Source: Candidatus Aminicenantales bacterium
Lineage (GTDB): Bacteria; Acidobacteriota; Aminicenantia; Aminicenantales; UBA8522
NCBI GenBank assembly: GCA_049287565.1
Contig: JBAQGA010000239.1
Coordinates: 1,522-65,521, forward strand
DNA length: 64,000 bases
Reading direction: 5' to 3'
Part shown: positions 1-64,000 of the stretch, in pieces
Position numbering within the stretch: the first letter of the stretch is position 1
Layout of the letters: each line of letters opens with the position of its first letter
Position numbers and translations under genes: made by a program
Notes under the pieces: model-generated
The model's database searches: none
What the model was told of the DNA's origin: nothing
What the model saw: only the letters and a program-made list of their open reading frames with translations

Positions 1-630
1 ATCATTGAGCACACTGTCGATCAGCGTGGGGCTAGTGTTAAAATCCGGGTTGTCTCCGGGATCGTGACCGTTCTCCACGTAGTAGTTTTCAAAAATCCAT
101 AACCTTCCCCTCCAGGACAGGGCGGCGATATCGGCGTCGCCATCGCCATTATAGTCCCCGGCACCAAGTGCTATGATCTCGAAAGTCGTAAATGTAGAGG
201 TGTAATTGATGTAATATGGGCCGCTGAACACGAACCTCAGCGGGTCCGCCGGGTCTTTACCCAGGCAGGTGAAGATGGAGATGTTGGTGTCTCCCGGTTG
301 ATAAGTATGATTATCACAATTCCGCCCGCCCTCGACCATGTCCACCAACCCGTCCCTGTTAAAGTCCGCAGACGCACCCGTCATTCTCCAGTTCGTCGTG
401 ACCGGATAATCGCTCGACGGCTCGAAGTTGGCTCCTTTGTTCTGGAGCCTGAGGAAGAGGCCGACTGGGTCGTTGATGATGCCATCCATCTCGGCGATGG
501 TCGAACTATCCCCGCCGACATAGCCGGTGGCTCGGGCCGAAAGCGTGTCGCAGCTTTGTCCGCCAGCCTGAGTCAGCCCCGTCGCAAGAAACGTCGAAAG
601 AACGATCAGCCGAAAAAGATGCTTTCTCAT
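1..630 (-). CDS. PilY1-like pilus-associated adhesin, partial. The C-terminal part lies outside the window; the N-terminus with signal peptide starts at 630.
   Basis: Minus-strand ORF running off the window edge. The N-terminus MRKHLFRLIVLSTFLATGLTQA looks like a signal peptide. There are FG-GAP/integrin-like Ca-binding repeats (ADFNRDGLVDMV, DYNGDGDADIAAL). It is the last gene of the fimT-pilV-pilW-pilX operon, which is the PilY1 position. Confidence 0.5.
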   Translation of the reverse strand, partial: MRKHLFRLIVLSTFLATGLTQAGGQSCDTLSARATGYVGGDSSTIAEMDGIINDPVGLFLRLQNKGANFEPSSDYPVTTNWRMTGASADFNRDGLVDMVEGGRNCDNHTYQPGDTNISIFTCLGKDPADPLRFVFSGPYYINYTSTFTTFEIIALGAGDYNGDGDADIAALSWRGRLWIFENYYVENGHDPGDNPDFNTSPTLIDSVLND

Positions 631-653
631 GTCCGCTCCCTTTTTTTATCCTT

Positions 654-1196
654 TTATGTCGTTTGAATCTCGATCACGACCTCGATCCGGGCATAGGTAT
701 CCAGGCCGGCCCGGCCGATGCAGACGACGATGCAGTCCCGTTCGTTCGGCGTGGCCCCGGTCAGGGCCTCGTCATCAATCAGGAAAACGGTGAAGCTCAG
801 GGAACCGTCGTTCGGCAGCGGCTGGCTAACGAACAGGGTGTTGGTGGAGTCGCTGATCATGTCGGCGACCAGCTCCTCGTCGGTCCGTTTGCGGAAATAA
901 TTGTCGCTCAGCGGGTCATCGAGTCCGACCTGACCTTGAAAGGTCGTCCTGTACTGGCTTCCGAAATCCGGCCAGGTGCCGCTGATGATGGTGTCGTTCA
1001 GCACGCGCCAGACCTCGTCGAATCCGGCTTCAGCGGCGTTGAAGGCCCGTTCCTGCAGCCGGACGTTGGCGGCCACCTCCGGACCCGTGCCGGTGACGAA
1101 GAGGAGGAGGATGCCCACAGCCAGCAGGAAGGCCATGACGATGATGAGGACGATCAGCCCCGATCCCCGGTCTTTTCTCACCTTTCCTCTTCTCAT
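654..1196 (-). CDS. pilX: Type IV pilus minor pilin PilX-like
   Basis: N-terminal RGSGLIVLIIVMAFLLAVGILLLF hydrophobic segment typical of the PilX N-domain. 180 aa. Operon context with pilV and pilW. Confidence 0.7.
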   Translation of the reverse strand: MRRGKVRKDRGSGLIVLIIVMAFLLAVGILLLFVTGTGPEVAANVRLQERAFNAAEAGFDEVWRVLNDTIISGTWPDFGSQYRTTFQGQVGLDDPLSDNYFRKRTDEELVADMISDSTNTLFVSQPLPNDGSLSFTVFLIDDEALTGATPNERDCIVVCIGRAGLDTYARIEVVIEIQTT

Positions 1197-1205
1197 TTCA
1201 TCCCC

Positions 1206-2318
1206 CTAGCGTGTGCCCGAGTTATACAAGTTCAAAGACAGGTTTCTGATGTTGGAAGTGGATTCGAGGAGAAACCTTCTATGGCGGTCCGGCTGGGCGC
1301 CGCCGGCCGTATTCGAGAGCGGTGGACGCTGGTAGACATTGCGGTTGGGGTCGGGATTTCCGGAGACACTGACGAAGGCCCGGGGAGTCCTCCCCTGGAC
1401 CAGGATCCGTATTTCCCTGATCCTTCCGATCTCATCCAGCAGCCAGGTGTTCTGCCAGGGCAGGAAGCCGTCCAGGTCCCCATCGTTGTCCAGGTCGCCG
1501 TTATACTCGAACTGGAGATTCTCGACGTCTTGAGAAATGGGATAGTGGATGCCGTTCAGGGTCATGTAAAGGATGTCGCCCTGGCCGTTCCCGATATAGC
1601 CGTTCACGCCGGCCGTCAGGCCCAGGTAGTTACCGGTGATGTCCAGCCAGAACTCCTTGACGTCGATGAAAGTGACCAACCCGCCGATATAGTCGCTCGA
1701 TGCGCCGCAGTACCCCGAAAGGCCGCCGGGAGGATTGATGCCAGGGGCCAGACCGGGAGAAAAGTTGAGCTTCTCGTTCGTCCCTCCCGTGCTGTGCGTC
1801 ACATGAGTGAGCTGTCTTACCTGGCCGAAGCGGCAGCCCGAGGCCGGGTTGGGCAGGATGAGGCAAATTTTGTTCTCATAGTACTCGTCGGGGTAGGGAA
1901 ATTGCTCGAAACTGTAGTCATCGATACCGAGGGTGATGGAAGAGCCGTTATAATCCTGGATGGACAAGTTCAACGGGTCTTCGATATTGCCCATTATCAG
2001 CAACCGGTCGGGAGTGACCTCGACTCCCCCGCCCTGATCCTCGTTGTCCGTGCCCTCGAAGTAATATTGTTGGAACTCGATCGGCAGCCCGACCCCCGAC
2101 ATCCGGATGTCCCGGGTGATGAAGTACATGGCCGAACGGACATCGTGCTGGAGCTCGGCGTACATATTCTGGTCGACGGCCACCTTGTTGCTCCGCATGT
2201 AGAGGGACAGTGTACCCACGATGATGATGAGCATCACCGTGCTTCCGACCAAGAGCTCGATCAGCGTGAAACCCCGCCGGCTTTCTTGTCTTTTCATTTT
2301 GTTCATTATCAGCCTCAT
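1206..2318 (-). CDS. pilW: Type IV pilus minor pilin PilW-like
   Basis: Prepilin-type N-terminal cleavage/methylation motif RRGFTLIELLVGSTV after a short basic leader. 370 aa. Sits between pilV and pilX. Confidence 0.75.
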   Translation of the reverse strand: MRLIMNKMKRQESRRGFTLIELLVGSTVMLIIIVGTLSLYMRSNKVAVDQNMYAELQHDVRSAMYFITRDIRMSGVGLPIEFQQYYFEGTDNEDQGGGVEVTPDRLLIMGNIEDPLNLSIQDYNGSSITLGIDDYSFEQFPYPDEYYENKICLILPNPASGCRFGQVRQLTHVTHSTGGTNEKLNFSPGLAPGINPPGGLSGYCGASSDYIGGLVTFIDVKEFWLDITGNYLGLTAGVNGYIGNGQGDILYMTLNGIHYPISQDVENLQFEYNGDLDNDGDLDGFLPWQNTWLLDEIGRIREIRILVQGRTPRAFVSVSGNPDPNRNVYQRPPLSNTAGGAQPDRHRRFLLESTSNIRNLSLNLYNSGTR

Positions 2319-2337
2319 GGTGTTCCCATCCTCCCGA

Positions 2338-2817
2338 TCATCGATGGATGATCGTGCTGACCCTGGCCCTGACCCGGTGGTCCTGGGGGTTCGAGATCAA
2401 GTCGGCCTCGTTGGCGCCGAAGGCCTCGGCCGTAAAGACGAGGACCTGCACCTGCCAGGCGGTTCCGTAGGTCACGACATCGGTGATCCGGCGGTAATCG
2501 TTGAGGTTGTCCTGGTTGAGATCGATGAGCTCGTCTCTGAAAAGGTCGTTGGTGCCGTCGTTGTTAAGGTCCACAGCCGCGCTCGAAGCCACCAGGCTCA
2601 ATTCGGCCGCGGTCAGGTTCCTGAGCACATCGATCTGCTGCTGAACCAGGAAGGAGGCGGTCGTGATCCGGTCGGAACGCATGTTGTTCAGGACGCTCAA
2701 GGTGAACATCTGGGCGAGCCCGAGGATGGCGATGGCGACGAGGGCGATCCCGATGACCGACTCCAAAAGGGTGAAGCCCGCTTTGTTGTTTTTCTCTTTG
2801 CGCAATCTTTTCATCAT
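2338..2817 (-). CDS. pilV: Type IV pilus minor pilin PilV-like
   Basis: Leader MKRLRKEKNNKAG followed by FTLLESVIGIALVAIAILG, a prepilin signal. The start was chosen at an internal Met that has an upstream GGGGGAGAG ribosome-binding site. Confidence 0.75.
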   Translation of the reverse strand: MMKRLRKEKNNKAGFTLLESVIGIALVAIAILGLAQMFTLSVLNNMRSDRITTASFLVQQQIDVLRNLTAAELSLVASSAAVDLNNDGTNDLFRDELIDLNQDNLNDYRRITDVVTYGTAWQVQVLVFTAEAFGANEADLISNPQDHRVRARVSTIIHR

Positions 2818-2838
2818 GCTCTCCCCCATCCTTGTATC

Positions 2839-3330
2839 CTAGGTCGACTTGATGTACTGAACGGAGCCGCCCGCGAAGGTCATGATTGTCCGCGTGCTCG
2901 GCTGGTTCTGCAGGCTTAGAGTCGGGTTCTGAATGGAAATACTATTCAGGGATGTGCTGTAGTTCAGGACCATCCCCAGCGGCGAATAGATACACTGCTG
3001 GTTGGGCAGGCTGACCGTGACGGTGTATTTAGAGGGGATGGACCTCCGGATGTAACCCGGGACCTCCAGCCAGATGTTGTACTGGACCTCGCGCTCGAGA
3101 TAATAAACCCATGTCCCGGAGGTGTTATCAAATGTGATCCGGTGATTGAGCTTGGTTTTGACGGCCTGGAACTTGGCCTGCTGGAGGGTCGTCAGGATCT
3201 CCCTGGCCTCGTTCTCCAGGTTCCTCACCTCGAGGGAGCTCTTGATATTCGGATAGGACACCATCAGCAGGACTCCGATGATGGCGATGACCAGTAAAAC
3301 TTCGATGAGTGTAAAGCCGCGTTGTTTCAT
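2839..3330 (-). CDS. FimT/GspH-like type IV minor pilin (pseudopilin)
   Basis: Leader MKQRG|FTLIEVLLVIAIIGVLL. First gene of the minor pilin operon. The long ORF was trimmed to the Met preceded by a GGGTGGGAGA ribosome-binding site. Confidence 0.7.
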   Translation of the reverse strand: MKQRGFTLIEVLLVIAIIGVLLMVSYPNIKSSLEVRNLENEAREILTTLQQAKFQAVKTKLNHRITFDNTSGTWVYYLEREVQYNIWLEVPGYIRRSIPSKYTVTVSLPNQQCIYSPLGMVLNYSTSLNSISIQNPTLSLQNQPSTRTIMTFAGGSVQYIKST

Positions 3331-3687
3331 TCTCCCACCCGCTTCAGGGAGCCGGCCCGACGGCCCTCTGGTAGAGTACCCCGTGCTTCCCATTTCCCTG
3401 GAAATTCCGCACAAATCATCCTCTACCACGTATTGTAAAGTCTTTTACGGTCTAATTCAAGCCATCCGTCCTCTGCTCAATCAACCGGCCTAGAGATCCA
3501 TCAGGAATGGACGGTATTATTTATCGTTCTTATCCTTATTAATAGCAATCCCCCCCGGCGATGATTCGGGTGAGCATAATTCCTTCCAAGTTCTCCCCCT
3601 TCAGCCGTCTCCCTCTCACCCCCATCGGCTAGCCACGATCCGGGCCTCTGTCAGCGAACGGATTTTCCAATCGGTTTTCATCTCTGT

Positions 3688-3693
3688 TATAAT
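3688..3693 (+). promoter_or_regulatory. Candidate -10 hexamer TATAAT upstream of the P-type ATPase
   Basis: A perfect TATAAT lies 38 nt upstream of the preferred ATG at 3731. The -35 is weak (TTCCAA with a 17-nt spacer). The longest ORF start (3692) overlaps this hexamer, which argues for the downstream start. Confidence 0.3.
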
Positions 3694-3730
3694 GGGCGGC
3701 TATCCGGACTTCACTAGAAAAAGGCAAACC

Positions 3731-6493
3731 ATGCAGATCCCCGCCTGGCACGCCGAAGACGTGGTCAAGGTCCTCCACCGCCTCCGTTCTGATCCGCGAC
3801 AAGGATTGGCCACCGAAGAGGTCGAAAAACGCCTGACTCAATTCGGCCCCAACGAGCTCAGGAAAGAGGAAAAAGCCTCTCCTTTCTCGCTTTTCCTCAG
3901 CCAATTCAAAAACGTACTTATCATCATCCTCCTCGCCGCCATCGTCCTCTCCGTCCTGATCGGGGAGGTCCTGGATGCCGTGATGATCAGCGCCATCGTC
4001 CTGTTCAGCGCCCTGCTCGGTTTCATCCAGGAGCACAAGGCCGAACAGGCTCTCGAGGCTCTCAAGAGGATGCTTTCGCCGATGATCACCGTCCTGCGAA
4101 ACGGGAAAGAAGAGGAGATCCCTTCTCGAGACCTGGTCCCGGGGGACATCCTTCTCCTCGAGGCCGGGGATAAGATCCCGGCGGATGCCCGACTGGTCGA
4201 GGTCCATCTGCTCGACTGCGACGAGGCCGCCTTGACGGGAGAGTCGGTCCCGGTCCGAAAAGAAACGGCTCCCCTCCGCTCCGATATTCTGGCGAGCGAC
4301 CGGAAGAACATGGTCTTCGCCGGGACGATCGTGACCTACGGACGGGGGAAAGCCGCCGTGACCGCGACGGGCATGAACACGGAATTCGGCCGGATCGCCG
4401 AGGAGGTCGCGGCCGCCGAAACCAAGAAAACACCGCTTGAGAAAAGGACGGAAGAGATCGGCCGATGGCTGGGCATCATGGCCGTATCGATCTGCGTTCT
4501 CGTGGCCGGGGTCAGTGCCCTCAGAAAGGCTTTTATCGGCCGGCTTAGCCTGGAATTCATGATCGACACGGTCATGTTCGCCGTCGCCCTGGCGATTGCC
4601 GCCGTCCCGGAGGCGCTGACGGCCATCGTGACGGGCGCGTTGGCCATCGGCATGCACCAGATGGCCAAACGCAATGCCCTGGTGCGCAAAATGCCCGCCG
4701 TGGAAACTCTGGGCTGCGCGACCGTCATCTGCTCGGACAAGACGGGGACCCTGACAAAGGGAGAGATGACGGTCCGGAAGATCTATGCCGCCGGGAACGA
4801 CCACGAGGTCAGCGGCGTCGGCTACGAACCCGTCGGGGAAATTCTGGGGGCAGAAAAGAAACCGGACCCCGACAGCCCCTTGGGAAGACTTTTCAAGGCG
4901 GCCCTGCTCTGCAACGATGCCCAGCTTCAAGAGATCGAGGGAAAGTGGACGATCAAGGGTGATCCGACAGAGGGCGCCCTGGTCGTGGTCGCAGCCAAAG
5001 CCGGCCTTCATGTGATCGAGACGAGGTTGAGTCACCCCCGCATCGAAGAGATCCCCTTCAGTTCGGAACGCAAGCGGATGACCACCATCCACGATGAGCC
5101 CGATGGCCGCAGGATCGCCTACCTCAAGGGCGCGCCCGAAGAGATTCTCGACCGCTGCCGCTTCCACTTGACCGAAAAGGGCGTCCTCCCCTTCTCGACG
5201 GAGGAAAAGGAAGCGGCTCTCGAGGCCAACCGGGGAATGGCTCAAGCGGCTCTGAGAGTCCTCGGCATGGCCATGAAATTCTTGCTGGCCGAGCACACTC
5301 GCTACTCGGAAGAAGACGAGCGGGGAATGGTTTTCCTCGGCCTGATCGGAATGATGGATCCCCCCCGGGCCGAAGCGATCGAGGCGGTCAAGACCTGCCA
5401 ACGGATCAAAATCCGAACGGTCCTGATCACCGGCGACCATGAAATCACCGCCCGGGCCGTGGCCGAGGAAATCGGGATTTACAGGGAGGGCGACCTCGTT
5501 CTGAACGGAGAAAAACTGGCCGCGATGAACGAGGGAGATCTTGAGAAAGTCGTCGACCGGGTGACCGTCTACGCCCGGGTTTCGCCGATCGATAAGCTCA
5601 AGATCGTCAGGGCATGGAAAAGCCGGGGTGAAGTTGTCGCGATGACGGGTGACGGGGTCAACGACGCCCCGGCCCTCAAGCAGGCGGATATCGGTATCGC
5701 CATGGGAATCACCGGCACCGAGGTGACCAAGGATGCGGCCGACCTGGTCCTCAGCGATGACAATTTTGCCACCATCCTGAAGGCCATCGAGAGGGGCCGC
5801 TGGATCTACGATAACATCAAGAAATATCTGACCTACCTGTTGCGCTGCAACATCACGGAGGTCGCCGTCATCGGCGGCATCGTCCTCATCAAAGGCCCCG
5901 ATTATCTCCCTCTCCTCGCGGCGGCGATCCTTTACATCAACCTGGCCACGGACGGACTGCCCGCCCTGGCCCTCGGCATCGCCCCGCCGGAACCCGATAT
6001 CATGGAGCGGCCGCCTCGAGATCCCCGGGAAAGCGTTTTTTCCTGGGATGTCAAAGCGTTCATCCTCATGGCCTTGGTGATCGAAACGCCCTTTTTCTAC
6101 CTGCTTTTTTTTCATGATTTTTCACACCTGGAACACGCCCGGACAGAGATCTTTTTCATGTTCATCATCGTCGAGCTGGTCATCGTTCTCAACTTCCGCT
6201 CGCTCAGGTTTAGCATCTTCAAGGTTCCGCCCCACCGCTGGCTGATTCTGGCCATTCTTTGGGAGCTTGTTCTTGTCTCTGTTCTTGTCCGGATCCCTTC
6301 GGTGCGAGATGCTTTTGGCATTCTTATCCCGACGATTTCCGACCTGGGGATCATCTTCGGGTTCAGTATTTTTGTCTTTGCGGCCATGGAGATTGCGAAA
6401 GCGGCGCTGCGGAGGAAACTCGCCCGGGCGGACCGCCGCGACGGCCTCTCCGAGCGCGGCGGAAGGGCATCGAAATCATCCGCTAAGGACTGA
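3731..6493 (+). CDS. P-type (E1-E2) cation-transporting ATPase, P2-type, probably Ca2+
   Basis: DKTGTLT phosphorylation motif (ICSDKTGTLTKGEM). TGDGVNDAPALKQADIGIAMG hinge motif. A PEAL motif in TM4 and ten predicted TM segments. About 920 aa. Confidence 0.9.
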   Translation: MQIPAWHAEDVVKVLHRLRSDPRQGLATEEVEKRLTQFGPNELRKEEKASPFSLFLSQFKNVLIIILLAAIVLSVLIGEVLDAVMISAIVLFSALLGFIQEHKAEQALEALKRMLSPMITVLRNGKEEEIPSRDLVPGDILLLEAGDKIPADARLVEVHLLDCDEAALTGESVPVRKETAPLRSDILASDRKNMVFAGTIVTYGRGKAAVTATGMNTEFGRIAEEVAAAETKKTPLEKRTEEIGRWLGIMAVSICVLVAGVSALRKAFIGRLSLEFMIDTVMFAVALAIAAVPEALTAIVTGALAIGMHQMAKRNALVRKMPAVETLGCATVICSDKTGTLTKGEMTVRKIYAAGNDHEVSGVGYEPVGEILGAEKKPDPDSPLGRLFKAALLCNDAQLQEIEGKWTIKGDPTEGALVVVAAKAGLHVIETRLSHPRIEEIPFSSERKRMTTIHDEPDGRRIAYLKGAPEEILDRCRFHLTEKGVLPFSTEEKEAALEANRGMAQAALRVLGMAMKFLLAEHTRYSEEDERGMVFLGLIGMMDPPRAEAIEAVKTCQRIKIRTVLITGDHEITARAVAEEIGIYREGDLVLNGEKLAAMNEGDLEKVVDRVTVYARVSPIDKLKIVRAWKSRGEVVAMTGDGVNDAPALKQADIGIAMGITGTEVTKDAADLVLSDDNFATILKAIERGRWIYDNIKKYLTYLLRCNITEVAVIGGIVLIKGPDYLPLLAAAILYINLATDGLPALALGIAPPEPDIMERPPRDPRESVFSWDVKAFILMALVIETPFFYLLFFHDFSHLEHARTEIFFMFIIVELVIVLNFRSLRFSIFKVPPHRWLILAILWELVLVSVLVRIPSVRDAFGILIPTISDLGIIFGFSIFVFAAMEIAKAALRRKLARADRRDGLSERGGRASKSSAKD

Positions 6494-6497
6494 GGCT

Positions 6498-6617
6498 ATG
6501 GGCAGACGATTCACCCGACGACATCCCCTGAAGCCGTTTTTCCTGCGGCTTTCCCTGACGCTCGGGGCGATCGCCACCGCTATTTTCGCTTTTCTTCTGG
6601 CCGAAGAGGGGATCTAG
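6498..6617 (+). CDS. Small (39 aa) single-TM peptide immediately downstream of the ATPase
   Basis: ATG 4 nt after the ATPase stop with an AAGGA ribosome-binding site. Sequence MGRRFTRRHPLKPFFLRLSLTLGAIATAIFAFLLAEEGI: a basic N-terminus followed by one hydrophobic helix. It is the 3' portion of track ORF 6267..6617. Confidence 0.35.
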   Translation: MGRRFTRRHPLKPFFLRLSLTLGAIATAIFAFLLAEEGI

Positions 6618-7069
6618 GACTTCTCCGCTCGACGGCGGTTCGCGGTGCAGTCCTTGCAGTACCCGAAGACCTGGATGGAGAACTTGTCTAGAAGATACCC
6701 CTTTTCCTCCCCGATCCTGTTTATGGCAGCTTGAATCTCGGCGTGGCTGAATTCTTGGACCCGGCCGCAGGAAAGGCAGATGAGGTGGCCGTGGGAGATC
6801 CTGTTCCAGTCCGGTTCGAAGTGACTGTGGCTCTCGCCCAGGTCGATGGCGGTCACCAGGCCGCTGCGAACCAGCAGGTTGAGCGTCCGGTAGATAGTCG
6901 CCAGGCCGACCGGCTTCTTCTTGGCCCGCAACCGGCGGTGGATCTCCTCGGCGTTGGGATGAACGCCCGGGGAAGAGAGGATCTCCCTGAAGACCAGTTC
7001 CCTGGCTCGGGTCATCTTGAGGCCGTGCTCCCGCAGGTAGGCTTCGAACTTGGTGAATCCCTTGTTCAT
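6614..7069 (-). CDS. fur: Fur-family metal-responsive transcriptional regulator (Fur/Zur/PerR)
   Basis: Winged-helix N-domain. HxH and CxxC...CxxC metal-site residues (HGHLICLSCGRV...CKDC). 151 aa. Confidence 0.85.
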   Translation of the reverse strand: MNKGFTKFEAYLREHGLKMTRARELVFREILSSPGVHPNAEEIHRRLRAKKKPVGLATIYRTLNLLVRSGLVTAIDLGESHSHFEPDWNRISHGHLICLSCGRVQEFSHAEIQAAINRIGEEKGYLLDKFSIQVFGYCKDCTANRRRAEKS

Positions 7070-8382
7070 CCTGCGTCCTTTATTTTTCTCTGTCGTTCTA
7101 TTTTCTGCCGCAGCCGTTCGAGCCGGCGAGAGAAGTCCTCTTGCAGGCTCCGGGACGCTCCGCCGGACAAGGCCAGCCCCTCTAAGGCGACCTCCCTAGC
7201 CTTCTTGTAATCCTTTTCCCTGTGTTCATAATACATCGCCAGCTCACGGAAACAGTCGAGCTGATGCAGAGAAGTCATCTCGTTCCAGAGGCTCAACGCT
7301 TTTTCCCATTCCCGGTTCTTCTTGAAATGGCCGGCCAACTTCATCTTCGCCAGGACGGCATACTCCCCGGAAAGCCGGCCCTCGAGGGCCCGGCTCATGT
7401 ACAGGGCCGACCTCTCCCTCTCCCCCGTCCGTTCCAGCAGCCGGGCTGCTCCGAACAGGTCCATAGCATCGCCCGGAAGGTCGAGCTCTTCGCCTCGCTC
7501 TTCGCTGAACAAAGCGGCGCCCCTGATGACCACGCCGAGGAGCGAAAGGAGGTCCTCCTGGTTATGGTAAAGGATAGGTTCGATGAGCGAAAATTCGCCC
7601 GTTCTCAAGTACTCGAAATAGCGATTGGGGATTTCGGCGGACGGGATATCCTCTTCCCGGTACGCTTCCAGGACCTCTTGGGCCAGGTGATAAAGCCGGC
7701 AGCTTTCGTGCTTATGGCTCCAGAGACTTCGGGCGGAGAACAGGAAATCGAGGTGGGGCAAGCCGCTGAGCTCCAGTGTCTCCCGCTGGAGGATGAACCG
7801 GGTTTCCAAAAGCGGCAGGTCGAAGGCCTTTCCGTTGAAGCTTACCACCGACCGGAAATCCATCTGTCTGAAGAACCGTCCGAGCTCCTGGATGAGGCCC
7901 TCCTCCTCCGCCAGGTCGCCAAGAAAGAATTGGCTGACCTGGAACTTGTCATCTCGAAAATAGCCGAGTCCGACCAGAAAGGGGACGACCCCGACCCCGC
8001 CCGAGAGACCGGTCGTCTCGAGGTCCAGGAAGAGAGCCGTGGAAAGGTCGAGCTCGGCGAAAGCCCGGTCCCGGCTGAGGACGGAGAGGATTTCGCCGTT
8101 GATCTTGAGCCCGGCGCCGATGGGTATCTTTCCATACCGGCTTCGTAGATGATATTGGTTCTCGAATATTTCCAGAGCCTTCCTTTTTTCCGGTTCGGCA
8201 GGCGCAGCATGGGTTTTTGCTTTTTTTGATGTCCGGGTCAAGGTGATCAGCCTTTCCAGCTTCTCCTTGGTGGAGAGGTTGGATTTTCTATCGAGTTCGT
8301 GCCAGGCCGAGGTGATCGAATCCGTCTTCGTCCGGGAAGACCTCTCTTTTCTGATCCGTCTCAGTCTATCCTCGAAGTTCAT
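7066..8382 (-). CDS. Predicted 3'-5' exonuclease (RNase H-like/DnaQ fold, YprB-type) with C-terminal TPR-like repeats
   Basis: Exo I motif LFLDLETTGL plus downstream DEDD-like residues. A helical, TPR-like C-terminus. A 4-nt ATGA overlap with the fur start implies co-transcription. Confidence 0.55.
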   Translation of the reverse strand: MNFEDRLRRIRKERSSRTKTDSITSAWHELDRKSNLSTKEKLERLITLTRTSKKAKTHAAPAEPEKRKALEIFENQYHLRSRYGKIPIGAGLKINGEILSVLSRDRAFAELDLSTALFLDLETTGLSGGVGVVPFLVGLGYFRDDKFQVSQFFLGDLAEEEGLIQELGRFFRQMDFRSVVSFNGKAFDLPLLETRFILQRETLELSGLPHLDFLFSARSLWSHKHESCRLYHLAQEVLEAYREEDIPSAEIPNRYFEYLRTGEFSLIEPILYHNQEDLLSLLGVVIRGAALFSEERGEELDLPGDAMDLFGAARLLERTGERERSALYMSRALEGRLSGEYAVLAKMKLAGHFKKNREWEKALSLWNEMTSLHQLDCFRELAMYYEHREKDYKKAREVALEGLALSGGASRSLQEDFSRRLERLRQKIERQRKIKDAG

Positions 8383-8486
8383 AGCAAATTACTCCTTCAC
8401 CATCTTAGAATATTTCAGGACACTTTCTCAAGTCTTGTAAGATCTGACGCTTGAAATCGGAAGGGAATGGATATATAAGGGAAGAA

Positions 8487-9962
8487 ATGGAATCGAGGCT
8501 TTTCTTGGCCTTTGACCTGGGGGCCGAAAGCGGCCGGACCGTCCTCGGCCGGCTGTCCGAAAGGAGGATTCAAACCCGGGAACTGACCCGATTCCCCAAC
8601 GCTCCCGTCCATGTCCTCGGCCACCAGCACTGGAACGTTTACGGTCTTTTCGAAGAGATCAAGAAAGGGATTAAAGCCGGATTGGCCGAAGCCGGAAAGC
8701 AGCTGGAAAGCCTGGCGGTGGATACATGGGGAGTCGATTTCGGACTGCTGGCCGGCGACGGGACAATTCTCGGTCTACCCTACGCCTACCGTGATGACCG
8801 TACCGAGGGCGCCATGGAAGGGTTCTTCAAGCGGATGCCGCGGAAAGACATCTATGAGCGCACGGGAATTCAGTTCCTGCCTTTTAACAGCCTCTTCCAG
8901 CTGTTCGCGACAGCCAGGGATAGCCCGACCCTGCTCGAGCGGGCAGAAAGCCTCCTGTTCATGCCCGACATCTTCACCTTTCTCCTGACCGGGGAAAAGA
9001 CCAGCGAATTCACCATCGCCTCAACCTCCCAAGTTCTCGACCCGCGACTCCGGACCTGGGATGAAACGATCCTGTCCGCGCTCGGCCTTTCCTCCCGTAT
9101 CATGCCGGATGTCTTGGCACCGGGGACGGTGATCGGGACATTGCTCCCCTCCGTCTCCGAAGATACAGGGCTTCAGGATACCCAGGTCATCGCCACGGCC
9201 AGCCACGATACCGCGGCGGCCGTCGCCGCCATCCCCGCTTCAGGAGAGAATTGGGCTTACGTCAGCTCAGGGACTTGGTCTCTGATGGGTGTCGAGCTCC
9301 CATCCCCCCTGATCGCGCCCCAGACGCTGGCCGCCAATTTCACCAACGAGGGAGGAGTCGCCGGTACCATCCGGTTCCTCAAGAATATCGCCGGTCTCTG
9401 GCTTCTCCGGCAATGCCGCAAAGAATGGTCCAGGAGCATGGAACTGAGCTACGATGAGTTGATCCGGATGGCGGGAGAGGCCCCTCCTTTCAAGGTTTTC
9501 GTCGACCCGGATTGCCCCGATTTCCTGAACCCGCAGAGCATGCCCGAAGCCATTCGAAAGTTTTGTCTCCGGATCGGGCAAGTTCCTCCCCTGTCCCCGG
9601 CGGAGACCGTCCGGTGCATCTTGGAAAGCCTGGCCCTGAAATACCGTCAGACGCTCGACCAGGTCCGCCTCCTTACTGGCAGGGCGATCGAACGCCTCCA
9701 TGTGATCGGCGGGGGGAGCCGCAACGAGCTGCTCTGTCAATTCACGGCTGACGCCACTAATCTGACCGTATTGGCTGGCCCGGCCGAGGCGACGGCCACA
9801 GGAAATATCATGGTCCAGGCCCTGGCCTTGGGATATGTCGGCTCGCTCAGCGAAATTCGGGCCATCGTCCGTAACTCGGTGAAAGTCAAAACCTTTGAGC
9901 CGGCCGGGCGGGCCGATTGGGACCGTGCCTATGAGAGATTCCGATATGTTACAGGCCTCTGA
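8487..9962 (+). CDS. rhaB: Rhamnulokinase (FGGY sugar kinase family)
   Basis: N-terminal LAFDLGAESGR actin-like ATPase motif. FGGY N- and C-domains. Collinear with E. coli RhaB and followed by rhaA. Confidence 0.85.
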   Translation: MESRLFLAFDLGAESGRTVLGRLSERRIQTRELTRFPNAPVHVLGHQHWNVYGLFEEIKKGIKAGLAEAGKQLESLAVDTWGVDFGLLAGDGTILGLPYAYRDDRTEGAMEGFFKRMPRKDIYERTGIQFLPFNSLFQLFATARDSPTLLERAESLLFMPDIFTFLLTGEKTSEFTIASTSQVLDPRLRTWDETILSALGLSSRIMPDVLAPGTVIGTLLPSVSEDTGLQDTQVIATASHDTAAAVAAIPASGENWAYVSSGTWSLMGVELPSPLIAPQTLAANFTNEGGVAGTIRFLKNIAGLWLLRQCRKEWSRSMELSYDELIRMAGEAPPFKVFVDPDCPDFLNPQSMPEAIRKFCLRIGQVPPLSPAETVRCILESLALKYRQTLDQVRLLTGRAIERLHVIGGGSRNELLCQFTADATNLTVLAGPAEATATGNIMVQALALGYVGSLSEIRAIVRNSVKVKTFEPAGRADWDRAYERFRYVTGL

Positions 9963-9990
9963 GACGACCGAGCGCCGGGGAGAGTGAAGG

Positions 9991-11256
9991 ATGAGTCCAG
10001 CGACCATCGAGAAAGCTTTTGTCCTTGCCAAAGAAAGATATGAGGGCTTGGGAATCGACGTGGAAGCCGCGCTCGAAACCATGAGTTCGCTCACGCTCTC
10101 TCTGCCTTGCTGGCAGGGCGACGACGTCCGCGGCTTCGAAAAAACAAAAGAGCTGGCTTTTTCCGGCGGCATCCAGGCGGCCGGAAACTATCCGGGCCGG
10201 GCCAGAACCGCCGACGAGCTCCGCAGGGACCTCAAAAAGGCCCTTGCCCTGATTCCTGGAAACCAGCGCGTCAACCTGCATGCCATCTACGGCGAGTTCG
10301 GCCACAAAGCGGTGTCCAGAGACGAGATCGAACCTGGCCATTTCCACGGCTGGCTGTCATGGGCGAAAGAAGAGAGCGTGAAGCTCGATTTCAACGCGAC
10401 CTGTTTCGCCCATCCCAAAGCCGATACGGGCTTCACCCTGAGTAGCCCGGACAAAGGAATCCGGAGATTCTGGATCGAACACGTCAAGCGCTGCCGCAAA
10501 ATCGCCGGTTTCTTGGGTCGGGAGCTCAAAGCGGTCTGTATTCACAACATCTGGATCCCCGATGGCTCTAAGGATGAGCCTTTCGACCGCTGGACCCCCC
10601 GCGCCTTCCTTAGGGAATCCCTGGATGAAATTTTCCAGACCGAATACAGCCCTTCCCTAATGAAAGATTCTCTGGAGAGCAAGCTTTTCGGGCTCGGGAG
10701 CGAAGCCTATGTCGTCGGTTCGCACGAGTTCTATTCGGGCTATGCCCTTTCCAGGCGGAAGATGGTCTGCCTGGACCTCGGCCATTTCCACCCCACCGAA
10801 TCCGTCGCCGACAAGCTCTCGGCCCTTCTCCAGTTCTTCGGCGAGTTGGTCCTTCATCTCAGCCGGCCCGTCCGCTGGGACTCCGATCATGTCGTCATCC
10901 TCGATGATGAACTGAAACGGGTGGCAGCGGAGATCGTCCGCGGCCGGGCTCTGGAAAAGACCCACCTCGCCCTGGATTTCTTCGACGCTTCGATGAACCG
11001 CGTCGGCGCCCTGGCCATCGGAGCACGGGCGACTCTGAAGGCTTTTTTGCTGGCTCTCCTGGAAGCTGGGAAGAAACTCCAGGAAGCCGAGGTTGACGGC
11101 GATCATTTCCGCCGGCTGGCTCTCTTCGAGGAGGCCAAGATGCTGCCGTTCGGAGCGCTCTGGGATTATCACTGCCTCCGCCAAGGTGTCCCCACGGACA
11201 AGGAATTGCCCGACCTCGTCAAGGATTACGAGAGAACCGTCCTGAGCAAGCGCTGA
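9991..11256 (+). CDS. rhaA: L-rhamnose isomerase
   Basis: Alignable along its full length with E. coli RhaA. Matching blocks include CWQGDDV, GGIQA.GNYPG, HAIY, IWIPDG, LDLGHFHPTE and SRPVRWDSDHVV.LDDE. Confidence 0.9.
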   Translation: MSPATIEKAFVLAKERYEGLGIDVEAALETMSSLTLSLPCWQGDDVRGFEKTKELAFSGGIQAAGNYPGRARTADELRRDLKKALALIPGNQRVNLHAIYGEFGHKAVSRDEIEPGHFHGWLSWAKEESVKLDFNATCFAHPKADTGFTLSSPDKGIRRFWIEHVKRCRKIAGFLGRELKAVCIHNIWIPDGSKDEPFDRWTPRAFLRESLDEIFQTEYSPSLMKDSLESKLFGLGSEAYVVGSHEFYSGYALSRRKMVCLDLGHFHPTESVADKLSALLQFFGELVLHLSRPVRWDSDHVVILDDELKRVAAEIVRGRALEKTHLALDFFDASMNRVGALAIGARATLKAFLLALLEAGKKLQEAEVDGDHFRRLALFEEAKMLPFGALWDYHCLRQGVPTDKELPDLVKDYERTVLSKR

Positions 11257-11288
11257 TCGTTCGCGGGATAGCGGACGCTTCCCCTGAA

Positions 11289-11317
11289 TTGACGGTGGCG
11301 CGACTAAAATATAGAAT
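11289..11317 (+). promoter_or_regulatory. Candidate sigma70-like promoter (TTGACG-17-TAGAAT) in the rhaA/HEAT-gene gap
   Basis: -35 TTGACG at 11289-11294 and -10 TAGAAT at 11312-11317, giving 17-nt spacing. It would make the HEAT/HD-GYP genes a separate transcription unit from rhaBA. Confidence 0.35.
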
Positions 11318-11319
11318 AG

Positions 11320-13083
11320 GTGGACGTGGCTGAAACAGAGACATCTCCCATCGACCAGGTCCAGAGAGACAAGGCCAAAGAGATCCTCCTCGTTATGGTC
11401 AACACCATCTCTGCGGCCAAGCTCTTCCCCTCTGATCATCAGACGGTCGTCAATTTCATTTCCGACTTGCATAAGCATCTGACTCGATACCTCGATGTGT
11501 ACTGGAAACTGGAGCTCGTCATCGAGGAACACGCCTTCAACCTGGGAAGAGAGAGGATCTACGAGGACCCCCACCCGGTGAAGAGCCTTCCCTTTTTCTT
11601 CTTCAAGGACGGGATGCAGAGGCTCTATTTCTATAAAGGCCTGACCAGGGAAGAACTCAGGGAATTCCTGGAGACGATGCGGGCGGTTTCCCAGCTTCCC
11701 CCGGAAGAGGGCGATATCGTCACCGCCCTCTGGGAGAAGGATTTCGCCAACATCCGTTACCTCGCTCCCGATGATTTCCTGGAGACAAGGATCGGGGTTG
11801 GCCGCCCCTCGCTGCGGCCGAGAGTGGACGGGACCAGTCTCAGCCGGGGCCGGATCGATCTCGATCCTGAGGACCTGAAGGACATGAAAAGATATGGCCA
11901 GGCTTTATTGGCCTCAGAAACAAAGCCTCCTGAAAACACCCCAGCGGAAGGGGCCTCGAGCATGACCACTTCATCTGAAGACAGCGGGGCGAACGAAATC
12001 GAGGCCCTCCTTCAGTCCAGCCGTCGGGTCTCCCCAGAAGACGAATATCTTAACCTGGTGGTGGAGCTGATCTACCTTGAGGACCGGGCAGATCACTTCC
12101 CGGCGATCGTCGATGTCCTGGAGCAATATCACCAGGATATCATGGCCAAAAAAGATTTCGCCAAAGCGGCCGCCCTGATCCGCGCCCTCTCCGAGATCAG
12201 GGACCGCATTGCCAAAAAAGACAAACCCAAGTCCGAGCTGATCGGCCGCGTCATCAGCCTGTTAAGCAGAAAGAGCGTTCTGGTCGAACTTCAGGCGACG
12301 CTCGACCTCAGCTCGGTCAACGACCTGGACGGGCTTTTTGCCTATTTGAAATTGTTCGGCTCGGATGCGGCCGGTCTCCTTGCCGATATCTACGAGCGGG
12401 TCAGGAGCGCGGAATGGCGCGACAAGGCTCTGGAGATGCTGACGAAGATCGGGCAGGACGATATCCAGAAACTGGGAGCCTTGATCCAGGAATCAAGGCC
12501 GGCCCTGAGTCAGGAGATCATCCGCCTCTTGAGAGAGAGCCAAAATAGGCGGGTCGCTACGTTGTTGGCCAATGTGGTGAGTTACAAAAATCCGGCCATC
12601 AAGCTGGCCGCCATCAGGGCTCTCGGAGAGATCTCGAGCGAGGCGGCCAACAAGATCCTGTTGGGATTCCTCTCCGACCCGCACGAGGACGTCCGGATAA
12701 CCGCCCTCGACAACTTAAAGAAGGCTGAAGACAAGCCGCTCATCTCTCATATCACCGGGCTTGTCTCCGAAAAGAATTTCGTCAAAAAGAGCGCCCGCGA
12801 GAAAAAAGCGCACTTCGATTTCCTCGGCCGGAGCGACAGTGAAGAGGCCTGCGCATTTCTGGCCGGTATCCTCGGAAAGGTTCCGTTTCTGCCGAACGCG
12901 AGACATACCGAGCTTTGTCTCTACGCCGTCTCCGCGCTGGCGGGGATGAAGCGTCCGAGATCGCTGGACATTCTGAAAGAAGGGAGCAAGCGCCGCAGCT
13001 TGAAGATTCGCAACGCCTGCCTCAAGGCTCTTCAATCCAGATCAGAGATTCCCATCACCTACACGGGAAGGATGCCGCAATGA
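11320..13083 (+). CDS. HEAT/PBS-lyase repeat protein with an N-terminal DUF3391-like domain; function unknown
   Basis: C-terminal half made of HEAT-like repeats (AIKLAAIRALGEI, EDVRITALDNL). The N-terminus resembles the N-domain of the downstream HD-GYP protein. The start codon is uncertain (GTG at 11320 lies too close to the putative -10; the first in-frame ATG is at 11395). Confidence 0.5.
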   Translation: MDVAETETSPIDQVQRDKAKEILLVMVNTISAAKLFPSDHQTVVNFISDLHKHLTRYLDVYWKLELVIEEHAFNLGRERIYEDPHPVKSLPFFFFKDGMQRLYFYKGLTREELREFLETMRAVSQLPPEEGDIVTALWEKDFANIRYLAPDDFLETRIGVGRPSLRPRVDGTSLSRGRIDLDPEDLKDMKRYGQALLASETKPPENTPAEGASSMTTSSEDSGANEIEALLQSSRRVSPEDEYLNLVVELIYLEDRADHFPAIVDVLEQYHQDIMAKKDFAKAAALIRALSEIRDRIAKKDKPKSELIGRVISLLSRKSVLVELQATLDLSSVNDLDGLFAYLKLFGSDAAGLLADIYERVRSAEWRDKALEMLTKIGQDDIQKLGALIQESRPALSQEIIRLLRESQNRRVATLLANVVSYKNPAIKLAAIRALGEISSEAANKILLGFLSDPHEDVRITALDNLKKAEDKPLISHITGLVSEKNFVKKSAREKKAHFDFLGRSDSEEACAFLAGILGKVPFLPNARHTELCLYAVSALAGMKRPRSLDILKEGSKRRSLKIRNACLKALQSRSEIPITYTGRMPQ

Positions 13084-14531
13084 CCCCTCCCCACGAAGAA
13101 CAGCCCCACCTCGACAAAACCAAGGCCCGCCACCAACTGGCCGTAGAGATGATCACCCGTCTGAACGTTATCCTCAAGGGCGCTCGCATCTACGAGCCGA
13201 ACAACCTTCTTTTCCAGCGCCAGGTGAGCCTCTTCCTGATGCTCCTCAGGAAGGCACTGAAGGATTCCGGAGAAGCGTCCTTTGCGGTCCGCGGGAACAC
13301 CCTATTCTTCAATAACATTCGGCTGAAGTATGGGTTTGCCAACTACCATTTTTTCAAGTTCGTCCTCGAAGAGTTTCGCAAGAAACAGCTGGGAGCGATC
13401 CGGTTCGAACCCGAAGTCAGCGAAGACGACCTCGGGACCATGATGATCATCTGGGCAAAGGGGGATTCCCAAACCGTGCATCCTTATGATGCCCTGGTCG
13501 CTGAGGCCGGGAAAAGGGGCGTACGCCACATCGCTGTTGATAAGATGATCGCTTCCGACCTGAACAGAAGCAAGGAGGAATCCGCCGCCAAGATCTTTTT
13601 CCTGGGGATGACCCACCTTGAAGAAGCCTTCGAGGGCGGTGTTCGCGAGGAAAGGTTCCACCTGGGCACAACCCGCCGCCTGATGCAGTCGATCTTCAAC
13701 CACATCTCCGACCATGAGGCCTTCGTCCAGGGCCTGACCAATATCAAGAACTTCCATGAATACACCCTCAATCATTCCATGAACGTCTGCATCCTCTCTG
13801 TGGCTCTGGGAAGGCGTTTAGGGCTCGACCGGAACGAGCTCGTCGATCTGGGGATAAGCGCCTTCTTCCATGACTTCGGCAAGCTGGACACACCGAAGGA
13901 AATCCTGGACAAACCGGGCAAGCTCAATGACCAGGAGCGCGAAATCATCGAAAAGCATCCCTGTCAGGGAGCGGGAAAGCTGATCCAGTTCAAGGAGTTC
14001 AAGAACCTCCCCCTTCAGGCGATCCAGGTCGCCCTGGAACACCACGTCAAGGAGGACATGACGGGCTATCCTCGCTACTTCAAAAAGCAGTCGATCAACC
14101 TGTTCAGCAAGATCGTCAAGATCGCCGACTTTTTCGACGCCGTCACCACCCCGCGTGTCTACCGAACCAAGCATTTTACCAGGGACGAAGCCCTAACGAT
14201 GATGCTCGCCCAGAGCGGCAAGGAGTTCCATCCCCTCCTTCTTCGGGAATTTGTCAAGATGATGGGCGTTTATCCCGTCGGCTCGCTCGTCGGCCTTGAC
14301 AGCCTGGAACTGGCCGTCGTCGTCGAAAATAACCCGGATACAGTCCTGCTGCTGCGGCCGAGGGTAAAGCTCATTGCCGACGCTTCAGGGAATAAGATAG
14401 ACGGCGAAATCGTCGACCTGAGCGAAGTCGATCCGGAGACCAGGAAGTTTGTTCGAACCATCGTCAAGGTTCTTGATCCGGATAAGTACGGCATCCGAGT
14501 GGCCGATTATTTCCTGGCCCGGGCCATGTGA
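13080..14531 (+). CDS. HD-GYP domain c-di-GMP phosphodiesterase with N-terminal DUF3391-like domain
   Basis: HD motif FFHDFGKL. HHVKEDMTGYPRY (HD-GYP signature). Overlaps the HEAT gene stop by 4 nt (ATGA). Confidence 0.8.
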   Translation: MTPPHEEQPHLDKTKARHQLAVEMITRLNVILKGARIYEPNNLLFQRQVSLFLMLLRKALKDSGEASFAVRGNTLFFNNIRLKYGFANYHFFKFVLEEFRKKQLGAIRFEPEVSEDDLGTMMIIWAKGDSQTVHPYDALVAEAGKRGVRHIAVDKMIASDLNRSKEESAAKIFFLGMTHLEEAFEGGVREERFHLGTTRRLMQSIFNHISDHEAFVQGLTNIKNFHEYTLNHSMNVCILSVALGRRLGLDRNELVDLGISAFFHDFGKLDTPKEILDKPGKLNDQEREIIEKHPCQGAGKLIQFKEFKNLPLQAIQVALEHHVKEDMTGYPRYFKKQSINLFSKIVKIADFFDAVTTPRVYRTKHFTRDEALTMMLAQSGKEFHPLLLREFVKMMGVYPVGSLVGLDSLELAVVVENNPDTVLLLRPRVKLIADASGNKIDGEIVDLSEVDPETRKFVRTIVKVLDPDKYGIRVADYFLARAM

Positions 14532-14607
14532 ACCGGCGCGCCCCGGCCGGAACGAGTTCCGTTTCTGAAATGTGCTCCCGGCCGATGGTCTGAAAGGACG
14601 AACGGAA

Positions 14608-17316
14608 ATGAATCCACTTCCTCCCGTGCGCCTGCGCTGTGAATACCTGGACAATCCGATCGGCTTGGGTACCGGAGCGCCGCGTTTCTCCTGGGTGCCG
14701 GAACATCCCCGTCGTGGAGCCAGACAGGCCGGCTATCAGGTCATTGTCTCCCCGGAGCGAGATTTTTTGCAGAAAGGGATAGGAGATTACTGGGACAGCC
14801 AAAGGGTGGGGTCGGAGCGGACTTCAGGCATTTCCTACGAAGGGGCCCCGCTATGGAGCGGAAAGCGCTATTTTTGGCGGCTGCGCTGGTGGGACGAGGA
14901 GGGGAACATCAGCCCCTGGAGCGAAACGTCTTGGTTCGAGATGGGCCTGCTCCTGAAGAGGGACTGGAAGGCCAAATGGATCAGCCGGCCGAAGCTGGCC
15001 GAGTTCACCTCTCGCGGGAACGTGATGCAGGGTGTATATTCCGGGGATTTTGTCCAGAGTCTGGCCATCTACCTGCGGAAGGAATTCGAGGTCAAGGGTG
15101 CCGTCCGCCGCGCCCGCGCCTATGTCTGCGGGCTCGGCTACTACGAACTCCGGCTCAACGGACGCAAAGTCGGCGATCATGTCCTCGACCCGGCCCAAAC
15201 CGACTACCGAAAAATCGCCCTTTATTCCGTTTTCGACATCACCGCTCACATCCGGGAAAGGAATGCGCTGGCCGTCATCCTCGGCAACGGCCGACACATC
15301 AAGAACTTCGGCTACGGCAAGCCGCGGCTTCTCCTCCAGCTCCATCTGGAGAGAGAGAACGAGCTCGTCGACCGGATCGACAGCGATGGGACCTGGAAAG
15401 CCAACTCCGGTCCCCTCCTGGAAAACGGCCTTTACTCAGGCGAGCGCTATGACGCCAGGCTTGAATGGGAGGATTGGGACGTGCCGGGATTCGACGACTC
15501 GTCTTGGGAAGAGGCGGAGGTCGTCTCCGGTCCGTCCGTGGCTCCCCAAGTGCTCCCTCCGATACAGGTCGTCGAAACGCTTCGACCGGTCAATCTATGG
15601 ACCCCGCGGCCGGGTGCTTATGTCTTCGATTTCGGCCAGAATTTTTCCGGCTGGGTCAGGCTCAAGACCCGGGGACCGCGCGGACGGGAGATTCGGCTCC
15701 GGCATGCCGAGCTCATCTATGAGGACGGCACGATCAACGTCCTGCCCAATCAGAACGCCGAGGCCACCGATGTCTTTATCCTAAAGGGACAGGGTGAGGA
15801 AGTCTACGAGCCGAGGTTCACCTATCACGGATTCCGTTATGCCGAGGTCGAAGGCTTGCCCGGAGAGCCCGAGCCGGACACCCTGGAGGGGTGTTTCGTC
15901 CATAGCGATGTCGAGAGGAGCGGAGACTTCCGCTGCTCGCATTCTCTTCTCAACCGGGTCCATCAGAACATCATCTGGGGTCAGCTGTCCAACTTGATGA
16001 GCATCCCGACGGATTGCCCCCAGCGCGATGAACGACACGGCTGGCTCGGGGACGCCCATCTTGCCGCCGAGGAGTCCATCCTCAATTTCGACATGTCCTC
16101 TTTTTATAGCAAATTCCTGGAGGATATCCGGTTGTCCCAAAAAGAGGACGGCAGTCTTCCCGACACCGTCCCTCCCTACATCCAGCGGCTTTACCCGGCC
16201 GATCCGGCCTGGGGAATCGCCTATTTGGAACTGGCCTGGCTGATGTTTCTCTACTTCGGGGACGAGCGTGTCTTGCAGAAGCATTACGCGGGGATGAAAA
16301 AATACGTCGACCACCTCAGCAGAAACACGGAAGAATACATCGTCCAGAAGCTCGGCAAGTACGGTGACTGGTGTCCGCCGGGAAGCATAGTCCCCAAAAA
16401 GACCCCTCTCGAACTGACTTCGACGTGGTCCTATTATCGAGCCGCCGGCCTTTTAGCCACATTTGCCAGGGTTTTGGGCCGGACAGATGACAGCCGGGAC
16501 TATGGCCGGCTGGCCGAAGCCATCAAGGCCGCTTTCAACGCCAGATTCCTGGCCGGCGACCAGTACGCCGCTTTCCGGGTCGGCCCGGCCGATAAAAGCC
16601 CCGACCAATCCTCGAACGTGCTGCCGTTGGCCCTGGATATGGTCCCTGAGGATAAAAAGAACAAAGTCCTCACCCGCCTGCTCGACAGCGTCGTCAAGGA
16701 GTGGGATTATCACCTCGACACCGGGATCATTGGAACGCGGTACCTGCTCGACGTTTTAACCGATAACGGCCACGGAGAGACCGCCTTCCGGGTGGCCACC
16801 CAGCACACCTATCCGGGTTGGGGCTTCATGGTCGAAGCCGGGGCGACGACCCTCTGGGAACGTTGGGAGAAGCTAACCGGAGGCGGAATGAATTCTCACA
16901 ATCACATCATGCTCGGAAGCATCGATGCCTGGCTCTACCGCACGGTGGCCGGACTGAGGTGTGTCGCTCCTGGGTGGATGAAGATGGTCATCCGGCCGCT
17001 GCTCTGCGCCGGTCTCAACGAGGCCTCAGCCAATGTCCTGACCGTCCGGGGGCCGGCCGAAGTCGCCTGGCGGAAAGAGGAACGGGACTTCGAGCTCAGT
17101 GCTCGTATCCCGGTCGGTGCCGAGGCGGAGATCCATATTCCCGGACGCTCTGCCGGAAGCCTGATCAAGGAAAGTGGAACGGTGATCTGGAGAGATGGCC
17201 AAGCGGCGAACCTTCCGCCCGAGATTTCCGGCCCGAAAGAAGCCGGCCCATATATGCTTTTCACCGTCGGGAGCGGCCGCTACTCTTTCCGCAGCGAATC
17301 GGACGCGGCCCTTTGA
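14608..17316 (+). CDS. Alpha-L-rhamnosidase (glycoside hydrolase family 78)
   Basis: GH78 N-domain plus six-hairpin catalytic domain. Conserved DCPQRDERHGWLGD block. About 900 aa. Adjacent to rhaBA. Confidence 0.85.
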   Translation: MNPLPPVRLRCEYLDNPIGLGTGAPRFSWVPEHPRRGARQAGYQVIVSPERDFLQKGIGDYWDSQRVGSERTSGISYEGAPLWSGKRYFWRLRWWDEEGNISPWSETSWFEMGLLLKRDWKAKWISRPKLAEFTSRGNVMQGVYSGDFVQSLAIYLRKEFEVKGAVRRARAYVCGLGYYELRLNGRKVGDHVLDPAQTDYRKIALYSVFDITAHIRERNALAVILGNGRHIKNFGYGKPRLLLQLHLERENELVDRIDSDGTWKANSGPLLENGLYSGERYDARLEWEDWDVPGFDDSSWEEAEVVSGPSVAPQVLPPIQVVETLRPVNLWTPRPGAYVFDFGQNFSGWVRLKTRGPRGREIRLRHAELIYEDGTINVLPNQNAEATDVFILKGQGEEVYEPRFTYHGFRYAEVEGLPGEPEPDTLEGCFVHSDVERSGDFRCSHSLLNRVHQNIIWGQLSNLMSIPTDCPQRDERHGWLGDAHLAAEESILNFDMSSFYSKFLEDIRLSQKEDGSLPDTVPPYIQRLYPADPAWGIAYLELAWLMFLYFGDERVLQKHYAGMKKYVDHLSRNTEEYIVQKLGKYGDWCPPGSIVPKKTPLELTSTWSYYRAAGLLATFARVLGRTDDSRDYGRLAEAIKAAFNARFLAGDQYAAFRVGPADKSPDQSSNVLPLALDMVPEDKKNKVLTRLLDSVVKEWDYHLDTGIIGTRYLLDVLTDNGHGETAFRVATQHTYPGWGFMVEAGATTLWERWEKLTGGGMNSHNHIMLGSIDAWLYRTVAGLRCVAPGWMKMVIRPLLCAGLNEASANVLTVRGPAEVAWRKEERDFELSARIPVGAEAEIHIPGRSAGSLIKESGTVIWRDGQAANLPPEISGPKEAGPYMLFTVGSGRYSFRSESDAAL

Positions 17317-17365
17317 TTATGCCCGCCATTCCCTCTAAAATGAAAGCCGAGAAAGGAGAATCTCC

Positions 17366-17503
17366 ATGGACATGCTGAACAAAGAGGTCCGGGAGGCGAC
17401 CCAAAAAAAGTTCGACAACGAGACCGTCTTCATAGAAGGGGCGGTGCCCGAGGGCGTCTTTCTCGGCCACATCCTCAAGGCCGTCGCTCAGGATCGGAAG
17501 TAG
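17366..17503 (+). CDS. Small ORF (45 aa) with a strong ribosome-binding site, just upstream of the acyl-CoA synthetase
   Basis: AAAGGAGAA ribosome-binding site 6 nt before the ATG. Sequence MDMLNKEVREATQKKFDNETVFIEGAVPEGVFLGHILKAVAQDRK. Its stop lies 3 nt before the next gene's ATG. Not in the ORF track (under 60 aa). Confidence 0.35.
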   Translation: MDMLNKEVREATQKKFDNETVFIEGAVPEGVFLGHILKAVAQDRK

Positions 17504-17506
17504 GTT

Positions 17507-19639
17507 ATGTCCAAGCTCGATTCCCTCTTCTATCCGAGGTCGATCGCCGTTATCGGCGCCTCCCGCCGGCCCGGAAGCGTCGGTCATTCGCTGCTCGCCA
17601 ATCTTTTGATGAACCGCTACCAGGGGATCATCTATCCGGTCAATCCGAATGCTTCGAGCGTCCTGAGCATCAAGTGTTATCCCCGTGTGCTCGAGATCTC
17701 GGACGACGTGGACCTGGCGGTCGTCATCGTCCCCAGCCGGTTCGTCGCCTCCGTCATCGAGGACTGCGGGAGGATGGGGATCAAGGCCGCCATCGTCATC
17801 AGCGCGGGCTTCAAGGAGATCGGGGGCAAAGGCGTCGACCTGGAACAGCGCGTTCTGGAGGTCAGCCGCAAGTATGACATCGCCCTGGTCGGGCCCAACT
17901 GCCTGGGGATCATCAACACCGACCCCGTCTCCCAGATGAGCGCGACCTTCGCCACGGACATGCCGAAGGTGGGAAACATCGGTTTCATCTCCCAGAGCGG
18001 GGCGCTCTGCGTGGCCGTGCTCAACTACGCCCAGGAAGCCAATATCGGCTTCTCCAAGTTCATCAGCATGGGGAACAAGGCCGGCGTCGGAGAGAACGAA
18101 CTCCTCTCCTACCTCAAGTCCGACCCCAAGACCGATGTCATTCTCATGTACCTCGAGGACCTGGTTAATGGCCGCGAGTTCATGCGGATCGCCCGCGAGA
18201 CCACCGGCTCCATCAAAAGGCCCAAACCGATCATCGCCCTCAAGGCCGGACGGACTTTGCCCGGCGCCCGGGCCGCGTCCTCCCATACCGGCTCGCTGGC
18301 CGGTTCGGACAGGGTTTACGACGCCATCTTTGAGCAGTCCGGTGTTCTGCGCGTGGAAACACTCGAGGAGCTCTTCGATTATGTCAAAGGGTTTTCCCGT
18401 CAGCCGCTTCCCGAAGGCCCCAACGTCGGAATCGTCACCAACTCCGGCGGCCCGGGTATCCTGGCCACTGATGCCTGCATCCGCCACGGTCTGAACATCC
18501 CTCCGCTCAGCGGCCCCACGGTTTCGAAGTTGCGCCGGGTCCTGCCGAAGACGGCCAGCCTTCATAATCCCGTGGACCTGGTGGCCGAGGCTCAGGCCGA
18601 GCAGTATGAAGCCGCCTTGAGGTCCGTCCTCAGGGATCGCCAGATCCATTCGGCCATCGTCATCCTCACCTCCACGGCCTTTACTGAAGTGGACAAGATC
18701 TCGGCGGCGGTCGTCAAGGTCGCCGGCGAATTCGAGAAGCCGGTCGTCAGCTGTCTTCTCGGCGTGTTCGACGTTTCCAAGGGGATCGAGATCCTCGAAG
18801 CCGACGGGATTCCCAACTACCGTTTTCCCGAATCGGCAGCCCGGGTTCTCTCCGAGATGGCCAAGTTCACGCTCTGGCGCGGCCGGCCGCAGACGCGCGC
18901 CCGGGCTTATCGCGTCGATAAGGTCAAGGTCAAAGCGATCTTTGACGCGGTTAAGAAAGAAGGCCGTCGGTTTCTGCTCGAGCAGGAAGCCTATGACGTT
19001 CTCCGGGCCTATCGCTTCCCGGTGATCGAGTCGCGGCTCGCCGGGACCGAGGGCGAGGCCGCCGAGGCCGCCCGGAAGATCGGCTTTCCGGTTGTCCTGA
19101 AGATCGCCTCGGCCGATGTCGTCCACAAGTTCGATTTTGACGCTGTCCGGCTCGACCTCAAGGACGAGGCCGAGGTCAGGCAGGCCTACCGGGAGATTCT
19201 GAAAAACGTCCGCCGCCGCAAAAGGAATGCCCGGATCGCCGGGGTCACCGTCGAGAAGATGGCCCGGCCGGGAAAAGAGATCATCCTGGGCATGAGCCGA
19301 GACCTCCAGTTCGGGCCGGTCCTGATGTTCGGCTTGGGCGGCATCTATGTCGAAGCCCTCGAGGATGTCTCCTTCCGCCTGGCGCCTATCCGTGAATATT
19401 CGGCCCTGGCCATGATCAGGAAGACAAAGACCCACAAGATCCTGGAAGGTTTTCGGGGCGGGCCCGTCTATGACCTGGAGGCCATCGCCGAATGCCTGAA
19501 AAAACTGTCCCAACTGGTCGTCGATTTCGAGGACATCCAGGAGCTGGACATCAACCCGCTGTTCGTCTACGAGAAAGGACAGGGCTGCCGCGTCGTCGAC
19601 GCCCGGATCGTCATCAAAGACGACGTCCACCGTCCATAG
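17507..19639 (+). CDS. Acetyl/acyl-CoA synthetase (ADP/NDP-forming), fused alpha+beta
   Basis: N-terminal CoA-binding Rossmann domain (SIAVIGASRRPGSVG). A succinyl-CoA-synthetase-like ligase domain. A C-terminal ATP-grasp domain (GFPVVLKIAS...). 710 aa. The antisense ORF 17261..19630 is rejected. Confidence 0.85.
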   Translation: MSKLDSLFYPRSIAVIGASRRPGSVGHSLLANLLMNRYQGIIYPVNPNASSVLSIKCYPRVLEISDDVDLAVVIVPSRFVASVIEDCGRMGIKAAIVISAGFKEIGGKGVDLEQRVLEVSRKYDIALVGPNCLGIINTDPVSQMSATFATDMPKVGNIGFISQSGALCVAVLNYAQEANIGFSKFISMGNKAGVGENELLSYLKSDPKTDVILMYLEDLVNGREFMRIARETTGSIKRPKPIIALKAGRTLPGARAASSHTGSLAGSDRVYDAIFEQSGVLRVETLEELFDYVKGFSRQPLPEGPNVGIVTNSGGPGILATDACIRHGLNIPPLSGPTVSKLRRVLPKTASLHNPVDLVAEAQAEQYEAALRSVLRDRQIHSAIVILTSTAFTEVDKISAAVVKVAGEFEKPVVSCLLGVFDVSKGIEILEADGIPNYRFPESAARVLSEMAKFTLWRGRPQTRARAYRVDKVKVKAIFDAVKKEGRRFLLEQEAYDVLRAYRFPVIESRLAGTEGEAAEAARKIGFPVVLKIASADVVHKFDFDAVRLDLKDEAEVRQAYREILKNVRRRKRNARIAGVTVEKMARPGKEIILGMSRDLQFGPVLMFGLGGIYVEALEDVSFRLAPIREYSALAMIRKTKTHKILEGFRGGPVYDLEAIAECLKKLSQLVVDFEDIQELDINPLFVYEKGQGCRVVDARIVIKDDVHRP

Positions 19640-19681
19640 TCCCGATTTATCGAGATTGTGGTATAATATTGACCTTTGATA

Positions 19682-20977
19682 ATGGCCTTATTTCAGAAAA
19701 AGAAAAGAACGCGGACCTGCATCATCGGCCTGGACGGAGTCCCCTACTCTCTCGTCCTCGAGCTGGCCGACCGGGGGATTATGCCGTCGTTGGCCGGACT
19801 CCTCAAGAGCGGCCACCTGCACAGGATGAAGGCCAGCCTCCCCGAGATCTCGGCCGTGTCCTGGACGGATTTCATGACCGGTGTGGATTCCGGCTCCCAC
19901 GGCATCTTCGGGTTCAGCGACCTCAAGCCCGGCTCCTACGGGATGCGTTTCCCCAATTTTTCCGACGTCAAGCGGGAGACCATCTGGGACATCCTGGGGA
20001 AGCAGGGACGGAAATCGATCATCATCAACCAGCCCTCGACCTATCCGGCCCGTCCCCTTAACGGCGTGCTGATTGCGGGGTTCGTCGCCCTCGACCTCGC
20101 CAAAGCCGTCTTCCCCCTGTCACAGAAAACAGCGCTGGAGCGGCTGGGCTACCGGATCGATATCGATACCATGAAGTCCCGGGAAGACCACGCCTTCCTC
20201 TGGCAGGAGCTCCAGACGACCCTGGACGGCCGGGAGAAGGCGCTGGACCACTTCTGGAAAGAGGACTGGGATTATTTCGAGTTCGTCATCACCGGGACCG
20301 ACAGGCTCCATCATTTTCTCTGGAACGCCTATGCGGATGAAAGCCATTCCTTTCATGCCAAATTCCTGGATTATTACCGCCGGGTCGACGGGATCATCGG
20401 CCGGATCGTCCGCTCCTTCCGCAGCTTGAGGGGAAGCGACGGCGGCCTCCATCTCCTTTCCGATCACGGCTTCTGTCAGATCGAGCAGGAGGTCTATCTC
20501 AACGCCTGGCTCGAGGAGAAAGGTTATCTCCGCTTCAGCGGCGAGACGCCCGGCGAACTCGGAGACATCGCCGCCGGCAGCGTCGCCTTCGCCCTGGACC
20601 CGAACCGGATCTATCTTCACCTCGTGGATCGTTTTCCAAAAGGCGCCGTCACTCCGGCCGACCGGCCGGCGCTGAAAGAAAGAATCTCCCGGGAACTCAA
20701 GGAGCTGACCTTTGAGGGTCGTCCGGTCATCCGCCGCGTCTTCGATGCGGAGAAGACCTATTCCGGTCCGTTTGTCCCCTCCGGGCCCGACCTCCTCGTC
20801 CTGGCCGAACCCGGTTTCGACCTCAAAGGGTCGATCAAGAAGAAAGATGTTTTCGGCCGGACCAACCTGGAAGGCATGCATACCTGGGACGACGCCTTCT
20901 TCTGGGCTGACCGGAAGGTTGGAGACGACCTGAGGATCAGTCAGCTGTCCGCCCACATCCTGAGCCATTTCTCATGA
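19682..20977 (+). CDS. Alkaline-phosphatase superfamily, type I phosphodiesterase/nucleotide pyrophosphatase (NPP) family protein, cytoplasmic paralog
   Basis: Shares IIGLDG, a Thr-nucleophile region (SAVSWTDFMTGVDSGSHGIFGF), LLSDHGF and a C-terminal GMHTWDD metal-ligand motif with the two downstream paralogs. No signal peptide. 431 aa. Confidence 0.7.
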   Translation: MALFQKKKRTRTCIIGLDGVPYSLVLELADRGIMPSLAGLLKSGHLHRMKASLPEISAVSWTDFMTGVDSGSHGIFGFSDLKPGSYGMRFPNFSDVKRETIWDILGKQGRKSIIINQPSTYPARPLNGVLIAGFVALDLAKAVFPLSQKTALERLGYRIDIDTMKSREDHAFLWQELQTTLDGREKALDHFWKEDWDYFEFVITGTDRLHHFLWNAYADESHSFHAKFLDYYRRVDGIIGRIVRSFRSLRGSDGGLHLLSDHGFCQIEQEVYLNAWLEEKGYLRFSGETPGELGDIAAGSVAFALDPNRIYLHLVDRFPKGAVTPADRPALKERISRELKELTFEGRPVIRRVFDAEKTYSGPFVPSGPDLLVLAEPGFDLKGSIKKKDVFGRTNLEGMHTWDDAFFWADRKVGDDLRISQLSAHILSHFS

Positions 20978-23118
20978 ACAAAAACTTTCCAACACGAACA
21001 CTTCTCATCGTTATAGGACTCCTTTTTTGTTGCGGCCTGCCCGCCCAGGCATACATAGGTCCGGGCGCCGGGTTCGCTTTTCTCTCCTCGTTCCTCGTCT
21101 TTTTCCTCACCTTTTTCCTGGCCGTTTTCTCTTTTCTTTCCTGGCCTTTTCGCCTGCTCATCCGGATGATCAAGGGCCGAAGAACACTCAAGGGTGCGCT
21201 CGTCGACAAGGTGGTCATCATCGGACTGGACGGGCTCGAACCCACGCTGGCCGAAAAATTCATGAGCGAGGGCAAGCTCCCCCATCTCTCCAGGCTTAAG
21301 AAAGAAGGCACCTACGCGCGCCTCCAGACAACGACCCCGGCCATCTCGCCGGTGGCCTGGTCGTCTTTCATGACCGGCTCCGAGCCGTCCAAACACAACA
21401 TCTTCGATTTTCTCAGCCGTGACCCGCGGACCTACCTCCCCTCCCTGTCGTCCGCCTATATCGGCCGTCCGAAAAGAGTCCTTTCCCTAGGGAAGTACTC
21501 CATTCCTCTGTCCAAGCCCGAGATCCGGGGGATGAGGAAGAGCGTACCCTTCTGGAAGACCCTGGGAGATGCCGGCATCTTCAGCACCGTCCTCCGCGTG
21601 CCGATCACCTTTCCGCCGGAAAAATTCTCCGGCCACCTCCTCTCCGGGATGTGCGCGCCGGACCTCAAGGGGAGCCAGGGAACGTTCGCTTTTTACACCA
21701 CCGACTCGGCCAAGATAACGAAGCGGGAGGGCGGAGTGGCCATTCCTGTCGAGGTCCGGGATGACCGGGTGGAAACCTATATTTCCGGGCCGGAAAATTC
21801 ACTCATCAAGAGCGCTCCGGAGATCCGCATCCCCCTGAGGATCGAGATCCGCCGGGAAAAACGCGAGGTCAGAGTCCACGTTTCCGGCCAACGATTCGAC
21901 CTCCGGGCCGGCGAGTTCTCTCCCTGGACCCGGATCGTCTTCAAGCCGGGGCTGGGGATGAAGGTCAAAGCCGTTGCCCGCTTCTATGTCTCCTCGCTCG
22001 ACCCTCACTTCGAGATGTACATGACCCCCTTGAACATCGATCCGGAGAAACCGGCCCTGCCCATCTCTCATCCTTTTATCTATTCCGTCTATCTCAGCAA
22101 GCTCCTGGGAAGTTTCATCACCCTCGGCGAAGCCAACGATACCTGGGCCCTGAACGAGGGCGCGCTCAAAGAGGCTCCCTTCCTCGATCTCACCTATTCC
22201 AACCACAGGGAATGGGAAGCGATGCTTTTCAACGCCCTGGCCAAGACGAAAAGAGGAACCGTTATCTGCGTTTTCGAGACCACCGACAGCATCCAACACA
22301 TGTTCTGGAGGTATCTGGACAAGGCCCATCCGGCCCTCCGGACGACGTCACCGGAGATGAGCTCCCAGGTCATCGAGGACCTCTACACAAAGATGGATGA
22401 CCTGATCGGCCGGGTCAGGGCCAAGCTCGACTCCCGGAGCGCCCTCATCGTCATGTCGGACCACGGCTTCAAGTCCTTCCGCCGGGGCGTCAACCTCAAC
22501 TCCTGGCTCTATCTCAACGGCTATCTGAGTCTCAAAGACGGGAAGACCGCAAGTGAAGAATGGTTCAAGGACGTGGATTGGGAGAAAACCAGAGCCTATG
22601 CCCTGGGGCTGGGAGGGCTGTACATCAACCAAAAGGGCCGGGAAGCAAAAGGCATCGTCGGGGCCGGAGAAGAAACGCGGGCCCTCAAGGCGGAACTGAT
22701 CACCAAACTCAACCGGCTTCGGGACGAGGCCGCCGGCGACGTCGCCATCACCGAGGCTTATGACCGTGACCGGATCTATGCAGGACCGTACGTCCATAAC
22801 GCGCCCGACCTCGTCATCGGCTACAACCAGGGGTTTCGGGCCTCCTGGGATTCGGTGACGGGAAAGGTCAACGGCACCATCTTCGAAGACAATATCAAGG
22901 CCTGGAGCGGCGACCACTGCATCGATCCCCGGCACGTCCCCGGCGTTTTCTACTTCAGCCGGAAGACGGCTTCCAAGACGCCTTCGATCATGGATGTGGC
23001 GCCGACCGTTCTGACCCTCTTCGGGCTTCCGGCGCCGGCCCACATGGACGGCCGTCCGCTCCTGGATTCGGAGGCGCCGCCTGAAACACCGCCAAGAAAT
23101 AAAGGAGATAAAAAATGA
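20974..23118 (+). CDS. NPP/alkaline-phosphatase family protein, membrane-anchored paralog with an inserted beta-rich domain
   Basis: N-terminal TM segments. VIIGLDGLEP, TTPAISPVAWSSFMTGSEPSKHNIF, VMSDHGFKSF and WSGDHCIDP motifs. An insert of about 250 aa relative to paralog 1. ATGA overlap with the upstream gene. Confidence 0.7.
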   Translation: MNKNFPTRTLLIVIGLLFCCGLPAQAYIGPGAGFAFLSSFLVFFLTFFLAVFSFLSWPFRLLIRMIKGRRTLKGALVDKVVIIGLDGLEPTLAEKFMSEGKLPHLSRLKKEGTYARLQTTTPAISPVAWSSFMTGSEPSKHNIFDFLSRDPRTYLPSLSSAYIGRPKRVLSLGKYSIPLSKPEIRGMRKSVPFWKTLGDAGIFSTVLRVPITFPPEKFSGHLLSGMCAPDLKGSQGTFAFYTTDSAKITKREGGVAIPVEVRDDRVETYISGPENSLIKSAPEIRIPLRIEIRREKREVRVHVSGQRFDLRAGEFSPWTRIVFKPGLGMKVKAVARFYVSSLDPHFEMYMTPLNIDPEKPALPISHPFIYSVYLSKLLGSFITLGEANDTWALNEGALKEAPFLDLTYSNHREWEAMLFNALAKTKRGTVICVFETTDSIQHMFWRYLDKAHPALRTTSPEMSSQVIEDLYTKMDDLIGRVRAKLDSRSALIVMSDHGFKSFRRGVNLNSWLYLNGYLSLKDGKTASEEWFKDVDWEKTRAYALGLGGLYINQKGREAKGIVGAGEETRALKAELITKLNRLRDEAAGDVAITEAYDRDRIYAGPYVHNAPDLVIGYNQGFRASWDSVTGKVNGTIFEDNIKAWSGDHCIDPRHVPGVFYFSRKTASKTPSIMDVAPTVLTLFGLPAPAHMDGRPLLDSEAPPETPPRNKGDKK

Positions 23119-25100
23119 GCAGCATGAATAGACGGGAATTCCTCAAACAAGGCCTGGCCGCCTCTTCCTTGCTGGCTGCCGGTAGCGGCCTCGCGCCTCT
23201 TCTTCGCGGCTCCGGCAGGAGCGCGACCAGGGCCAAGGTGCTGGTCCTCGGGTTCGACGGCCTGGACCCGAAGCTCCTCTATCGCTGGCTGGATGAAGGA
23301 AAACTGCCGTCCTTCGCCCGGCTCATCGCAGCCGGAGGTTTCCGGCCGCTCGGCACAAGCATTCCACCGCAAAGTCCAGTGGCCTGGTCGAATTTCATCA
23401 CCGGCACCGACCCGGGAGGTCACGGCATCTTTGACTTCATCCACCGCGACCCGAACACCTACATCCCTATTTTCTCCGCCACCCTCTCAACCGAGGCCAA
23501 GAAAGCACTCAAGATCGGCGACCTTGTGCTTCCCTTGAGCGGCGGCGAGGTCAAGAACCTGATCCAGGCGAAGGCGTTCTGGCAGGTCCTGGAAGAGCAC
23601 GATATCCCGGCCACCGTTTTCAAGATGCCTTCGAACTATCCACCCGTTCCGACCAAACAGCGGACCCTTTCCGGCATGGGTACGCCCGACCTCAAAGGAA
23701 GCTACGGAATCTCCTGTTTCTATACGACCGATCCCGATATGCCCAAGGGAGAGCTTTCTGGCGGGAGGGTTTATGAGGTCTACGTTATCGGGAACCGGGT
23801 CGAGGCCAAGCTTCCCGGACCGGTCAACACTTTCAAGAAAGACCGGCCGGAAGCCCTCATTGACTTTCAGGTCTTCGTCGATCCCGTCCATCCGATGGCC
23901 AAAGTCGTCCTGCCGGACCAGGAATTTATCATCAAGGAAAAGGAATGGAGCGGCTGGAAGAGGGTCAATTTCGGCCTCATCCCGACTCAGAGTGTAAGCG
24001 GGATCTGCATGTTCTACCTCAAGGAGGTCCGTCCCCATTTCAAGCTCTATGTCAGCCCCATCAATATCGACCCGGCTCATCCGGCCCAGCCGATCTCGAC
24101 TCCGGGAAGCTACGCCCAGGAGCTGGAGCGGGTCTTCGGGCCCTTCTTCACCAAGGGCCTTCCGGCCGACACCTCGGCCCTCGACAACAATGTCCTCGAC
24201 GAGGAAGAGTTCCTGGAGCAGGACGACATGATCCTGCGGGAGCGCGAGCAGATGTTCGACTACGAGTTCAAGCGTTTTGAATCCGGACTTCTTTTCTATT
24301 ACGTTTCGAGTACCGACCAACGTCAGCACATGTTCTGGCGTTTGCTGGACGAGATGCACCCGGAATACGACCCCCGGCTCGCCGCTCGCTACGGGCGGAC
24401 CATCGAAAACATCTACGTCGAAGCAGACCGCTTCCTCGGGCGGGTTCTGCCGAAGATCGACAAGGAAACTGTGCTCCTGGTCATGTCCGACCACGGATTC
24501 AATCCCTTCCGCCGGGCCTTCAACCTCAACACTTGGCTTTTCGAGAACGGATACCACAGGCTGCGCAACCCCTGGAAACAGGGGGAAGGGAGTTTCTTTG
24601 ATAACACCGATTGGTCGAGGACGAAAGCCTATGGGATCGGCCTCAACGGCCTCTATATCAACCAGAGGAGCCGGGAGAGAGAGGGAATCGTCAATCCCGG
24701 AGCCGACAGCGCGAATCTGATCCGGGAGATCGCCCAGAAGCTCGAACAGACGGTCGATCCCAAGACGGGTGAGCGGGCCATCCTCCGGGCTTTCATCTCC
24801 AAGGACGTCTATCACGGTTCCCAGATCGAACACGCCCCCGACATCATCTGCGGCTTCAACAAGGGCTATCGCATATCCTGGGATTCGCCCCTCGGCAAGT
24901 TCCCCAAAGATATCTTTTTAGATAACGGCGAGAAGTGGAGCGGCGACCATATGGGCGCTCCCGAGGTCCTCCCCGGGATCCTGGCCGCCAACCGCCCCAT
25001 CCGGGCCGACGCTCCGGCCCTCTACGACTTGACGGCCACGATCCTCGACTTATTCGGCCTCCCCAAGACGAAAGAGATGATCGGAAAACCCGTTTTTTGA
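23115..25100 (+). CDS. NPP/alkaline-phosphatase family protein, Tat-exported paralog
   Basis: Twin-arginine signal MNRREFLKQGLAASSLLAAGSGLA. LVLGFDGLDP, SIPPQSPVAWSNFITGTDPGGHGIF, VMSDHGFNPF and WSGDHMGAP motifs. ATGA overlap with the upstream gene. Confidence 0.7.
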   Translation: MSSMNRREFLKQGLAASSLLAAGSGLAPLLRGSGRSATRAKVLVLGFDGLDPKLLYRWLDEGKLPSFARLIAAGGFRPLGTSIPPQSPVAWSNFITGTDPGGHGIFDFIHRDPNTYIPIFSATLSTEAKKALKIGDLVLPLSGGEVKNLIQAKAFWQVLEEHDIPATVFKMPSNYPPVPTKQRTLSGMGTPDLKGSYGISCFYTTDPDMPKGELSGGRVYEVYVIGNRVEAKLPGPVNTFKKDRPEALIDFQVFVDPVHPMAKVVLPDQEFIIKEKEWSGWKRVNFGLIPTQSVSGICMFYLKEVRPHFKLYVSPINIDPAHPAQPISTPGSYAQELERVFGPFFTKGLPADTSALDNNVLDEEEFLEQDDMILREREQMFDYEFKRFESGLLFYYVSSTDQRQHMFWRLLDEMHPEYDPRLAARYGRTIENIYVEADRFLGRVLPKIDKETVLLVMSDHGFNPFRRAFNLNTWLFENGYHRLRNPWKQGEGSFFDNTDWSRTKAYGIGLNGLYINQRSREREGIVNPGADSANLIREIAQKLEQTVDPKTGERAILRAFISKDVYHGSQIEHAPDIICGFNKGYRISWDSPLGKFPKDIFLDNGEKWSGDHMGAPEVLPGILAANRPIRADAPALYDLTATILDLFGLPKTKEMIGKPVF

Positions 25101-25111
25101 GAGGAGATGGC

Positions 25112-25303
25112 ATGGGCAAATCGAAGATCAAACTGGACAAAGACCTGCTGGAGAAAGTTAGGAAATTCGCCAAAATCGTAGGCTACTCCTCTCCGGAGGA
25201 ATTCGTCACTCACTGTCTGGAGAAAGAGATCGCCCAGCTCGAGGAGTCCGACTCCGAAGAGGAAATCAAGAAGAAGCTCAAGGGACTCGGATATATATCC
25301 TGA
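25112..25303 (+). CDS. Small ribbon-helix-helix (CopG/Arc/MetJ-like) DNA-binding protein with an acidic tail
   Basis: GAGAGGAGA ribosome-binding site. KIKLDKDLLEKVRKFAKIVGYSSPEEFVTHCLEKEI fits the beta-strand/helix/helix RHH pattern. 63 aa. Its stop overlaps the next ATG. Confidence 0.45.
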   Translation: MGKSKIKLDKDLLEKVRKFAKIVGYSSPEEFVTHCLEKEIAQLEESDSEEEIKKKLKGLGYIS

Positions 25304-26130
25304 TGTGGCCCGTTAATACCGTCCTGGGCAAGCTCTTCGATCTCATCTTCCTGCCTTTCCGTTCGCTCAATCCGTGGGCCGGGATGGTCATCATCTCCCT
25401 TTTGACCGGGCTGCTTATGCTGTTCATCTATCGCTTGACTTCCAACCAAGGAGGCATCCGCGAGGTCAAGGACAAGATCAAAGCCCACCTCCTGGAACTT
25501 CGCCTCTATAAGGACAATATGGGCGTCACCATGAAAGCCCAGGGGCAGATCCTGCGCGCTAACCTGAGGTACATTGTCCTCAACTTCAAACCGCTGTTGG
25601 TGATGATCGTGCCTTTCGTCTTGGTCCTGGCCCAGCTCAACCTCTGGTTCGGATCCGAGCCGATGGAGGTCGGCCGGCCGGCCATCGTCAAGGTGGAACT
25701 GGCGCCCGAAATCAGGTTGCTGGATATGGAATTCGTGCTCGAGGCACCGCCGCAGATCACCGTCGAAACGCCGCCGCTCCGGCTTGAGGAACTCAAGGAA
25801 GTTGACTGGCGCATTCGTGCCGAATCGCCCGGCATCTTCGACCTCACCGTCAGGGCCGGGGAACAGAAGGTGCTTAAGACCGTGGTCGTGGAAGGCCGTC
25901 CCCTGCAAAAGATCTCCTCTCTCAAGGTGCGACGGAACCTCCTGGACGAGGTTCTCTATCCCGGGGAAAAACCGCTACCCGGGGGTAACCCGGTGCGTTC
26001 GGTCGAGCTCGCCTATCCGGCAGGCCGGCTCAATTTATTCAGGCTTCGTGTCCATTGGCTCATCGCCTATCTCGGATTATCGATTGTCTTCGGCTTCGCG
26101 CTGAAGCGGCCATTCAAGGTCGAGATCTGA
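25303..26130 (+). CDS. Membrane protein of unknown function (2 N-terminal and 1 C-terminal TM segments with a central soluble domain)
   Basis: Hydrophobic segments MVIISLLTGLLMLFIY, LLVMIVPFVLVLAQLNLWF and WLIAYLGLSIVFGFAL. Translationally coupled to the RHH gene. Confidence 0.5.
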   Translation: MWPVNTVLGKLFDLIFLPFRSLNPWAGMVIISLLTGLLMLFIYRLTSNQGGIREVKDKIKAHLLELRLYKDNMGVTMKAQGQILRANLRYIVLNFKPLLVMIVPFVLVLAQLNLWFGSEPMEVGRPAIVKVELAPEIRLLDMEFVLEAPPQITVETPPLRLEELKEVDWRIRAESPGIFDLTVRAGEQKVLKTVVVEGRPLQKISSLKVRRNLLDEVLYPGEKPLPGGNPVRSVELAYPAGRLNLFRLRVHWLIAYLGLSIVFGFALKRPFKVEI

Positions 26131-26152
26131 TCGCGCGAAAAAGGAGCAAGTC

Positions 26153-27277
26153 ATGAAGATCGAACAATTCCAGATGGAACGCATGCAGTCCACCTGGGAA
26201 AACGTGGTCGAATTCAACCTCTCAGAGAGCGGAGTCCATCCCCTCACCCTGGGACAGCTTCTCTCCGAACAAGAACTCCGGGAAGTCTTGGACATCGGCC
26301 TCGGTTACAGTCAGACCAACGGGACTCCCGAGCTCCGCGAACAGATCGTCCAGCTCTATCCGGGTGCCAACCTTGACCAGGTCCTGGTTACGGCCGGTTC
26401 ATCGGAAGCCAACTACCTCCTCATGTGGAGCAACCTTGAGCCCGGCGACGAGGTCGTTTTCATGATGCCCAACTACATGCAGATGTGGGGATTGGTGCGG
26501 GGCTTCGGGGCCGTCCTCAAGCCATTCTGGCTCAAAGAAGAGCTTGGCTGGGACCCCGATCTCGATGAACTCAGGGAACTGGTCACAGCCAGAACGAAAC
26601 TCATCATCGTCACCAACCCCAACAACCCGACCGGCGCTGTGTTGAGCCCGGAGGCCATGTCGGCCATCATCGATAACGCGGCCCGTGTCGGCGCTTGGAT
26701 CGTTGCCGACGAGGTCTATCAGGGGGCAGAACGCGAAGGCCCGATATCGCCGAGCTTCTGGGGGAAGTCCGACCGCGCCGTCATCGTCAACGGCCTGTCC
26801 AAAGCCTACGGTCTTCCCGGCGTCCGCATCGGCTGGATCGTCGGTGCGGAGGACTTTGTTCAGAAGACCTGGCCATACCATGACTACACCACCATCTCGC
26901 CGAGCATCCTCAGTGACCGCATCGCCCGGATCGCTCTCTCCCCCGTCAACCGGGAAAAGATCCTGGAGAGGACGCGCGGCATTCTCCGGAAGAATTTCCC
27001 GCTGATCGAGTCATGGCTGAACAAGCAGCCCGAGCTATTCTCCTACGTCCCGCCGCGGGCCGGAGCGATCGCCTACGCCCGCTATCATCATGAGATAAAC
27101 TCCACCGAGCTAGTCACCCGGCTCATCCGGGAGAAAAGCACCCTGATCGTGCCCGGCGACCACTTCGAGATGGACCGCTATCTCCGCTTCGGGTTCGGGT
27201 CCGAGCCGGAATATCTCGGGCACGGGCTGGCCTGCGTCGAGGAATTGTTCACCGAACTCAAGGCCGGCGGGCGCTAG
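26153..27277 (+). CDS. PLP-dependent aminotransferase, class I/II (aspartate aminotransferase fold)
   Basis: NPNNPTG motif. The SKAYGLPGVRIG region contains the PLP-binding lysine. 374 aa. Confidence 0.85.
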   Translation: MKIEQFQMERMQSTWENVVEFNLSESGVHPLTLGQLLSEQELREVLDIGLGYSQTNGTPELREQIVQLYPGANLDQVLVTAGSSEANYLLMWSNLEPGDEVVFMMPNYMQMWGLVRGFGAVLKPFWLKEELGWDPDLDELRELVTARTKLIIVTNPNNPTGAVLSPEAMSAIIDNAARVGAWIVADEVYQGAEREGPISPSFWGKSDRAVIVNGLSKAYGLPGVRIGWIVGAEDFVQKTWPYHDYTTISPSILSDRIARIALSPVNREKILERTRGILRKNFPLIESWLNKQPELFSYVPPRAGAIAYARYHHEINSTELVTRLIREKSTLIVPGDHFEMDRYLRFGFGSEPEYLGHGLACVEELFTELKAGGR

Positions 27278-27300
27278 GGTCTTTGTATCCGGTATTTCCG

Positions 27301-27340
27301 GCAGACGGGCCGAAATTCGGGGAAGATCGCCGTCTGTTTG
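27301..27340 (+). terminator. Weak candidate intrinsic terminator after the aminotransferase gene
   Basis: Inverted repeat CAGACGG...CCGTCTG followed by TTTG. The loop is large (about 20 nt), so the call is weak. Lies in the convergent gap before the outer-membrane protein gene. Confidence 0.25.
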
Positions 27341-27343
27341 GGG

Positions 27344-30300
27344 CTAGAATCCCGGCCAGAAGCTGAACTGGAAATACCAGCCCTTGTCCGGCCGGTCAAA
27401 TGGCTTGACATAGTTGACACCCACAACCAAATAGCCGAAGACGTTCACTCGCAGGCCGATACCGGCGCTGGAGATGGGCTTGCGTGTTCCTCCCAGGATC
27501 GTAGGCTTGTTGTTCTGGCCCTCTGAATCCGCGTACCAGGCGACACCCCAATCGTAAAAGAGGATCATGTCGATGGGAAAAGCCCCGTAATACCCTTTCC
27601 CTAGTCCCAGGACTCCCAGCAAAGGAAAGCGGAGCTCGGCGTTGGCGACCAGCATCTTAGAGCCGAAGAGTCTTCCCTGGTCAAACCCCTCTCCTCCGGG
27701 ATATTCGCTGCTGCCGTAAGAATAGTAATCGTAACCGCGGACGAAGCTTTCATAACCGATGTAAAGCGGGTACATCCGTTCGTCCTCGGCGTCCTTGCCG
27801 TAGCGGCCATAATGAAAGGCCCGGAAAGCGAGCGTGAACGGCCGGACGGGCATGAAATAACGCCGATAATCGGCCATGATCGTGTACATATTGAAGGAAC
27901 CAAAGGTGGGCGTCGCCTCAAGAATATAACTCTGACCCAGGATCGGCCCCGTTGCGCCGAAGAGCGAGCTGTCATAGACCAGGGCGAAGCTCGTGTAGGC
28001 ATAATGGATGCTCGGCGCCGAAGGAAGCTTCTCGACATCGCGATAGACCAGGCTTCCATCGTACAATGAGTAGGCCTGGGTGATGATCTCCGTATCGAAG
28101 TCGATATACTGATAGCCTGCGTACATTTCCACCCGCTGGACCTGATTGAATGGATAGGCCAAATAACCGCCGATCTGATAGTTGAACTGCCAGGCCAGGT
28201 ATTGCTCTTCGATATAGAGCTGATTGATCTCGTCGTAGGAAATGCCGTATCCCCCATACACATAGGGAATGCGGCCGACCACCGCTCCCCAATTGAGGCG
28301 GTGCCGCGAGTTCTGATAGCTGAGGATCCCGGTCAGGTCCTTCAACCGGCTCGAGGACTGGACGATGGTCGCGAGGGAATGGTATCCGAGCATGTCGGTC
28401 CAGTAGAGCCCGATTCCCCCGCCCGCATATGTCCCGAAGCGGTCGATGCCGACACCGATCTGCGGCGGGGCGACGTAGTCGAGGGTGAGCTTGGGCTTGT
28501 AAGAGGACTCGGGGAATTCGACCTGCTCCGGCAGACCGAAAAGCGGGTTTCTCAGGAGCCCGAGCAGGGCGCCGCCGGGCTGCTCGCGCGGCGGCAAGAC
28601 AGAGAGCAGCCTTCCTCCGAAGGTGGCAATATCGGGACTCCCCTGCAGGGCTTCATCCCGGTCGATCAGATAAATGGTGTAATAGCCGTCGTCATAACCG
28701 GAATAGGCCAGCCGTCCCGAGTCATGAGCAACCGAGATGGCCGGGCTCAGGTCGGTGATCCCGCTGACTCCCGTGTAGATGTTGGTCACTTGAAAGATCT
28801 TTTTAGAGGCCAGATCGATACGGTAGATGTCGGTTTTGCCGCTCTGATCGGAGATGAAGATCAGGCTGCGGTTGTCCTTCGTCCACTGGGGATTGGCGTT
28901 CTTGGCGGCCGAAAAAGCGGGGATGCGCTCGATCTTTCCGGAGACAGGATCGATCAGGGCCAACTCGTAGTCGCCCATGCTCAGCAAGGTCAGGTCGGTG
29001 GTGAAACGGTCGGTGACGAAAGCAATGCGTCGGCCGTCGGGGGACCAGCTCGGCTGGAGGTCGGCGAAGAAATCGTCGGTGAACGGCTTCAGATCCTTCG
29101 TTTCCAGGTCATAGAGAAAAAGGTCCGTCTTCCCGCCGGTCAGAGCTGAGAAGGCGATAAATCTCCCGTCCGGCGACCAGGCCGGGCTGAAGATCTCGTC
29201 CAGGCTCTTGAACTCGATCTCCTCGACGATCTTTCCTTTGTCCAGGTCGTAAAAGCTGAGGATGGGCTCTCCCTTCGAGATGGCGCCGAAGACAAAAGTC
29301 TTTCCCTGGGGGTCCCAGGCGCCGGCCGAGCGGATGAACTGGAGACTTTCGAACTCGGGGTCGACGGCGGTCTGGGTGATCTTGTCCATGACCTTGCCTG
29401 TCCGGGCGTCGGCCAGGTACAGGTCGATGGAAAAGAGGTCGCGAGTGGACAGAAACATGATGTGTCGGCCGTCGGGGCTGATAACGGGCGAGACGTTGTA
29501 AGGATTTTTTTCCTCCCCTTTAAGAAGAACCCGGCTGTTCGGGTCGGTAAGCTGCGTTCCTTCCAGGACCGGTTTGAAGGCTTTTTCATAAGCCTCATGC
29601 CAGTCTTTGGTCAGCTGTTCATAGGAGACCCCCAGGAGTTTGGTGACCACGGCTTCCATATCGCCCCCCCGTCCGATGCTCTTCATCAGACGGGAAATCG
29701 TTTCGTCTCCCCATCGTCCCGTCATATAAGCCAAGAGGGCTTGCCCGTAACGATAGGGGAAATATTTATAAGGGTTATTCAGTTTCTTCAGGGCAGGAAG
29801 AAAATTGCGGCGGCTGGCATCTCTCATCCACATGGCCGTATGCGGGTCGACCGATCCGATCGACAGGTATTCCGCCATTCCTTCGATGAACCACAGGGGA
29901 ACCTGGGCCAGGCCGAGACCCATCCCGCCCCCGCTTCCAGGCCCACCGGACGAGCTCATGTCGTATTGAAAGGCATGGACGAGCTCGTGGCCGATGACGT
30001 GATCGGTCTCGGCCGGTGACGTCCCGATGGGAAGGATGATCCGGCGTTTGAACGACTCCGTGACACCGCCCGTCCCTTCGCCGATCATTCCGGTCAGGGC
30101 AGTTGTCTGCTGGAAATGCGGGCTGCTGGCGTACAGGATCAGGGGCTGCCGTCCTTTGAGCTCATGGTTGAGCATTCTGGAGTAACGGGCATACCACCGT
30201 TCCGCCATGCGGGCCGATTCCTCGGCCACGCCCCTGAACTCCTGATAAAAATAAACGTCGAAATGCTTCGTCTTGATGATCTGGAAATCGAATTTCTGGT

Positions 30301-30409
30301 ATTGGACCTTGTTCCGGCCGAAATACTGGGCCTCGAGCGGCTGGCTGAGAAGCGACAAGGCCAAGGCAGCTATAAGAATCATAACGCCAAACTTTATTGT
30401 TTTGGACAT
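27344..30409 (-). CDS. Large outer-membrane protein: N-terminal HEXXH peptidase-like (MA clan) domain + TolB-like beta-propeller + C-terminal Omp85/D15 beta-barrel
   Basis: Signal peptide MSKTIKFGVMILIAALALSLLSQPLEA after a GAGGAGGG ribosome-binding site. HELVHAFQYD zinc-binding motif. PD40/TolB repeats (PAWSPDGRFIAF, PSWSPDGRRIAF). C-terminal Omp85 surface-antigen barrel (ANAELRFPL...) ending in an aromatic residue (FWPGF). Confidence 0.7.
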   Translation of the reverse strand: MSKTIKFGVMILIAALALSLLSQPLEAQYFGRNKVQYQKFDFQIIKTKHFDVYFYQEFRGVAEESARMAERWYARYSRMLNHELKGRQPLILYASSPHFQQTTALTGMIGEGTGGVTESFKRRIILPIGTSPAETDHVIGHELVHAFQYDMSSSGGPGSGGGMGLGLAQVPLWFIEGMAEYLSIGSVDPHTAMWMRDASRRNFLPALKKLNNPYKYFPYRYGQALLAYMTGRWGDETISRLMKSIGRGGDMEAVVTKLLGVSYEQLTKDWHEAYEKAFKPVLEGTQLTDPNSRVLLKGEEKNPYNVSPVISPDGRHIMFLSTRDLFSIDLYLADARTGKVMDKITQTAVDPEFESLQFIRSAGAWDPQGKTFVFGAISKGEPILSFYDLDKGKIVEEIEFKSLDEIFSPAWSPDGRFIAFSALTGGKTDLFLYDLETKDLKPFTDDFFADLQPSWSPDGRRIAFVTDRFTTDLTLLSMGDYELALIDPVSGKIERIPAFSAAKNANPQWTKDNRSLIFISDQSGKTDIYRIDLASKKIFQVTNIYTGVSGITDLSPAISVAHDSGRLAYSGYDDGYYTIYLIDRDEALQGSPDIATFGGRLLSVLPPREQPGGALLGLLRNPLFGLPEQVEFPESSYKPKLTLDYVAPPQIGVGIDRFGTYAGGGIGLYWTDMLGYHSLATIVQSSSRLKDLTGILSYQNSRHRLNWGAVVGRIPYVYGGYGISYDEINQLYIEEQYLAWQFNYQIGGYLAYPFNQVQRVEMYAGYQYIDFDTEIITQAYSLYDGSLVYRDVEKLPSAPSIHYAYTSFALVYDSSLFGATGPILGQSYILEATPTFGSFNMYTIMADYRRYFMPVRPFTLAFRAFHYGRYGKDAEDERMYPLYIGYESFVRGYDYYSYGSSEYPGGEGFDQGRLFGSKMLVANAELRFPLLGVLGLGKGYYGAFPIDMILFYDWGVAWYADSEGQNNKPTILGGTRKPISSAGIGLRVNVFGYLVVGVNYVKPFDRPDKGWYFQFSFWPGF

Positions 30410-30744
30410 TGTTCCCTCCTCGGTCTCAGGCATCGAAAACACCTATATCCAGATCAGACCTAATCACTATTATCCTTATAAATTTTATCAAATTAATATA
30501 ATATTGGCAATTCAAGAACCCAACGGGCCGTCTGGATGGCCATGATTCACTCTCATGTCTTCGACATTACTATTATACTATCCATGCCTTTTAGAGCAAA
30601 TTCCATGCCAATTTCTTTGCTTTCTATCTCAGCGCGATGCTCCCTGGAACCAGAGACCGCCGGCTATTTTGAGCCTCGGGAATGTCTCTCGCCGAGGACA
30701 GATGTCATCCAATTGGGTGCAGGCCTCGACGCGGGACTCTTGGA

Positions 30745-31314
30745 TCAATCTTTTGGGCGGTTGAACCAAACGATCTCGCTCAAGCTCTTCCGGCTCTTTT
30801 CCCGCGGTTTTTTTTCGTAATACCCCAAGGCCATCAAGCAGACGATCTTGTACCGGCGGGGAATGCGGAAGAACTTCCGGGTTCTCCGCCCGTTGAACCA
30901 GCCGATCCAGCAGGTCCCCAGCCCGAGCTCTTCGGCCTGGAGTGAGAGGTGTCCGCCGGCGATGCCCACGTCGATGAGGTAGAAAGGGACGTTCTGGAGA
31001 TAGTTCCCGATGCGGTTGGCGAGAAGATCCAGGCGGGCCAGGATGAGGATAAGCACCGGCGCCTTGGCCGCGAACCGGGAGAATTGATAGATTCCCGAGA
31101 AGGCGGCGGCCGAGAAACGATCCTTGATGTCCGGGTCATCGATGACCAGAAACCGCCAGGGCTGAACGTTCTCAGCCGAAGGGGCCAGCCGGGCGGCTTC
31201 TAGACAGACGAGCACCTTTTCCCTTTCCACCGGCCTGTCGAGATACCGCCGAACGCTGCGACGGCCCCGCACCAGTTTCTGAAACGGCGTGCGCTCTATC
31301 GTCATCGGCATCAC
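30745..31314 (-). CDS. Nitroreductase family protein
   Basis: RRSVRRY...LAPSAENVQPWRF motif of FMN-dependent nitroreductases. 189 aa. Confidence 0.8.
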   Translation of the reverse strand: MMPMTIERTPFQKLVRGRRSVRRYLDRPVEREKVLVCLEAARLAPSAENVQPWRFLVIDDPDIKDRFSAAAFSGIYQFSRFAAKAPVLILILARLDLLANRIGNYLQNVPFYLIDVGIAGGHLSLQAEELGLGTCWIGWFNGRRTRKFFRIPRRYKIVCLMALGYYEKKPREKSRKSLSEIVWFNRPKD

Positions 31315-31432
31315 GGCTCATTCAATAACATAAAACGGGACGGCTGAAAAGAGCCCGGGATTTTCTAAATCTTTTGATTTGAGCTAGAATAAATCGCGCC
31401 GGATCTCAGATTCCGATGACATGGAGGCCGTC

Positions 31433-31885
31433 ATGAGCAAGAAATTCCTGTTTGGAATGAGCGCTGTCCTTTTTCTCGTCTCCGTGGCTTCCCCCGCCCC
31501 GCCCGGCAAGTTTGGAGTTGGACTGATTATCTTTGATCCTTCCGGCCTATCGGCCAAAGCCTGGATGCGCGGCTCCACGGCCATCGCGGGCGGGCTCGGC
31601 TGGTCGGCCGAAGAGAATCACTACTTTCATCTTCACGCTGATTTCCTTTTCACCAACATCCGCCTGGCCTCCGACCGGAACCTCGACCTCGACTTCTACT
31701 TGGGCGCCGGCGGCAAGATCGTCTTCCGGGATCACGATAATGCCTGGTTCCGTATTCCCCTGGGAATCGATTTCCTGCTCAAGCGGTCGCCGCTCAATTT
31801 CTTTTTCGAAGTCGTTCCTTCCTTCAACTTCTCCGAGCTCAAACTCTTCGGGGCCATCGGCTTCCGCTACGTCTTTGCCACCTGA
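31433..31885 (+). CDS. Small secreted beta-barrel-like protein (hypothetical outer-membrane protein)
   Basis: Signal peptide MSKKFLFGMSAVLFLVSVASPA. Alternating amphipathic beta-strand pattern. C-terminal aromatic-rich FRYVFAT. Confidence 0.45.
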   Translation: MSKKFLFGMSAVLFLVSVASPAPPGKFGVGLIIFDPSGLSAKAWMRGSTAIAGGLGWSAEENHYFHLHADFLFTNIRLASDRNLDLDFYLGAGGKIVFRDHDNAWFRIPLGIDFLLKRSPLNFFFEVVPSFNFSELKLFGAIGFRYVFAT

Positions 31886-31974
31886 AAAGTGTTGCCTCCG
31901 CCAAGCCTTTCTGATATAGTTGATAAAACAACCATGAAGGTTGACTAATTCGTGAGAGAAAAGGAGAAGTTACA

Positions 31975-32973
31975 GTGAAAAAAATCGCCGCCAGTGCTCT
32001 TGCTTTCGTCTTTGTTCTGGCAGGTCTGATGTCCTGCAGCAAGGCAACGGCTCCCAAGGCCGGCTCGGCCAAAGCCACGGATATGCTTTCCCTCCTCCCC
32101 GTTGATTCAAAGGGAGCGGTCGTTGTCGATGTCCATCGGATCATGCAGAACGAATTTGTCCAGAAATCGATCGCCGAGAACGAGGACAAAGCCAAGTACG
32201 ACGAATTTGTCCAGACCACGGGGATTGATCCGCAGCAGGACATTTTCTTTTTCGTCGGTGCCATGATGGGGGATATCGGACAAAAGGAGCCGGACGGGGC
32301 TGGCCTGGTCAACCTGAGATACGATAAGGATAAGGTCCTGGCTTTAGTCCAGAAAGAGGGAGGCGAATTGGGCCAGGAAGAATACAGCGGCCTGACGGTC
32401 TATCGGACCGCTGCCGGCGAAGACAAGAAACCCATGAGCTTCGTCTTCATGGATGAGTCCAACATCCTCCTGGGCACGGATGCTGCGGTCAGGAAGGTCA
32501 TCGATGTCTACCAGAAAAAGGCCGACAATATCTGGAAGAACGAGAATATGTCCGCCCTGCTCAAGGGAATGAATACCGCCGCCATGGTCTGGGGAGGGTT
32601 CGCCATCCCCCCGGATGCCATGAAGCAGGCCTCTTCCCAGAACCCGATGCTGAGCGCTTTTTCCGACATCCGCTCTATCGTCCTCTCCTTCGACTACAAG
32701 GATAAGAACGTCCTCGCCGAGATCAAGGCGCTGAGCCCGGACGCGGCCAAGAACAAGCAGATGGGCGACGCCCTAAACGGGTTCAAGGCTCTGGGAGCCG
32801 GAGCCGCAGCCCAGGAGCCCCTCTGGGGCGAGCTTCTGAACAAGATCGAGATCAACTCTGCCGCCGACCACGTCAAGATCGCCGCCACCCTGCCAGAGGA
32901 GTTGATCAGGAGTCTGGGCGAGAAAATGAAGCCGAAGAAGCCGGAAGCCGAGCTGGAAGAGAACGAGAACTAG
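31975..32973 (+). CDS. Lipoprotein of unknown function
   Basis: Signal peptide with lipobox LAGLMSC. Soluble 300-aa domain with an acidic C-terminus. Convergent with the ABC-2 transporter genes. Confidence 0.55.
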   Translation: MKKIAASALAFVFVLAGLMSCSKATAPKAGSAKATDMLSLLPVDSKGAVVVDVHRIMQNEFVQKSIAENEDKAKYDEFVQTTGIDPQQDIFFFVGAMMGDIGQKEPDGAGLVNLRYDKDKVLALVQKEGGELGQEEYSGLTVYRTAAGEDKKPMSFVFMDESNILLGTDAAVRKVIDVYQKKADNIWKNENMSALLKGMNTAAMVWGGFAIPPDAMKQASSQNPMLSAFSDIRSIVLSFDYKDKNVLAEIKALSPDAAKNKQMGDALNGFKALGAGAAAQEPLWGELLNKIEINSAADHVKIAATLPEELIRSLGEKMKPKKPEAELEENEN

Positions 32974-33782
32974 TCGTCGAGAATATATTCCTTCTTCGTA
33001 AAGAAAAGGCAGGCCAGCGCCAGGAGCGCGGCCGTGATGAGGAATAGCATCAGGAGGGCGAGCCCCGGCTTGGTCGGCTCCAAGTGGAACGTCAGGATGG
33101 AAAAGCGTCCCGACGAGGTCGCCGGCAGGAACGATTTCAGGTAGTGGGCGATGGCCAGCCGCTGGGTCGAGCCCGGAAAATATTGGATGACGTTCTCCCA
33201 GCCGAAACAGAACAGCAGTCCGAAGAAGATCGACCGCTTCAAAAAACTCCCGAAAAAGGTGAACAGAGCCCCGTAAGCCATTACTCCCAGGATAAGAACT
33301 CCCAGATACCGGCCGAGGATTCGGTATATCGAGAGATCAAGGAGGCGGTCGAGGTTGAGGACAAAGAAGGAAAACACCAGGCCCAGGGTGACCATCCCGA
33401 TCATCACGATCGTGTAGGCGGCATACTTGCCCAGCACGACGGCCGCCTTGGAGACGGGCCGGGTGACGAGATAGGGCAAGGTCTTCCCCTCCACTTCTTC
33501 CGAACAGACCGAAGTCCCGTAGAATAGCGCCAGGATAAGAATGATCAGCTGAAGGTAAAAGAGCATGATCAGGTTGTTGAAGAGATAGCCGTTCCCGCTT
33601 CCCGGTTTGCCGGAAAAGATCTGGTTGAACTTGATGACCAACGAGACGGCAACCGGCAGGAAGCTGAACAGGAAGAAAAACCGGGTCCGCCGGGCCTTCC
33701 GTCCCTGCGGAAAAAAGACGGCAAAGACCCGCCCTGCGGAACGCAGCAACGAAAAAAGATTGGCGGCTGGGCTGGCGGTCAT
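32970..33782 (-). CDS. ABC-2 family transporter permease
   Basis: Six hydrophobic segments. Typical ABC-2 exporter permease size (270 aa). 2-nt gap from the upstream ATPase gene. Confidence 0.7.
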   Translation of the reverse strand: MTASPAANLFSLLRSAGRVFAVFFPQGRKARRTRFFFLFSFLPVAVSLVIKFNQIFSGKPGSGNGYLFNNLIMLFYLQLIILILALFYGTSVCSEEVEGKTLPYLVTRPVSKAAVVLGKYAAYTIVMIGMVTLGLVFSFFVLNLDRLLDLSIYRILGRYLGVLILGVMAYGALFTFFGSFLKRSIFFGLLFCFGWENVIQYFPGSTQRLAIAHYLKSFLPATSSGRFSILTFHLEPTKPGLALLMLFLITAALLALACLFFTKKEYILDD

Positions 33783-33783
33783 G

Positions 33784-34710
33784 TTATTTCCCCACGAGAT
33801 AATCGAAGACGGCCTGGAGGTTGTCGTCGGGCGAGGTGATCTCCTCGACTTCCATCTTGGTCTTGACGAGCAGGCTCAGGAGCCGGGCAAAAAATTTATC
33901 CCGGTTGGTGGTCTCGACCAGGAGGGATCTCGCGTCCGGCCCGAAATACACTTTCAAGACGTTATCCTCGCCCAGGAACTGAGCGGCCAGGCCCCGCGGG
34001 TCGGCGCACTTGATGGCCACCATGTGGGGATGCGTCTCGATGAGGTCCCGGATATAGTGGATGTCCCCCCGGGCAAAGATTTTTCCCTGATGGATCAGGA
34101 TGATGTTTCTGGTGAGGGCCTCGATCTCGGGGAGGACGTGGCTGGAAACGATCACCGTCTTGCCCTCCTCCTTGTATGTCTTGATCAGGCGAATGAGTTT
34201 CCGTTTCCCCAGCGGGTCCAGGCCGCTCATCGGTTCGTCCAGGATGATGATCTCCGGATCATGGGCGATGGCCTGGGCGAACTTGAGCCTCTGGCGCATT
34301 CCCCGGCTGTAGGCCCGGACCAGCCGGTCGCGATCGGTCGAGAGCTCGACGATTTCGAGCGTTTTCTCCGCCCGCGAACGGACTTCGGCCGGCGCGAATC
34401 CGTGGAGCCTGAGAAGGCTGGTCAGGAAAACCCAGCCCGTCATGTCCTCGTAGAAGGAGTCGTGTTCGGGGCAAAACCCGATGCGGGAAAAAAGGGACGG
34501 GTTGTTCTGGACCTTCTGGCCGAGGATCCGGACGGTGCCGATGCTGGGCCGGATCTGTCCGGTGAGGAGCTTGAGAAAGGTCGATTTGCCGGCGCCGTTC
34601 GGCCCTAGGAGGCCGCTGATCCCGGGCTCGACCTCGATGGTGACATCGCTCAGCCCGAGGACGTTCCCGTACCATTTGGAAAGGCTGGAGGTCTGGATCA
34701 CGGCCGTCAT
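33784..34710 (-). CDS. ABC transporter ATP-binding protein
   Basis: Walker A GPNGAGKST. ABC signature YSRGMRQRL. Walker B ILDEP. Confidence 0.9.
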   Translation of the reverse strand: MTAVIQTSSLSKWYGNVLGLSDVTIEVEPGISGLLGPNGAGKSTFLKLLTGQIRPSIGTVRILGQKVQNNPSLFSRIGFCPEHDSFYEDMTGWVFLTSLLRLHGFAPAEVRSRAEKTLEIVELSTDRDRLVRAYSRGMRQRLKFAQAIAHDPEIIILDEPMSGLDPLGKRKLIRLIKTYKEEGKTVIVSSHVLPEIEALTRNIILIHQGKIFARGDIHYIRDLIETHPHMVAIKCADPRGLAAQFLGEDNVLKVYFGPDARSLLVETTNRDKFFARLLSLLVKTKMEVEEITSPDDNLQAVFDYLVGK

Positions 34711-35582
34711 TTGGCGACCTCCACACCCCGGACTTTCTTGTTCAGAACAGCGGCTGCCGCCACTCCGACGGCCAGGAGGATGAGGAACGACCAGTACCAG
34801 GGAACTGCGTACTCTGGCTTGAGTTTAAAGAACCAGGCTGCGACCTGCTGCAAGTTCGTTCTTATGGAAAGCAGGGCATAGGCTGGATCCTTCTTGATGT
34901 TCTCGAAGAAGAACCTGAAGAGGATCTCGGAGAAGAAATAGATCGCAAAAATCAGGATGGAGACATATCTCCTGTTCTTGCTCAGCGAGGACAAGAGCAA
35001 CGTATAGGAGCAGAAAAATCCGGTGACGAACAAGGAATAGCCGATGACCGAGAGCGGCAGCCAGGGATAGGTCATAAGGAGATGGAAGTTCCCGGCGAAA
35101 AGGAGCTTGAAGAGGATGAAGACCAGCCCGGGGACGAGCGTAATCAGGAGGAGGAAAAAGACAATGACGTTCGCCTTGCCGAGGAGGTAATCGCTCTTTC
35201 GGAGCGGACGGGCGAAATAGAGCTGGAGGGAATTGTGCTTAAGGTCGTCGGCGATCAATCCCGCCCCGCTGACCAACAGGATCATCACCATCATGAAGAG
35301 CATGCCGTTCCAGCTCAGGTAAACTTTAAAAAAGGCCGGATTGACCTCGAGGACCGCGCTTTCGCCGTTGATCATATAGCGGAAGTCCTCGATCCGCTCT
35401 GAAACATAGATGCCGACGAGAAACACAAACGCAAGCCCGAGAGCGCTGAACAGGATGAACTTGAAATACTTCCTCTTGAAGGCCAGCCGGATACCCAGCC
35501 AGGTGATCGGCCACCAGGGGAACCGCTTCTCTTTCAACTCCCCGTCCCAGTGCATGTAGCCTTTCTCTCGGATGGTCATCAA
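34707..35582 (-). CDS. ABC-2 family transporter permease (second cassette)
   Basis: Polytopic membrane protein (291 aa). Overlaps neighbours by 4 nt on both sides. Confidence 0.7.
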   Translation of the reverse strand: MMTIREKGYMHWDGELKEKRFPWWPITWLGIRLAFKRKYFKFILFSALGLAFVFLVGIYVSERIEDFRYMINGESAVLEVNPAFFKVYLSWNGMLFMMVMILLVSGAGLIADDLKHNSLQLYFARPLRKSDYLLGKANVIVFFLLLITLVPGLVFILFKLLFAGNFHLLMTYPWLPLSVIGYSLFVTGFFCSYTLLLSSLSKNRRYVSILIFAIYFFSEILFRFFFENIKKDPAYALLSIRTNLQQVAAWFFKLKPEYAVPWYWSFLILLAVGVAAAAVLNKKVRGVEVAK

Positions 35583-36490
35583 TCCACTCCCACCGTCTGA
35601 GCAAAAAAATCTTCGAGCGAGGTCTGGCTTCGCACGAAATGGCGCACCTGGACCTTCACCTGCTCCGCGGCCGCCAGGATCTCCCGCGCATCCATGTCCG
35701 CAGGCATGTAGACCTTCAGAAGCTTGTCGGCCGTTTCCTCGACGCGGCAGCCGAGCGCTTTGAGCCTGCCGCTGAATCCTTCCCCTTCTCCTTTTATCCG
35801 GACCTCGTAAAGGCGATAGTCAAGAGTCCTGAGCTCGCTCAGCTTTCCCTGCGCGGCCAATCGCCCCTTGTTCAGGATGATCACATCAGAGCAGACGGAC
35901 TCGATGTCCGAGAGGATGTGGGATGAGACAAGGACCTGGATCTCCTTTTTCGAAGAGATATCCCGGATGAGCTCGAGGACCTCTTTCCGGCCCTGCGGAT
36001 CGAGATTGCTGGTCGGCTCGTCGAGGAAGAGGAGCTTCGGATCGTGGACGATCGCCTGGGCCAGCTTGAGACGCTGTTTCATGCCGGCCGAATAGGACTC
36101 GAGAGGGCGGTAGCGCGACTCCCCGAGCCCGACATAAAAAAGGACGTCGTGAGTCCTCTTCATTGCTTCCTGACGGGGCATTCCGGAAAGCTCGCCGAAA
36201 TGGGCGGTGAAGGTCACGGCGTCCATGCCCGGTATCAGACAATCGTCTTCCGGCATGTAGCCGACATGGCGGCGGATGCGAGGCTGTTCCAGCCGGATGT
36301 CGTAGCCGAGGACCCGTCCTCGACCTTTCTGGGGAACTAGGAAACCGAGAAGGATGCGGAGGAGCGTGCTTTTACCGGCCCCGTTCGGGCCGAGCAGGCC
36401 GACCGCTCCTTCCGCCATTCTCAGCGTAATTCCATCCAGGGCCTTGCTGCGGCCGTACGAGAACTGAAGGTCGGAGACCTCGACGATCAT
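35579..36490 (-). CDS. ABC transporter ATP-binding protein (second cassette)
   Basis: Walker A GPNGAGKST. Signature YSAGMKQRL. Walker B FLDEPTSNLD. Confidence 0.9.
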   Translation of the reverse strand: MIVEVSDLQFSYGRSKALDGITLRMAEGAVGLLGPNGAGKSTLLRILLGFLVPQKGRGRVLGYDIRLEQPRIRRHVGYMPEDDCLIPGMDAVTFTAHFGELSGMPRQEAMKRTHDVLFYVGLGESRYRPLESYSAGMKQRLKLAQAIVHDPKLLFLDEPTSNLDPQGRKEVLELIRDISSKKEIQVLVSSHILSDIESVCSDVIILNKGRLAAQGKLSELRTLDYRLYEVRIKGEGEGFSGRLKALGCRVEETADKLLKVYMPADMDAREILAAAEQVKVQVRHFVRSQTSLEDFFAQTVGVD

Positions 36491-36576
36491 CTTCTTTTCC
36501 GGTGAGACAACGCACGCCTCTCCCTTATATCATACGTGGAGTGCCCGGCGGAAGTTCAACCCGAGTGTCCTCCGGA

Positions 36577-38175
36577 TCAGCCGGAGACGCGGCTGCCTAC
36601 TCCCTGAACGAGGGCCCGATAGGCCTTCTCCACGCGGTCCCAGTTGTCCTCCCGGTCAAGGGACCAGTGGCGGCCCATGACCGTGACCATTTCCCCCAGA
36701 CCCAGCTTCCGGCCCATCTCTTCGACCTTTTCTACGTAGATCGCGCCGCTTTCGGGCTTCTCTCCCCGGCGGCCGATGAACCCGTGGATATAGACTTCCT
36801 CCAGGCCCTGCTCTTTGGTCAGACGCATCAGGGCAAAAAGATGTCTCAGAGTACCGTGCGAGCTGTAATGCGAGACGATGCCCATGAGGTGGAGAGGTCT
36901 CTTTGCGACCTTGGCTTCTTCTATCGCCCAGAGGAAAGCCTGATTGCGGAAGAAGCTGCCGTCTTCGACCGCTCGGTCGATTTTGACGCGGTCCAAAGAG
37001 ACGCGCCGGCCGGCCCCGAGATGAAGGTGCCCGGCCTCGGAGTTGCCGACGGCATGAGCGGGCATCCCGACCGCTTCCCCGGAAGCCTGGAGAACCGCGT
37101 GCGGAAACTCCGACCAAAAAGCGTCGAAATGCGGCGTCCGCGCTTCCCGGATGATATTGCCGAAAGCTTCGTCCCGGTGTCCCCAGCCATCCAGGATAAG
37201 CAGGACGACTCTGGGCGTTGGAACCAGCGGACGGGGCCGGAGGATGAGGCTTTGACCCGTCATCTCGACCGGGCGGGGCAGACCGAGCAGGTCCAGCACG
37301 GTCGGAGCGACGTCGGCCAACTCTCCCTCCGCTCTCAAAGTGGGCTTCTCCCATCCTTTCCTGAAATCAGCCAGAATAAACGGTGCCGGATTCCTGGTGT
37401 GCCCGGTATTGATGGTTCCGTCGGGATAGAGCCACTCCTCAACGGTGCCGTGGTCAGATGTCACGATCAGAGTCACGGCTTGGCGGCGGCATTCTGAGGC
37501 GATCACCCCCAGAGCCACATCCGTCTCCTCAACCGCTCTCAGGACGGCCGGGCGGTCTTCGATATGACCGATCACATCGACGTTGGCCAGGTTGGCGATG
37601 ACCACGGGATAGGCGGGGTCCTGGATCTTTGAAAGGACCTCTCGGGCCACCGCAGCAGCGCTCATCTCCGGCGTCTGGACATAGGACGAAACACCCTGAG
37701 GCGAGGGAACGATGAACCTTTCCTCTCCAGGAAAGATATCATCCCGTTTCCCGTTCAGGAAATGGCCGATATGAACGGCCTTTTCGGATTCGGCCACCTT
37801 GGCCAGGCGAAGCCCGGCGCGGCAAATGACCTCGACGAGGGTGTTGCGGAGCCTATCCTCGGCCGGGAAGGCGACCCGCACATCGAGAGATGGATCGTAG
37901 GTGATCATGGTGACGAAATGAAGCCGGCGGGCCTTTTTGCGCCCGAAATGAGGGAAATCCCTCTCGATCAGGCTCCGGGTCAGCTCGACCTCACGCTCTC
38001 CCCTGATATCATAAAAAATGACGCTGTCGCCGTCGCCGATTCGTCCCCGGGGGCGGCCGGAAGTGTCGACTTTGATGATCGGCTCCAGGGCCTCGTCCTC
38101 CTGCCCCAGCTTGTAGGCTTCTCTGATGGCGCCGGCAAGAGTTATTCTCCGGAACGGCGTCGATTTGTCCTTCAT
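36577..38175 (-). CDS. gpmI: 2,3-bisphosphoglycerate-independent phosphoglycerate mutase (iPGM) homolog with circularly permuted domain order
   Basis: All canonical iPGM blocks are present in one 532-aa ORF but in the order C-part then N-part. Residues 1-300 match the canonical C-terminal phosphatase half (VIFYDIRGER..., VIANLANVDVIGH, TSDHGT, APTVLDLLGLPRPVEMTGQSLIL). A Pro-rich linker RPRPLVPTP follows. Then come the canonical N-terminus (VVLLILDGWGHRDE, GNSEAGHLHLGAGR) and the transferase domain (HGFIGRRG, DNWDRVEKAYRAL). I re-translated the junction from the DNA and it is in frame. Confidence 0.8.
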   Translation of the reverse strand: MKDKSTPFRRITLAGAIREAYKLGQEDEALEPIIKVDTSGRPRGRIGDGDSVIFYDIRGEREVELTRSLIERDFPHFGRKKARRLHFVTMITYDPSLDVRVAFPAEDRLRNTLVEVICRAGLRLAKVAESEKAVHIGHFLNGKRDDIFPGEERFIVPSPQGVSSYVQTPEMSAAAVAREVLSKIQDPAYPVVIANLANVDVIGHIEDRPAVLRAVEETDVALGVIASECRRQAVTLIVTSDHGTVEEWLYPDGTINTGHTRNPAPFILADFRKGWEKPTLRAEGELADVAPTVLDLLGLPRPVEMTGQSLILRPRPLVPTPRVVLLILDGWGHRDEAFGNIIREARTPHFDAFWSEFPHAVLQASGEAVGMPAHAVGNSEAGHLHLGAGRRVSLDRVKIDRAVEDGSFFRNQAFLWAIEEAKVAKRPLHLMGIVSHYSSHGTLRHLFALMRLTKEQGLEEVYIHGFIGRRGEKPESGAIYVEKVEEMGRKLGLGEMVTVMGRHWSLDREDNWDRVEKAYRALVQGVGSRVSG

Positions 38176-38350
38176 AATGCGTCCTGAAATGAAGCCATAC
38201 TATAGGAGGAGCAGCACTGGATGTCAACTTGGCGCGATCACGAAGGCTTAGCTCTCCCGAGGCGTTTTCTCGAGATGAGCAGCCCCTATTATTTTGACCC
38301 AGGCGAAGGGCTTGGATGAGGAAGTCCGTTAACGACTAAGCGGAGGGTTT

Positions 38351-38413
38351 GGGGCAGTGGCATCGAAACCGTGCCCGCTCTCTCCTCATACGGATTTCTC
38401 CAGCCACTGCCCC
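38351..38413. repeat. Perfect 11-bp inverted repeat (GGGGCAGTGGC...GCCACTGCCCC) with a 41-nt spacer, inside a 470-nt non-coding region
   Basis: Read directly from the sequence. Followed by an A-run on the plus strand. The arrangement is not canonical intrinsic-terminator geometry for either strand. Located in the 5' region of the minus-strand iPGM gene. Confidence 0.5.
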
Positions 38414-38648
38414 TCACCTCATAAAAAAACAAAGCAAGCATATTCTCTCAAACAAGGCGAGAGGTATAGGCGCAGAAGGTCATCCGGAGGCGAGCGGGCA
38501 GGGATCCTCGAAGCGGAGAGCGAGCCGAGGAAATAAGCGAATTTATCTCGCCGGGGGAAATTCGCGGGCCTTCGGGCCTATACCCCGAGCCTCAACGGCG
38601 TTAAGAACCTGAGCGGAAGCGCTGACATTCCCAAGTTGTCTCTCATCA

Positions 38649-39539
38649 TCATTCCGGAAGACTGAGTTCCAGCAAGGCCTGAGGATCGACCCGGCTGCCC
38701 AGGATCCTTACCGCCCAGTGGAGATGCGGGCCGGTCGAGCGGCCGGTGCTCCCGGCCAGCGCGAGGATATCGCCCTTCTTGACGTCTTGGCCCCTGCTCA
38801 CCTTGAGCCGCGAAAAATGGCAGTAGATGCTGAATACCCCCAGGCCGTGGTCGAGGATAACCGTTTTTCCGGAAAAATAAAGATCCCGGGCCAAGACGAC
38901 CCGGCCGGAGTTGGACGCCCGCACCGGCGAACCGAAGGGGGCCGCGATATCGAGGCCCGAATGAGAAGAGCGGGGGACCCCGTTGTAGATCCTCCTCTCG
39001 CCGAAATTGCCGGCGTTCTCGCCGGGATGAGGCCACTCGAAAGCGCCTTCTCCGAGCCACGTCTCGGTGATCACGCTGTAGACCATCTGGAGAAGCTCGG
39101 ACTCCCAGCGGATGCGCTCCTCGACCTCGGGAGGCGGGGTGACGAATTCCTGTTTAACCCGGAGCTTCTTAACGGGGAATTCGCGATCCCCTACCAACAG
39201 GCGGTGTCTCAGCTCTTCGACCCGGCCGTCCCGGAGGAAAACGGTTATCTTGAGGTCATGCGATCCCGGTTTGAGGCCCAGATCAAGACCGATCAAGGCG
39301 AACGCTTCGCTTCCCTCTTGCCCCATCCTCAATTCGTAAACGGCGTCCCCGAAACCGATGACGACCCTCTTGGCCCCGGACGCTTGAACCAGCCTGGCCA
39401 GGAGAATCCGGCCCGGTTCAAGAGAGGGCGCGATGAGCTCGACCTCGATGCCGCAGGCGAACCGGACGACCGCGTTATCTGCGCCGCTGGAGGGGATCAG
39501 CATCAAGAGGAATAGAACCTGAGGGAAAACCCTTTTCAT
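38649..39539 (-). CDS. M23 family (LytM-like) metallopeptidase
   Basis: Signal peptide MKRVFPQVLFLLMLIPSSGA. HxxxD and GSTGRSTGPHLHWAV (HxH) M23 motifs. Confidence 0.85.
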   Translation of the reverse strand: MKRVFPQVLFLLMLIPSSGADNAVVRFACGIEVELIAPSLEPGRILLARLVQASGAKRVVIGFGDAVYELRMGQEGSEAFALIGLDLGLKPGSHDLKITVFLRDGRVEELRHRLLVGDREFPVKKLRVKQEFVTPPPEVEERIRWESELLQMVYSVITETWLGEGAFEWPHPGENAGNFGERRIYNGVPRSSHSGLDIAAPFGSPVRASNSGRVVLARDLYFSGKTVILDHGLGVFSIYCHFSRLKVSRGQDVKKGDILALAGSTGRSTGPHLHWAVRILGSRVDPQALLELSLPE

Positions 39540-39543
39540 GCCG

Positions 39544-41241
39544 CTAGACCTTTTTTCTGAGGACCCGGCCGGGAAGTAGGCCCGTATGTTCCCCACCTTC
39601 AATTACGACCTGTCCGTTGACGATCACATATTCGATGCCAACCGGATATTGGTGAGGCTCGACCCAAGTGGCTCGGTCGGCGATCCTTTCCGGATCGAAG
39701 ATCACCAGGTCGGCAAAAGCGCCGGGTCTGATGACACCTCTTCTCTCAAACCCGAACCGGGAGGCCGGGACGGACGTCATCTTCCTGATCATCTCCTCGG
39801 CCGGCACGATTTTCTCCTCCCGGACATACTTCCCGAGAATGCGCGGGAAGGTGCCGTAGTTCCGGGGATGAGGGCGGCTTCGGCTCAGGATCCCGTAGGG
39901 AGCGACCGCCGAGCCGTCGCAGCCGACACCGACCAGCGGATGGGCCAGGACTTTTTTCAGGTTGTTCTCAGCCATCATGAAGGCGATCATCCCGACCATC
40001 GCTTTTTCCTCAATGAGCAAATCCCTCATGAAATCATAGGGCTTTTTCCCCGCTTGGCCGGCCGCCTCGAGGACTGTCTTTCCCTGAAGATGTCGCTTCT
40101 TCTCCGAGGGAATCGAAGACAACAGGATCTTATCCCAGGAACCGATCTTCTCTTCCTGGGAGGCGAGATGAGCCCGCAGCCTGGAATCGAGCGCCGGGTC
40201 CTGGAGGCGGCGAATGAAGTCGTCCGTCGTCCCTTCTTTGGACCACATCGGGAAATAAAGGCTGAGACCTGTCGACCCCGCGATATAGGGATAGCGGTCG
40301 CAAAAAATGTCAACGCCATCCTCTTTTGCCTGTTCGATCTTGGCCAGCGCGGGGCCCAGCTTTGCCCAATTCCGGGGATAGGCCGCCTTGAAGTGGGAGA
40401 TCTGAAGCCGGATGCCGGAGAGACGCGCCGTTTCGATCGCCTCTTCGAGCGACTCGAGGAGGCCGTCACCTTCATCCCGCATGTGAGTCGCGTAGACACC
40501 GCCTGTGGCGGCCGCGCCCCGGCATAGCTCGACGATCTCGTCAGCTCCGGCAAAGCTCCCGGGCGCGTATTCGAGACCGGTCGACATCCCGAAGGCGCCA
40601 GCTCGAATACATTCTTCGACCAGCTGCACCATTCGCTTCAGTTCTTCGGGCGTCGGGGGACGGTCCCCGAAACCCATGACCGCGCCCCGGATCGACCCGT
40701 GACCGACAAGAGTGGCATAGTTCATAGCGATCCCGCTGGTCTCAAGGCGGGCGAAGAACCCGGTCAGGTTTTTCCAATCGAGGTCGATTTCATAGAATGC
40801 CTTGATATTCTCTTTTTCCTCGTCGAAGGTCACTTCCGCGATCGGGAAGGGCGAACTGCCGCATTGGCCGCTGACGACGAGGGTGATCCCCTGATGGACC
40901 AGGCTTTCCGCCCGGGGATTAACGAGCAGGCTGATATCGGAATGATCATGAACATCGATGAACCCGGCCGAAACGGCCAGGCCTTGCGCATCGATGACCC
41001 CCCGTGCCTGGCTGGCCTTCACCCGCCCGATCTTTCTGATCAAATCGCCCGCGACCGCGATGTCGGCCCGGACCGGTGGGCCGCCCAGTCCGTCGTAAAC
41101 CAGGCCGTTCTTGACGACCCAATCGAATTGTTTCTTAGAAAAACACCCTTGAAGCAAAGGACCGCAGCCCGTCAGTCCGGCGACGGCTGCCGCCTTGGCC
41201 GTCTGCTTCAAAAAAACCCGTCTCGGTAGAGGTTTGTCCAT
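39544..41241 (-). CDS. N-acyl-D-amino-acid deacylase (D-aminoacylase) family amidohydrolase, Tat-exported
   Basis: Twin-arginine signal RRVFLKQTAKAAAVAGLTG. Amidohydrolase metal-binding HxH (IDVHDHSD). D-aminoacylase-like length and insert. The start was trimmed to Met 65 of the long ORF. Confidence 0.7.
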   Translation of the reverse strand: MDKPLPRRVFLKQTAKAAAVAGLTGCGPLLQGCFSKKQFDWVVKNGLVYDGLGGPPVRADIAVAGDLIRKIGRVKASQARGVIDAQGLAVSAGFIDVHDHSDISLLVNPRAESLVHQGITLVVSGQCGSSPFPIAEVTFDEEKENIKAFYEIDLDWKNLTGFFARLETSGIAMNYATLVGHGSIRGAVMGFGDRPPTPEELKRMVQLVEECIRAGAFGMSTGLEYAPGSFAGADEIVELCRGAAATGGVYATHMRDEGDGLLESLEEAIETARLSGIRLQISHFKAAYPRNWAKLGPALAKIEQAKEDGVDIFCDRYPYIAGSTGLSLYFPMWSKEGTTDDFIRRLQDPALDSRLRAHLASQEEKIGSWDKILLSSIPSEKKRHLQGKTVLEAAGQAGKKPYDFMRDLLIEEKAMVGMIAFMMAENNLKKVLAHPLVGVGCDGSAVAPYGILSRSRPHPRNYGTFPRILGKYVREEKIVPAEEMIRKMTSVPASRFGFERRGVIRPGAFADLVIFDPERIADRATWVEPHQYPVGIEYVIVNGQVVIEGGEHTGLLPGRVLRKKV

Positions 41242-41279
41242 GCTGTGTCTCCTCGTCATCCGCTGGAGGCGTCTATTCT

Positions 41280-42131
41280 TCAGAAAGCGATGTTCAGAGT
41301 CAAGGCCCTGCGGCCGCCGGCGCAGTCGAGTCCGAGGCTGATCCCACTCCCGTCCCTCCGTCTGTTGAGGTCGCAGATCTTTTTGGCCACGAAATATCCT
41401 ATGGCCGACCCGAAGAACACATCGGCGGCCCAATGCTTGTTCTCATGAATCCTGGAAATCCCAACCAGTGTCGCCAGGCTATAGGCGAGAACATCGACCA
41501 GCGGGCTCTCCGTTTGTTCGGCGATGGCTGTGGCCACGGAAAAGGAAGCGATCGCATGTCCCGAAGGCAACGACCAATAGCTATTCTTGAATGCAAAGGG
41601 GTGGAAACTGCGGCTCGATTCGTCGGTGTATGGACGTGCCCGACCGGCGATGACCTTGATCGTCCAAGCCACTATGCTCGCGGCGGCTAGACTCTCCAGG
41701 CTCAGGAGCGCCGTTCTTCGCAGACCGAAGTCATGCCCGATCTCTCCGGCGGCATATATGGCCGCGCTAAGACCCACCAGGGTAGTTCCATCGCCCAGAA
41801 ACGAGAAAAAAGACGAGGCCTTGTCGGAGGTGGAAGTGCGGTGGTCCTCAGCCCAGGTCCGGATGTCCTGGTCGAAGGCGAAAAGAACAAGACCGGTCCC
41901 TGAGACCACGGTCAAAGTCAAGAAATCCCGCCTATCCCAACGCGCAGGAGAGCAGATCACATCCTGGAAATCCCGCCCAAAACGGACAAGGAAGGCACGG
42001 TCGAGTTTGGATCCCTCTTTTGTCTCTGCTGCCCTAACCGGCGCCCCAACGAATATCGCAAAGGCCATGAATCCGATGGTCAGGGCCCCAGCTCGTTGCC
42101 GGCTTCCGATCTTCCTGTCTGACCGGTTCAT
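41280..42131 (-). CDS. PAP2 family (acid/lipid) phosphatase, candidate lipid A phosphatase
   Basis: PAP2 motifs KVIAGRARP, PSGHA and SRIHENKHWAADV. TM segments. ATGA overlap with kdtA. Confidence 0.75.
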   Translation of the reverse strand: MNRSDRKIGSRQRAGALTIGFMAFAIFVGAPVRAAETKEGSKLDRAFLVRFGRDFQDVICSPARWDRRDFLTLTVVSGTGLVLFAFDQDIRTWAEDHRTSTSDKASSFFSFLGDGTTLVGLSAAIYAAGEIGHDFGLRRTALLSLESLAAASIVAWTIKVIAGRARPYTDESSRSFHPFAFKNSYWSLPSGHAIASFSVATAIAEQTESPLVDVLAYSLATLVGISRIHENKHWAADVFFGSAIGYFVAKKICDLNRRRDGSGISLGLDCAGGRRALTLNIAF

Positions 42132-43423
42132 TTTTTGTCTCCAGCCTTGTCTCCAGTTCCCGCAAGCAGTGATTCGATGACTTGAATTGTCCTGTCTGTG
42201 GCTCCTTGGAGCGAACGGAGGAGCTCCCGCGCTTTCGTCCCCATCTCCTCCAGCGCCTCCTGGTCCTTCATCAAGAAAATCTCCTCCAGATCGGTCCGGT
42301 CCCGCACGATCCGGGCCGCACCCGAGCGGAAAAATTCTTCTGCCAGAAAGGCGAAGTTGTCCATGTGCGGTCCGAAGATGAGGGGTTTTCCATAATAGGC
42401 TGGCTCAAGCAGATTCTGGCCGCCGTGAGGAACCAAGCTTCCTCCGATGAACGTTAGATCAGCCAGGGCATAAAATCTGGGCAACTCGCCGATGGAATCC
42501 AGGATGAGAACATCCCAAGGCCGGTCGGGCTCAGCTTGGGTTCTTCTTACGACGCTCAACGACAGCCCCGCCGCGATCCTCTCCACCTCGGAGGACCTTT
42601 CCGGATGACGAGGGGCGATGACCACTCCGAGGTCCTGGCAAGACCTCTTGGCGCCTGAAAAAGCCGCCAGGATCTTCTTTTCTTCGCCCTTATGCGTGCT
42701 CCCCGCGACGATGAGCTTTTTTTGGGGCGAGGCCCCGATTTTTCTCCTGAGATCGACGATCTCCTTAGGGCTCACCACAGGAAGCCGGATGTCCGCCTTC
42801 AGATTCCCGGCCACTTCGACCCGCTCGGATGGAATACCGATTTTCTCCAGCCTTCTCCGGTCACTTTCGGTCTGGACGAGGAAGCGGTCAATGGGACTCA
42901 ACAGGCGCCTGGCCAGGACTTTAAAGCGGCAATATTTCCGGAAGGAGCGTTGGGATATCCTCCCGTTGATCAAGAGCACGGACCGGCAGGTTTTCCCGGC
43001 CCGTCGAAGGAGATGCGGCCAAAACTCCGACTCGGCTAGGATGAACAGGCGGGGCCGGAGGGCAGAAAAGAACCTTCGGACGGTCCAACCGAAATCCAGG
43101 GGGACCAAGAAAATCGCATCGGCTTCGGGCAGTTTTTGCCTGGCGATCCTGTAGCCGGTGTTGGTCAGAGTTGAAAAATAGACAGGCCAAGAGGGATGCT
43201 TTTTTTTGATCTCGGAGACCAGGCGGCGAAGACTCAAGACCTCGCCGACCGAGACGGCATGAACCCAGATGGCGGGCTCCCCCGGGCTGGCCGGCGGGAG
43301 TCTCAATCCCAACCTTTCGCGAAAATAGAGGCTCTCTTTTCGCCCGAACTTCATCCGGACGGAATAAACAGGAGCATAGATGAGCAAGAGCAGCATAAGG
43401 ATGAAAGAATAGAGCCCATACAC
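42128..43423 (-). CDS. waaA: 3-deoxy-D-manno-octulosonic acid (Kdo) transferase
   Basis: N-terminal membrane anchor. WVHAVSVGE motif. GT-B fold with a glycosyltransferase family 30 pattern. 431 aa. Confidence 0.85.
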   Translation of the reverse strand: MYGLYSFILMLLLLIYAPVYSVRMKFGRKESLYFRERLGLRLPPASPGEPAIWVHAVSVGEVLSLRRLVSEIKKKHPSWPVYFSTLTNTGYRIARQKLPEADAIFLVPLDFGWTVRRFFSALRPRLFILAESEFWPHLLRRAGKTCRSVLLINGRISQRSFRKYCRFKVLARRLLSPIDRFLVQTESDRRRLEKIGIPSERVEVAGNLKADIRLPVVSPKEIVDLRRKIGASPQKKLIVAGSTHKGEEKKILAAFSGAKRSCQDLGVVIAPRHPERSSEVERIAAGLSLSVVRRTQAEPDRPWDVLILDSIGELPRFYALADLTFIGGSLVPHGGQNLLEPAYYGKPLIFGPHMDNFAFLAEEFFRSGAARIVRDRTDLEEIFLMKDQEALEEMGTKARELLRSLQGATDRTIQVIESLLAGTGDKAGDKK

Positions 43424-43549
43424 GCCTGTTGACTATACTAGAATAGGCCCAAGCGCGCAAGGTTCTTGCGGCCGGGAGGGAATTCTGCTATCCTGAGTTC
43501 TTTGAATGCCTCTCGGGATTCCGTGCCTATCGAGAGAAAGGAAAGACAG

Positions 43550-43732
43550 ATGGCCGAAGAAAAGCAAGAACAAACCCAGGACAAGCCGAAGCGGGGCAAG
43601 AAGATCAACAAGATGTCCATCTCAGAGGTTGAAAAGGCTCTGGAGACGGCCAAAAACACCCAGGGTGGTCTGAGCTCACGCTATGCCCGGGCGCTCGTTC
43701 GCCGGAAGGAGATCCTCCGCCCCGGCGAGTGA
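43550..43732 (+). CDS. Small basic hypothetical protein (60 aa) upstream of rpsO
   Basis: GAGAGAAAGGAAAG ribosome-binding site. Sequence MAEEKQEQTQDKPKRGKKINKMSISEVEKALETAKNTQGGLSSRYARALVRRKEILRPGE. No family recognised. Confidence 0.4.
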   Translation: MAEEKQEQTQDKPKRGKKINKMSISEVEKALETAKNTQGGLSSRYARALVRRKEILRPGE

Positions 43733-43833
43733 GCCCGCCCGCTCCCTTCGATTGACCATTTCGCGTTGAATATAAGCGATTTACATTCTGAGAATGTTCT
43801 GTTAAAATGGGAAACCGAATAGGAGTATAAAGA

Positions 43834-44100
43834 GTGCTAAGTCAAGAACAGAAGACCAAAATCATCGAGGACAACCGGCTCAAGGTTGAAGACACCGGTT
43901 CTCCCGACGTCCAGATCGCTCTGTTGAGCGAGCGCATCGCTTCCCTCACCGGCCACCTCATCACCCATAAAAGGGACTTCACTTCTCGAGTCGGCCTGAT
44001 GCGGCTTGTCGGCAAGAGGAAAAGGCTCCTCGCCTATCTGAAGAGAGAAGATTCCGCTCGCTACGATGAGTTGATCAAGAAGCTCAACTTGCGCAAGTAG
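43834..44100 (+). CDS. rpsO: 30S ribosomal protein S15
   Basis: 88 aa. DTGSPDVQIALLSERI...HLITHKRD...RVGLMRLVGKRKRLLAYL is the S15 signature. Confidence 0.95.
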   Translation: MLSQEQKTKIIEDNRLKVEDTGSPDVQIALLSERIASLTGHLITHKRDFTSRVGLMRLVGKRKRLLAYLKREDSARYDELIKKLNLRK

Positions 44101-44114
44101 GTCCCCATCTGGAT

Positions 44115-46298
44115 ATGTCCATGTCTGAAACTATCGTTCTGGATATCAACAATCGGCCCCTTTCTATAGAGATCGGAAAGATCGGTCGGCAAGCCGATGG
44201 CTCCGCGCTGGTCCGTTACGGCGAGACCATCATGTTCTGCACCGCGACCTCGAAAAAAGAGGTCAAGGAAATGCGCCCGTTCCTGCCGCTGATCGTCGAT
44301 TACCGGGAAAACACCTATGCCGCCGGAAAGATTCCGGGCGGTTTTTTCAAGCGTCAGGGCAGACCTTCGGAGAGAGAGATCCTGGTCAGCCGTCTGATCG
44401 ACCGTCCGGTCCGTCCCCTTTTCCCGGAGGGATATTTTTTTGACACCCAGATCGTCGCCCTTCTCCTCTCCGCCGACCTGGAGAACGAGCCCGATACGCT
44501 GGGCGTCATCGGCGCTTCCGCGGCTCTCTATTTTTCCGATATCCCTTTCACGACACCATTGGGAGCGGTCAAAGTGGGGCTGGTCGACGGCCAGTACTTG
44601 ATCAATCCCACAGCCGCCCAGCTCGAAAAAAGCCCCCTCAGCATGGTCGTCGTCGGCACTGATCAGGGGATCATCATGATCGAAGCGGTGGCCCTCGAGG
44701 TCGAGGACGAGAAGGTCGTCGAGGCCGCCACCCTGGCCCTGGAGCCAATCCGCCGGATCATCGAGGCCCAGAAGGATCTCTTCCGGAAACTCTCCATCAA
44801 GAAACGTGAGTTCACGGTCAAGACCGTGGATAAGGCCAAGGCCGAACAGACAGAGCAGCGGGTCAGCGCCGACCTTCTCAAGGCCATCCAGACCCCTGAG
44901 AAAAAAGCCAGCGAGGCCGAATCCAACCGGATCCTCAAGGCGCTGATCGAGGAAATTCCGCCCGAGAACGAGGAAGAGATCAGCACCACCAAAGAGATCT
45001 TCTACAACCTCGAGAAAAAGTTGGTCCGCGACCTGGTCTTGAACCAGGGCAAGCGCGCGGACGGCCGCGGATTCGACGAGATCAGGCCGATCTCCATCGA
45101 AGTGGGGCTCCTCCCCCGCACCCACGGCTCCGCCCTGTTCACCCGCGGCGAGACCCAATGTCTGGCGACGGTCACTCTGGGGACCTTCGAGGATGTCCAA
45201 AGGCTGGACGGTCTTGGAGAAGAGGCGGAGAAACGGTTCATGCTCCACTATAATTTTCCGCCGTTCTCGGTGGGTGAAGTCTCCTTCCTGCGCGCCGCGG
45301 GGAGGCGGGAGATCGGACACGGCGCCCTGGCCGAAAAATCGATCCTGCCCTCCATCCCCGACGCCGAAATTTTTCCCTATACGATCCGCATCGTCTCCGA
45401 CATCCTAGAATCCAACGGTTCTTCTTCCATGGCCACGGTCTGCGGCGGTGTCCTGGCCTTGATGGATGCCGGAGTGCCTCTGTCCATGACCGTTGCCGGC
45501 ATCGCCATCGGGCTGGTCACAGAAGGATCCCGGTATGCGCTCCTGACGGATATCGCCGGCCTGGAAGACCACCTCGGGGACATGGACCTCAAGGTCACGG
45601 GTACCGAAAAGGGGATCACGGCCATTCAGCTCGACCTGAAGATCCCGGCCATCGGCCTGGAGATCTTACGCGAAGGCTTGGTCAAGGCCCGGAATGCCAG
45701 GCTGGAAGTCCTGGCCAAGATGAAGGAAGCGCTTTCTGCGCCACGTCCTGAGATATCCCCTTATGCGCCCCGGATCCTGACCCTCTTCATCAACCCCGAA
45801 AAAGTGAGCGAGGTTATCGGGCCGGCCGGAAAGGTCATCAAGAAGATCATCGCCGCCACTAAAGCGAAGATCGACATCGAAGAGGGCGGCAAGATCATCA
45901 TCGCCTCCACGGATGTGGAGGCTGCCGAAAGGGCCAAGGAGATGATCCGCGAGATCACCATCGAGGCCGAGGTCGGCAAGGTCTACAACGGGAAGGTCGT
46001 GCGCATCGAAGAGTACGGCGCCTTTCTCGAGATCCTCCCCAATATCATCGGGCTTCTCCACGTCTCCGAAATCGCCCATCACCGGATCCGGAGCGTCCGC
46101 GACGTCCTCAAGATGGGTCAAATGCTCGAAGTCAAGGTCATCAGCATCGACGAGGACAACAAGGTCCGGGTGAGTCGCAAAGCCCTCGAGGAACCGCCCG
46201 CTTCGATGCCGGATTCCGACCGCGGCGGGGATCGCTTTCCGGGGCGGAAGCCACATGACCGGAATCCCCGGGGACCGAGAAATAGATCCCGATTTTGA
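44115..46298 (+). CDS. pnp: Polyribonucleotide nucleotidyltransferase (PNPase)
   Basis: Two RNase PH domains, a KH domain and an S1 domain. 727 aa with a short basic C-terminal tail. Conserved rpsO-pnp order. Confidence 0.95.
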   Translation: MSMSETIVLDINNRPLSIEIGKIGRQADGSALVRYGETIMFCTATSKKEVKEMRPFLPLIVDYRENTYAAGKIPGGFFKRQGRPSEREILVSRLIDRPVRPLFPEGYFFDTQIVALLLSADLENEPDTLGVIGASAALYFSDIPFTTPLGAVKVGLVDGQYLINPTAAQLEKSPLSMVVVGTDQGIIMIEAVALEVEDEKVVEAATLALEPIRRIIEAQKDLFRKLSIKKREFTVKTVDKAKAEQTEQRVSADLLKAIQTPEKKASEAESNRILKALIEEIPPENEEEISTTKEIFYNLEKKLVRDLVLNQGKRADGRGFDEIRPISIEVGLLPRTHGSALFTRGETQCLATVTLGTFEDVQRLDGLGEEAEKRFMLHYNFPPFSVGEVSFLRAAGRREIGHGALAEKSILPSIPDAEIFPYTIRIVSDILESNGSSSMATVCGGVLALMDAGVPLSMTVAGIAIGLVTEGSRYALLTDIAGLEDHLGDMDLKVTGTEKGITAIQLDLKIPAIGLEILREGLVKARNARLEVLAKMKEALSAPRPEISPYAPRILTLFINPEKVSEVIGPAGKVIKKIIAATKAKIDIEEGGKIIIASTDVEAAERAKEMIREITIEAEVGKVYNGKVVRIEEYGAFLEILPNIIGLLHVSEIAHHRIRSVRDVLKMGQMLEVKVISIDEDNKVRVSRKALEEPPASMPDSDRGGDRFPGRKPHDRNPRGPRNRSRF

Positions 46299-46318
46299 GC
46301 GCACACGACGAGGCAGTC

Positions 46319-46840
46319 ATGCCCGGTCTCAGACAGAGAAAGAAAAAGGGGTTTACTCTTGTCGAAATGCTGATCACCCTGACCATCCTGGCCATCCTGG
46401 CCGCCGCGGTCATGCCCCTCGCCAAGGTCGCCGTCAAGCGGGAAAAGGAGATCGAGCTGCGTCGCAACCTCCGGTTCCTCCGCGAGGCCATCGATGCGTA
46501 TAAAAAGTTGGCCGATGAAAAAAAGATCGAGGTGGAGGAGGACTCCGAAGGTTATCCGCCCGATCTGGAGACGCTGGTCAAAGGGGTCGAGGTGAAAGCG
46601 GACCAGTCGCAAGCCCTTCCCGGGGCCGGCCAGCCGCCCACCAAATCCAGTGATGAAAAAAAGATCGTCAAATTCCTGCGGCGCATACCCAAGGACCCGA
46701 TGACAGATTCCATTGATTGGGGACTTCGTTCCTACCAGGACGAACCCGATGATGAAGTCTGGGGAGGCGAAAATGTCTATGATGTTTATACCAAGAGCCC
46801 AGGGACGGCCCTGGATGGCTCGAAGTACCGGGAATGGTGA
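46319..46840 (+). CDS. GspG-like (T2SS major pseudopilin family) prepilin-type protein 1
   Basis: Leader MPGLRQRKKKG|FTLVEMLITLTILAILAA. C-terminal GspG-like DPMTD...W...YDVY...DG..Y.EW. The pnp stop lies within the first few codons of the long ORF. Confidence 0.7.
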   Translation: MPGLRQRKKKGFTLVEMLITLTILAILAAAVMPLAKVAVKREKEIELRRNLRFLREAIDAYKKLADEKKIEVEEDSEGYPPDLETLVKGVEVKADQSQALPGAGQPPTKSSDEKKIVKFLRRIPKDPMTDSIDWGLRSYQDEPDDEVWGGENVYDVYTKSPGTALDGSKYREW

Positions 46841-46844
46841 AACA

Positions 46845-47255
46845 ATGATCGGGACGCGCCTCTATCCGTCGAAAGGATTCACCCTCATCGAGATCATGAT
46901 TGTCTTCGCCCTGATCGGGATTCTCGTCGGGCTGGCGCTTCCCCGCTATCAACATTCTCGTCGCCGGGCCCAAGAGGCCGTTCTGAAGGAAGACCTTTTC
47001 ACCTTGAGAGACCTGATCAACAAATACTATACCGATAAGGGAAAATATCCGGCCTCGCTCCGAACCCTGGTTGAGGATGGATATCTGCGCATGATACCGA
47101 TCGATCCGATGACCGGTTCGGCCGAGACCTGGATGGAGATCAGGGACACCCCCTCGTACGAAGAAATGGTCCCCAACATGGAGTTCGGCATCATCGACGT
47201 TCGTTCCGGTTCCCAGGCCAAAGCCGTGGATGGGACGACTTACGATACCTGGTAG
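46845..47255 (+). CDS. GspG-like pseudopilin 2
   Basis: Leader MIGTRLYPSKG|FTLIEIMIVFALIG. C-terminal DPMTGS...DGTTYDTW. Confidence 0.7.
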   Translation: MIGTRLYPSKGFTLIEIMIVFALIGILVGLALPRYQHSRRRAQEAVLKEDLFTLRDLINKYYTDKGKYPASLRTLVEDGYLRMIPIDPMTGSAETWMEIRDTPSYEEMVPNMEFGIIDVRSGSQAKAVDGTTYDTW

Positions 47256-47260
47256 ATGGA

Positions 47261-47839
47261 ATGACCAACCGCGCTTCTGGCTATGTCCTGATCATGCTTT
47301 TATTCTTGATCACGGCCATGGCGATCGGCCTGATGGTGGCGGTCCCTGTCTGGCAGACGCAGATCCAGCGGGAAAAAGAAGCAGAGCTCATCTTCCGTGG
47401 AAACCAGTACGTCGAGGCGGTTCGGATCTTTCAGCTCAAGAAACCCGGCACTTTCCCCAAATCGCTCGACGACTTGATCAAGGAGAAATGCCTCCGCCGC
47501 CTTTACAAGGACCCGATGAATCCGGACGGCGATTGGAACCTCATCCTCCAGCCCGAGGTTGTCGTCGGAGGTGCCGTCCAGCGCGGTCCTGACGGCAACC
47601 CTGTGCGCCCGGTGCAACGTCGCGGCGCCGCGTTTTCGGTCCAGAGAATCCTGGTTGCCGCAGGAAGTGCTTTGTCTTCGATCCGGAACGCTCAGATCCT
47701 CGGCGTTGTCAGTTCGTCCACCCAAAAATCCTTCCGGATCTATAATGGAGAAGAAAGCTATGACAAGTGGCTTTTCTTCTACGGCCACGACCCGAATAAC
47801 CCGCCGGAGATCCTCTATTACGGCCGTTCCGTCCGATGA
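47261..47839 (+). CDS. Pseudopilin-like protein 3 (degenerate prepilin signal)
   Basis: N-terminus MTNRASG|YVLIMLLFLITAMAIGL has the G+1 but lacks Glu at +5. C-terminal DPMNPDGDW...YDKW. ATGA overlap with lpxB. Confidence 0.55.
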   Translation: MTNRASGYVLIMLLFLITAMAIGLMVAVPVWQTQIQREKEAELIFRGNQYVEAVRIFQLKKPGTFPKSLDDLIKEKCLRRLYKDPMNPDGDWNLILQPEVVVGGAVQRGPDGNPVRPVQRRGAAFSVQRILVAAGSALSSIRNAQILGVVSSSTQKSFRIYNGEESYDKWLFFYGHDPNNPPEILYYGRSVR

Positions 47840-48975
47840 AGTCCGTTCTGATCGTCGCCGGCGAGAATTCTGGAGACAAACACGGAGCGGACGTTGTCCG
47901 AGAATTCAAGAAACGGCACCCGGACACCCGCTTTTTCGGGGTCGGCGGTCGAAGATTGGCCGAGGAGGGAGTCGAGATCATCTGTCCCATCGAGAGGTTG
48001 AGCGCCGTCGGGATCTTCGAGGTCGTGACCCGGCTCCCCCATTTCCGCCGGATCTTCAGCCGGATCAAGAGAGAAACGCAAGTGCGCAATCCCCAGGCCG
48101 CCGTCCTCATCGATTCGCCGGACTTCAACCTCCGCCTGGCCAAGATGTTGCACAAGATCGCCACGCCCGTCCTCTATTACATCAGCCCGACGGTTTGGGC
48201 CTGGCGAAAAAACCGCCTCAAGACCATCCGGAAGGTCGTGACCCGGATGTGCCTGATCTTCCCGTTCGAGAAGAAGATCTACGAAGACCACTGCATCCCG
48301 GCTTCTTTTGTCGGCCATCCGCTCAAGGGTAGGGTTGGGACCCGGCTGAGTCGAGATGAATTCTTGGCCAAACATTCCCTCCCCTCCGAGGTCCGCTTGA
48401 TCACCCTCTTGCCGGGAAGCCGCCGGACAGAAGTCAAGAACCACCTTCCCGTGCTGGTCGAGGTCGCCCGGAGGTTACAGGGCGAACTCCCGGTCCGTTT
48501 CCTCCTTGTTCAGGCCGGGAGCGTTCAGCGCGACTTTCTCGATCGGTATCTTCCCCCGGGAGAGCCGGGAATCGATATTCTGACAGAGGACGGGTATGAA
48601 GCGGTCGCTTATTCCGACTTGGTGCTCTCCTCGTGCGGGACGGCCAACCTGGAGGCGGCCCTTTTGGGCACGCCATTCATCGCCTTCTACCGCCTTTCTC
48701 CTTTCACCTATTATCCCTTTCGCCGCCTCGTGAAGGTCCGGGAATACAGTATTGTGAATATTCTCGCCGGCAGAAAGGTCGTACCGGAGCTCATTCAGAG
48801 GGACTTTCGGGCCGATCATCTCGTTCTTGAAATAAAGGAATTGCTGTTTTCCGAGGATAAAAAGTCCCGGATGAAAAACGAGTTCCGCCGGATCGACGAC
48901 CTCCTGGGAACCGAGAGCGCGGCCGAGAACGTCGCCCGGGAGCTGGAGGCGATCGTCCGGCCCGGGACGTTCTGA
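47836..48975 (+). CDS. lpxB: Lipid-A-disaccharide synthase
   Basis: GT19 family. N-terminal IVAGENSGD. GTANLEAALLGTPFI. 379 aa. Confidence 0.9.
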   Translation: MKSVLIVAGENSGDKHGADVVREFKKRHPDTRFFGVGGRRLAEEGVEIICPIERLSAVGIFEVVTRLPHFRRIFSRIKRETQVRNPQAAVLIDSPDFNLRLAKMLHKIATPVLYYISPTVWAWRKNRLKTIRKVVTRMCLIFPFEKKIYEDHCIPASFVGHPLKGRVGTRLSRDEFLAKHSLPSEVRLITLLPGSRRTEVKNHLPVLVEVARRLQGELPVRFLLVQAGSVQRDFLDRYLPPGEPGIDILTEDGYEAVAYSDLVLSSCGTANLEAALLGTPFIAFYRLSPFTYYPFRRLVKVREYSIVNILAGRKVVPELIQRDFRADHLVLEIKELLFSEDKKSRMKNEFRRIDDLLGTESAAENVARELEAIVRPGTF

Positions 48976-49055
48976 CGGCTCTCTCCTCTTGCCAAGTCCC
49001 CGCCGTGGTGATATTGTCTAGGACGCGGATGAGGTTTCGAATAGGGAGGCGCATC

Positions 49056-49565
49056 ATGAAAAGATTTTTCTGGCTGGCTTTTCTGGTCGTCCTGACGGCC
49101 TCACTCAGCATGTCTCAGGAAAGCAAGATCCTGGAGCTCAAGGAGAAGATCATTGAAATCCAGAACACGGGCGAACTCGGGTTTCGCCATTTCACCTTCT
49201 GCTCGAACATCATCGGCTTCGGCTCCTATGTCCCCATGGCCGAACCGGTCCTGGATAAGAACGGGGAGCTCGTCGTTTATTACGAACCGGTCAACGTTTT
49301 CACCAGTAAAAAAGAAGGTCTCTACGAAATCTGGTACACCCAGGACATGGCCTTGCTCAACACCAAGGACGAAGTCCTCCGAGAATGGCCGAATATCCTC
49401 AATTTCCATTACACCACCAAGACTCCTGTCCTGGACTTGTATGCTCAGAACAGTGTCACCCTGGGCGGCCAAGTGCCGGCGGGCCATTACAAGTTCAAGG
49501 CCGTACTGAAAGACAAACTCAGCGGGAAAAGCGCCGTCAAGATCGTTGACTTCGAAGTCCGCTGA
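49056..49565 (+). CDS. Hypothetical secreted protein
   Basis: Signal peptide MKRFFWLAFLVVLTASLSMSQ. 169 aa. No recognisable family. Confidence 0.45.
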   Translation: MKRFFWLAFLVVLTASLSMSQESKILELKEKIIEIQNTGELGFRHFTFCSNIIGFGSYVPMAEPVLDKNGELVVYYEPVNVFTSKKEGLYEIWYTQDMALLNTKDEVLREWPNILNFHYTTKTPVLDLYAQNSVTLGGQVPAGHYKFKAVLKDKLSGKSAVKIVDFEVR

Positions 49566-50010
49566 GTTCTTTCGGGAGGATGAACTCGAGCCGGTCAGAG
49601 ATACGCAGCCCGTGCTTTTCGGCGCAGCCGGACTGGAGCTCGAGCACAAAGGCGGCAGCCGCGGCGGGAACGTATGTCGGGCAGGGCTCACGGGGACAGG
49701 GCGGGACCCGGGCCTCGATGTGGACAATTCTCTTGCCCCTATCCAGCCAGAGAATATCGATCGGGAAGCGCATATTCTTCATCCAGAAAGAATGGATGTC
49801 CTCTTCAGGGAAGAGAAACAACATGGCCTGATCCTCAAGGATTTGTTCCCGGAACATCAGCCCCCGGGCTCTTTCCTCGTCGTTCACGGCGAGCTCCGCA
49901 ATGACCGCAAATCCGTCGGTGAAAAAAACCTTGACGAACCTGTCCTTCCTTGTCTGTCCAGAGCAATAAAGAGTCAGGAAAGCCACAAGGAGAATGAATT
50001 TTTTCTTCAT
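49537..50010 (-). CDS. DUF192/COG1430 family protein
   Basis: Signal peptide and lipobox-like LYCSG. Conserved GLMFR...FWMKNMRFPIDILWLD...YVLEL pattern. Confidence 0.7.
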   Translation of the reverse strand: MKKKFILLVAFLTLYCSGQTRKDRFVKVFFTDGFAVIAELAVNDEERARGLMFREQILEDQAMLFLFPEEDIHSFWMKNMRFPIDILWLDRGKRIVHIEARVPPCPREPCPTYVPAAAAAFVLELQSGCAEKHGLRISDRLEFILPKELSGLRSQRS

Positions 50011-50063
50011 CGTTTGTCTCCGCCGCCTCTCCGAGGACTGGCCGCCCTTGCCCTGTCGGGTCC

Positions 50064-50711
50064 TCAATGGGTGGACACCAAAGGAACGAAGCGGACCGGC
50101 AGAAGCTTTTTCTTCCGAAAACCCCTCCGTTCACGACTGATGAGGACGAGTTCCTGGAAACCCACGCCGACAGGGATGATCATACGTCCCTGGGGGGCGA
50201 GCTGCTCCCGCAGTCTCTTCGGCACCGCCTCGGCCGCGGCGGTCACCATGATCGCCTCAAAGGGAGAATGCTCTTCCCATCCGACTGTTCCGTTACCTGT
50301 CCGAAAACGGACGTTCGTGTAACCGAGCTTCTGCAGCAACGTTTGGGCCTTTTCGGAAAGCCCGCCGATCAGTTCCACTGTGAAGACGACCGGAACGATC
50401 TCGGCCAGCACGGCCGTCTGATAGCCGCTGCCCGTTCCCACCTCCAAGACCTTCTCCCCTCCCTTGAGCTCGAGGGCCGCTGTCATATACGCGACAATAT
50501 AAGGCTGGGAGATCGTTTGACCCTCTCCGATAGGAAGCGGTTCGTCCCCGTAGGCGAAGGGCTGGAGTTCCGCGGGGACGAAAAGGTGGCGAGGCACTTT
50601 GCGCATAGCGGCCAGGACCCGATCGTCATTCACCCCCCGGACCCGGATCTGAACCTCCACCATGTTCTCTCGCTGACCGCTGAATTCATCCTCTGGATCA
50701 GACAAGCTCAC
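50064..50711 (-). CDS. pcm: Protein-L-isoaspartate O-methyltransferase
   Basis: AdoMet-binding VLEVGTGSGYQTAVLA. PIMT-specific ISQPYIVAYM motif. 215 aa. Confidence 0.9.
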   Translation of the reverse strand: MSLSDPEDEFSGQRENMVEVQIRVRGVNDDRVLAAMRKVPRHLFVPAELQPFAYGDEPLPIGEGQTISQPYIVAYMTAALELKGGEKVLEVGTGSGYQTAVLAEIVPVVFTVELIGGLSEKAQTLLQKLGYTNVRFRTGNGTVGWEEHSPFEAIMVTAAAEAVPKRLREQLAPQGRMIIPVGVGFQELVLISRERRGFRKKKLLPVRFVPLVSTH

Positions 50712-50803
50712 CCTTTTTCCCCTCGCTTTCGCCGCCCGCCGTCGCTCGGTCCCGCCCCGCCCTCATCTCCGGAGCCGGCCTAACCCTGGCGGAGCGCCCG
50801 GCC

Positions 50804-52258
50804 TTAGTACGCTCTGGCGAATAAAACCAGGTTGCGACCTTTCTTGCGGCAGCAAACGCAGTCTCCTACGTTTTCTTCTTTGTTTTTCTTTAGAGGGATC
50901 ACTCGGACGGTGGCCATCGTCTCTTCTTTGATGCGATCCTCACAGGACGTATCGCCGCACCACCAACTTCTGATGAATCCTCGTTTGGACTCGATGACTT
51001 CCTTGAACTCGTTGTAATCAGAAACAACCCGAGTGTTTTCCCTTAGAAACCGGAGCGCCTGAGCGAACAGGGACGCCTGGATCTCTCCAAGCGTTTCTTT
51101 GACCCGCGGGGCCAGCGCCGCCAGATTGGCAAATTCTTTTTTCTGGACATCCCGGCGAACCAGGACGGCGCGGTTCTCCTTGATATCCCTGGGCCCGATC
51201 TCAATCCTGAGCGGGACCCCCCGCATCTCCCATTCGGAGAATTTCCAGCCCGGGGTGAATTCCTCTCGGGCATCGAGCCGGACCCGCCAGCCGGCCTGTC
51301 GGAGTTCCTGCTCGATGGCCAAAGCGGCCGGGAGGACGTTCTCCTTCCAGTTACCCAGCGAGATGGGGACGACGACGACTTGGACTGGAGCCACCTGCGG
51401 TGGGAGTCGCAATCCTGAATCGTCCCCGTGGGTCATCACCAGGGCGCCTATCAAGCGCGTCGACATCCCCCAGGACGTCTGCCAGACATACTGCAGTTTC
51501 TGTTCGCGGTCCTCGAAACGGATGTCAAAGACTTTGGAGAAGTGCTGACCGAGGTTGTGCGATGTGCCCATCTGGAGGGCTTTGCCATCCGACATCAACG
51601 CTTCGATGGCATAGGTCTCCAGCGCCCCGGCGAATTTTTCCCGGAGCGTTTTGCGGCCTTCGACCACGGGTATGGCCAGCTCCGACTCAACAAATCCCTT
51701 GTAGAGAGAGAGGATCTTAATGGTCTCTTCCTGGGCTTCATCGAACGTCTCGTGGGCCGTGTGCCCCTCCTGCCAGAGGAACTCAGTTGTCCTGAGAAAT
51801 GGCCGGGTGACCTTTTCCCAACGCACAATATTGGCCCACTGGTTGATCAGCACCGGAAGGTCCCGGTAAGAATGAATCCACTTGGCGTACATCGAGCCGA
51901 TGATGGCCTCGGATGTCGGCCGGACGGCCAACCGTTCCTCCAACTCTTCCTGGCCTCCCCGGGTGACCCAGGCGACCTCCGGGGCGAATCCTTCCAGATG
52001 CTCCATCTCCTTCTTGAGGAAGCTTTCCGGGATAAATAGGGGAAAATAGGCGTTGACGTGCCCGCTCTCTTTGATCCGTCTATCCAGCAGCCGCTGGATG
52101 TTTTCCCAGATCGAGTAACCGTCGGGCCGGATGACCATCATGCCCTTCATCGGGGCATAGTCCGCCAGCTCCGTTTTGCGGATGATCTCTAAATACCAGC
52201 GGGAAAAATCCTCGCTCTTGGCGGAAATTTTCTTGACAAACCGTTCGTCCTTGACCAC
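50804..52258 (-). CDS. proS: Proline--tRNA ligase, archaeal/eukaryotic type
   Basis: Class II aaRS motifs. C-terminal Zn-binding domain with a terminal Tyr (...CCRKKGRNLVLFARAY). Lacks the bacterial-type INS editing domain. 484 aa. Confidence 0.9.
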   Translation of the reverse strand: MVKDERFVKKISAKSEDFSRWYLEIIRKTELADYAPMKGMMVIRPDGYSIWENIQRLLDRRIKESGHVNAYFPLFIPESFLKKEMEHLEGFAPEVAWVTRGGQEELEERLAVRPTSEAIIGSMYAKWIHSYRDLPVLINQWANIVRWEKVTRPFLRTTEFLWQEGHTAHETFDEAQEETIKILSLYKGFVESELAIPVVEGRKTLREKFAGALETYAIEALMSDGKALQMGTSHNLGQHFSKVFDIRFEDREQKLQYVWQTSWGMSTRLIGALVMTHGDDSGLRLPPQVAPVQVVVVPISLGNWKENVLPAALAIEQELRQAGWRVRLDAREEFTPGWKFSEWEMRGVPLRIEIGPRDIKENRAVLVRRDVQKKEFANLAALAPRVKETLGEIQASLFAQALRFLRENTRVVSDYNEFKEVIESKRGFIRSWWCGDTSCEDRIKEETMATVRVIPLKKNKEENVGDCVCCRKKGRNLVLFARAY

Positions 52259-52396
52259 GCATCACTCCAGGTTGCGATTTCCGGTTCATTCTATTCGCCG
52301 CCCTTTTCTTTGTCAAGAAACATGGCGGTTGCTCCGGACCGTTGATGAAAAGGGTAAGGGGGTGAGGGAAGGCATCACGGTGCGGCGAAAAAAAAT

Positions 52397-52440
52397 TCAC
52401 CCCTCGTTTCATCCAAAGGGGTGATTGACCCCTCTATAAG
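52397..52440. promoter_or_regulatory. Array of CACCCCT/AGGGGTG half-sites (inverted and direct) in the proS/PilZ divergent intergenic region
   Basis: TCACCCCT-N12-AGGGGTGA followed by TTG-ACCCCT-C-TATAAG. Operator-like palindromes overlapping a possible -10 (TATAAG) for the PilZ-LuxR genes. Confidence 0.3.
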
Positions 52441-52482
52441 GGCATGGCAAAGTGAACACCGAAAAAGGAAAAGGAAGCGAAG

Positions 52483-52842
52483 ATGTTATCGAAATCCTCG
52501 CCATTTCAGCCTGAAAAAACCGAAAGGAAAGACCAGATCTTCAACCTGCCTCTTCCCACCGTCGTCGAAGGCCGCAACGCCGCAGGGAAAGCATTCCAGG
52601 AGAAAACCGTCCTCTTCTACATCAGCCATCACGGCGCTTCGTTCAACCTGTTCAACACCATTGCCTTGGGCTCGAAGCTGAAATTGATCATCGACCTCCC
52701 TCCCTCTCTGGCCGATGACAAGAACCTGAAACTCGTTATCAATGGGAAGGCGGCATTGGTCGAGGCCAACCATTCGCATCCCTCGAAGCAGCGAGTTTCT
52801 CTGCGCTTCGAAAACAAGTATTTCATCAAAGCCGCCGGATAA
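52483..52842 (+). CDS. PilZ-like domain protein 1 (degenerate c-di-GMP-binding motifs)
   Basis: AAGGAAG ribosome-binding site. Shares the L.LP....EG....G..F.E.T....IS..GA.F.L......G..L.L.IDLP pattern with the two paralogs below. KxxxK replaces RxxxR. 119 aa. Confidence 0.55.
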   Translation: MLSKSSPFQPEKTERKDQIFNLPLPTVVEGRNAAGKAFQEKTVLFYISHHGASFNLFNTIALGSKLKLIIDLPPSLADDKNLKLVINGKAALVEANHSHPSKQRVSLRFENKYFIKAAG

Positions 52843-52909
52843 GAAAATGGCCTCTCCGACTTCTCCTCGGGGGAAACTCGGGGGGAGCGCTGAGGCCTAA
52901 TCGTTTTGG

Positions 52910-53389
52910 ATGACGAAAATGTCAAAAAAATCACCCTGCGATTCACCGCCAAGAGGGATTGTCCTCTTGGAGAGCACCGGGGATAATGACTTTCCGAACA
53001 TGGAAGAAAAGCAAGAGACCCTAAAACCCTCCATCCACGGCGCTTCCAAGGCCGGGAAGAGGGAGCGTGCTTTCGAGCTCTCTCTTCCCGCCTTGGTAAC
53101 CGGCCTGGATGCCATGGAAAACAGGTTTCGCGAGAAAACCCTGATCAGCTCGATCAGCGCCGAGGAGGCCACCGTCTGGCTTCGCTCCCCGGTGACGATC
53201 GGAGCCAAGTTGGACATCTCGTTGGATATTCCGAAGACATTGATCTTGGAGAATAGCCTCAAACTGCAGTTGTCCGGGACCGTCAGACTCGCCCAGATAG
53301 ATTCCACGCGGCTCGGGAAAAAGCAGCTGGTCTCGCTGCAGTTGGACAAGAAATTCAAACTCCTGCCCATCCCGCCGAATATCAATTAG
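52910..53389 (+). CDS. PilZ-like domain protein 2 (degenerate)
   Basis: Same paralogous fold pattern (FELSLPALVTGLD...ISSISAEEATVWL...GAKLDISLDIP). 159 aa. The N-terminal RxxxR motif is degenerate (KRER). Confidence 0.5.
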   Translation: MTKMSKKSPCDSPPRGIVLLESTGDNDFPNMEEKQETLKPSIHGASKAGKRERAFELSLPALVTGLDAMENRFREKTLISSISAEEATVWLRSPVTIGAKLDISLDIPKTLILENSLKLQLSGTVRLAQIDSTRLGKKQLVSLQLDKKFKLLPIPPNIN

Positions 53390-53593
53390 CCCCTTTTTTC
53401 CTGTCTGCGTCTCAGTCAACACGGGAACTCGGCCTTATAAAAAAGCCATTTCAGGTGCGGAACAGCCCAAGGCGAGCTTATGGATGAACCTTTACTTGAC
53501 AAGAAGGAAGTGATTTAATAGAATTTCGCCGGACCAAGAGTGAGAGTGGATATTCCGACGTTGGGGTTAAGACATATAAAGAGTGAGTGAGAT

Positions 53594-54280
53594 ATGAGCA
53601 AGAAAACCATCTCGACGGAAGAGAAAAAAATCAAGATCCTCATTTTCTGTCCTTCAGAGATCATTCTTTCGGGGATCTTGAAAGCCATGGAGGCGGATGC
53701 CGGCATCGAGATTTCCAACGTCGAAAAGAACACCATCGACAGCTTCATGGAATCCATCCGAAAGCTGCGCCCCCAGGTCATCCTCTTCGCCAACACAGAG
53801 CCCTTGCCCAACATGCGCGAGATCTGCAAGGCTATCAAGGAGATCTCCAAGCTCCAGAGCAAATCGCAGCTGCTGATCCTGGGAAGCATCCCCTCTCACG
53901 AGGAAATCGTCGGCTTGATCAACGCCGGCGCCAGGGGATATTTCGACCTGACCGACCCGGCCGGTCAGCTCTCCGAGGCCATCCGAGTCATCCATAAAGG
54001 AGAGATCTGGCTCCCCCGGGACAAGATGAGCAGCATCATGGACAGGATCATCTCCGTCGTCGGCCGGGACCTCAAAGAGAAAACGCTGGACCAGCTCACG
54101 CCTACGGAGTTTCAAGTCCTCCGGCTCATCGGCCAAGGGAAGAGCAACGATGAGATCGCCGAGATCCTGTTCATCAGCAAGAACACGGTCCGGTCGCATA
54201 TCAAGAGCATCTATGCCAAGCTGGACACGCACAGCCGCCTCCAGCTGGCCCTGTATGCCATCAATTCCGCCCTGTTTTAG
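53594..54280 (+). CDS. LuxR/NarL-family transcriptional regulator with a degenerate (pseudo-)receiver domain
   Basis: C-terminal LuxR HTH (LTPTEFQVLRLIGQGKSNDEIAEILFISKNTVRSHIKSIY). The N-terminal receiver-like fold lacks the acidic pair (FCPSE), the phospho-acceptor Asp (ILFANTEP) and the conserved Lys. Confidence 0.75.
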   Translation: MSKKTISTEEKKIKILIFCPSEIILSGILKAMEADAGIEISNVEKNTIDSFMESIRKLRPQVILFANTEPLPNMREICKAIKEISKLQSKSQLLILGSIPSHEEIVGLINAGARGYFDLTDPAGQLSEAIRVIHKGEIWLPRDKMSSIMDRIISVVGRDLKEKTLDQLTPTEFQVLRLIGQGKSNDEIAEILFISKNTVRSHIKSIYAKLDTHSRLQLALYAINSALF

Positions 54281-54303
54281 CAGGGAGTCAAACAGAGGTT
54301 GTG

Positions 54304-54708
54304 ATGAAAAAAGCCCAGCGACCCAAAAAGGAAGAGGCCATTCCTTCCATCCAGGCCAACCGGCGGAGAGAATGGCGACTCGACCTGCCGCTCTCGACGA
54401 TCATCGAAGGACGGCTTCCCCACGGCGCGAAATTTTCGGAGACGACCACCCTCGAGAATATCAGCTCCGCCGGAGCCTACTTTTGCCTCGACTCTGGTGT
54501 CGTCGTCGGCTCCCGGCTCAACCTCATGATCGATCTGCCCAAGAACCTCACCGGCGGAAGGGAGATCAAGCTCAACCTCGGCGGGATCACGGTCCGCCTC
54601 GAGGAACCGGACAAGAAAGGCAAGCGGCAGGGTGTTGCCATCCGTTTCAGCAAGGACTTCAAATTCGTCGAGCCCGGCAAGAAAAAGAAAAAAAAGAAAG
54701 CGAAATAG
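54304..54708 (+). CDS. PilZ domain protein 3 (canonical c-di-GMP-binding motifs)
   Basis: RRREWR (RxxxR) and ENISSAG (D/NxSxxG) motifs. Poly-Lys tail. 134 aa. AGAGG ribosome-binding site. Confidence 0.75.
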   Translation: MKKAQRPKKEEAIPSIQANRRREWRLDLPLSTIIEGRLPHGAKFSETTTLENISSAGAYFCLDSGVVVGSRLNLMIDLPKNLTGGREIKLNLGGITVRLEEPDKKGKRQGVAIRFSKDFKFVEPGKKKKKKKAK

Positions 54709-54715
54709 CACCCCA

Positions 54716-55399
54716 GTGTCCATACTGACTGTGGCTCTGACGGGGGGCATTGCCACCGGAAAATCCGTCGTCGCCAATCTCTTGGCCGATCATGGCTGTT
54801 TTGTCCAATCGGCCGATCGGTTGGCCCATGAGCTGATGACGCCCGGCCGGCCGGCATGGCGCCAAATCGTGGCCCATTTCGGAACAGACATTCTGAATTC
54901 CGATCGGACCATCAACCGCACCCGCCTGGGAACGATCGTCTTTGGCTCGGCCCAGGAAAGGCAGTTCCTGAACAGGCTTATCCATCCTCTCGTCCTGGCA
55001 AAAAAGAAGACGGCCATCCGGACGCTCGAAAAAAAAAGCACTCATAAGATCTTCGTATCCGAAGCGGCCCTGACCATCGAATCGGGATTCGCTCCCTTCT
55101 TCGACAAGGTCATCGTCGTCCACTGCCCGGAAAGACTTCGGGTCGAGCGCCTGATGAAGAGGGACGCGATCACGCGGCGCGAAGCCTGGAAAAGGATTCG
55201 CAGCCAGATGCCGACGAGCGAGAAGATCAAGCAGGCCGATTATCTCATTAAAACGACGGGCTCAGCGGACGAGACCGCCGCCCAGACCGATCGGGTGTAC
55301 GAGAATCTGCTGGCGGATTTCCGGAAGAAACGAGCGCATGAGAAAAGGCGTCAGGCTAGGAGCCGGCCGCGAGCGCGGCGGCGAGCAGCGGGACCATAA
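54716..55399 (+). CDS. coaE: Dephospho-CoA kinase
   Basis: P-loop ALTGGIATGKS near the N-terminus. CoaE fold length. Inferred GTG start (the long ORF's N-terminal extension overlaps the PilZ gene). Basic C-terminal tail. Confidence 0.75.
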   Translation: MSILTVALTGGIATGKSVVANLLADHGCFVQSADRLAHELMTPGRPAWRQIVAHFGTDILNSDRTINRTRLGTIVFGSAQERQFLNRLIHPLVLAKKKTAIRTLEKKSTHKIFVSEAALTIESGFAPFFDKVIVVHCPERLRVERLMKRDAITRREAWKRIRSQMPTSEKIKQADYLIKTTGSADETAAQTDRVYENLLADFRKKRAHEKRRQARSRPRARRRAAGP

Positions 55400-56261
55400 T
55401 CTCGTGGTGCCCGATGAAATAGAATCCCCTCCCCTTTTTTCCCACGGCCCGGCGGACGACGTTCTGCTCCGGACGATAGTGATGGAGGAAATCGAACACG
55501 GCGGTGGAGAATTTTTCGAGCTTCGCACCTCTGTTTCGGACGTAGCTCAGCGCCTTTAAAAAGACTTCGGGGAGGACGACGGCCGAACCGATGTTGATAA
55601 AGACCCCGCCGCCCTCGAGCTTTTCCAGTAGCGAGCAGAAGAGGAAGAAATCGGTCAACGATGTCTTGCCCAAAGCTTCTCCGCTGGCCCCGGGATGGAA
55701 GTGGATGGTATCAGTCCCGATGGCGACATGGACGCTCACCGGAATCCCGAGCTCGTGGGCGGAAAAAAGCAGGCTGAGATATCTGTAGGGAAAATGGGAA
55801 TCGGCCATCATCCGACCGACCGCCTCGCCCAATCCGATTCCCTGCACGGCCCCTCTTCTGATGGCCTTGTTCAACAGCTCTCCCGTCTCCCGGGCCATCC
55901 CGAACTTACCGGATCGGAGCTGGGCCCCGACGTCCTCGGAGGTACGGCCGCAAAAGGCGATCTCGAAATCGTGAATGATGCCGGCTCCATTGAGCGCGAT
56001 CCCCGTGATCCAGCCGTCCTTCATCAGGCGGATGAGGACGGGATTGAGTCCTACTTTGATGACGTGAGCGCCCAGGGCAAAGAGGATGGCCCTTTTCTTC
56101 CTCCTGGCCGTTTGCAGAAGAGCGAGGAAGTCTTTGAAGTCCTTTCCGGCCAGGATATTCGGCAGGCCGTCGATGAAGCCGGCCAAACGCTCTTCGGGCT
56201 CGAATGGTTTGGCAAAATCCCGGACATCCACCTTGCTCGGCCGATCAAGAAGGCTGTGCAT
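55356..56261 (-). CDS. Deoxyhypusine synthase-like (DS family) protein
   Basis: Rossmann-like GxG segments (GIALNGAGIIHD, GGGVFINIGSAVV) resembling deoxyhypusine/homospermidine synthase. About 300 aa. Convergent 44-nt overlap with coaE. Confidence 0.4.
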   Translation of the reverse strand: MHSLLDRPSKVDVRDFAKPFEPEERLAGFIDGLPNILAGKDFKDFLALLQTARRKKRAILFALGAHVIKVGLNPVLIRLMKDGWITGIALNGAGIIHDFEIAFCGRTSEDVGAQLRSGKFGMARETGELLNKAIRRGAVQGIGLGEAVGRMMADSHFPYRYLSLLFSAHELGIPVSVHVAIGTDTIHFHPGASGEALGKTSLTDFFLFCSLLEKLEGGGVFINIGSAVVLPEVFLKALSYVRNRGAKLEKFSTAVFDFLHHYRPEQNVVRRAVGKKGRGFYFIGHHEIMVPLLAAALAAGS

Positions 56262-56361
56262 GTTCAGCCCGGATGAGCCGAAGCGCTGTGGCCCTCGAGT
56301 GTTCCGGCGATGACGGGGCAAGTATCGCGGACGGTCGGATCGCGCTCTCGGCACTGGCCGC

Positions 56362-56640
56362 TTATTTCCTGGTCAGCATATTCTTCAATTCCTGGCCGGA
56401 GCGGAACTTGATCCGTTTCCCTTTTTCTATCTTGATCTGTTTCTTCCGGCGGATATCTCGTCCATAACCGGTCTTCTTATCGACTACCCGGAAACTTCCG
56501 AATCCCCGGACCTCGATCTTCTGATTCTTTTCCAATGCTTCTTTCAAGGATTTCAGGATTGTTTCAACGATGAGCAACGATTTGGCCCTGTTGAATTCCG
56601 AGTTCTTCTCAATGGCCAGGGCGATATCGTTTTTGATCAT
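56362..56640 (-). CDS. HU/IHF family nucleoid-associated DNA-binding protein
   Basis: 92 aa. RGFGSFRVVDKKTGYGRDIRRKKQIKIEKGKRIKFRSGQELK matches the HU/IHF beta-arm signature. Confidence 0.85.
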   Translation of the reverse strand: MIKNDIALAIEKNSEFNRAKSLLIVETILKSLKEALEKNQKIEVRGFGSFRVVDKKTGYGRDIRRKKQIKIEKGKRIKFRSGQELKNMLTRK

Positions 56641-56751
56641 AAGAAACTCCTTCGGTCCGGCTGGACGATAGATAATAATTAATGAATCATTCCCAAAAAG
56701 TCAAGCCGCATTGTTGACTTGATTTCCGCGAATCCCTATAATGAATTCAAT

Positions 56752-58059
56752 ATGAAAAGAGCCGTCCTGCCGGCCGTCCTTCTTTGTGTTCTCGTTCTTC
56801 CGGGCTGGGCGTCCATCTATCGGATTATCGTCGACGCGCCGGTGCACCCGATCTCCTCCGAGTACATCACCCGTTCGATCGAAAAGGCCGAGCGCGATAA
56901 CGCACCCCTGCTGATCATAGTGCTGAACACTCCCGGGGGACTCGATTCCTCCATGCGAGAGATCATCGCCAAGATCTTGGCCTCGCGCGTCCCCATCGTG
57001 ACCTATGTCGCTCCGGGAGGAGCGCGGGCCGCTTCGGCCGGATTCTACATCGGTATCGCCAGCGATCTCTTCGTCATGGCACCCGGGACGAACACCGGAG
57101 CCGCCCACCCTGTGGGGATTTCGATCACCGGCCAGGCCATGGACAAGACTATGGAAGAGAAGGTCACTCACGACGCCGCCTCCTACATCAAGACACTGGC
57201 AGAAAGAAGAGGCCGCAATGTCCAGCCGGCGGAGGACGCGGTACGAAAAAGCCTGTCCTATACGGAAAAGGAGGCTCTCGATAAGGGGCTGATCGATTTC
57301 GTGGCCGGGAGCGAGCAGGAGATCATCGATCACTTCGATGGACGAATGATCAAACGCTTCAACGGAGAAATGACTCCGCTCGAGCTCAAGGGGGAACCCA
57401 TCGTCGACATCCCGATGACCGCCCGGCAAAAATTCTTGATCACCATCTCCAACCCGAACCTGGCCTACATTCTCCTGATGATCGGGCTTCTCGGTCTCTA
57501 CTTCGAATTCTCCCATCCGGGAGCCATTCTGCCTGGTGTCCTCGGCGGGATCTGCCTCCTTCTGGCCATTTTCTCGTTCCAGATACTCCCTCTTAACTAC
57601 GTCGCGCTGATCCTGATCCTGCTCGCTATCGGGCTGTTCATTCTGGAGGTTAAAGTGCAGAGTTATGGTATACTCGGCATCGGAGGCGTTATCGCTATGG
57701 TCATCGGTTCTGTTATGCTTATCAACTCTCCGATCCCCGAGCTCCAGCCCAGCCTGATCTTCATCATTCCTCTGGCTGTCGGCCTCTCCCTGATCTTCCT
57801 TTTCCTCCTGTTTCTCGTTGTCCGCGCCCATTCTAGAAAACCGGCTACGGGCAAAGAAGGACTCATCGGCGAGGTCGGACTGGCTCAGACCGACCTCAGT
57901 CCGGAGGGGAAAGTCTTCGTCCACGGCGAAATCTGGAATGCCGAAGCCGACGGACCGATCGCCAAAGGATGCAAGGTCAAGGTTGTTGGGGTCTATGACT
58001 CCCTCAAGATCCGCGTCGAGAAGTTGTCAAAGGAAACCCGACCAGTCGGTCCGCGTTGA
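56752..58059 (+). CDS. NfeD-family membrane-bound serine protease (ClpP-class), stomatin-operon partner
   Basis: Signal peptide. ClpP-like domain. Central TM bundle. C-terminal OB-fold NfeD domain ([17 protein letters not shown]). Confidence 0.85.
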
Positions 58060-58091
58060 CGGCTGCTTGGGCGGAAAGAAAGGAGGTTTCC

Positions 58092-58859
58092 ATGGTCTTA
58101 TCGGTTCCGATCATCATCGCCGGGATTATCGTCCTCTATCTTTTGAACTGCATCAAGGTTTTGCGTGAATACGAACGCGGTGTCATCTTTCGCCTGGGGC
58201 GCGTCCTTCCTCAGCCCAAAGGGCCGGGCCTGATCTTCGTCTTCGCGCCCATCGACCGCATGCTGCGAGTCAGCCTGAGACTGGTCACCCTGGACATTCC
58301 GCCCCAGGACGTCATAACCAAGGACAACGTCACGGTTAAGGTCAACGCCGTCGTCTATTTCCGGGTTATGGAACCGCTCAAAGCGATCATCGAGGTCCAG
58401 GATTTTCTCTACGCCACTTCTCAGCTTTCCCAGACGACGCTCCGCAGCGTACTCGGGGAAGTCGAACTCGACGACCTCCTCTCCGAGCGGGAGAAACTGA
58501 ATGCCCAGCTTCAGGAGATACTGGACAAGCACACCGACCCCTGGGGGATCAAAGTCCAGCTGGTCGAGATGAAGCATGTCGACCTCCCCGATACGATGGT
58601 CCGGGCGATCGCCAGGCAGGCCGAGGCGGAACGGGAGCGGCGGGCCAAGGTCATCCATGCCGACGGAGAATTCCAGGCCGCCACCAAGCTGACCGACGCG
58701 GCCGACATCATCTCCCGGAATCCCCAGACCCTGCAGTTGCGTTTCTTACAGACCATGACCGAGATCGCCACGGAAAAGAACTCGACCATCATCTTTCCTC
58801 TCCCCATCGAGTTCCTGAAATCTTTTGCCATCGAAAAGCCACGGCCCGATAAATCGTGA
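58092..58859 (+). CDS. SPFH/band-7 (stomatin-like) protein
   Basis: N-terminal TM segment. SPFH domain. [20 protein letters not shown] coiled coil. Downstream of NfeD. Confidence 0.9.
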
Positions 58860-59476
58860 TGAAAAATAGAGAATTCCGGGAGATTCAGGTCTCCAGCACC
58901 CAGCTGGCCGTTATCTTCCTGGGCATTTTGATCATCGGTGTCGTCATCTTTCTGCTCGGCGTCTCGGTCGGCAAGAAGCACGCTCAAGTCGCCCAGAATG
59001 CCAACATCATCGCTCAAAAGGAACCTGAACAGATCAAGGAGAAGATCACGACGCTGCCTCAGATGAAACCGGAACAGGAGCCGGTTCGCGAGTCGGCCGG
59101 GAAACAGACGGCGCCCGAAGCGCCATCAACGCGGCTCAAAAAAGAGATCCTTCCCGAGAAATCCGAGACCGCGCCCCCTAAAACCAAGCCCAAGGCCGTG
59201 CCCAAGCTCGGCCAACAGAGGCCGGTTGAACAAAAGAACCTCTATTATGTCCAGGTCGCCGCCCTCGCTGAACAGCCGGCCGCTCAAACCACGGCCCAGA
59301 AGTTCAGGGGAATGGGCTATACTGTCGTGGTGATGGACCCGCAGCCGAATGATCGGACTCCCGTCTACAGGGTTCGGGTCGGGGGCTTCCTGACTAGGGA
59401 ACAAGCGGATGAGGTTCGGGCCAAGCTTTCTGCTGCGGCCGGCGGGAAAACTGACTATTTTATCGTTCGGGACTGA
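58856..59476 (+). CDS. SPOR-domain (peptidoglycan-binding) membrane protein
   Basis: N-terminal TM segment. Low-complexity linker. C-terminal SPOR domain ([11 protein letters not shown]...GYTVVVMD...[21 protein letters not shown]). Confidence 0.7.
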
Positions 59477-59511
59477 CAGGCGCCGGCGCGATCCCCTTCC
59501 TGCTGGCGATC

Positions 59512-59856
59512 TTGAGCGGTGCGCTGACCGCTCTTTGTTTTCCCAAGTTCGATCTCTTCTTCTTGGCCTGGGTCTGCCTGATCCCGCTTCTCTTCGCTCT
59601 TCTTAAAAAACGCTCCTGGCCGGGCTTCCGCATCGGCTTCATCGGCGGTCTTGTCTTCTCCGATATTTTCCTTTACTGGATTCCCTATGTTCCCGCTCAT
59701 TACGTTGGGCTATCCCCCGTGTTGAGCCTCCTCATCTATCTCGTGCTGGTCGTTTTATGGCCCTCTCCTGTCCCGCTACGGCAATGTTCTCTCCTATCTG
59801 AGCTTGACTTTTACCGGTGTCTTCGTTATTCTCGCCTTTGTCAAGAAGGCCGATGA
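59512..59856 (+). CDS. Small polytopic membrane protein of unknown function; possible frameshift near 59750
   Basis: Begins at TTG with no in-frame ATG. It has 3-4 hydrophobic helices. After about 59750 the +1 frame continues with membrane-protein-like sequence (…LSYLSLTFTGVFVILAFVKKADERKKFALRRTAI, stop 59891), whereas the annotated frame becomes Cys/Arg-rich. Its stop overlaps the prfB ATG (ATGA). Confidence 0.35.
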   Translation: MSGALTALCFPKFDLFFLAWVCLIPLLFALLKKRSWPGFRIGFIGGLVFSDIFLYWIPYVPAHYVGLSPVLSLLIYLVLVVLWPSPVPLRQCSLLSELDFYRCLRYSRLCQEGR

Positions 59857-60990
59857 ACGTAAAAAATTTGCCCTCCGCAGAACAGCCATCTGATCTTCAG
59901 GCCCAGATCAAAGAGCATCTTCTCAAGTTCGAAGAGCTCCGAGGTTTTCTTTGACCTAGAGAGCAAGAGATCCCAACTCGCCGCCATCACCGCTGAGCTT
60001 TCAGCGCCGGCGACCTGGCAGGACCAGAAGAGGTCTCAGTCGCTGCAGCAGAAGAAAAAAAAGCTTGATCACGAGGTCAAGGCCTTTTCCCGGCTGGAAG
60101 AAAAAAAAGAGGAGATCGAGGTCCTGTCCGAGCTCGCAGCCGAGGGAGAGGATGTCGGCGGAGAGTTGAAACAGGCTCTCGCCGCTTTGGCGAAAAGCCT
60201 CGAAGCGGCCGAACTCCAGGCCCTGTTCTTTGAGGAGGACGACGACCGCAACGCTCTCTTCACCATCCACCCCGGCGCAGGAGGGACCGAATCCCAGGAT
60301 TGGGCCCAAATGCTCCTGCGCATGTACTTGAGATACGCCGAACGCAGGGGCTACAAGACCGAGGTCCTCGACTTAATGTCGGGAGAGGAAGCCGGGATCA
60401 AGAGTGTCACCGTGCGGGTGGAGGGCGATTATGCGTTCGGACACTTCGGCCAGGAATCGGGCGTCCACCGGCTGGTCCGAATCTCGCCGTTCGATGCCAA
60501 CAAGCGGCGCCATACCTCCTTCGCCGCCGTTTTCGTCTTTCCCGAGGTGGAGGAGGACATCGCCATCTCCATCAATCCCGAAGACCTTCGAGTCGACACC
60601 TACCGGTCCTCCGGCCGGGGCGGTCAGCATGTCAACGTGACCGACTCGGCCGTCCGGATCACCCACCTACCGACCGGCATCGTCGTTCAATGCCAGAACG
60701 AGAGGTCGCAGCACAAGAACAGAGCCTCGGCGATGAAAGTGTTGAAAGCGCGCCTCTACGAGATGGAAAAAAAAAGGCAGCTCGAAAAGTTCGAGAAAAG
60801 GGAAGAGACCAAGTCCGAAATTGCCTGGGGAAATCAAATACGGTCTTATGTTCTGCACCCCTACCGGCTGATCAAGGACCTGCGGACTCGGATAGAAACC
60901 GGGGATGTCGACAGGATCCTGGACGGCGACCTCGACGAATTCATCAAGGCCAGCCTGGTGATGAGGAAGAAATCGGCGCCGGCATCATAG
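59853..60990 (+). CDS. prfB: Peptide chain release factor 2, requires programmed +1 ribosomal frameshift at 59949-59955 (CTT TGA C)
   Basis: Frame 0: MNVKNLPSAEQPSDLQAQIKEHLLKFEELRGFL then in-frame TGA. The +1 frame continues DLESKRSQLAAITAEL..., then SPFD, GGQHVN (GGQ motif) and RF2-specific blocks, to the stop at 60990. The slippery CTTTGAC is preceded by an SD-like GAGG. Confidence 0.9.
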
Positions 60991-61311
60991 CGCTTCTTTC
61001 TTGACTTTTTCTCAGAGTTTACCTCTCAAATCGTCTTCCGCTGCTCTCTCTTCTCCATACCAGGCTCCCTTGAAAAATCGCCGGAAAAATTGTAGCATTG
61101 ACGTTCAGAACGATAGTCGAGGCGGCGATAAATATCAATTCCCCTTCCCGGGAGGGAAAGAGTCCGGCAAGAGGACAACCATGACCAAGAAAAATTCTCA
61201 AGACCCTCAGCGCCCAAAGGAGTCAAGCGAGCGCCCCGGAAGAGAATTTCTGCCATCAGCAGCTCAAGGAAGGCTACCTGAAGAAGACCAAGATCATCAA
61301 CTTCTGATCCC

Positions 61312-62271
61312 ATGAAGATCTTACGCGGGCTCGAGGAACGGCCGGTTTTTCCGGACGGCACGGCGGTTGCCATCGGCAACTTCGACGGGCTTCATCTGGG
61401 CCACCAAGAGATCCTTCGCTTTTTGGTCGATAAAGCCCGGGAGAGAAAACTGACCTCCCTTGTCCTGACCTTCTCGCCCCACCCAGAGAAGGTTCTCGGC
61501 GGAGGCCGGACCGCCATGATCCAGACCCTGGAGCAGAGGCTGGCCGGCATCCGGGCCAGCGGTGTAGAAGCCGTTCTTCTGGCGGACTTCACCAAAGCGT
61601 TCGCCGACCTGACCGTCGAAGAGTTCGTCTCTCGGATCATCGTCACTTTTTTGGCGGCCAAAGAAGTGGTCATCGGCGAAAATTTTCGGTTCGGCCGGAA
61701 TCGCCGGGGGGATGTTGGTGACCTGCGCCGCTATGGCCGAAAAACGGGCTTCGCCGTGCATCCGCGCCCGGCCATTTTCAGAAATGGACAGGTCGTCAGC
61801 AGCAGCCGCATCCGGGGCCTTCTTCAAGCCGGGAACATCCTTGTGGCCAACAGACTTATCGGGCGCCCCTACCTAGTCGAAGGCCGGGTGATCAGAGGTC
61901 GGGGCCGCGGCCGAGACCTGGGCTTCCCCACGGCCAACATCCGGGCGGAAAATGAGATCGCTCCGCCGGGAGTCTATCTCACCCTGGCTCGGATCCAAGA
62001 CCGCCTCTATCCCTCGTTGACGAACAGCGGGTCCAGGCCGACATTCGGCGGCGGCCCAGCGCAGATCGAAACATACATCTTAGGTTTGCAGGGCGTCCTT
62101 TACCGCAAGAGAATCGGTCTTCACTTTCTCCGCAGGCTCAGGAAGGAAAAACGGTTCCCCGGAGAAGGCGAGTTGATCAGGCAGATCCGGAAAGACGTGG
62201 CCGCTTCGCGTTTGTATTTCGAGAAGAACGCACCGGCTCTGGGAGCGATTCGAGTTTCACCCAAACGATGA
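61312..62271 (+). CDS. ribF: Bifunctional riboflavin kinase / FMN adenylyltransferase
   Basis: N-terminal FAD synthetase domain (AIGNFDGLHLGHQ). C-terminal riboflavin kinase domain (GRPY...GRGRGRDLGFPTAN, PPGVY). 319 aa. Confidence 0.9.
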   Translation: MKILRGLEERPVFPDGTAVAIGNFDGLHLGHQEILRFLVDKARERKLTSLVLTFSPHPEKVLGGGRTAMIQTLEQRLAGIRASGVEAVLLADFTKAFADLTVEEFVSRIIVTFLAAKEVVIGENFRFGRNRRGDVGDLRRYGRKTGFAVHPRPAIFRNGQVVSSSRIRGLLQAGNILVANRLIGRPYLVEGRVIRGRGRGRDLGFPTANIRAENEIAPPGVYLTLARIQDRLYPSLTNSGSRPTFGGGPAQIETYILGLQGVLYRKRIGLHFLRRLRKEKRFPGEGELIRQIRKDVAASRLYFEKNAPALGAIRVSPKR

Positions 62272-62347
62272 CCACCCGCAGACAATTGACTTTTTCTTCG
62301 GCTTCGGGCATTTTCAAAGGGAACGCCTCGCGCTCAGGAGATCGTTC

Positions 62348-62944
62348 ATGAAATTCAAGATCAAAGCCAGAGTCATGGACGGGAGCAAGATCAAGAGAGC
62401 CCTCATCCGGATGACGACCGAGATCCTGGAAGGCAACCGCAACCTGAAAAACCTGGTGATCATCGGCATCCGGACGCGCGGTATCTACCTCGGCAGGCGC
62501 ATCTCCCAATTGATCAAAGAGCTGGAGAGAGTGGACATCCCGGTCGGAGCGCTCGATATCGCCCCTTACCGGGATGATGTGTCCGGGCTCGACGTCTCTT
62601 CCATGGTCCAGAAGACAGAGATCCCTTTCTCTATCGCCAACATGGACGTACTCTTGGTCGATGATGTTCTCAATACCGGCCGGACCATCCGGGCGGCCAT
62701 GGATGGACTCTTCAACCTAGGGAGGCCGCGGACAATCCAATTGCTTGTTCTGATCGACCGCGGCCACCGTGAACTGCCTGTCCGGGCCGACTACGTGGGA
62801 AAGGTCCTGCCCACCTCCAAGCGAGAGCTCGTTCAGGTGAAGCTGACCGAAGTCGATGACTGCGATGAGGTTCTGATCACCGAACCCGCCGGGCTCAAAA
62901 GAAAGAGAACTCCGAGAGAGAACACGCGTGAGACTCCTGATTAA
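62348..62944 (+). CDS. pyrR: Bifunctional pyrimidine operon regulator / uracil phosphoribosyltransferase PyrR
   Basis: PRTase motif VLLVDDVLNTGRT. PyrR length and N-terminal RNA-binding region. Followed by pyrC. Confidence 0.9.
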   Translation: MKFKIKARVMDGSKIKRALIRMTTEILEGNRNLKNLVIIGIRTRGIYLGRRISQLIKELERVDIPVGALDIAPYRDDVSGLDVSSMVQKTEIPFSIANMDVLLVDDVLNTGRTIRAAMDGLFNLGRPRTIQLLVLIDRGHRELPVRADYVGKVLPTSKRELVQVKLTEVDDCDEVLITEPAGLKRKRTPRENTRETPD

Positions 62945-64000
62945 GAACGGGAGGGTCATCGACCCCTCCTCCCGGACCGACGAAACCCTGGACATCCTTA
63001 TCGAAAAGGGAAAGATCCTCGCCCTCGGACCCAGGATCGAGGGAGCGGGAATCCCGGCGATCGATGCCTCTCGGCTCGTGGTGGCCCCGGGTTTCATCGA
63101 CATGCATACCCATGTCAGGGAACCGGGTCAGAAGGAGAAAGAGGATATCGGAACGGCCTCCCGGTCAGCGGCCAAGGGAGGTTTTGCATCGATCTGCGCC
63201 ATGGCCAACACGAATCCCGTCAATGACACTCGCGCCGTGACGGAATACATTATCGCCGAAGCTCGAAAACGGGCCATCGTCTCCCTCCTGCCCATTGCCG
63301 CCATCACCAAAGGGCTGTCCGGAAACGAACTGACCGATATGGCCGACCTCCTGGCGGCCGGGGCCGTCGCCTTCTCTGATGACGGCCACGGACTCCAGAA
63401 CAGCCGGATCATGAGGCAAGCCCTGGAAATCGCCAAGGGCCTGAACGCTTTGATCATCGATCACTGTGAAGACGATAACCTCAGCCGTGGAGGCGTGATG
63501 AATGAAGGCCCGATCTGTGCCCGAATGGGACTTCGAGGGATTCCTGCCGCAGCGGAAGACGTCATGGTTTCACGGGACATCATCCTGGCCGAGGCGGCCG
63601 GCGCCAAAGTGCATATTGCTCACCTCAGCACGCGGGGAGCCGTCGAGCTTGTCCGACGGGCCAAGGAGAGAAAGGTCCCGGTGACCGCTGAGGTCACTCC
63701 CCACCATCTGGTCTTAACCGATGCCGCCCTCGAAGGCCGAGATCCCGACCTCAAAGTCAATCCCCCCCTACGTGATCCCAAGGATACCGAAGCCCTTCAG
63801 AAGGCCGTCGGTGAGGGCGTTATCGATGTCTTCGCCACCGACCATGCTCCCCACACTCCCGCCCAAAAGGCGCTCGGTTTCGACCAGGCTCCCTTCGGAA
63901 TCGCCGGCCTGGAGACAGCGGTTTCTGTTCTCCTGGACAGCCTGGTCAGAAAACGGATCATTCCCCTGATGCGGCTGATCGAAATGCTCTCCACCCGGCC
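62928..64000 (+). CDS. pyrC: Dihydroorotase (partial, continues beyond the window)
   Basis: GTG start overlapping the pyrR stop. LIKNGRVIDP. Metal-binding DMHTHVREPG (HxH). DHAPH (the FATDHAPHT Asp/His). Open to the window end. Confidence 0.85.
   Translation, partial: MRLLIKNGRVIDPSSRTDETLDILIEKGKILALGPRIEGAGIPAIDASRLVVAPGFIDMHTHVREPGQKEKEDIGTASRSAAKGGFASICAMANTNPVNDTRAVTEYIIAEARKRAIVSLLPIAAITKGLSGNELTDMADLLAAGAVAFSDDGHGLQNSRIMRQALEIAKGLNALIIDHCEDDNLSRGGVMNEGPICARMGLRGIPAAAEDVMVSRDIILAEAAGAKVHIAHLSTRGAVELVRRAKERKVPVTAEVTPHHLVLTDAALEGRDPDLKVNPPLRDPKDTEALQKAVGEGVIDVFATDHAPHTPAQKALGFDQAPFGIAGLETAVSVLLDSLVRKRIIPLMRLIEMLSTR

Follow-up and report, generated by a model that had tools for sequence, protein, structure and literature searches.

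The segment from 19659 to 26130 of the window, by which the whole stretch of 64,000 nt analysed here is meant, is a self-promoted envelope module that is conserved in several bacterial phyla, widespread and unstudied. Its core, as found in a synteny set of 170 related loci, consists of two PF01663 paralogs (NPP-B and NPP-C), a 63-aa RHH-like protein and a 275-aa membrane protein (MEM). We put the probability at about one half that these four proteins form a two-sided phosphoesterase module working as one transmembrane complex, and that the flanking genes, an ADP-forming acyl-CoA synthetase (ACD), an aminotransferase and a 45-aa remnant, are mere neighbours and not members of a pathway.

The run of genes from 17366 to 27277 (+ strand) had initially been annotated as a ten-gene cluster and a single operon. 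The genes are indeed co-directional and closely packed, with spacings from -4 to 42 nt: 3 nt between the 45-aa ORF and ACD, 42 nt between ACD and NPP-A, -4 nt at both the NPP-A/NPP-B and NPP-B/NPP-C junctions, 11 nt from NPP-C to the RHH gene, -1 nt from there to MEM and 22 nt from MEM to the aminotransferase gene. However, only eight ORFs are present, and the run is composite, neither one conserved unit nor a single ten-gene pathway. Between ACD and NPP-A stands a conserved sigma-70 promoter (TTGACA-17-TGnTATAAT, 10-14 nt 5' of the NPP-A start codon), which counts against a single obligatory operon. Its extended -10 element TGGTATAAT (19659..19667, + strand) is separated from the NPP-A ATG by 14 nt, and in 29/33 Aminicenantes loci a TA[TA]AAT hexamer, mostly as TGnTATAAT and often with TTGACA 17 nt upstream, is found at this site independently of the upstream gene. 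As a Shine-Dalgarno sequence is absent, the module would possess a near-leaderless transcript of its own.

The genes at either end of the run are confined to fewer loci. ACD (17507..19639, + strand; 710 aa, fused alpha-beta) shows the full ADP-forming set of Pfam domains (CoA_binding, Succ_CoA_lig, Ligase_CoA_2, ATP-grasp_5) and matches known ADP-forming acyl-CoA synthetases over its full length and in all domains, the best PDB match being the 4-hydroxybutyrate-CoA ligase 8wzu (E 2e-195), but it differs from these in scoring below every NCBIfam equivalog cutoff (775 bits with NF045493, cutoff 1300). As a lineage-specific neighbour outside the conserved module it adjoins the latter in 8/29 Aminicenantes genome loci and 10/23 metagenome loci, and in 0/28 loci outside the class. 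The aminotransferase (26153..27277, + strand; 374 aa) is a class I/II PLP enzyme (PF00155, E 9.5e-43) with PRK07324 (307 bits, cutoff 476), PDB 3op7 (E 1.5e-69) and GntC as closest matches; it lies beside the module in 25/33 and 43/54 Aminicenantes loci and in 0/35 elsewhere. Starting 22 nt after MEM, it is probably co-transcribed with the module in this genome, and because of the short gap, the good ribosome-binding site (AAGGAG) and a retention of ~75-80% in Aminicenantes, a lineage-specific functional link may exist.

The identities first given for ACD, the RHH protein and the aminotransferase were right, whereas the notion of one dedicated pathway that runs through CoA thioesters and a transamination is not supported, since ACD and the aminotransferase are missing outside Aminicenantes, where the core persists. 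We consider it highly improbable that one translationally coupled operon serves the serial catabolism of a phosphonate, phosphoester or nucleotide-sugar-like compound by the NPPs, ACD and the aminotransferase: the common direction, the short or overlapping gaps and the probable co-transcription of the aminotransferase would suit it, as would PhnA (1ei6, 3szy), which shares the superfamily of the module enzymes and is a comparable structural neighbour, but ACD and the aminotransferase are dispensable, a conserved internal promoter follows ACD, and no role would remain for the RHH and DUF106-like proteins, conserved as they are. The phosphonate pathway suggested earlier is not supported, as the three paralogs reach only 17-24 bits with the PhnA profile TIGR02335 (cutoff 407.55) and the class I/II aminotransferase is unlike PhnW, the 2-aminoethylphosphonate transaminase, a class V enzyme. 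Moreover, the PhnA nucleophile differs from that of the module enzymes, and no phosphonate gene context is seen at the module.

The core itself was encountered in Aminicenantes, Terriglobia, Desulfobacterota, Dadabacteria, Spirochaetia and Bacteroidota, its genes being present in 36-39 of 36-39 Aminicenantes loci and in 36-38 of 38-40 loci of other classes or phyla. The RHH gene follows NPP-C in 39/39 Aminicenantes and 38/40 other loci, MEM is kept in 36/36 and 37/38, respectively, and when loci were sampled with MEM as anchor, RHH was recovered in 68/68, NPP-C in 45/45 and NPP-B in 31/31. A distant locus (L085) with NPP-B, NPP-C and RHH and without an adjoining MEM counts against the module reading; a minimal variant (L087) carries a 137-aa mini-MEM immediately 5' of an anchor-type NPP-B. 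Furthermore, three independent kinds of natural fusion were detected: signal peptide-NPP-MEM (P0184, P0262, P0219; C-terminus of P0184 against the MEM profile, 97.2% probability, E 4e-11), NPP-B-RHH followed by MEM (P0172), and sulfotransferase-hairpin-NPP-B (P0166). These fusions point to a single transmembrane complex, which NPP-B, NPP-C, RHH and MEM would form together. Synteny could be inherited within one class, but the adjacency spans at least six classes or phyla with shuffled gene order, NPP-B standing ahead of NPP-C or behind MEM, and this, together with the fusions, makes it scarcely credible that the four core genes are independent housekeeping genes brought together by chance or common descent.

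All three NPP genes match PF01663 (E 6.5e-33, 1.3e-32 and 2.9e-33 for NPP-A, NPP-B and NPP-C), PF00884 was without a match in any of them and the CxPxR motif is absent, in accordance with their initial annotation as paralogous enzymes of a non-sulfatase type. The nucleophile had been read as Thr; it is Ser in all three (S57, S125 and S87, respectively), aligned with the nucleophile Thr of ENPP1, and Ser also occurs at this position in 121/127 scorable family representatives. The metal ligands of NPP-C (D48, D401, H405, D459, H460, H612) and its S87 are invariant or nearly so among 100 diverse homologs. Searches with the single paralog sequences found no relative in the PDB; the AlphaFold (AF2) model of NPP-C (pLDDT 95), however, was matched by Foldseek best to Xac NPP, ENPP1, PhnA and PafA, with coverage of the core only, and further to SPAP/PhoK and ENPP6. 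With the NPPs of PF01663 (Xanthomonas NPP 2gsn/7n1s, ENPP1-7) the module paralogs have the alpha/beta core fold (Foldseek E ~1e-10, TM-score ~0.6 on target), the bimetal ligand set and the position of the nucleophile in common, although identity is merely 10-13%, the nucleophile of the NPPs is Thr, and their catalytic Asn (HGIxxN) is aligned with Phe in the module enzymes. The two large copies were correctly described as bearing a beta-rich extra part, ~200-230 residues in size; in the AlphaFold model it consists of a beta-sandwich (~196-330 in NPP-C) and hairpins, and no solved structure contains it. NPP-B and NPP-C are hence predicted to be ancient paralogous two-metal, Ser-nucleophile phosphoesterases or phosphotransferases of the alkaline phosphatase superfamily; acting at both leaflets on a substrate associated with the membrane, they would transfer phosphoryl or phosphodiester groups by way of a phospho-Ser intermediate.

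That the paralogs are distributed over both sides of the inner membrane agrees with the first description. NPP-A (19682..20977, + strand; 431 aa from the ATG at 19682) corresponds to the cytoplasmic copy devoid of a signal sequence; it has no large beta insert, its homologs begin with MALFKKKK, and with 35/35 Aminicenantes loci against 2/33 others it is a third, soluble paralog added in Aminicenantes. NPP-B (20974..23118, + strand; 714 aa) possesses hydrophobic N-terminal segments, in keeping with the membrane anchor first described; they constitute a two-segment hairpin: residues 1-~75 comprise a signal-like segment, AQA|Y, the invariant transmembrane segment YIGPGAGFAFLSSF and a basic stretch. 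Of the orthologs, 27/31 from Aminicenantes and 31/34 from elsewhere carry the hairpin motif AY[IV]GPGAGFA; among family representatives, 17/150 have it. Given this charge distribution, a hairpin followed by a basic stretch, and the architectures of P0166 and P0172, which place the domain in the cytoplasm, the catalytic domain of NPP-B most likely faces the cytoplasm, tethered there by an N-out/C-in hairpin. NPP-C (23115..25100, + strand; 661 aa) carries the Tat-type motif NRREFLK expected of the periplasmic copy. The RR motif is present in 38/38 Aminicenantes orthologs and most other lineages have a lipoprotein-type signal; all 77 orthologs display export signals, 65/77 through a Tat motif or a strict lipobox and the remaining 12/77 through a Cys placed after a hydrophobic segment, so that NPP-C would reach the periplasm by either route.

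The export of NPP-C via Tat or as a lipoprotein and the scavenging enzymes PafA and SPAP/PhoK among its fold neighbours would fit phosphate scavenging, in which NPP-C and perhaps NPP-B were secreted Pho-type phosphatases or phosphodiesterases (like PafA, PhoK, PhoX), RHH their regulator and MEM an accessory anchor that takes no part in insertion. This we consider unlikely in view of the strictly co-conserved paralog on the predicted cytoplasmic side, the unusually high identity of module orthologs (66-91% across the class) and the fusions to MEM, RHH and sulfotransferase, which are unexpected for scavengers; PhoU, PstS and PhoBR were not seen among the annotated genes adjoining the module.

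MEM (25303..26130, + strand), initially annotated as a membrane protein, is one, and can be described more exactly: on profile evidence it is a bacterial homolog of archaeal DUF106/Ylp1 in the Oxa1 superfamily, related to EMC3. Its profile matches PDB 5c8j (MJ0480) with E 3.2e-9 (hmmsearch), hhalign against archaeal PF01956 proteins gave 95.7% probability (E 9.6e-9), PF01956 matches occur in 18/42 MEM members, with MEM scoring below the Pfam gathering cutoff, and JGI naming likewise assigns MEM to DUF106. A match to PF02096 was obtained in none of the 42 members, so that MEM falls outside the YidC type. According to its AF2 model it comprises TM1 (~24-46), a cytosolic coiled coil, TM2 (to ~116), a periplasmic domain (~120-250) with Ig-like Foldseek matches and TM3 (252-266). 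The TM1-coiled coil-TM2 region is homologous to that of Ylp1/MJ0480 (DUF106, PF01956, COG1422), EMC3, TMCO1 and GET1, and MEM shares with its Ylp1/EMC3 relatives three TM segments of N-out/C-in polarity, a [DN]Q motif ending TM1 and a KP motif opening TM2. The family has been treated as archaeal plus eukaryotic (PMC5868721, PMC8675477, PMC5898192), whereas MEM is bacterial. It also differs in the ~130-aa Ig-like domain between TM2 and TM3 and in lying beside AlkP-type enzymes, not beside secY or ribosomal genes.

Two-helix hairpins with a short loop are the client class of Oxa1-family insertases (M13 procoat, F0c, MscL), and in the NPP-B anchor, too, the two predicted helices form a hairpin whose turn on the periplasmic side is very short, as in these Sec-independent clients of YidC. 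MEM may thus insert and/or hold the NPP-B hairpin, much as YidC does with F0c and M13 procoat, and dock NPP-C via its periplasmic side. We know of no dedicated client-insertase pair encoded together, and it counts against the proposal that these bacteria presumably also possess a canonical YidC, next to which it gives no reason for a second insertase. Lipid phosphodiesterases (ENPP2, ENPP6, ENPP7) belong to the NPP family, and ENPP6 is among the fold matches. A possible though doubtful alternative is the remodelling of lipids or lipid-linked glycans, with MEM mainly as a scramblase or flippase groove. An intermediate, be it a phospholipid, a sulfolipid or one linked to polyprenyl phosphate, would be moved by MEM between cytoplasmic NPP-B and periplasmic NPP-C, and these would trim its phospho head group or transfer it. 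This would account for an Oxa1-type groove protein that stands between paralogous enzymes of the two leaflets; scramblase activity is reported for Oxa1-family proteins, with YidC described in PMC11997395 as scrambling lipids in addition to its insertase role, and the neighbours in other lineages include LtaS/EptA-like Thr-type 'sulfatase'-TPR proteins, sulfotransferase and glycosyltransferases, with LPG_synthase_C near the module in close relatives. However, this reading is wholly inferential, and the beta insert could just as well close over a soluble substrate of small size, like the cap domains of iPGM and phosphopentomutase.

The fourth component of the proposed complex, the RHH-like protein (25112..25303, + strand), ends in an invariant C-terminal tail (L-x-G-L-G-Y-I-S); L12, G24, Y25, S27, E30, F31, E37, L56 and G58-Y61 are invariant in the alignment. 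Its assignment is weak at profile level, with weak matches to RHH_1 and NikR-N, and an operator repeat sought near the module promoter was not found. In PutA, an RHH DNA-binding domain is joined to a membrane-associating enzyme, and autoregulation is coupled to membrane association; the module RHH is tied to a membrane-bound enzyme too, functionally and in P0172 also physically, but is usually a separate 63-aa protein of putative DNA binding with a unique LxGLGY[IL] tail. The analogy suggests autoregulation linked to membrane association, in which RHH, with its conserved C-terminal tail as a putative docking element, would regulate its own module and be titrated by binding the complex.

The 45-aa ORF (17366..17503, + strand), which had been counted as a cluster component, lies outside the module and is an in-frame deletion remnant, as its alignment to L002:3697-4389 revealed: ~17 residues from the N-terminus and ~28 from the C-terminus are left of a two-domain thioredoxin-fold protein of 230 aa (PF13192, CPYC), the gene of which is intact in relatives. 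An independently decayed copy of this gene was observed in L006.

Eight open reading frames (ORFs) on the plus strand were found at positions 17366-27277: a 45-aa ORF (17366-17503), an ADP-forming acyl-CoA synthetase (ACD, 710 aa, 17507-19639), the three paralogs NPP-A (431 aa from the ATG used by its homologs, 19682-20977), NPP-B (714 aa, 20974-23118) and NPP-C (661 aa, 23115-25100), a ribbon-helix-helix-like protein (RHH, 63 aa, 25112-25303), the membrane protein MEM (275 aa, 25303-26130) and a class I/II aminotransferase (374 aa, 26153-27277). The gaps amount, in gene order, to 3, 42, -4, -4, 11, -1 and 22 nt. The initial annotation had described a tight cluster of ten genes here, which was largely right except for the number and several details. 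Its gene identities agree with Pfam: each NPP paralog matched PF01663 at an E-value of about 1e-33 (114-116 bits against a gathering cutoff of 23), ACD possesses the complete domain set (CoA_binding, Succ_CoA_lig, Ligase_CoA_2 and ATP-grasp_5) and the aminotransferase matched PF00155. ACD stayed below substrate-specific equivalog cutoffs (775 vs 1300 and 577 vs 1200). A 789-aa antisense ORF across the ACD gene (17261-19630, minus strand) was without support and is regarded as a GC-rich shadow ORF.

For the comparison of gene neighborhoods, all window proteins were mapped on 80 genome loci collected with NPP-C as seed, three loci from the protein index and 80 metagenome loci collected with MEM as seed; loci outside the Aminicenantes belonged to Terriglobia, Desulfobacterota, Dadabacteria, Spirochaetia and Bacteroidota. 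RHH was present in 39/39 Aminicenantes genome loci, 38/40 loci of the other lineages and 68/68 metagenome loci, NPP-B in 38/39, 36/40 and 31/31, respectively, and MEM in 36/36 and 37/38 of the two genome groups, being itself the seed of the metagenome set. NPP-C, the seed in both genome groups, was found in 45/45 metagenome loci. NPP-A occurred in all Aminicenantes genome (35/35) and metagenome (26/26) loci and in two of 33 loci elsewhere. The MEM-seeded scan returned Aminicenantes-like loci only (at least 49% identity), and hence did not widen the taxonomic range, but it confirmed the linkage. The Aminicenantes have the order NPP-B, NPP-C, RHH, MEM, the Terriglobia NPP-C, RHH, MEM, NPP-B. That the genes stay linked in spite of the differing order speaks for selection on the linkage. 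As NPP-B and NPP-C share 38% identity, whereas orthologs in other classes and phyla share 48-64%, the duplication is older than the split of the lineages.

The aminotransferase was detected in 25/33 Aminicenantes genome loci and 43/54 metagenome loci, ACD in 8/29 and 10/23, and neither was found in the other lineages (0/35 and 0/28, respectively). On this comparison of sequences the functional unit would comprise a core of four genes, NPP-B, NPP-C, RHH and MEM, and five genes in Aminicenantes, where NPP-A is added; ACD and the aminotransferase appear as lineage-specific neighbors, plausibly ordinary genes of amino-acid fermentation. A single dedicated pathway with CoA-thioester and transamination steps, as formerly proposed, is not supported by this distribution. 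The window is of Aminicenantes type: its MEM shows 100% identity to a protein of a 'Candidatus Aminicenantales' metagenome-assembled genome, and almost all close relatives bear the Aminicenantes label. The closest genome relative, L004 (DATKXS010000049.1), is 96% identical but goes under the name Candidatus Desulfaltia (Desulfobacterales), unlike the rest of the close relatives; this metagenome-assembled genome is probably mislabelled or mis-binned.

A second limit of the unit was seen 5' of NPP-A. A hexamer TA[TA]AAT, mostly in the form TGnTATAAT and often accompanied by TTGACA 17 nt upstream, ends 10-14 nt before the NPP-A start codon in 29/33 Aminicenantes loci, independent of whether ACD, a thioredoxin-like, an HD-domain or another gene lies upstream. 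In the window the extended -10 element TGGTATAAT of this sigma-70 promoter is located at 19659-19667, directly 3' of the ACD stop codon, and the stretch 19638-19681 in front of the NPP-A ATG (19682) displays no Shine-Dalgarno sequence. A conserved -10 element so close to the ATG and without a Shine-Dalgarno sequence implies a near-leaderless module transcript, and a promoter of its own argues against a single obligatory operon from the 45-aa ORF onward, in contrast to the earlier assumption of one operon. The promoter emerged from cross-locus comparison only; a generic promoter and terminator scan was uninformative, its counts equalling the shuffled expectation, and the surroundings of the promoter showed neither direct nor inverted repeats suited as an RHH operator. 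At the position of the 45-aa ORF, many relatives have an intact gene for a two-domain thioredoxin-fold protein of 230 aa (CPYC; e.g. L002:3697-4389), of which the ORF keeps the first ~17 and last ~28 residues in frame. The ORF is therefore an in-frame deletion remnant and not the cluster component it was taken for. In a 79%-identical relative the same gene has decayed independently (L006:4249-4422), so that it is evidently being lost again and again. Tight gene spacing by itself overestimated the functional unit, the limits of which were reset by comparative synteny and the conserved promoter; the initial observation is in this way partly confirmed, and its pathway interpretation is supported only in part.

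The three paralogs belong to the alkaline phosphatase (AlkP) superfamily. The ligands of the two metals (D48, D401, H405, D459, H460 and H612 in NPP-C) are invariant in 100 homologs, and their motifs are present in all three window paralogs, so that the enzymes look catalytically competent as judged from these residues. In a profile of 100 diverse homologs PPQ-S-PVAW stands opposite PTK-T-FPNH of ENPP1, which bears the nucleophile Thr. The predicted nucleophile is accordingly placed at S57 in NPP-A, S125 in NPP-B and S87 in NPP-C, in contrast to the Thr of NPP enzymes that had been expected here; among 150 family representatives, the position is Ser in 121 and Thr in six. A further difference concerns the catalytic Asn of Xac NPP (N111), which follows an HGI motif: in the HMMER alignment F108 would take the place of the ENPP1 Asn (hgifDF vs HGIIDN). 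Other members of the superfamily were considered as well. The model of phosphonoacetate hydrolase PhnA (TIGR02335), on which a phosphonate-type pathway could have been founded, gave 23.9 and 17.1 bits, far below its equivalog cutoff of 407.55, and no match to NPP-A. A sulfatase is contradicted by the lack of any PF00884 match at E<=0.01 and of a CxPxR motif, the Ser sitting in PxxSP[VA]AW instead. Assignments to iPGM-type and PglZ-type enzymes were ruled out by scores and motifs, and a reading as defence system was rejected, since no PADLOC model matched any of seven proteins.

Searches of the PDB by phmmer with the single sequences of NPP-A and NPP-C returned nothing, and only the profile of 100 sequences reached NPP and PhnA, over ~100 N-terminal residues only. 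The AlphaFold model of NPP-C (pLDDT 95, pTM 0.91) displays beta hairpins at ~110-150 and a beta sandwich at ~196-330. NPP, ENPP, PhnA, PafA and SPAP matched its core only in Foldseek (target TM-score ~0.6, identity 10-13%). The beta-rich insert noted earlier in the two larger paralogs was recovered in alignment and model with ~200-230 residues, is absent from NPP-A, and had no counterpart in any solved structure in the Foldseek search. The subfamily comprises 15,815 clusters (50% identity) at E<=1e-3 and 2,223 at E<=1e-30. It is thus a very large subfamily of the AlkP superfamily, with a Ser nucleophile and a structurally novel insert; none of its structures is solved, and no function was described in the literature searched.

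The enzymes appear to be distributed over both faces of the membrane. The N-terminus of NPP-C carries the Tat pattern S/T-R-R-x-F-L-K followed by an h-region (MSSMNRREFLKQGLAASSLLAAG), and RRxF[LI]K recurs in 38/38 Aminicenantes orthologs, although no Tat-signal model of NCBIfam or Pfam matched the window protein. Orthologs of other lineages possess 22 strict lipoboxes, 12 hydrophobic segments followed by Cys and five Tat motifs; export of NPP-C thus seems to be conserved, with a variable route. At the N-terminus of NPP-B, a hydrophobic segment resembling a signal runs up to AxA|Y; a near-invariant transmembrane (TM) segment, AY[IVA]GPGAGFA[FV]LSSF, and WPFR with 5-7 basic residues come next. 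The anchor motif was found in 27/31 Aminicenantes orthologs, 31/34 other orthologs and 17/150 family representatives, some of which begin directly at AYIGPGAG. According to the positive-inside rule, the basic stretch behind the TM segment predicts an N-out/C-in anchor or hairpin and a cytoplasmic catalytic domain.

Natural fusions bear on this topology. In P0166 a cytoplasmic sulfotransferase domain precedes the hairpin and the NPP-B domain, an order which likewise places NPP-B on the cytoplasmic side. P0172, known from two independent contigs, has an RHH domain with the tail RLQGLGYLS fused in frame to the C-terminus of NPP-B; the MEM gene comes next and NPP-C is missing from the locus. In P0184, P0262 and P0219 a signal peptide and an NPP domain are followed by a complete MEM (P0184 C-terminus against the MEM profile: 97.2% probability, E 4e-11, 220 columns), which would fit an N-out MEM in contact with the periplasmic enzyme. 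Variation at the level of loci comprised a 137-aa mini-MEM without Ig insert directly 5' of an anchor-type NPP-B (L087), repetition of the whole module in the distant locus L088, and the order sulfatase, NPP-B, NPP-C, RHH, sulfotransferase without adjacent MEM (L085). Enzymes on both faces together with fusions to MEM, RHH, sulfotransferase and TPR repeats narrow the search for the substrate.

MEM itself was compared by profile methods. A profile of 42 MEM sequences matched PDB 5c8j (M. jannaschii MJ0480/Ylp1) at E 3.2e-9 over residues 8-118, and hhalign against 18 Methanococcales PF01956 proteins gave 95.7% probability (E 9.6e-9) over TM1, coiled coil and TM2, the common motifs being [DN]Q where TM1 ends and KP where TM2 begins. 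PF01956 itself matched 18/42 members (best E 5.5e-5), with the window protein under the gathering score (15.8 vs 27.1 bits), and the YidC model PF02096 matched none of the 42; many MEM homologs are named 'DUF106 family' by the JGI pipeline. In the AlphaFold model (AF2, pLDDT 77) helices were placed at 24-46 (TM1), 49-68, 73-116 and 252-266 (TM3), such that TM1 is followed by a long helical hairpin into TM2 (to ~116), a beta domain (120-250), which resembles Ig/filamin-type domains in Foldseek, and TM3. Lys and Arg abound in the coiled coil as well as at the C-terminus, which, taken with the exported NPP domains fused to the MEM N-terminus, may hint indirectly at an N-out/C-in topology. On homology, MEM can be regarded as a DUF106/EMC3-type member of the Oxa1 superfamily, in the branch that also includes TMCO1 (PF01956, COG1422). 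This type was described as archaeal and eukaryotic, and bacteria as relying on YidC (PMC5868721, PMC8675477, PMC5898192, PMC6098224, PMC8887752). Literature searches on COG3379, the AlkP superfamily, Aminicenantes enzymes and DUF106/PF01956/COG1422 retrieved no paper on the module or on bacterial DUF106 proteins. The most notable element is hence a widespread bacterial DUF106/EMC3-like protein coupled genetically, and in some organisms physically, to AlkP-type enzymes, which makes the module a new combination of known superfamilies and more interesting than a catabolic operon. Such a bacterial branch would bear on the evolution of the Oxa1 superfamily and, with a periplasmic Ig-like insert and a candidate client or partner adjoining, would be tractable for questions of client specificity.

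The small protein follows an RHH pattern, in which a predicted strand with basic residues (K5-x-K7) precedes helix A and the turn G24-Y-S-S27, itself invariant, leads into helix B. It ends in an equally invariant tail, L56-x-G58-L-G-Y61-I. Profile matches were weak, to RHH_1 in 6/21 members (best E 0.0046) and to the NikR N-terminus (E 0.0024), and no PDB entry matched below E 0.05. By analogy to PutA, it is probably an RHH autoregulator with a tail docking on the complex.

The best-supported reading is that of a transmembrane complex around the Oxa1/DUF106-type protein, with Ser-nucleophile two-metal enzymes on both faces. NPP-B would act as the cytoplasm-facing and NPP-C as the periplasm-facing phosphoesterase or phosphotransferase, MEM would insert and/or hold the NPP-B hairpin and touch NPP-C, and RHH would regulate the module. 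We infer physical assembly, an insertase or scramblase activity of MEM and a membrane-associated substrate. Carried to its full extent, this reading is tentative, with a probability of roughly 0.3: several bacterial phyla would possess a second Oxa1-superfamily protein, of the archaeal/eukaryotic (DUF106/EMC3-like) type, recruited as core of the complex, which would insert and hold the NPP-B hairpin, dock NPP-C via its N-terminal side or Ig-like domain and possibly scramble a lipid-linked substrate processed by both enzymes, and RHH would report the state of assembly to the promoter.

Hints at the chemistry come from neighboring genes. In 29 loci outside the Aminicenantes (e.g. L064:6255-8138) the module is flanked by PF00884-TPR proteins with Thr instead of the sulfatase CxPxR Cys, which resemble LtaS/EptA-type phosphotransferases. 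In parallel to these, the family members P0145 and P0259 (1276-1351 aa) have TPR repeats C-terminal to their NPP-type domains. PAPS-type sulfotransferases were met twice, fused 5' of the anchor-type NPP-B in P0166 and directly after the RHH gene in L085 (12403-12972), a link possibly hinting at PAPS/PAP or sulfated envelope components. Next to the NPP-B-RHH fusion (L089/L090:6022-7794) are genes of an AA_kinase and a GHMP kinase, of a Memo-AMMECR1 fusion protein and of glycosyltransferases, a context of isoprenoid and glycan biosynthesis. With a sulfotransferase, glycosyltransferases, LPG_synthase_C and the LtaS-like 'sulfatase'-TPR proteins found nearby, the hints are at phospho- or sulfo-ester chemistry of the envelope and not at phosphonate catabolism.

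In close relatives a PALP-family gene (433 aa) and the LPG_synthase_C gene (302 aa) are located on the minus strand (L002:14144-16545) between the aminotransferase and a peptidase/PD40/Omp85 gene; both are missing from the window (27277-27344). The peptidase/PD40/Omp85 gene of the window (27344-30442, minus strand, 1032 aa) joins a peptidase-MA-like domain to beta-propeller repeats of PD40/TolB type and has an Omp85-like C-terminus, an unusual outer-membrane architecture kept beside the cluster in several relatives. On the other side, genes of rhamnose utilisation extend over 8451-17316, with an FGGY kinase (8451-9962), RhaA (9991-11256) and a GH78 rhamnosidase (14572-17316), among which two other genes are interspersed, one with HEAT repeats (11320-13083) and one of HD_5 (HD-GYP-like) type (13077-14531); only some relatives have the rhamnosidase in this place, between the HD_5 gene and the module.

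Follow-up and report, generated by a model that had tools for sequence, protein, structure and literature searches.

The Omp85/TpsB superfamily includes a subfamily termed WD40-Omp85, or 'WD40-like' (Heinz and Lithgow, 2014, Front Microbiol 5:370, PMC4104836). Its members were matched with Phyre2 to a TolB-like propeller (2w8b/2ivz) and to a BamA/TamA-like barrel (4k3b/4c00) with no POTRA, and the authors explicitly admit POTRA-less subfamilies (PMC4104836). In their Table S3, about 100 members have fold hits to aminopeptidases and collagenases, the N-terminal fold hits in the column 'best aminopeptidase hit' being 1z5h, 4kxd, 3qnf, 4ar1 and 4ar9; the main text deals with the propeller only and leaves an M9-type catalytic signature unmentioned (PMC4104836). 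A 2024 paper refers to a subfamily with 'WD40 and peptidase domains', WD40-Omp85 proteins were still termed uncharacterised in papers of that year, and our literature search found no published experiments on any member. PlpD and the patatin-like Omp85 proteins (formerly 'type Vd') likewise carry an enzyme domain N-terminal to an Omp85 barrel. PlpD is a lipase with one POTRA that forms homodimers, whereas the protein described here combines a metallopeptidase and a propeller with no POTRA, and thus does not show the type Vd order of passenger, POTRA and 16-strand barrel.

The gene and its relatives

We analyzed a window of 64,000 nt (the whole stretch of DNA under study) from an Aminicenantes-type genome, an origin that apparently distinguishes the present copy from those of Heinz and Lithgow. 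The gene encodes the same three parts as their proteins: a peptidase-fold domain, a TolB-like propeller and a BamA/TamA-like barrel, the Omp85 barrel following TolB-like PD40 repeats without POTRA. By this architecture, matched to the published description, the protein is a member of the WD40-Omp85 subfamily, and the arrangement is not new, as it was catalogued in 2014. The features are listed below by their positions in the window.

27344..30409, minus strand: complete gene for the 1021-aa peptidase-propeller-Omp85 protein, ATG at 30409 and stop at 27344-27346 (translation, full-length homologues)
30595..30610, minus strand: candidate sigma-54-type -24/-12 element TGGCATGGAATTTGCT, the sole strict match within the 64-kb window
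30482..30510, minus strand: sigma-70-like promoter candidate, TTGCCA-17-TAAAAT with extended -10 TG (10/12 consensus matches only)
30414..30421, minus strand: Shine-Dalgarno GAGGAGGG, GGAGG core at 30415-30419, conserved in the orthologous locus L001
30329..30409, minus strand: predicted Sec signal peptide, aa 1-27 (predicted cleavage LEA|Q, model helix 3-22)
30290..30328, minus strand: conserved mature N-terminus, aa 28-40 (QYFGRNKVQY...), from sequence comparison
29555..30289, minus strand: gluzincin (clan MA) peptidase domain, collagenase (M9)-like, aa ~41-285 (Pfam, NCBIfam, Foldseek, conservation)
30056..30082, minus strand: GEGTGGVTE, aa 110-118, with double-Gly G114-G115, putative edge strand and Glu118 (conservation, M9 likeness)
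29975..29989, minus strand: HEXXH zinc-binding/catalytic motif, H141-E142-L-V-H145, then Q148 (sequence, conservation)
29870..29884, minus strand: predicted gluzincin helix E176-G-M-A-E180 (model helix 172-184, M9 rule)
28661..29554, minus strand: six-bladed PD40/TolB-like beta-propeller, aa ~286-583 (Pfam, TolB model, PDB, Foldseek, strand pattern)
28463..28660, minus strand: non-POTRA linker of about 65 aa, aa 584-649 (DSSP of the model, Pfam)
27347..28462, minus strand: Omp85-superfamily beta-barrel, aa 650-1021, first confident strand at 659 (model, Foldseek, PF01103 in orthologues, NCBIfam)
27731..27742, minus strand: Omp85 L6 signature (V/I)RG(Y/F), V890-R-G-Y893 (R891, G892 and Y893 in 78/78 relatives, V/I at 890)
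27545..27559, minus strand: Omp85 strand-13 signature FxDxG, F951-Y-D953-W-G955 (F951 and D953 in 78/78 relatives, G955 in 77/78)

The longest open reading frame in the ORF list, 27344..30442 on the minus strand, has a GTG start and would give 1032 aa. The ATG at 30409, with GGAGG 5 nt before it, gives the 1021-aa product and is matched by the N-termini of 89 homologues in the alignment. Residues 1-27 (MSKTIKFGVMILIAALALSLLSQPLEA, then Q) look like a Sec signal peptide and form the least conserved segment of the protein. Sec export is strongly predicted, in agreement with an earlier reading of the DNA from its letters (the sequence-only reading), which had proposed a secreted protein of 1021 aa. 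As the signal peptide contains no lipobox Cys, the protein is not a lipoprotein. Behind the predicted cleavage site, aa 28-40 do not vary among 90 close relatives; across phyla their conservation is about 90%, and their pLDDT is low.

The gene is real and not a chance ORF, since database searches scored more than 8000 homologues and relatives are encoded in at least 593 species genomes. A survey of the phyletic distribution had been suggested along with the sequence-only reading, and full-length relatives were recovered across several phyla, those of 44-53% identity in taxa resembling the ones of Heinz and Lithgow. Among the best 80 loci, almost every one is full length; contig edges truncate three, and the closest locus is 86% identical. 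We take the host groups common to these relatives and the Heinz and Lithgow accessions to be Gemmatimonadota, Ignavibacteria and Cytophagia-type Bacteroidota; an Aminicenantes-type lineage was, by our own assignment, not recognised among those accessions. A second homologue search returned no accession from their list. No conserved gene neighbour was found across the relatives, which gives no pointer to a substrate or pathway.

The collagenase-like peptidase domain

Conservation was assessed in 78 full-length relatives from Aminicenantes, Gemmatimonadota, Acidobacteriota, Ignavibacteria, Bacteroidota and Eisenbacteria, and no other domain is as well conserved in this sample as the peptidase. 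On the protein, the Pfam family BSP (PF04450) scored 32.3 bits, above its cutoff of 23.8, and Peptidase_MA_2 came just below its own (29.4 vs 32.4). These results uphold the N-terminal HEXXH zinc-peptidase-like domain of clan MA that had been proposed from the letters. Peptidase_M9 gave a weak match (23.1 vs a gathering score of 26) and the NCBIfam model flagellinolysin reached an E-value of 1.7e-9, but a score of only 37.6 vs a cutoff of 205. The HEXXH motif at aa 141-145 lies within TDHVIGHELVHAFQYD (aa 135-150); H141, E142, H145 and Q148 are each present in 78/78 full-length relatives, and HEXXH is kept in 91/91 long cluster representatives.

In M9 peptidases, the third-ligand Glu lies 28-30 aa after HEXXH and is followed by a Glu at +4, a second-shell Gln stands one turn past HEXXH and the second Glu one turn past the gluzincin Glu, and a double-Gly with an edge strand ending in a Ca-binding Glu precedes HEXXH by about 29 aa (Eckhard 2013, PMC3711286). 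Shared with ColG, ColH and ColT are HEXXH with its Gln at +3, a third-ligand Glu at a distance of 28-31 aa and the Glu four residues on from it; the upstream double-Gly and edge strand match approximately. A third zinc ligand, which the sequence-only reading had left to a structure prediction, can be proposed: E176, on model helix 172-184 and 31 aa after H145, is the predicted ligand, and E180, four residues further, the predicted His-stabilising Glu, both in 78/78 relatives. Judged from sequence, aa 110-118 appear to resemble, approximately, the S1'/edge-strand/Ca-site motif of M9. There, E111, G114, G115 and T117 are found in 78/78 relatives and E118 in 77/78; G114-G115-V-T-E118 lies 26 aa before H141 in a loop of low pLDDT, and Glu118 comes 3 residues after the second Gly vs 4 in ColG/ColH, a spacing one residue shorter. 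Y219 is also conserved in all 78.

With the peptidase model, Foldseek returned ColG, ColH and ColT (TM 0.54-0.57) together with M1 and M61 enzymes, F3, ERAP1 and PepN being among the matches; for the isolated model, E-values lie at a weak 1e-3 to 1e-2 and pLDDT reaches only 73. These collagenases, F3, ERAP1 and PepN belong to the same structure families that Table S3 lists. The peptidase profile had zero matches among PDB sequences. The M9 collagenases are the best structural matches of the domain, with flagellinolysin weakly matched as well; in contrast to the clostridial collagenases, the protein has no activator, PKD or collagen-binding domains. Because the M9 active-site residues show no variation, or almost none (at least 77/78), in full-length relatives of several phyla, the enzyme is probably active.

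Propeller, linker and outer-membrane barrel

The TolB-type PD40 propeller described by the sequence-only reading was recovered by several searches: four Pfam PD40 matches (E 2.9e-22), a TolB propeller model in an NCBIfam-type profile search (7.8e-34), TolB in the PDB (4.5e-22) and TolB in Foldseek (1e-11). Six-bladed PD40 propellers are shared with TolB, S9 and tricorn proteins, and S9 and tricorn enzymes likewise pair the propeller with a peptidase domain. Given this strong similarity, and the names that relatives bear in databases, the protein could be taken for a TolB paralogue, an S9 peptidase or a 'Tol biopolymer transport component', acting in Tol-Pal envelope maintenance or as a serine peptidase. 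We regard this as highly improbable, and the domain content contradicts it. The TolB equivalog TIGR02800 scored 117 bits vs a cutoff of 343, with its best stretch covering propeller profile positions 197-300 only, and the N-terminal domain of TolB is missing. The serine-peptidase domains of S9 and tricorn enzymes are missing too: no S9 catalytic-domain family was found in Pfam/NCBIfam, all S9-type matches fall inside the propeller (aa ~380-550), and the domain order is reversed, with the peptidase before the propeller. In addition, tol and pal genes are absent nearby.

The linker is the least conserved segment of the mature protein, apart from a near-invariant LPP at 605-607. DSSP finds a pair of short helices and a single short strand in it, the rest being mostly coil; pLDDT is 84-92 as far as residue ~640 and 61 for 641-650. 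Pfam gave no POTRA match and the modelled linker 584-649 contains no beta-alpha-alpha-beta-beta unit, so the view that propeller and peptidase replace the POTRA domains holds, with none hidden in the linker.

In the AlphaFold model (pLDDT 84, pTM 0.78), the C-terminal region has the canonical 11 strands (b1 659-671 to b11 858-870), a long L6 (871-917) and 5 further strands (b12-b16, 918-1019), and ends in ...FQFSFWPGF. DSSP adds a short strand, 650-656, ahead of b1, with pLDDT below 50. Foldseek matched the barrel to the BamA chains 9co0_A, 7tt4_A, 8pz2_A and 7ye4_A (probability 1.00, E about 1e-8). The motifs (V/I)RG(Y/F), at the L6 tip, and (F/G)xDxG, on strand 13, define Omp85 barrels, the FxDxG type standing for the BamA/TamA barrel with a closed extracellular face and GxDxG for the wide FhaC pore (Maier 2015, PMC4490367). 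In our model, FxDxG falls on strand 13, and it is the BamA/TamA version of the motif instead of FhaC's GxDxG; the 16-strand barrel, both motifs and the C-terminal aromatic residue are shared with BamA and TamA. In contrast to these proteins, our protein lacks POTRA and linked BAM/TAM partner genes, and its sequence is too dissimilar for an Omp85 match in Pfam from this one sequence or for a PDB profile match. The Omp85 family PF01103, on which the sequence-only reading had staked its 16-strand barrel ending in FSFWPGF, did not match this protein even at E<=1, nor the barrel alone at E<=0.01; the barrel profile had zero matches among PDB sequences and the NCBIfam model Omp85_fam gave 7.4e-5, far under its cutoff. 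This literal failure in Pfam is overturned by the structure, by the signature motifs and by the orthologues, as PF01103 matched 22/39 orthologous barrels (best E 5.9e-16). A 16-strand Omp85 barrel with a BamA/TamA-type 'lid lock', in the outer membrane, is thus strongly predicted from the model.

We infer that the N-terminal domains lie in the periplasm, because strand 1 of an Omp85 barrel begins on the periplasmic side and all N-terminal domains characterised so far in Omp85 proteins are, to our knowledge, periplasmic, including the lipase domain of PlpD. If strand 650-656 were truly transmembrane, these domains would lie outside the cell, which counts against the periplasmic placement. Surface display, in which the barrel would export peptidase and propeller in a type V-like manner for extracellular protein degradation and nutrition, is an unlikely alternative. 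It would fit hosts such as Aminicenantes and many others in the family, which are thought to use proteins or amino acids. Judging by accession prefix, entries of Table S3 such as those with D0M, Q2S and H1X accessions presumably are several paralogues per genome, which would suit a diversified substrate use, and the confidently modelled yet mostly coiled linker and the extra strand ahead of strand 1 point in the same direction. Display was also raised by Heinz and Lithgow for enzyme-Omp85 fusions, after the older PlpD model (PMC4104836), and collagenase-like peptidases are typically extracellular (Eckhard 2013, PMC3711286). However, the PlpD precedent has been overturned: the enzyme domain is periplasmic (Hanson 2024) and, as it stays there, serves as our template for topology. 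Moreover, the FxDxG lid lock goes with a closed extracellular face, unlike the GxDxG of the translocase FhaC (PMC4490367), no POTRA is present to handle a passenger, and the 16 strands agree exactly with the L6 and strand-13 landmarks.

The retained insertase-type lid lock and the BamA matches in Foldseek would also be expected of an outer-membrane-protein assembly factor, a BamA-BamB-like fusion with the propeller as scaffold, the barrel as insertase and the peptidase-like domain in a structural or minor editing role. We hold this to be quite unlikely. BamB is an eight-bladed PQQ-like propeller, whereas the propeller here is of the six-bladed PD40/TolB type. That the peptidase is the most conserved domain, with its catalytic residues all invariant, would not be expected of a module with a purely structural role, and linkage to BAM or TAM partner genes was not found, although the hypothesis has been published (Heinz and Lithgow, PMC4104836).

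Expression and proposed mechanism

The sequence-only reading had pointed to an unusual AT-rich region upstream of the gene. The low GC is real (42-45% over roughly 30300-30750 vs about 57% in the surroundings), but the stretch is, as read from its letters, an ordinary promoter-bearing intergenic region. The -10 region of the sigma-70-like candidate is conserved in locus L001. The sigma-54-type element is found 5' of the orthologues in 4/76 loci (L001, L002, L004 and L008) vs 0.02 expected, and expression in the Aminicenantes lineage is probably regulated via a sigma-54-type promoter.

Taken together, we consider it somewhat probable that the protein is an outer-membrane-anchored zinc endopeptidase that faces the periplasm and cleaves extended polypeptides bound or filtered by its propeller. 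This agrees with the cautious functional proposal of the sequence-only reading, a proteolytic or quality-control module in the periplasm or at the surface. Peptidase and propeller would hang in the periplasm in place of POTRA domains ahead of the barrel. TolB binds peptide ligands by its propeller, and S9 and tricorn enzymes use theirs as filters for the active site; by analogy, the propeller here may bind or filter unstructured polypeptide segments. A collagenase-type cleft accepts substrates in extended conformation, and the cleft of this protein would cut the segments handed over by the propeller. The barrel would serve as membrane anchor, and unfolded outer-membrane proteins or peptides may in addition dock to it as substrates. 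A possible functional analogue is BepA, a BAM-associated periplasmic M48 metalloprotease that acts on stalled or misfolded outer-membrane proteins and is thus a zinc protease at the site of their assembly. Unlike our protein, BepA is soluble, belongs to an unrelated peptidase family and has a TPR domain and no barrel fusion.

For the family as a whole, the WD40-Omp85 proteins might be self-contained 'proteolytic Omp85' machines for outer-membrane quality control, turnover or peptide processing, a tentative reading in which we place rather low confidence. At the membrane, the BamA-type barrel with its lateral seam would take hold of unfolded outer-membrane proteins or peptides as substrates and pass them to the fused, propeller-gated, collagenase-type endopeptidase. 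Such a device would need neither ATP nor POTRA domains and, in Aminicenantes, would be switched on by sigma-54.

Gene start and domain organisation

The gene lies at window positions 27344..30409 on the minus strand, within a single uninterrupted ORF (27344..30442). Its ATG at 30409 sits 5 nt 3' of a GGAGG, and gives the 1021-aa product proposed in the sequence-only reading; 89 homologues were observed to have N-termini that align with it. Residues 1-27 resemble a Sec signal peptide, with predicted cleavage between LEA and Q, in agreement with the secretion proposed there; no Cys was found in this segment, so that the protein is not a lipoprotein. The C-terminus reads ...FQFSFWPGF, with the FSFWPGF ending as reported. 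The first residues past the predicted cleavage site, aa 28-40 (window 30290-30328, minus strand, beginning QYFGRNKVQY), do not vary among 90 close relatives, keep about 90% conservation across phyla, and have low confidence in both the full-length and the aa 28-290 models. A pyroglutamate 'Q-rule' has been described for Bacteroidetes, of which the conserved +1 Gln of the mature protein is reminiscent. This segment could serve for docking, for autoinhibition or for the binding of a partner.

A full-length AlphaFold2 model was obtained from a 90-sequence alignment (pLDDT 84.3, pTM 0.78), and its domains are presented below.

Domains of the mature protein in the full-length model
aa 41-285: alpha/beta plus helical domain (peptidase)
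aa 292-582: propeller strands, six PD40-type blades
aa 584-649: linker, mostly coil, confident to about residue 640
aa 659-870: barrel strands b1-b11
aa 871-917: loop L6, carrying VRGY
aa 918-1019: barrel strands b12-b16

The propeller was of TolB type, as first proposed: Pfam detected four PD40 repeats (E 2.9e-22), the NCBIfam TolB propeller model matched at 7.8e-34, far under its equivalog cutoff and with the propeller part as its best stretch, and TolB was the top match of the whole model in a Foldseek search against the PDB (E 1e-11). POTRA domains gave no Pfam match at E<=1 and no beta-alpha-alpha-beta-beta unit occurs in the modelled linker; on these results a hidden POTRA in the linker was rejected, in agreement with the proposal that none precedes the barrel. 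The linker is poorly conserved apart from a near-invariant LPP (aa 605-607, window 28589-28597, minus strand; 75-77 of the 78 full-length relatives in our alignment, across phyla) and G625 (73/78, across phyla); VLP stands at aa 604-606 (window 28592-28600, minus strand). Since these positions are conserved and pLDDT is 84-92 up to residue ~640 although the segment is mostly coil, the model suggests that the linker packs against another domain. Overall, Sec export and a six-bladed PD40 propeller with no POTRA domain are shown or strongly predicted.

The N-terminal peptidase domain

The HEXXH motif (aa 141-145) is located inside TDHVIGHELVHAFQYD, and a WFIEG motif follows at aa 173. Over aa ~110-272, the Pfam family BSP (PF04450) matched above its cutoff (32.3 bits vs 23.8) and M9 matched weakly, and Peptidase_MA_2 remained just under its cutoff (29.4 vs 32.4 bits); BSP and Peptidase_MA_2 are the two family likenesses first put forward. 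The NCBIfam flagellinolysin model also matched (1.7e-9). Precomputed matches to two newer Pfam families, PF26549 and PF26550, are present on nearly all homologues. A separate structure model of aa 28-290 (pLDDT 73) was compared by Foldseek, with weak E-values of 1e-3 to 1e-2, and resembled the collagenase G, H and T peptidase domains (TM 0.54-0.57), a Grimontia collagenase, the M1 aminopeptidases IRAP, ERAP1, PepN, LTA4H and F3, and one M61 enzyme. Despite the weak E-values, these predicted likenesses give a uniform picture, that of the zinc-peptidase-like domain initially proposed. The clostridial collagenase catalytic core has been described (Eckhard et al., 2013; PMC3711286), and its elements are set beside those of the protein below.

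Collagenase catalytic elements (PMC3711286) and their candidate counterparts in the protein
HEXXH: H141-E-L-V-H145
Gln one helical turn past HEXXH: Q148
Glu of the 'gluzincin helix', third zinc ligand, 28-30 residues further downstream: E176 (+31), on predicted helix 172-184
Second Glu, four residues past the ligand Glu: E180
Double-Gly ~29 residues upstream, followed by an edge strand with a Ca-binding Glu at its end: G114-G115-V-T-E118, 26 residues before H141

Compared with ColG and ColH, the double-Gly is followed by its Glu one residue sooner, in a loop modelled with low confidence. H141, E142, H145, Q148, E176, E180, G114 and G115 are kept in 78/78 relatives, and E118 in 77/78, at 44-86% identity and from Aminicenantes, Gemmatimonadota, Vicinamibacterales and other Acidobacteriota, Ignavibacteria/Melioribacter, Bacteroidota and Eisenbacteria. 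E176 is the predicted third zinc ligand, and from motif and model the collagenase-type zinc site is strongly predicted to be intact. The peptidase is also the most conserved of the four mature domains, with a mean column conservation of 0.65 (propeller 0.62, barrel 0.58, linker 0.45) and 41 invariant columns out of 245.

A profile search with the peptidase domain returned, at E<=1e-3, 4481 cluster representatives (50% identity) among 1.84 billion. Among the best 150 of these 4481, 91 have at least 900 aa, nearly all with the domain at the extreme N-terminus, and HEXXH is kept in all 91. The shorter matches (240-750 aa) look like truncated gene calls and were rejected as a sign of stand-alone peptidase architectures. 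In two representatives, P0136 (601 aa) and P0176 (384 aa), the peptidase runs straight into the final stretch of the barrel, the propeller being absent along with most of the barrel; these are probably assembly or gene-call artefacts, but could be real deletion variants.

The Omp85 barrel and the WD40-Omp85 subfamily

The numbering of the barrel model is that of canonical Omp85 proteins, with L6 between strands 11 and 12 and FxDxG on strand 13. Foldseek against the PDB matched the model to BamA chains of BAM complexes (9co0_A, 7tt4_A, 8pz2_A, 7ye4_A) at E about 1e-8 and probability 1.00, over about 460 aligned columns. The single sequence had no match to an Omp85 Pfam model, even at E<=1, which is literally the outcome named in the sequence-only reading as a refutation; at family level the answer is clear, since barrel segments of 39 orthologues spread over several phyla gave 22 matches to PF01103 (best E 5.9e-16) and to no other model. 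NCBIfam gave a weak Omp85_fam match (aa 908-1017, 7.4e-5). The superfamily-wide motifs are (V/I)RG(Y/F) at the L6 tip and (F/G)xDxG on strand 13, FxDxG being typical of BamA and TamA, which are insertases, and GxDxG of FhaC, a translocase (Maier et al., 2015; PMC4490367). The protein carries VRGY (V890-R-G-Y893) and FYDWG at 951 (F951-x-D953-x-G955); all 78 full-length relatives keep the R, G, Y, F and D of these motifs, and 77 of the 78 keep the final G. From the family-level PF01103 matches and the two motifs, the barrel is assigned to the BamA/TamA type of Omp85 barrel, its insertase-type lid lock being strongly predicted, and the strand count, BamA matches and motifs substantiate the 16-strand Omp85/D15-type barrel of the first proposal. 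Profile searches against PDB sequences returned nothing at E<=10 with the peptidase or the barrel, and propeller proteins only with the full-length profile; the kinship with BamA and collagenases thus draws its support from structure, from motifs and from Pfam matches at family level. A short strand is modelled just before strand 1 (aa 650-656, window 28442-28462, minus strand; pLDDT below 50). If truly in the membrane, it would give a 17-strand barrel with flipped topology; alternatively, it might be paired at the lateral seam.

Omp85 proteins are at the core of outer-membrane biogenesis and, to our knowledge, those characterised all insert or translocate proteins. The Omp85/TpsB superfamily has been split into ten subfamilies, of which 'WD40-Omp85' ('WD40-like') has a TolB-like propeller instead of POTRA domains and was likened in the main text to a BamA-BamB fusion (Heinz and Lithgow, 2014; PMC4104836). 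Their Table S3 holds about 100 members with Phyre2 matches to BamA/TamA (4k3b, 4c00) and TolB (2w8b, 2ivz), and a 'best aminopeptidase hit' column with F3 (1z5h), aminopeptidase A (4kxd), ERAP1 (3qnf) and collagenases (4ar1, 4ar9), so that the three-part architecture was already tabulated (PMC4104836); C1A6X2, I7A1M2 and Q11Q40 are among their WD40-like UniProt entries. The protein adds a new member, found in an Aminicenantes-type genome, to this known and widespread subfamily. PF00149 is a calcineurin-like phosphoesterase domain. The separate 'Metallo' subfamily carries PF00149 (Heinz and Lithgow, 2014; PMC4104836) and is distinct from the protein described here. A 2024 paper on Leptospira Omp85 ascribes 'divergent WD40 and peptidase domains' to the WD40-like subfamily; Hanson et al. 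(2024) state that it is not characterised and call the POTRA-less subfamilies, an acknowledged blind spot of the field, 'intriguing targets'. We found no functional study of WD40-Omp85 in the literature searched, where later mentions are only passing.

A role as a BamA-BamB-like insertase, its peptidase-like domain being non-catalytic, would suit the lid lock and the published likening; this reading is weakened by the invariant catalytic residues and by a propeller of TolB type rather than BamB type, and we consider it improbable. Relatives are named in source databases 'BamA/TamA family outer membrane protein', 'peptidase S9', 'translocation protein TolB', 'basic secretory protein-like protein', 'Tol biopolymer transport system component' or PD40 domain-containing protein. 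That the protein is a TolB or an S9 peptidase, as some of these labels have it, is contradicted by its domain content and hardly credible. A second homologue search with a Melioribacter-like query returned inconsistently named MAG proteins only, with none of the accessions listed by Heinz and Lithgow.

Gene context and proposed activity

A relative was found in at least 593 genomes (pattern scan, one genome per species); the best 80 of these loci are nearly all full-length matches, three ending at contig ends, and the closest among the matches listed is from an Aminicenantes MAG (86% identity). Culturable hosts of a homologue include Gemmatimonas aurantiaca, Rhodothermus marinus, Cytophaga hutchinsonii, Myxococcus xanthus and Vibrio vulnificus. 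The window has no second copy. A nitroreductase gene lies about 335 nt upstream on the same strand, a convergent aminotransferase gene downstream, and phosphodiesterase and ABC-2 transporter genes farther off; this local context is uninformative. By neighbourhood clustering (three genes each side, 71 loci), no family occurred in more than 6 of the 71 loci, those being close relatives, and no operon partner or TamB-, SurA- or TonB-type link was detected among them: the gene stands alone. Elsewhere in the window, two tandem paralogous genes with a 4-nt overlap (20974-23118 and 23115-25100, plus strand; 714 and 661 aa) both encode type I phosphodiesterase / nucleotide pyrophosphatase domains (PF01663, E about 1e-33). 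At 31975-32973 (plus strand) and 32970-35582 (minus strand), a DUF3352 gene adjoins an ABC-2 type transporter cluster of two permease genes and one ATPase gene on the opposite strand, with no apparent tie to the protein.

The AT-rich stretch noticed upstream is real (GC 42-45% over roughly 30300-30750, vs about 57% nearby), but it is an ordinary intergenic promoter region. No Rfam match was found in this leader at E<=1. Two candidate promoter elements were recognised.

Candidate promoter elements
30510..30482, minus strand: sigma-70-like TTGCCA-17-TAAAAT with extended -10, from consensus match
30610..30595, minus strand: sigma-54-type -24/-12 element TGGCATGGAATTTGCT, about 186 nt upstream of the ATG

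The -10 region of the sigma-70-like candidate is kept in the closest relative. TGGCATGGAATTTGCT, the more notable of the two, has a textbook sigma-54 form and is the only strict match on either strand of the 64-kb window; the same element also lies upstream of the orthologue in four related loci (L001, L002, L004, L008), vs 0.02 expected. The sigma-54 activator signatures GAFTGA, ESELFG and Walker-A are absent from every frame of the window. At the level of sequence pattern, the element suggests that expression in this lineage is regulated and depends on RpoN.

In TolB, as well as in S9 and tricorn peptidases, PD40 propellers serve to bind or filter unstructured peptides. The propeller of the protein may do so with unstructured polypeptide segments, consistent with its TolB- and S9-type sequence matches. 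In a 16-strand Omp85 barrel, strand 1 starts from the periplasmic side. Since, in addition, the characterised Omp85 N-terminal domains are all periplasmic, including the PlpD enzyme domain, once thought to be secreted (Hanson et al., 2024), we infer a periplasmic position for the N-terminal domains. The FxDxG lid lock accompanies a barrel closed to the outside (Maier et al., 2015; PMC4490367), which argues against the passing of a 600-residue passenger; surface display for extracellular proteolysis is thus doubtful. A collagenase-type cleft takes substrates in extended conformation, from P5 to P3' (Eckhard et al., 2013; PMC3711286), and that of the protein would bind them likewise. Taken together, the periplasmic placement, closed barrel, extended-substrate cleft and peptide-binding propeller lead us to favour, as the probable function, an outer-membrane-anchored, periplasm-facing endopeptidase whose substrates would be peptides or unfolded polypeptides and whose barrel would serve as anchor and possibly also to dock substrates.

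In the literature searched, we did not find the M9-type signature with its strict conservation across phyla, the peptidase as the most conserved part, the BamA/TamA-type (FxDxG) lid lock of the barrel or the upstream sigma-54 element; these points sharpen a testable hypothesis, and the finding is not categorically new. The family is large and inconsistently annotated, so that a correct description would improve many annotations. Overall, the M9-like site, its conservation and the BamA/TamA-type barrel turn the function-unassigned WD40-Omp85 subfamily into a concrete hypothesis of an active endopeptidase.

Follow-up and report, generated by a model that had tools for sequence, protein, structure and literature searches.

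A complete gene on the minus strand (36577..38175) of the window, by which we mean the whole stretch of 64,000 nucleotides (64 kb) that was analysed, is probably a genuine and vertically inherited circular permutant of the cofactor-independent phosphoglycerate mutase (iPGM, GpmI), for which we infer the mechanism and the substrate. Known from textbooks as a glycolytic enzyme with two domains that close at hinges, iPGM is also a drug target. The gene consists of one uninterrupted ORF of 532 aa plus stop, and its product is 100% identical to a protein of an NCBI Aminicenantales MAG (P0001). No start codon is available between the upstream stop and the start of the ORF, which rules out a hidden N-terminal extension. 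Its strand had been left unstated in the earlier note.

Both Pfam domains of iPGM were detected in the 532-aa protein far above their gathering scores and each in two stretches, iPGM_N (PF06415, the transferase domain) with 5e-52 and 177 bits and Metalloenzyme (PF01676, the alkaline-phosphatase-like domain) with 1.5e-51 and 175.7 bits. The model TIGR01307 reached 457.7 bits summed over two stretches (cut-off 330.65), and the stricter NCBIfam equivalog NF003897 gave 358 bits, which is below its cut-off of 862. ApgM (archaeal-type iPGM, TIGR00306) and phosphopentomutase (DeoB) have the alkaline-phosphatase core and the metal-ligand motifs in common with the protein; their profiles matched weakly (E 1e-5 to 1e-8), far below cut-off, their cap domain differs, and the protein belongs to neither of these families. 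A phmmer search against PDB clearly demonstrated the permuted order. Residues 16-312 aligned with residues 219-510 of the 511-aa enzyme 1EJJ (i-E 1e-58) and residues 323-528 with 1EJJ 6-211 (i-E 4e-60), the second block being non-collinear with the first. Lying within one ORF, the two alignments jointly span the whole 1EJJ reference, as they do in a circular permutant, and the canonical collinear order (phosphatase-N, transferase, phosphatase-C) is rotated. Consistent with this, tblastn of the Bst iPGM on the window yielded matches at 38130-37237 and 37209-36607, both in the same frame, and the un-permuted sequence showed approximately 42% identity to canonical iPGM. A permuted iPGM in one continuous 532-aa ORF had been proposed in the earlier note from the letters of the DNA, together with two non-collinear segments as the signature to be sought in a database alignment; the comparison with 1EJJ bore out both.

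The break was located inside the transferase domain, at 1EJJ ~211-218, and divides the iPGM_N profile at position 129 of 217 (profile positions 1-129 match residues 399-527). The claim that it coincides exactly with the end of this domain was thus mistaken; we take this domain to be residues 77-310 of 1EJJ (Jedrzejas et al. 2000). The break sits between the WDRVEKAY helix and the next helix, with the new termini in a loop of the ancestral fold. Because of its position within the transferase domain, the first segment of the protein comprises the last third of this domain and the C-terminal phosphatase part, and the second the N-terminal phosphatase part and the first two-thirds of the transferase domain. 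By alignment, 37861..38175 of the minus strand (residues 1-105) encodes the new N-terminus and the final third of the transferase domain (1EJJ ~219-310). On the same strand, 37240..37860 (residues 106-312) and, beyond the linker, 36997..37209 (residues 323-393) encode the C-terminal (1EJJ 311-511) and the N-terminal part (1EJJ 6-76) of the phosphatase domain, respectively. The remaining stretch, 36580..36996, also on the minus strand (residues 394-532), supplies the transferase domain over its initial two-thirds (1EJJ 77-~213) together with the new C-terminus.

The linker RPRPLVPTPR (37210..37239, minus strand, residues 313-322) remains unaligned between the two HSPs and connects the old C-terminus to the old N-terminus. 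Here the earlier description was accurate: a Pro-rich linker joins the old termini, which are both part of the phosphatase domain, and the quoted junction EMTGQSLIL-RPRPLVPTP-RVVLLILDGWG is present in frame at residues 304-332. The linker has 9-10 residues, is rich in Pro, Arg and Lys and varies in sequence; in 44 homologues it was hypervariable but constrained in length, with a bracketing segment of 16-20 aa.

An AF2 model of the protein was confident (pLDDT 85.5, pTM 0.83) and iPGM-like. Its best PDB match was 1EJJ, with 311 columns and an rmsd of 2.5 Å, sequential aligners covering one of the two segments. The linker block (311-320) showed a pLDDT of 78, and its flanks 95 and 94. According to the model that we propose, the chain would begin within the transferase domain, in a surface loop at ~1EJJ 215, run through the last third of this domain and pass hinge 2 to reach the C-terminal portion of the alkaline-phosphatase-like domain. 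The short variable Pro/Arg/Lys-rich linker would then bridge the old C- and N-termini, leading into the N-terminal phosphatase part with the metal ligand Asp329 and the nucleophile Ser379; after hinge 1, the chain would end behind the first two-thirds of the transferase domain. With both hinges between the domains preserved and the whole binuclear metal site intact, a normal two-domain clam is expected, which would interconvert 3-phosphoglycerate and 2-phosphoglycerate via a phosphoserine intermediate. The fold presumably closes as in 1EJJ, phosphoglycerate would be the substrate, and the protein would serve as the glycolytic PGM of the cell. A working PGM is most likely the function of the gene, as predicted from these features.

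The active site of canonical GpmI/GpmM (Geobacillus stearothermophilus, 1EJJ/1O98) is largely retained. The catalytic residues Asp12, Ser62, Asp403, His407, Asp444, His445 and His462 of the Bst enzyme correspond to Asp329, Ser379, Asp200, His204, Asp241, His242 and His259, so that the Ser nucleophile and the six His/Asp metal ligands are all present; they were invariant in 44 homologues. Ser379 lies in the GNSE motif (codon 37039-37041), and Asp329 is a Mn ligand. The residues that bind phosphoglycerate in the Bst enzyme are, as we assume from the 1EJJ/1O98 literature, H123, R153, D154, R185, R191, R261, R264 and K336. Arg58 and Arg61 (Bst Arg261 and Arg264) are found within residues 1-105, Lys132 together with Asp200, His204, Asp241, His242 and His259 within residues 106-312, all six invariant in 44 family members, and His440, Arg470, Gly471 (the Asp154 position), Arg502 and Arg508 within residues 394-532. 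Altogether 14 of the 15 residues for catalysis or binding in the Bst enzyme are kept, and the kept ones are invariant in the 44 family members. Of the substrate-binding residues 7/8 are conserved, the exception being Asp154, which is replaced here by Gly471, a residue that does not vary within this family, and by G or S throughout the clade. The catalytic blocks GNSEAGH, TSDHG and WDRVEKAY are indeed in place, as had been reported earlier, but the notion that all of them are retained has to be amended for the lost Asp154. In comparison to the canonical enzymes, with which the permutant also has both Pfam domains and both hinges in common, the termini are moved to the transferase loop ~211-218, a linker of 9-10 aa fuses the old ones, and six further invariants are changed besides Asp154.

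These changes are shared by a deep, separate clade. In NJ trees the permuted clade of the gene was set apart in 199/200 bootstraps, and it also has members in Limnochordia, Desulfofervidus and other MAGs. Seven positions that are near-invariant in canonical enzymes (D154, H128, M189, N259, D263, G409 and N447) are systematically changed in the clade; Asp154, for instance, is kept in 119 of 124 canonical representatives and is Gly or Ser throughout the permuted sequences of the clade. Several of the seven concerted changes adjoin substrate-binding residues, N259 and D263 (to E) lying beside R261/R264, and N447 lies beside D444/H445. The clear separation and the altered pocket, along with the failure to reach the strict equivalog NF003897, argue for a neofunctionalised paralogue that has kept the iPGM fold and the phosphoserine chemistry for another substrate or regulation, with another glycolytic PGM in the cell. 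The gene neighbourhood points in the same direction: it is non-glycolytic here (M23 peptidase, ABC-2 transporter), and clade members in other phyla adjoin the gene of a giant PPDK_N protein or of a phosphohexomutase, the latter coming next in a Limnochordia member. Nevertheless, we regard such a paralogue as unlikely, as all Arg, Lys and His residues that hold phosphoglycerate (H123, R153, R185, R191, R261, R264, K336) are invariant, TIGR01307 is above its cut-off, and the gene, with 535 species-genome matches and fixed synteny, apparently belongs to the stable gene core of the class. Moreover, no second PGM was found in the 64-kb window by tblastn with the Bst iPGM and E. coli GpmA. Two weak C-terminal matches to the PGM queries represent secreted phosphodiesterase-like proteins at 20974-25100 and not PGMs. 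The NF003897 shortfall, the seven changed positions, the names given to members in NCBI and the non-glycolytic neighbours also count against our own explanation, a permuted GpmI. The phosphohexomutase gene next to the Limnochordia member speaks for it, as do the pgi overlap of a permuted relative with canonical motifs and the conserved synteny with the ABC ATPase gene.

Permutation at this loop is not confined to the clade. A further set of smaller permuted lineages with canonical motifs (the P0151/P0318/P0320 family, P0142, P0155 and the P0176 module) is broken at the same loop within ~5 residues and has the same overall length and linker style. In contrast to the clade of the window's gene, these proteins keep D154, VHS, RxDRA and AETEK, and in NJ trees they clustered with canonical sequences, apart from that clade. 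One of these relatives overlaps the stop of pgi in an operon-like arrangement. All 13 permutants grouped together in only 1/200 NJ bootstraps, with distances near saturation, and a single origin thus found no NJ support; on this crude distance tree, the canonical-motif permutants may represent independent permutation events. It is conceivable, though we tend to doubt it, that the clade of the gene is an ancient, functionally distinct iPGM branch with a remodelled pocket and that the same loop has been permuted independently at least two to three times. A different substrate or catalytic regime would then be reflected in the lost Asp154 and in the joint changes next to Arg261/Arg264 and Asp444/His445. 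If so, iPGM would illustrate how a hinge-bending enzyme is permuted in nature repeatedly and at a specific site, and if the active-site changes alter specificity, a new enzyme activity would be added to a well-studied superfamily.

Rather than an accident of assembly, the permuted order is an inherited feature that is under selection. At least 120 protein clusters at 64-92% identity, drawn from NCBI, JGI, ENA and Logan, matched the protein over its full length and collinear with the permuted order. The best 80 of the 535 species-genome matches were all full-length and had the same order in a single ORF; these species-representative genomes come from many projects and assemblers and include six closed chromosomes (OY970261.1, CP070825.1, OY969586.1, OY969696.1, OY970122.1 and OY969762.1) as well as the single-cell-derived Ca. 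Aminicenans sakinawicola. The earlier note had suggested looking for homologues of the same order in related metagenome bins; hundreds of database genomes were found to carry them. The ratio dN/dS was 0.13-0.20, overall and for each half taken separately. That the junction is chimeric, that it stems from a collapsed tandem duplication, or that two adjacent genes were read as one across an overlooked stop or frameshift is, in our view, practically inconceivable; nothing was found in favour of such an artefact, which the earlier note had itself named as a refutation. The same order in many independent assemblies, together with dN/dS, excludes a mis-join or two adjacent genes; in addition, purifying selection is equal in both halves, the length of the linker is conserved, and tblastn of the window detected no iPGM-like relic of a duplicated copy flanking the gene. 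A decaying pseudogene left by the rearrangement, for which nothing speaks and which we deem no less far-fetched, is refuted by the same selection and conservation data, the ORF being intact, the catalytic residues all invariant and a near-consensus promoter present upstream.

Far from being rare, the permuted iPGM occurs in Aminicenantes genomes by the hundreds, and a small number of other bacterial lineages have it as well. A literature search for a described permuted iPGM found no relevant paper, in line with the initial impression that none was known, and the papers found on Aminicenantes glycolysis made no gene-level statement about PGM. In NCBI, members carry labels such as 'hypothetical protein', 'alkaline phosphatase family protein' and 'sulfatase-like hydrolase'. 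Because the NCBI pipeline names many members otherwise, the PGM step of glycolysis and gluconeogenesis may be counted as missing by mistake when the metabolism of Aminicenantes, Limnochordia and similar uncultured groups is reconstructed. A natural permutant with its termini inside the mobile transferase domain also indicates that re-threading at this loop is compatible with the fold, a point of use to protein engineering and folding studies.

The gene is separated from the upstream M23 peptidase gene by an intergenic spacer of 473 nt (38176..38648, minus strand), which is lineage-specific and mostly non-conserved. It contains an inverted repeat (38346..38418) with 16-nt arms (38346-38361 and 38403-38418), a 41-nt spacer and a perfect core of 11 bp (GGGGCAGTGGC/GCCACTGCCCC). 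The fold z-score of the repeat was only -2.1, a U-run after it is absent on either strand, and the repeat is not conserved in relatives. A sigma-70-like promoter, TTGACA-17 nt-TATAGT (38199..38227, minus strand), with 11/12 consensus matches ends 24 nt before the ATG; four promoter-like sites were counted in the spacer region versus 0.5 expected from shuffles. This promoter lies within the sole upstream stretch conserved in the closest relatives (loci L008-L011), the promoter-proximal ~65 nt. In relatives, the spacers upstream of the permuted iPGM measure 33-65 nt. Rfam gave nothing at gathering thresholds across the whole window, and only a miRNA model, by chance, reached E<1 within the spacer. 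An upstream non-coding region of about 470 nt with a perfect 11-bp repeat, as noted earlier, is therefore real, but a long 5′ leader is unlikely given the promoter 24 nt from the ATG, and a long structured leader or riboswitch was rejected on account of the modest z-score of the repeat, the poor conservation of the spacer, the short spacers of relatives and the lack of an Rfam family.

Downstream, an ABC-transporter ATPase gene (35579..36490, minus strand) begins 86 nt past the iPGM stop. An ABC ATPase gene follows on the same strand in 74/80 related loci with a median gap of 91 nt; the locus L001, for example, has the same iPGM-ABC ATPase order. The upstream neighbour at 38649..39602 (minus strand) encodes an M23-family peptidase, its counterpart in L001 matching Pfam Peptidase_M23. 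An M23 peptidase gene is located upstream in 48/80 loci at variable distance and is thus a frequent but not universal neighbour.

The permuted iPGM (cofactor-independent phosphoglycerate mutase, GpmI) is encoded on the minus strand at 36577..38175 as one open reading frame of 532 codons plus stop, and translation of the plus strand over the same interval gave many stops. Its start is the first start codon past an in-frame upstream stop, so that no N-terminal extension is concealed. Pfam detected iPGM_N (5e-52) and Metalloenzyme (1.5e-51) in two stretches apiece, and the protein scored 457.7 bits with NCBIfam TIGR01307 (pgm_bpd_ind; cut-off 330.65) and 358 bits with the stricter model NF003897 (cut-off 862). 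A phmmer search of all PDB sequences aligned residues 323-528 with positions 6-211, and residues 16-312 with positions 219-510, of the 511-aa Geobacillus stearothermophilus enzyme (1EJJ); the two segments are non-collinear, as expected of a permutant, each with an i-E near 1e-59. Using the same enzyme as tblastn query, blocks were obtained at 38130-37237 and 37209-36607 of the window. These non-collinear blocks and their placement clearly demonstrated that the permutation in a single frame, as the earlier note had proposed, is genuine in the sequence and far above chance. Rotated back, the protein aligns end to end with the G. stearothermophilus enzyme at 42% identity (numbering in agreement with the phmmer PDB alignment).

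The ancestral C-terminus (...EMTGQSLIL) is connected in frame, as the earlier note described, with the ancestral N-terminus (VVLLILDGWG...); the linker is RPRPLVPTPR (residues 313-322; 37210-37239, minus strand). Among 44 family members this sequence is hypervariable, with many P, S, K and R residues, and varies little in length, the segment that brackets it comprising 16-20 residues; judged from these sequences, it looks like a passive surface connector. The new C-terminus (...WDRVEKAYRALVQGVGSRVSG) corresponds to about 1EJJ 213 and the new N-terminus (MKDKSTPFRRITLAG-AIREAYKLG...) to about 1EJJ 217, both falling in an inter-helix loop. The break had been placed exactly at the end of the transferase domain. 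It lies instead inside that domain, since we take the 1EJJ limits to be 1-76 plus 311-511 for the phosphatase and 77-310 for the transferase domain, and since the 217-position iPGM_N profile is matched by residues 399-527 over positions 1-129 only. A two-hinge architecture has been described for iPGM (PMC5382265). Both inter-domain hinge peptides are kept as continuous chain (approximately residues 393/394 and 105/106); thus, the chain ends have shifted from the phosphatase to the transferase domain and the tethering of the two domains is unaltered.

An AlphaFold2 model based on the 44-sequence alignment reached a mean pLDDT of 85.5 and a pTM of 0.83, with the strands flanking the linker confidently modelled. 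Foldseek against the PDB returned 1EJJ and 1O98, both closed and substrate-bound, as top matches (311 columns, rmsd 2.5 Å), with a TM score of 0.52-0.54; about 0.5 is to be expected of a permutant when alignment in sequential order is restricted to a single one of its two segments.

In a wider search of 1.84 billion representatives at 50% identity, approximately 20 of the best 150 matches aligned with the protein in a single full-length stretch, whereas canonical iPGMs aligned in two. BLAST against the G. stearothermophilus enzyme placed the break of every one of these in the same loop, with first blocks beginning at positions 215-235 and second blocks ending at 208-218. Members occur in Ca. 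Desulfofervidus auxilii (HDD45277.1 / UniRef A0A7C0Y5T5), a Pseudomonadota MAG (NIS61405.1) and Limnochordia (MDI9450044.1 and others; 254 contigs, one of 2.5 Mb), mostly under the NCBI name 'hypothetical protein'. Two kinds were distinguishable. Group I, consisting of our protein and nine other representatives, has seven derived states in common, at sites conserved to at least 93% among 124 canonical sequences (H128, D154 to G/S, M189 to L, N259, D263 to E, G409 and N447), carries the motif S-SHG where canonical enzymes have G-VHS, and formed a clade in 199 of 200 neighbor-joining bootstraps. Group II (the proteins P0142, P0151 with P0155, and a module in P0176) retains every canonical state and clusters with the canonical sequences; a clade of all permutants appeared in 1 of 200 replicates. 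The P0151 family is a small one of four full-length clusters (83-100% identity, contigs up to 512 kb), its nearest relatives outside being canonical enzymes that share ~50% identity with it. The data are read most simply as an old permuted clade plus at least one or two younger permutations that arose independently at the shared loop; this number of origins is tentative, as the distances are near saturation and the neighbor-joining analysis is crude. P0176 is a predicted protein of 5027 aa with repeated modules and membrane segments, in which the permuted iPGM, carrying canonical motifs, is embedded at ~3857-4375; either a true fusion or an error of gene calling could explain it.

The earlier note held that all catalytic blocks are retained. 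This applies to the metal ligands and nucleophile (D329, S379, D200, H204, D241, H242, H259) and to seven further binding residues, namely H440, R470, R502 and R508 (H123, R153, R185 and R191 of the G. stearothermophilus enzyme) and R58, R61 and K132 (R261, R264 and K336), all invariant in the 44-sequence alignment, but not to Asp154, which is replaced by Gly471 inside an invariant GRRGE motif. The protein is probably a functional iPGM, in which D329/S379/D241/H242 and D200/H204/H259 would coordinate two Mn2+. Ser379 would accept the phosphate of 3PG, the Arg/His/Lys cage of the transferase domain would re-orient the glycerate, and return of the phosphate would yield 2PG, with domain closure around the two intact hinges. 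That Group I is instead a specialised paralogue has to be considered because its substrate pocket is altered in concert; we regard this as unlikely.

Artefacts were excluded by conservation. Besides an identical protein in an NCBI 'Candidatus Aminicenantales bacterium' MAG (66,783-bp contig), a search of 5.8 billion proteins yielded 120 or more additional clusters (64-92% identity) from NCBI, JGI, ENA and Logan assemblies, all of 520-560 aa and with 97-100% query coverage in one collinear alignment. Scanning one genome per GTDB species for the family-specific peptides NSEAGHLH and FYD[IL]RGERE gave 535 confirmed stretches; the best 80 are all collinear with residues ~1-530 and include six closed chromosomes (3.2-4.4 Mb) and Ca. 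Aminicenans sakinawicola. Against orthologues at 75-92% identity, dN/dS was 0.13-0.20, alike in both halves, and tblastn on the window showed no iPGM-like remnant flanking the gene. A mis-join, a missed stop or frameshift, and a pseudogene can thus all be excluded.

Natural permutations are known in many protein families. In agreement with the earlier note, our literature search brought up no account of a permuted iPGM, and a survey of 338 reviewed iPGAMs mentions none. The permuted sequences are public and numerous, JGI naming them iPGM and NCBI often not. Here, circular permutation has occurred naturally in an enzyme of central metabolism, and the permuted form defines a deep clade. Possibly the break loop was used repeatedly; the finding would gain in interest if such recurrent site-specific permutation is true or if the pocket changes alter function.

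Some records deserve comment. The closest relative, at locus L008 (DATKXS010000128.1; 92% amino acid identity, synteny conserved), bears the label 'Candidatus Desulfaltia sp.' (Desulfobacterales), unlike the exact match P0001, labelled Aminicenantales, and dozens of proteins that clearly belong to the family are filed under 'uncultured Eubacteriales' or 'Clostridiales'; the taxon labels given to MAGs in these records are unreliable. MAG PFL55 (JALHUR01) has the permuted gene on each of two contigs (loci L046 and L078), which could reflect strain heterogeneity, contamination or true duplication.

Upstream, a 473-nt spacer (38176-38648, minus strand) separates the gene from an M23 peptidase gene (38649-39602, minus). 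The ~470-nt region and its perfect 11-bp inverted repeat (arms 38346-38361 and 38403-38418) thus exist, but a functional long 5′ leader is argued against: a promoter, TTGACA-17-TATAGT (38227-38199, minus), lies 24 nt ahead of the ATG, the fold surpasses shuffled sequences by a small margin only (z -2.1), neither strand has a U-run after the repeat, the spacer matched no Rfam family, and conservation in the four closest relatives is limited to the ~65 nt holding the promoter. Spacer size is 393 nt at L008, 65 nt at the related loci L010 and L011, and just 33 nt at L001, a 68%-identical orthologue with the same gene order. Rather than a long 5′ UTR, the spacer resembles sequence that was inserted recently ahead of the promoter and evolves fast, perhaps what is left of a small inserted element. 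It is not conserved and carries three imperfect inverted-repeat pairs.

Downstream, after 86 nt, follow an ABC ATPase (35579-36490, minus) and an ABC-2 permease gene (34707-35582, minus); at L001 two such pairs are present. An ATPase homologue lies downstream in 74 of 80 related loci (median gap 91 nt), and an M23 gene upstream, at variable distance, in 48. These neighbours are non-glycolytic. Two tandem overlapping plus-strand genes (20974-23118 and 23115-25100; 714 and 661 aa) encode alkaline-phosphatase superfamily paralogues resembling type I phosphodiesterases, with an N-terminal signal or transmembrane segment; they were rejected as PGMs, sharing with iPGM just the C-terminal motif 'MSDHG ... 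APT.L.LFGLP' (tblastn E 1e-4). Elsewhere, the Group II gene P0151 overlaps the pgi (glucose-6-phosphate isomerase) stop codon by 4 nt (L002, 6556-9626), the sole clearly glycolytic neighbourhood seen among permutants. A Limnochordia Group I gene sits before a phosphohexomutase gene, and the start of a Desulfofervidus-like Group I gene is overlapped by the end of a giant PPDK_N (PEP/pyruvate-binding) gene (2142-2401 aa; L006, 839-8044; L007, 389-6817), an arrangement that points to translational coupling and perhaps to a functional link. These three kinds of neighbour are weak hints at central carbon metabolism.
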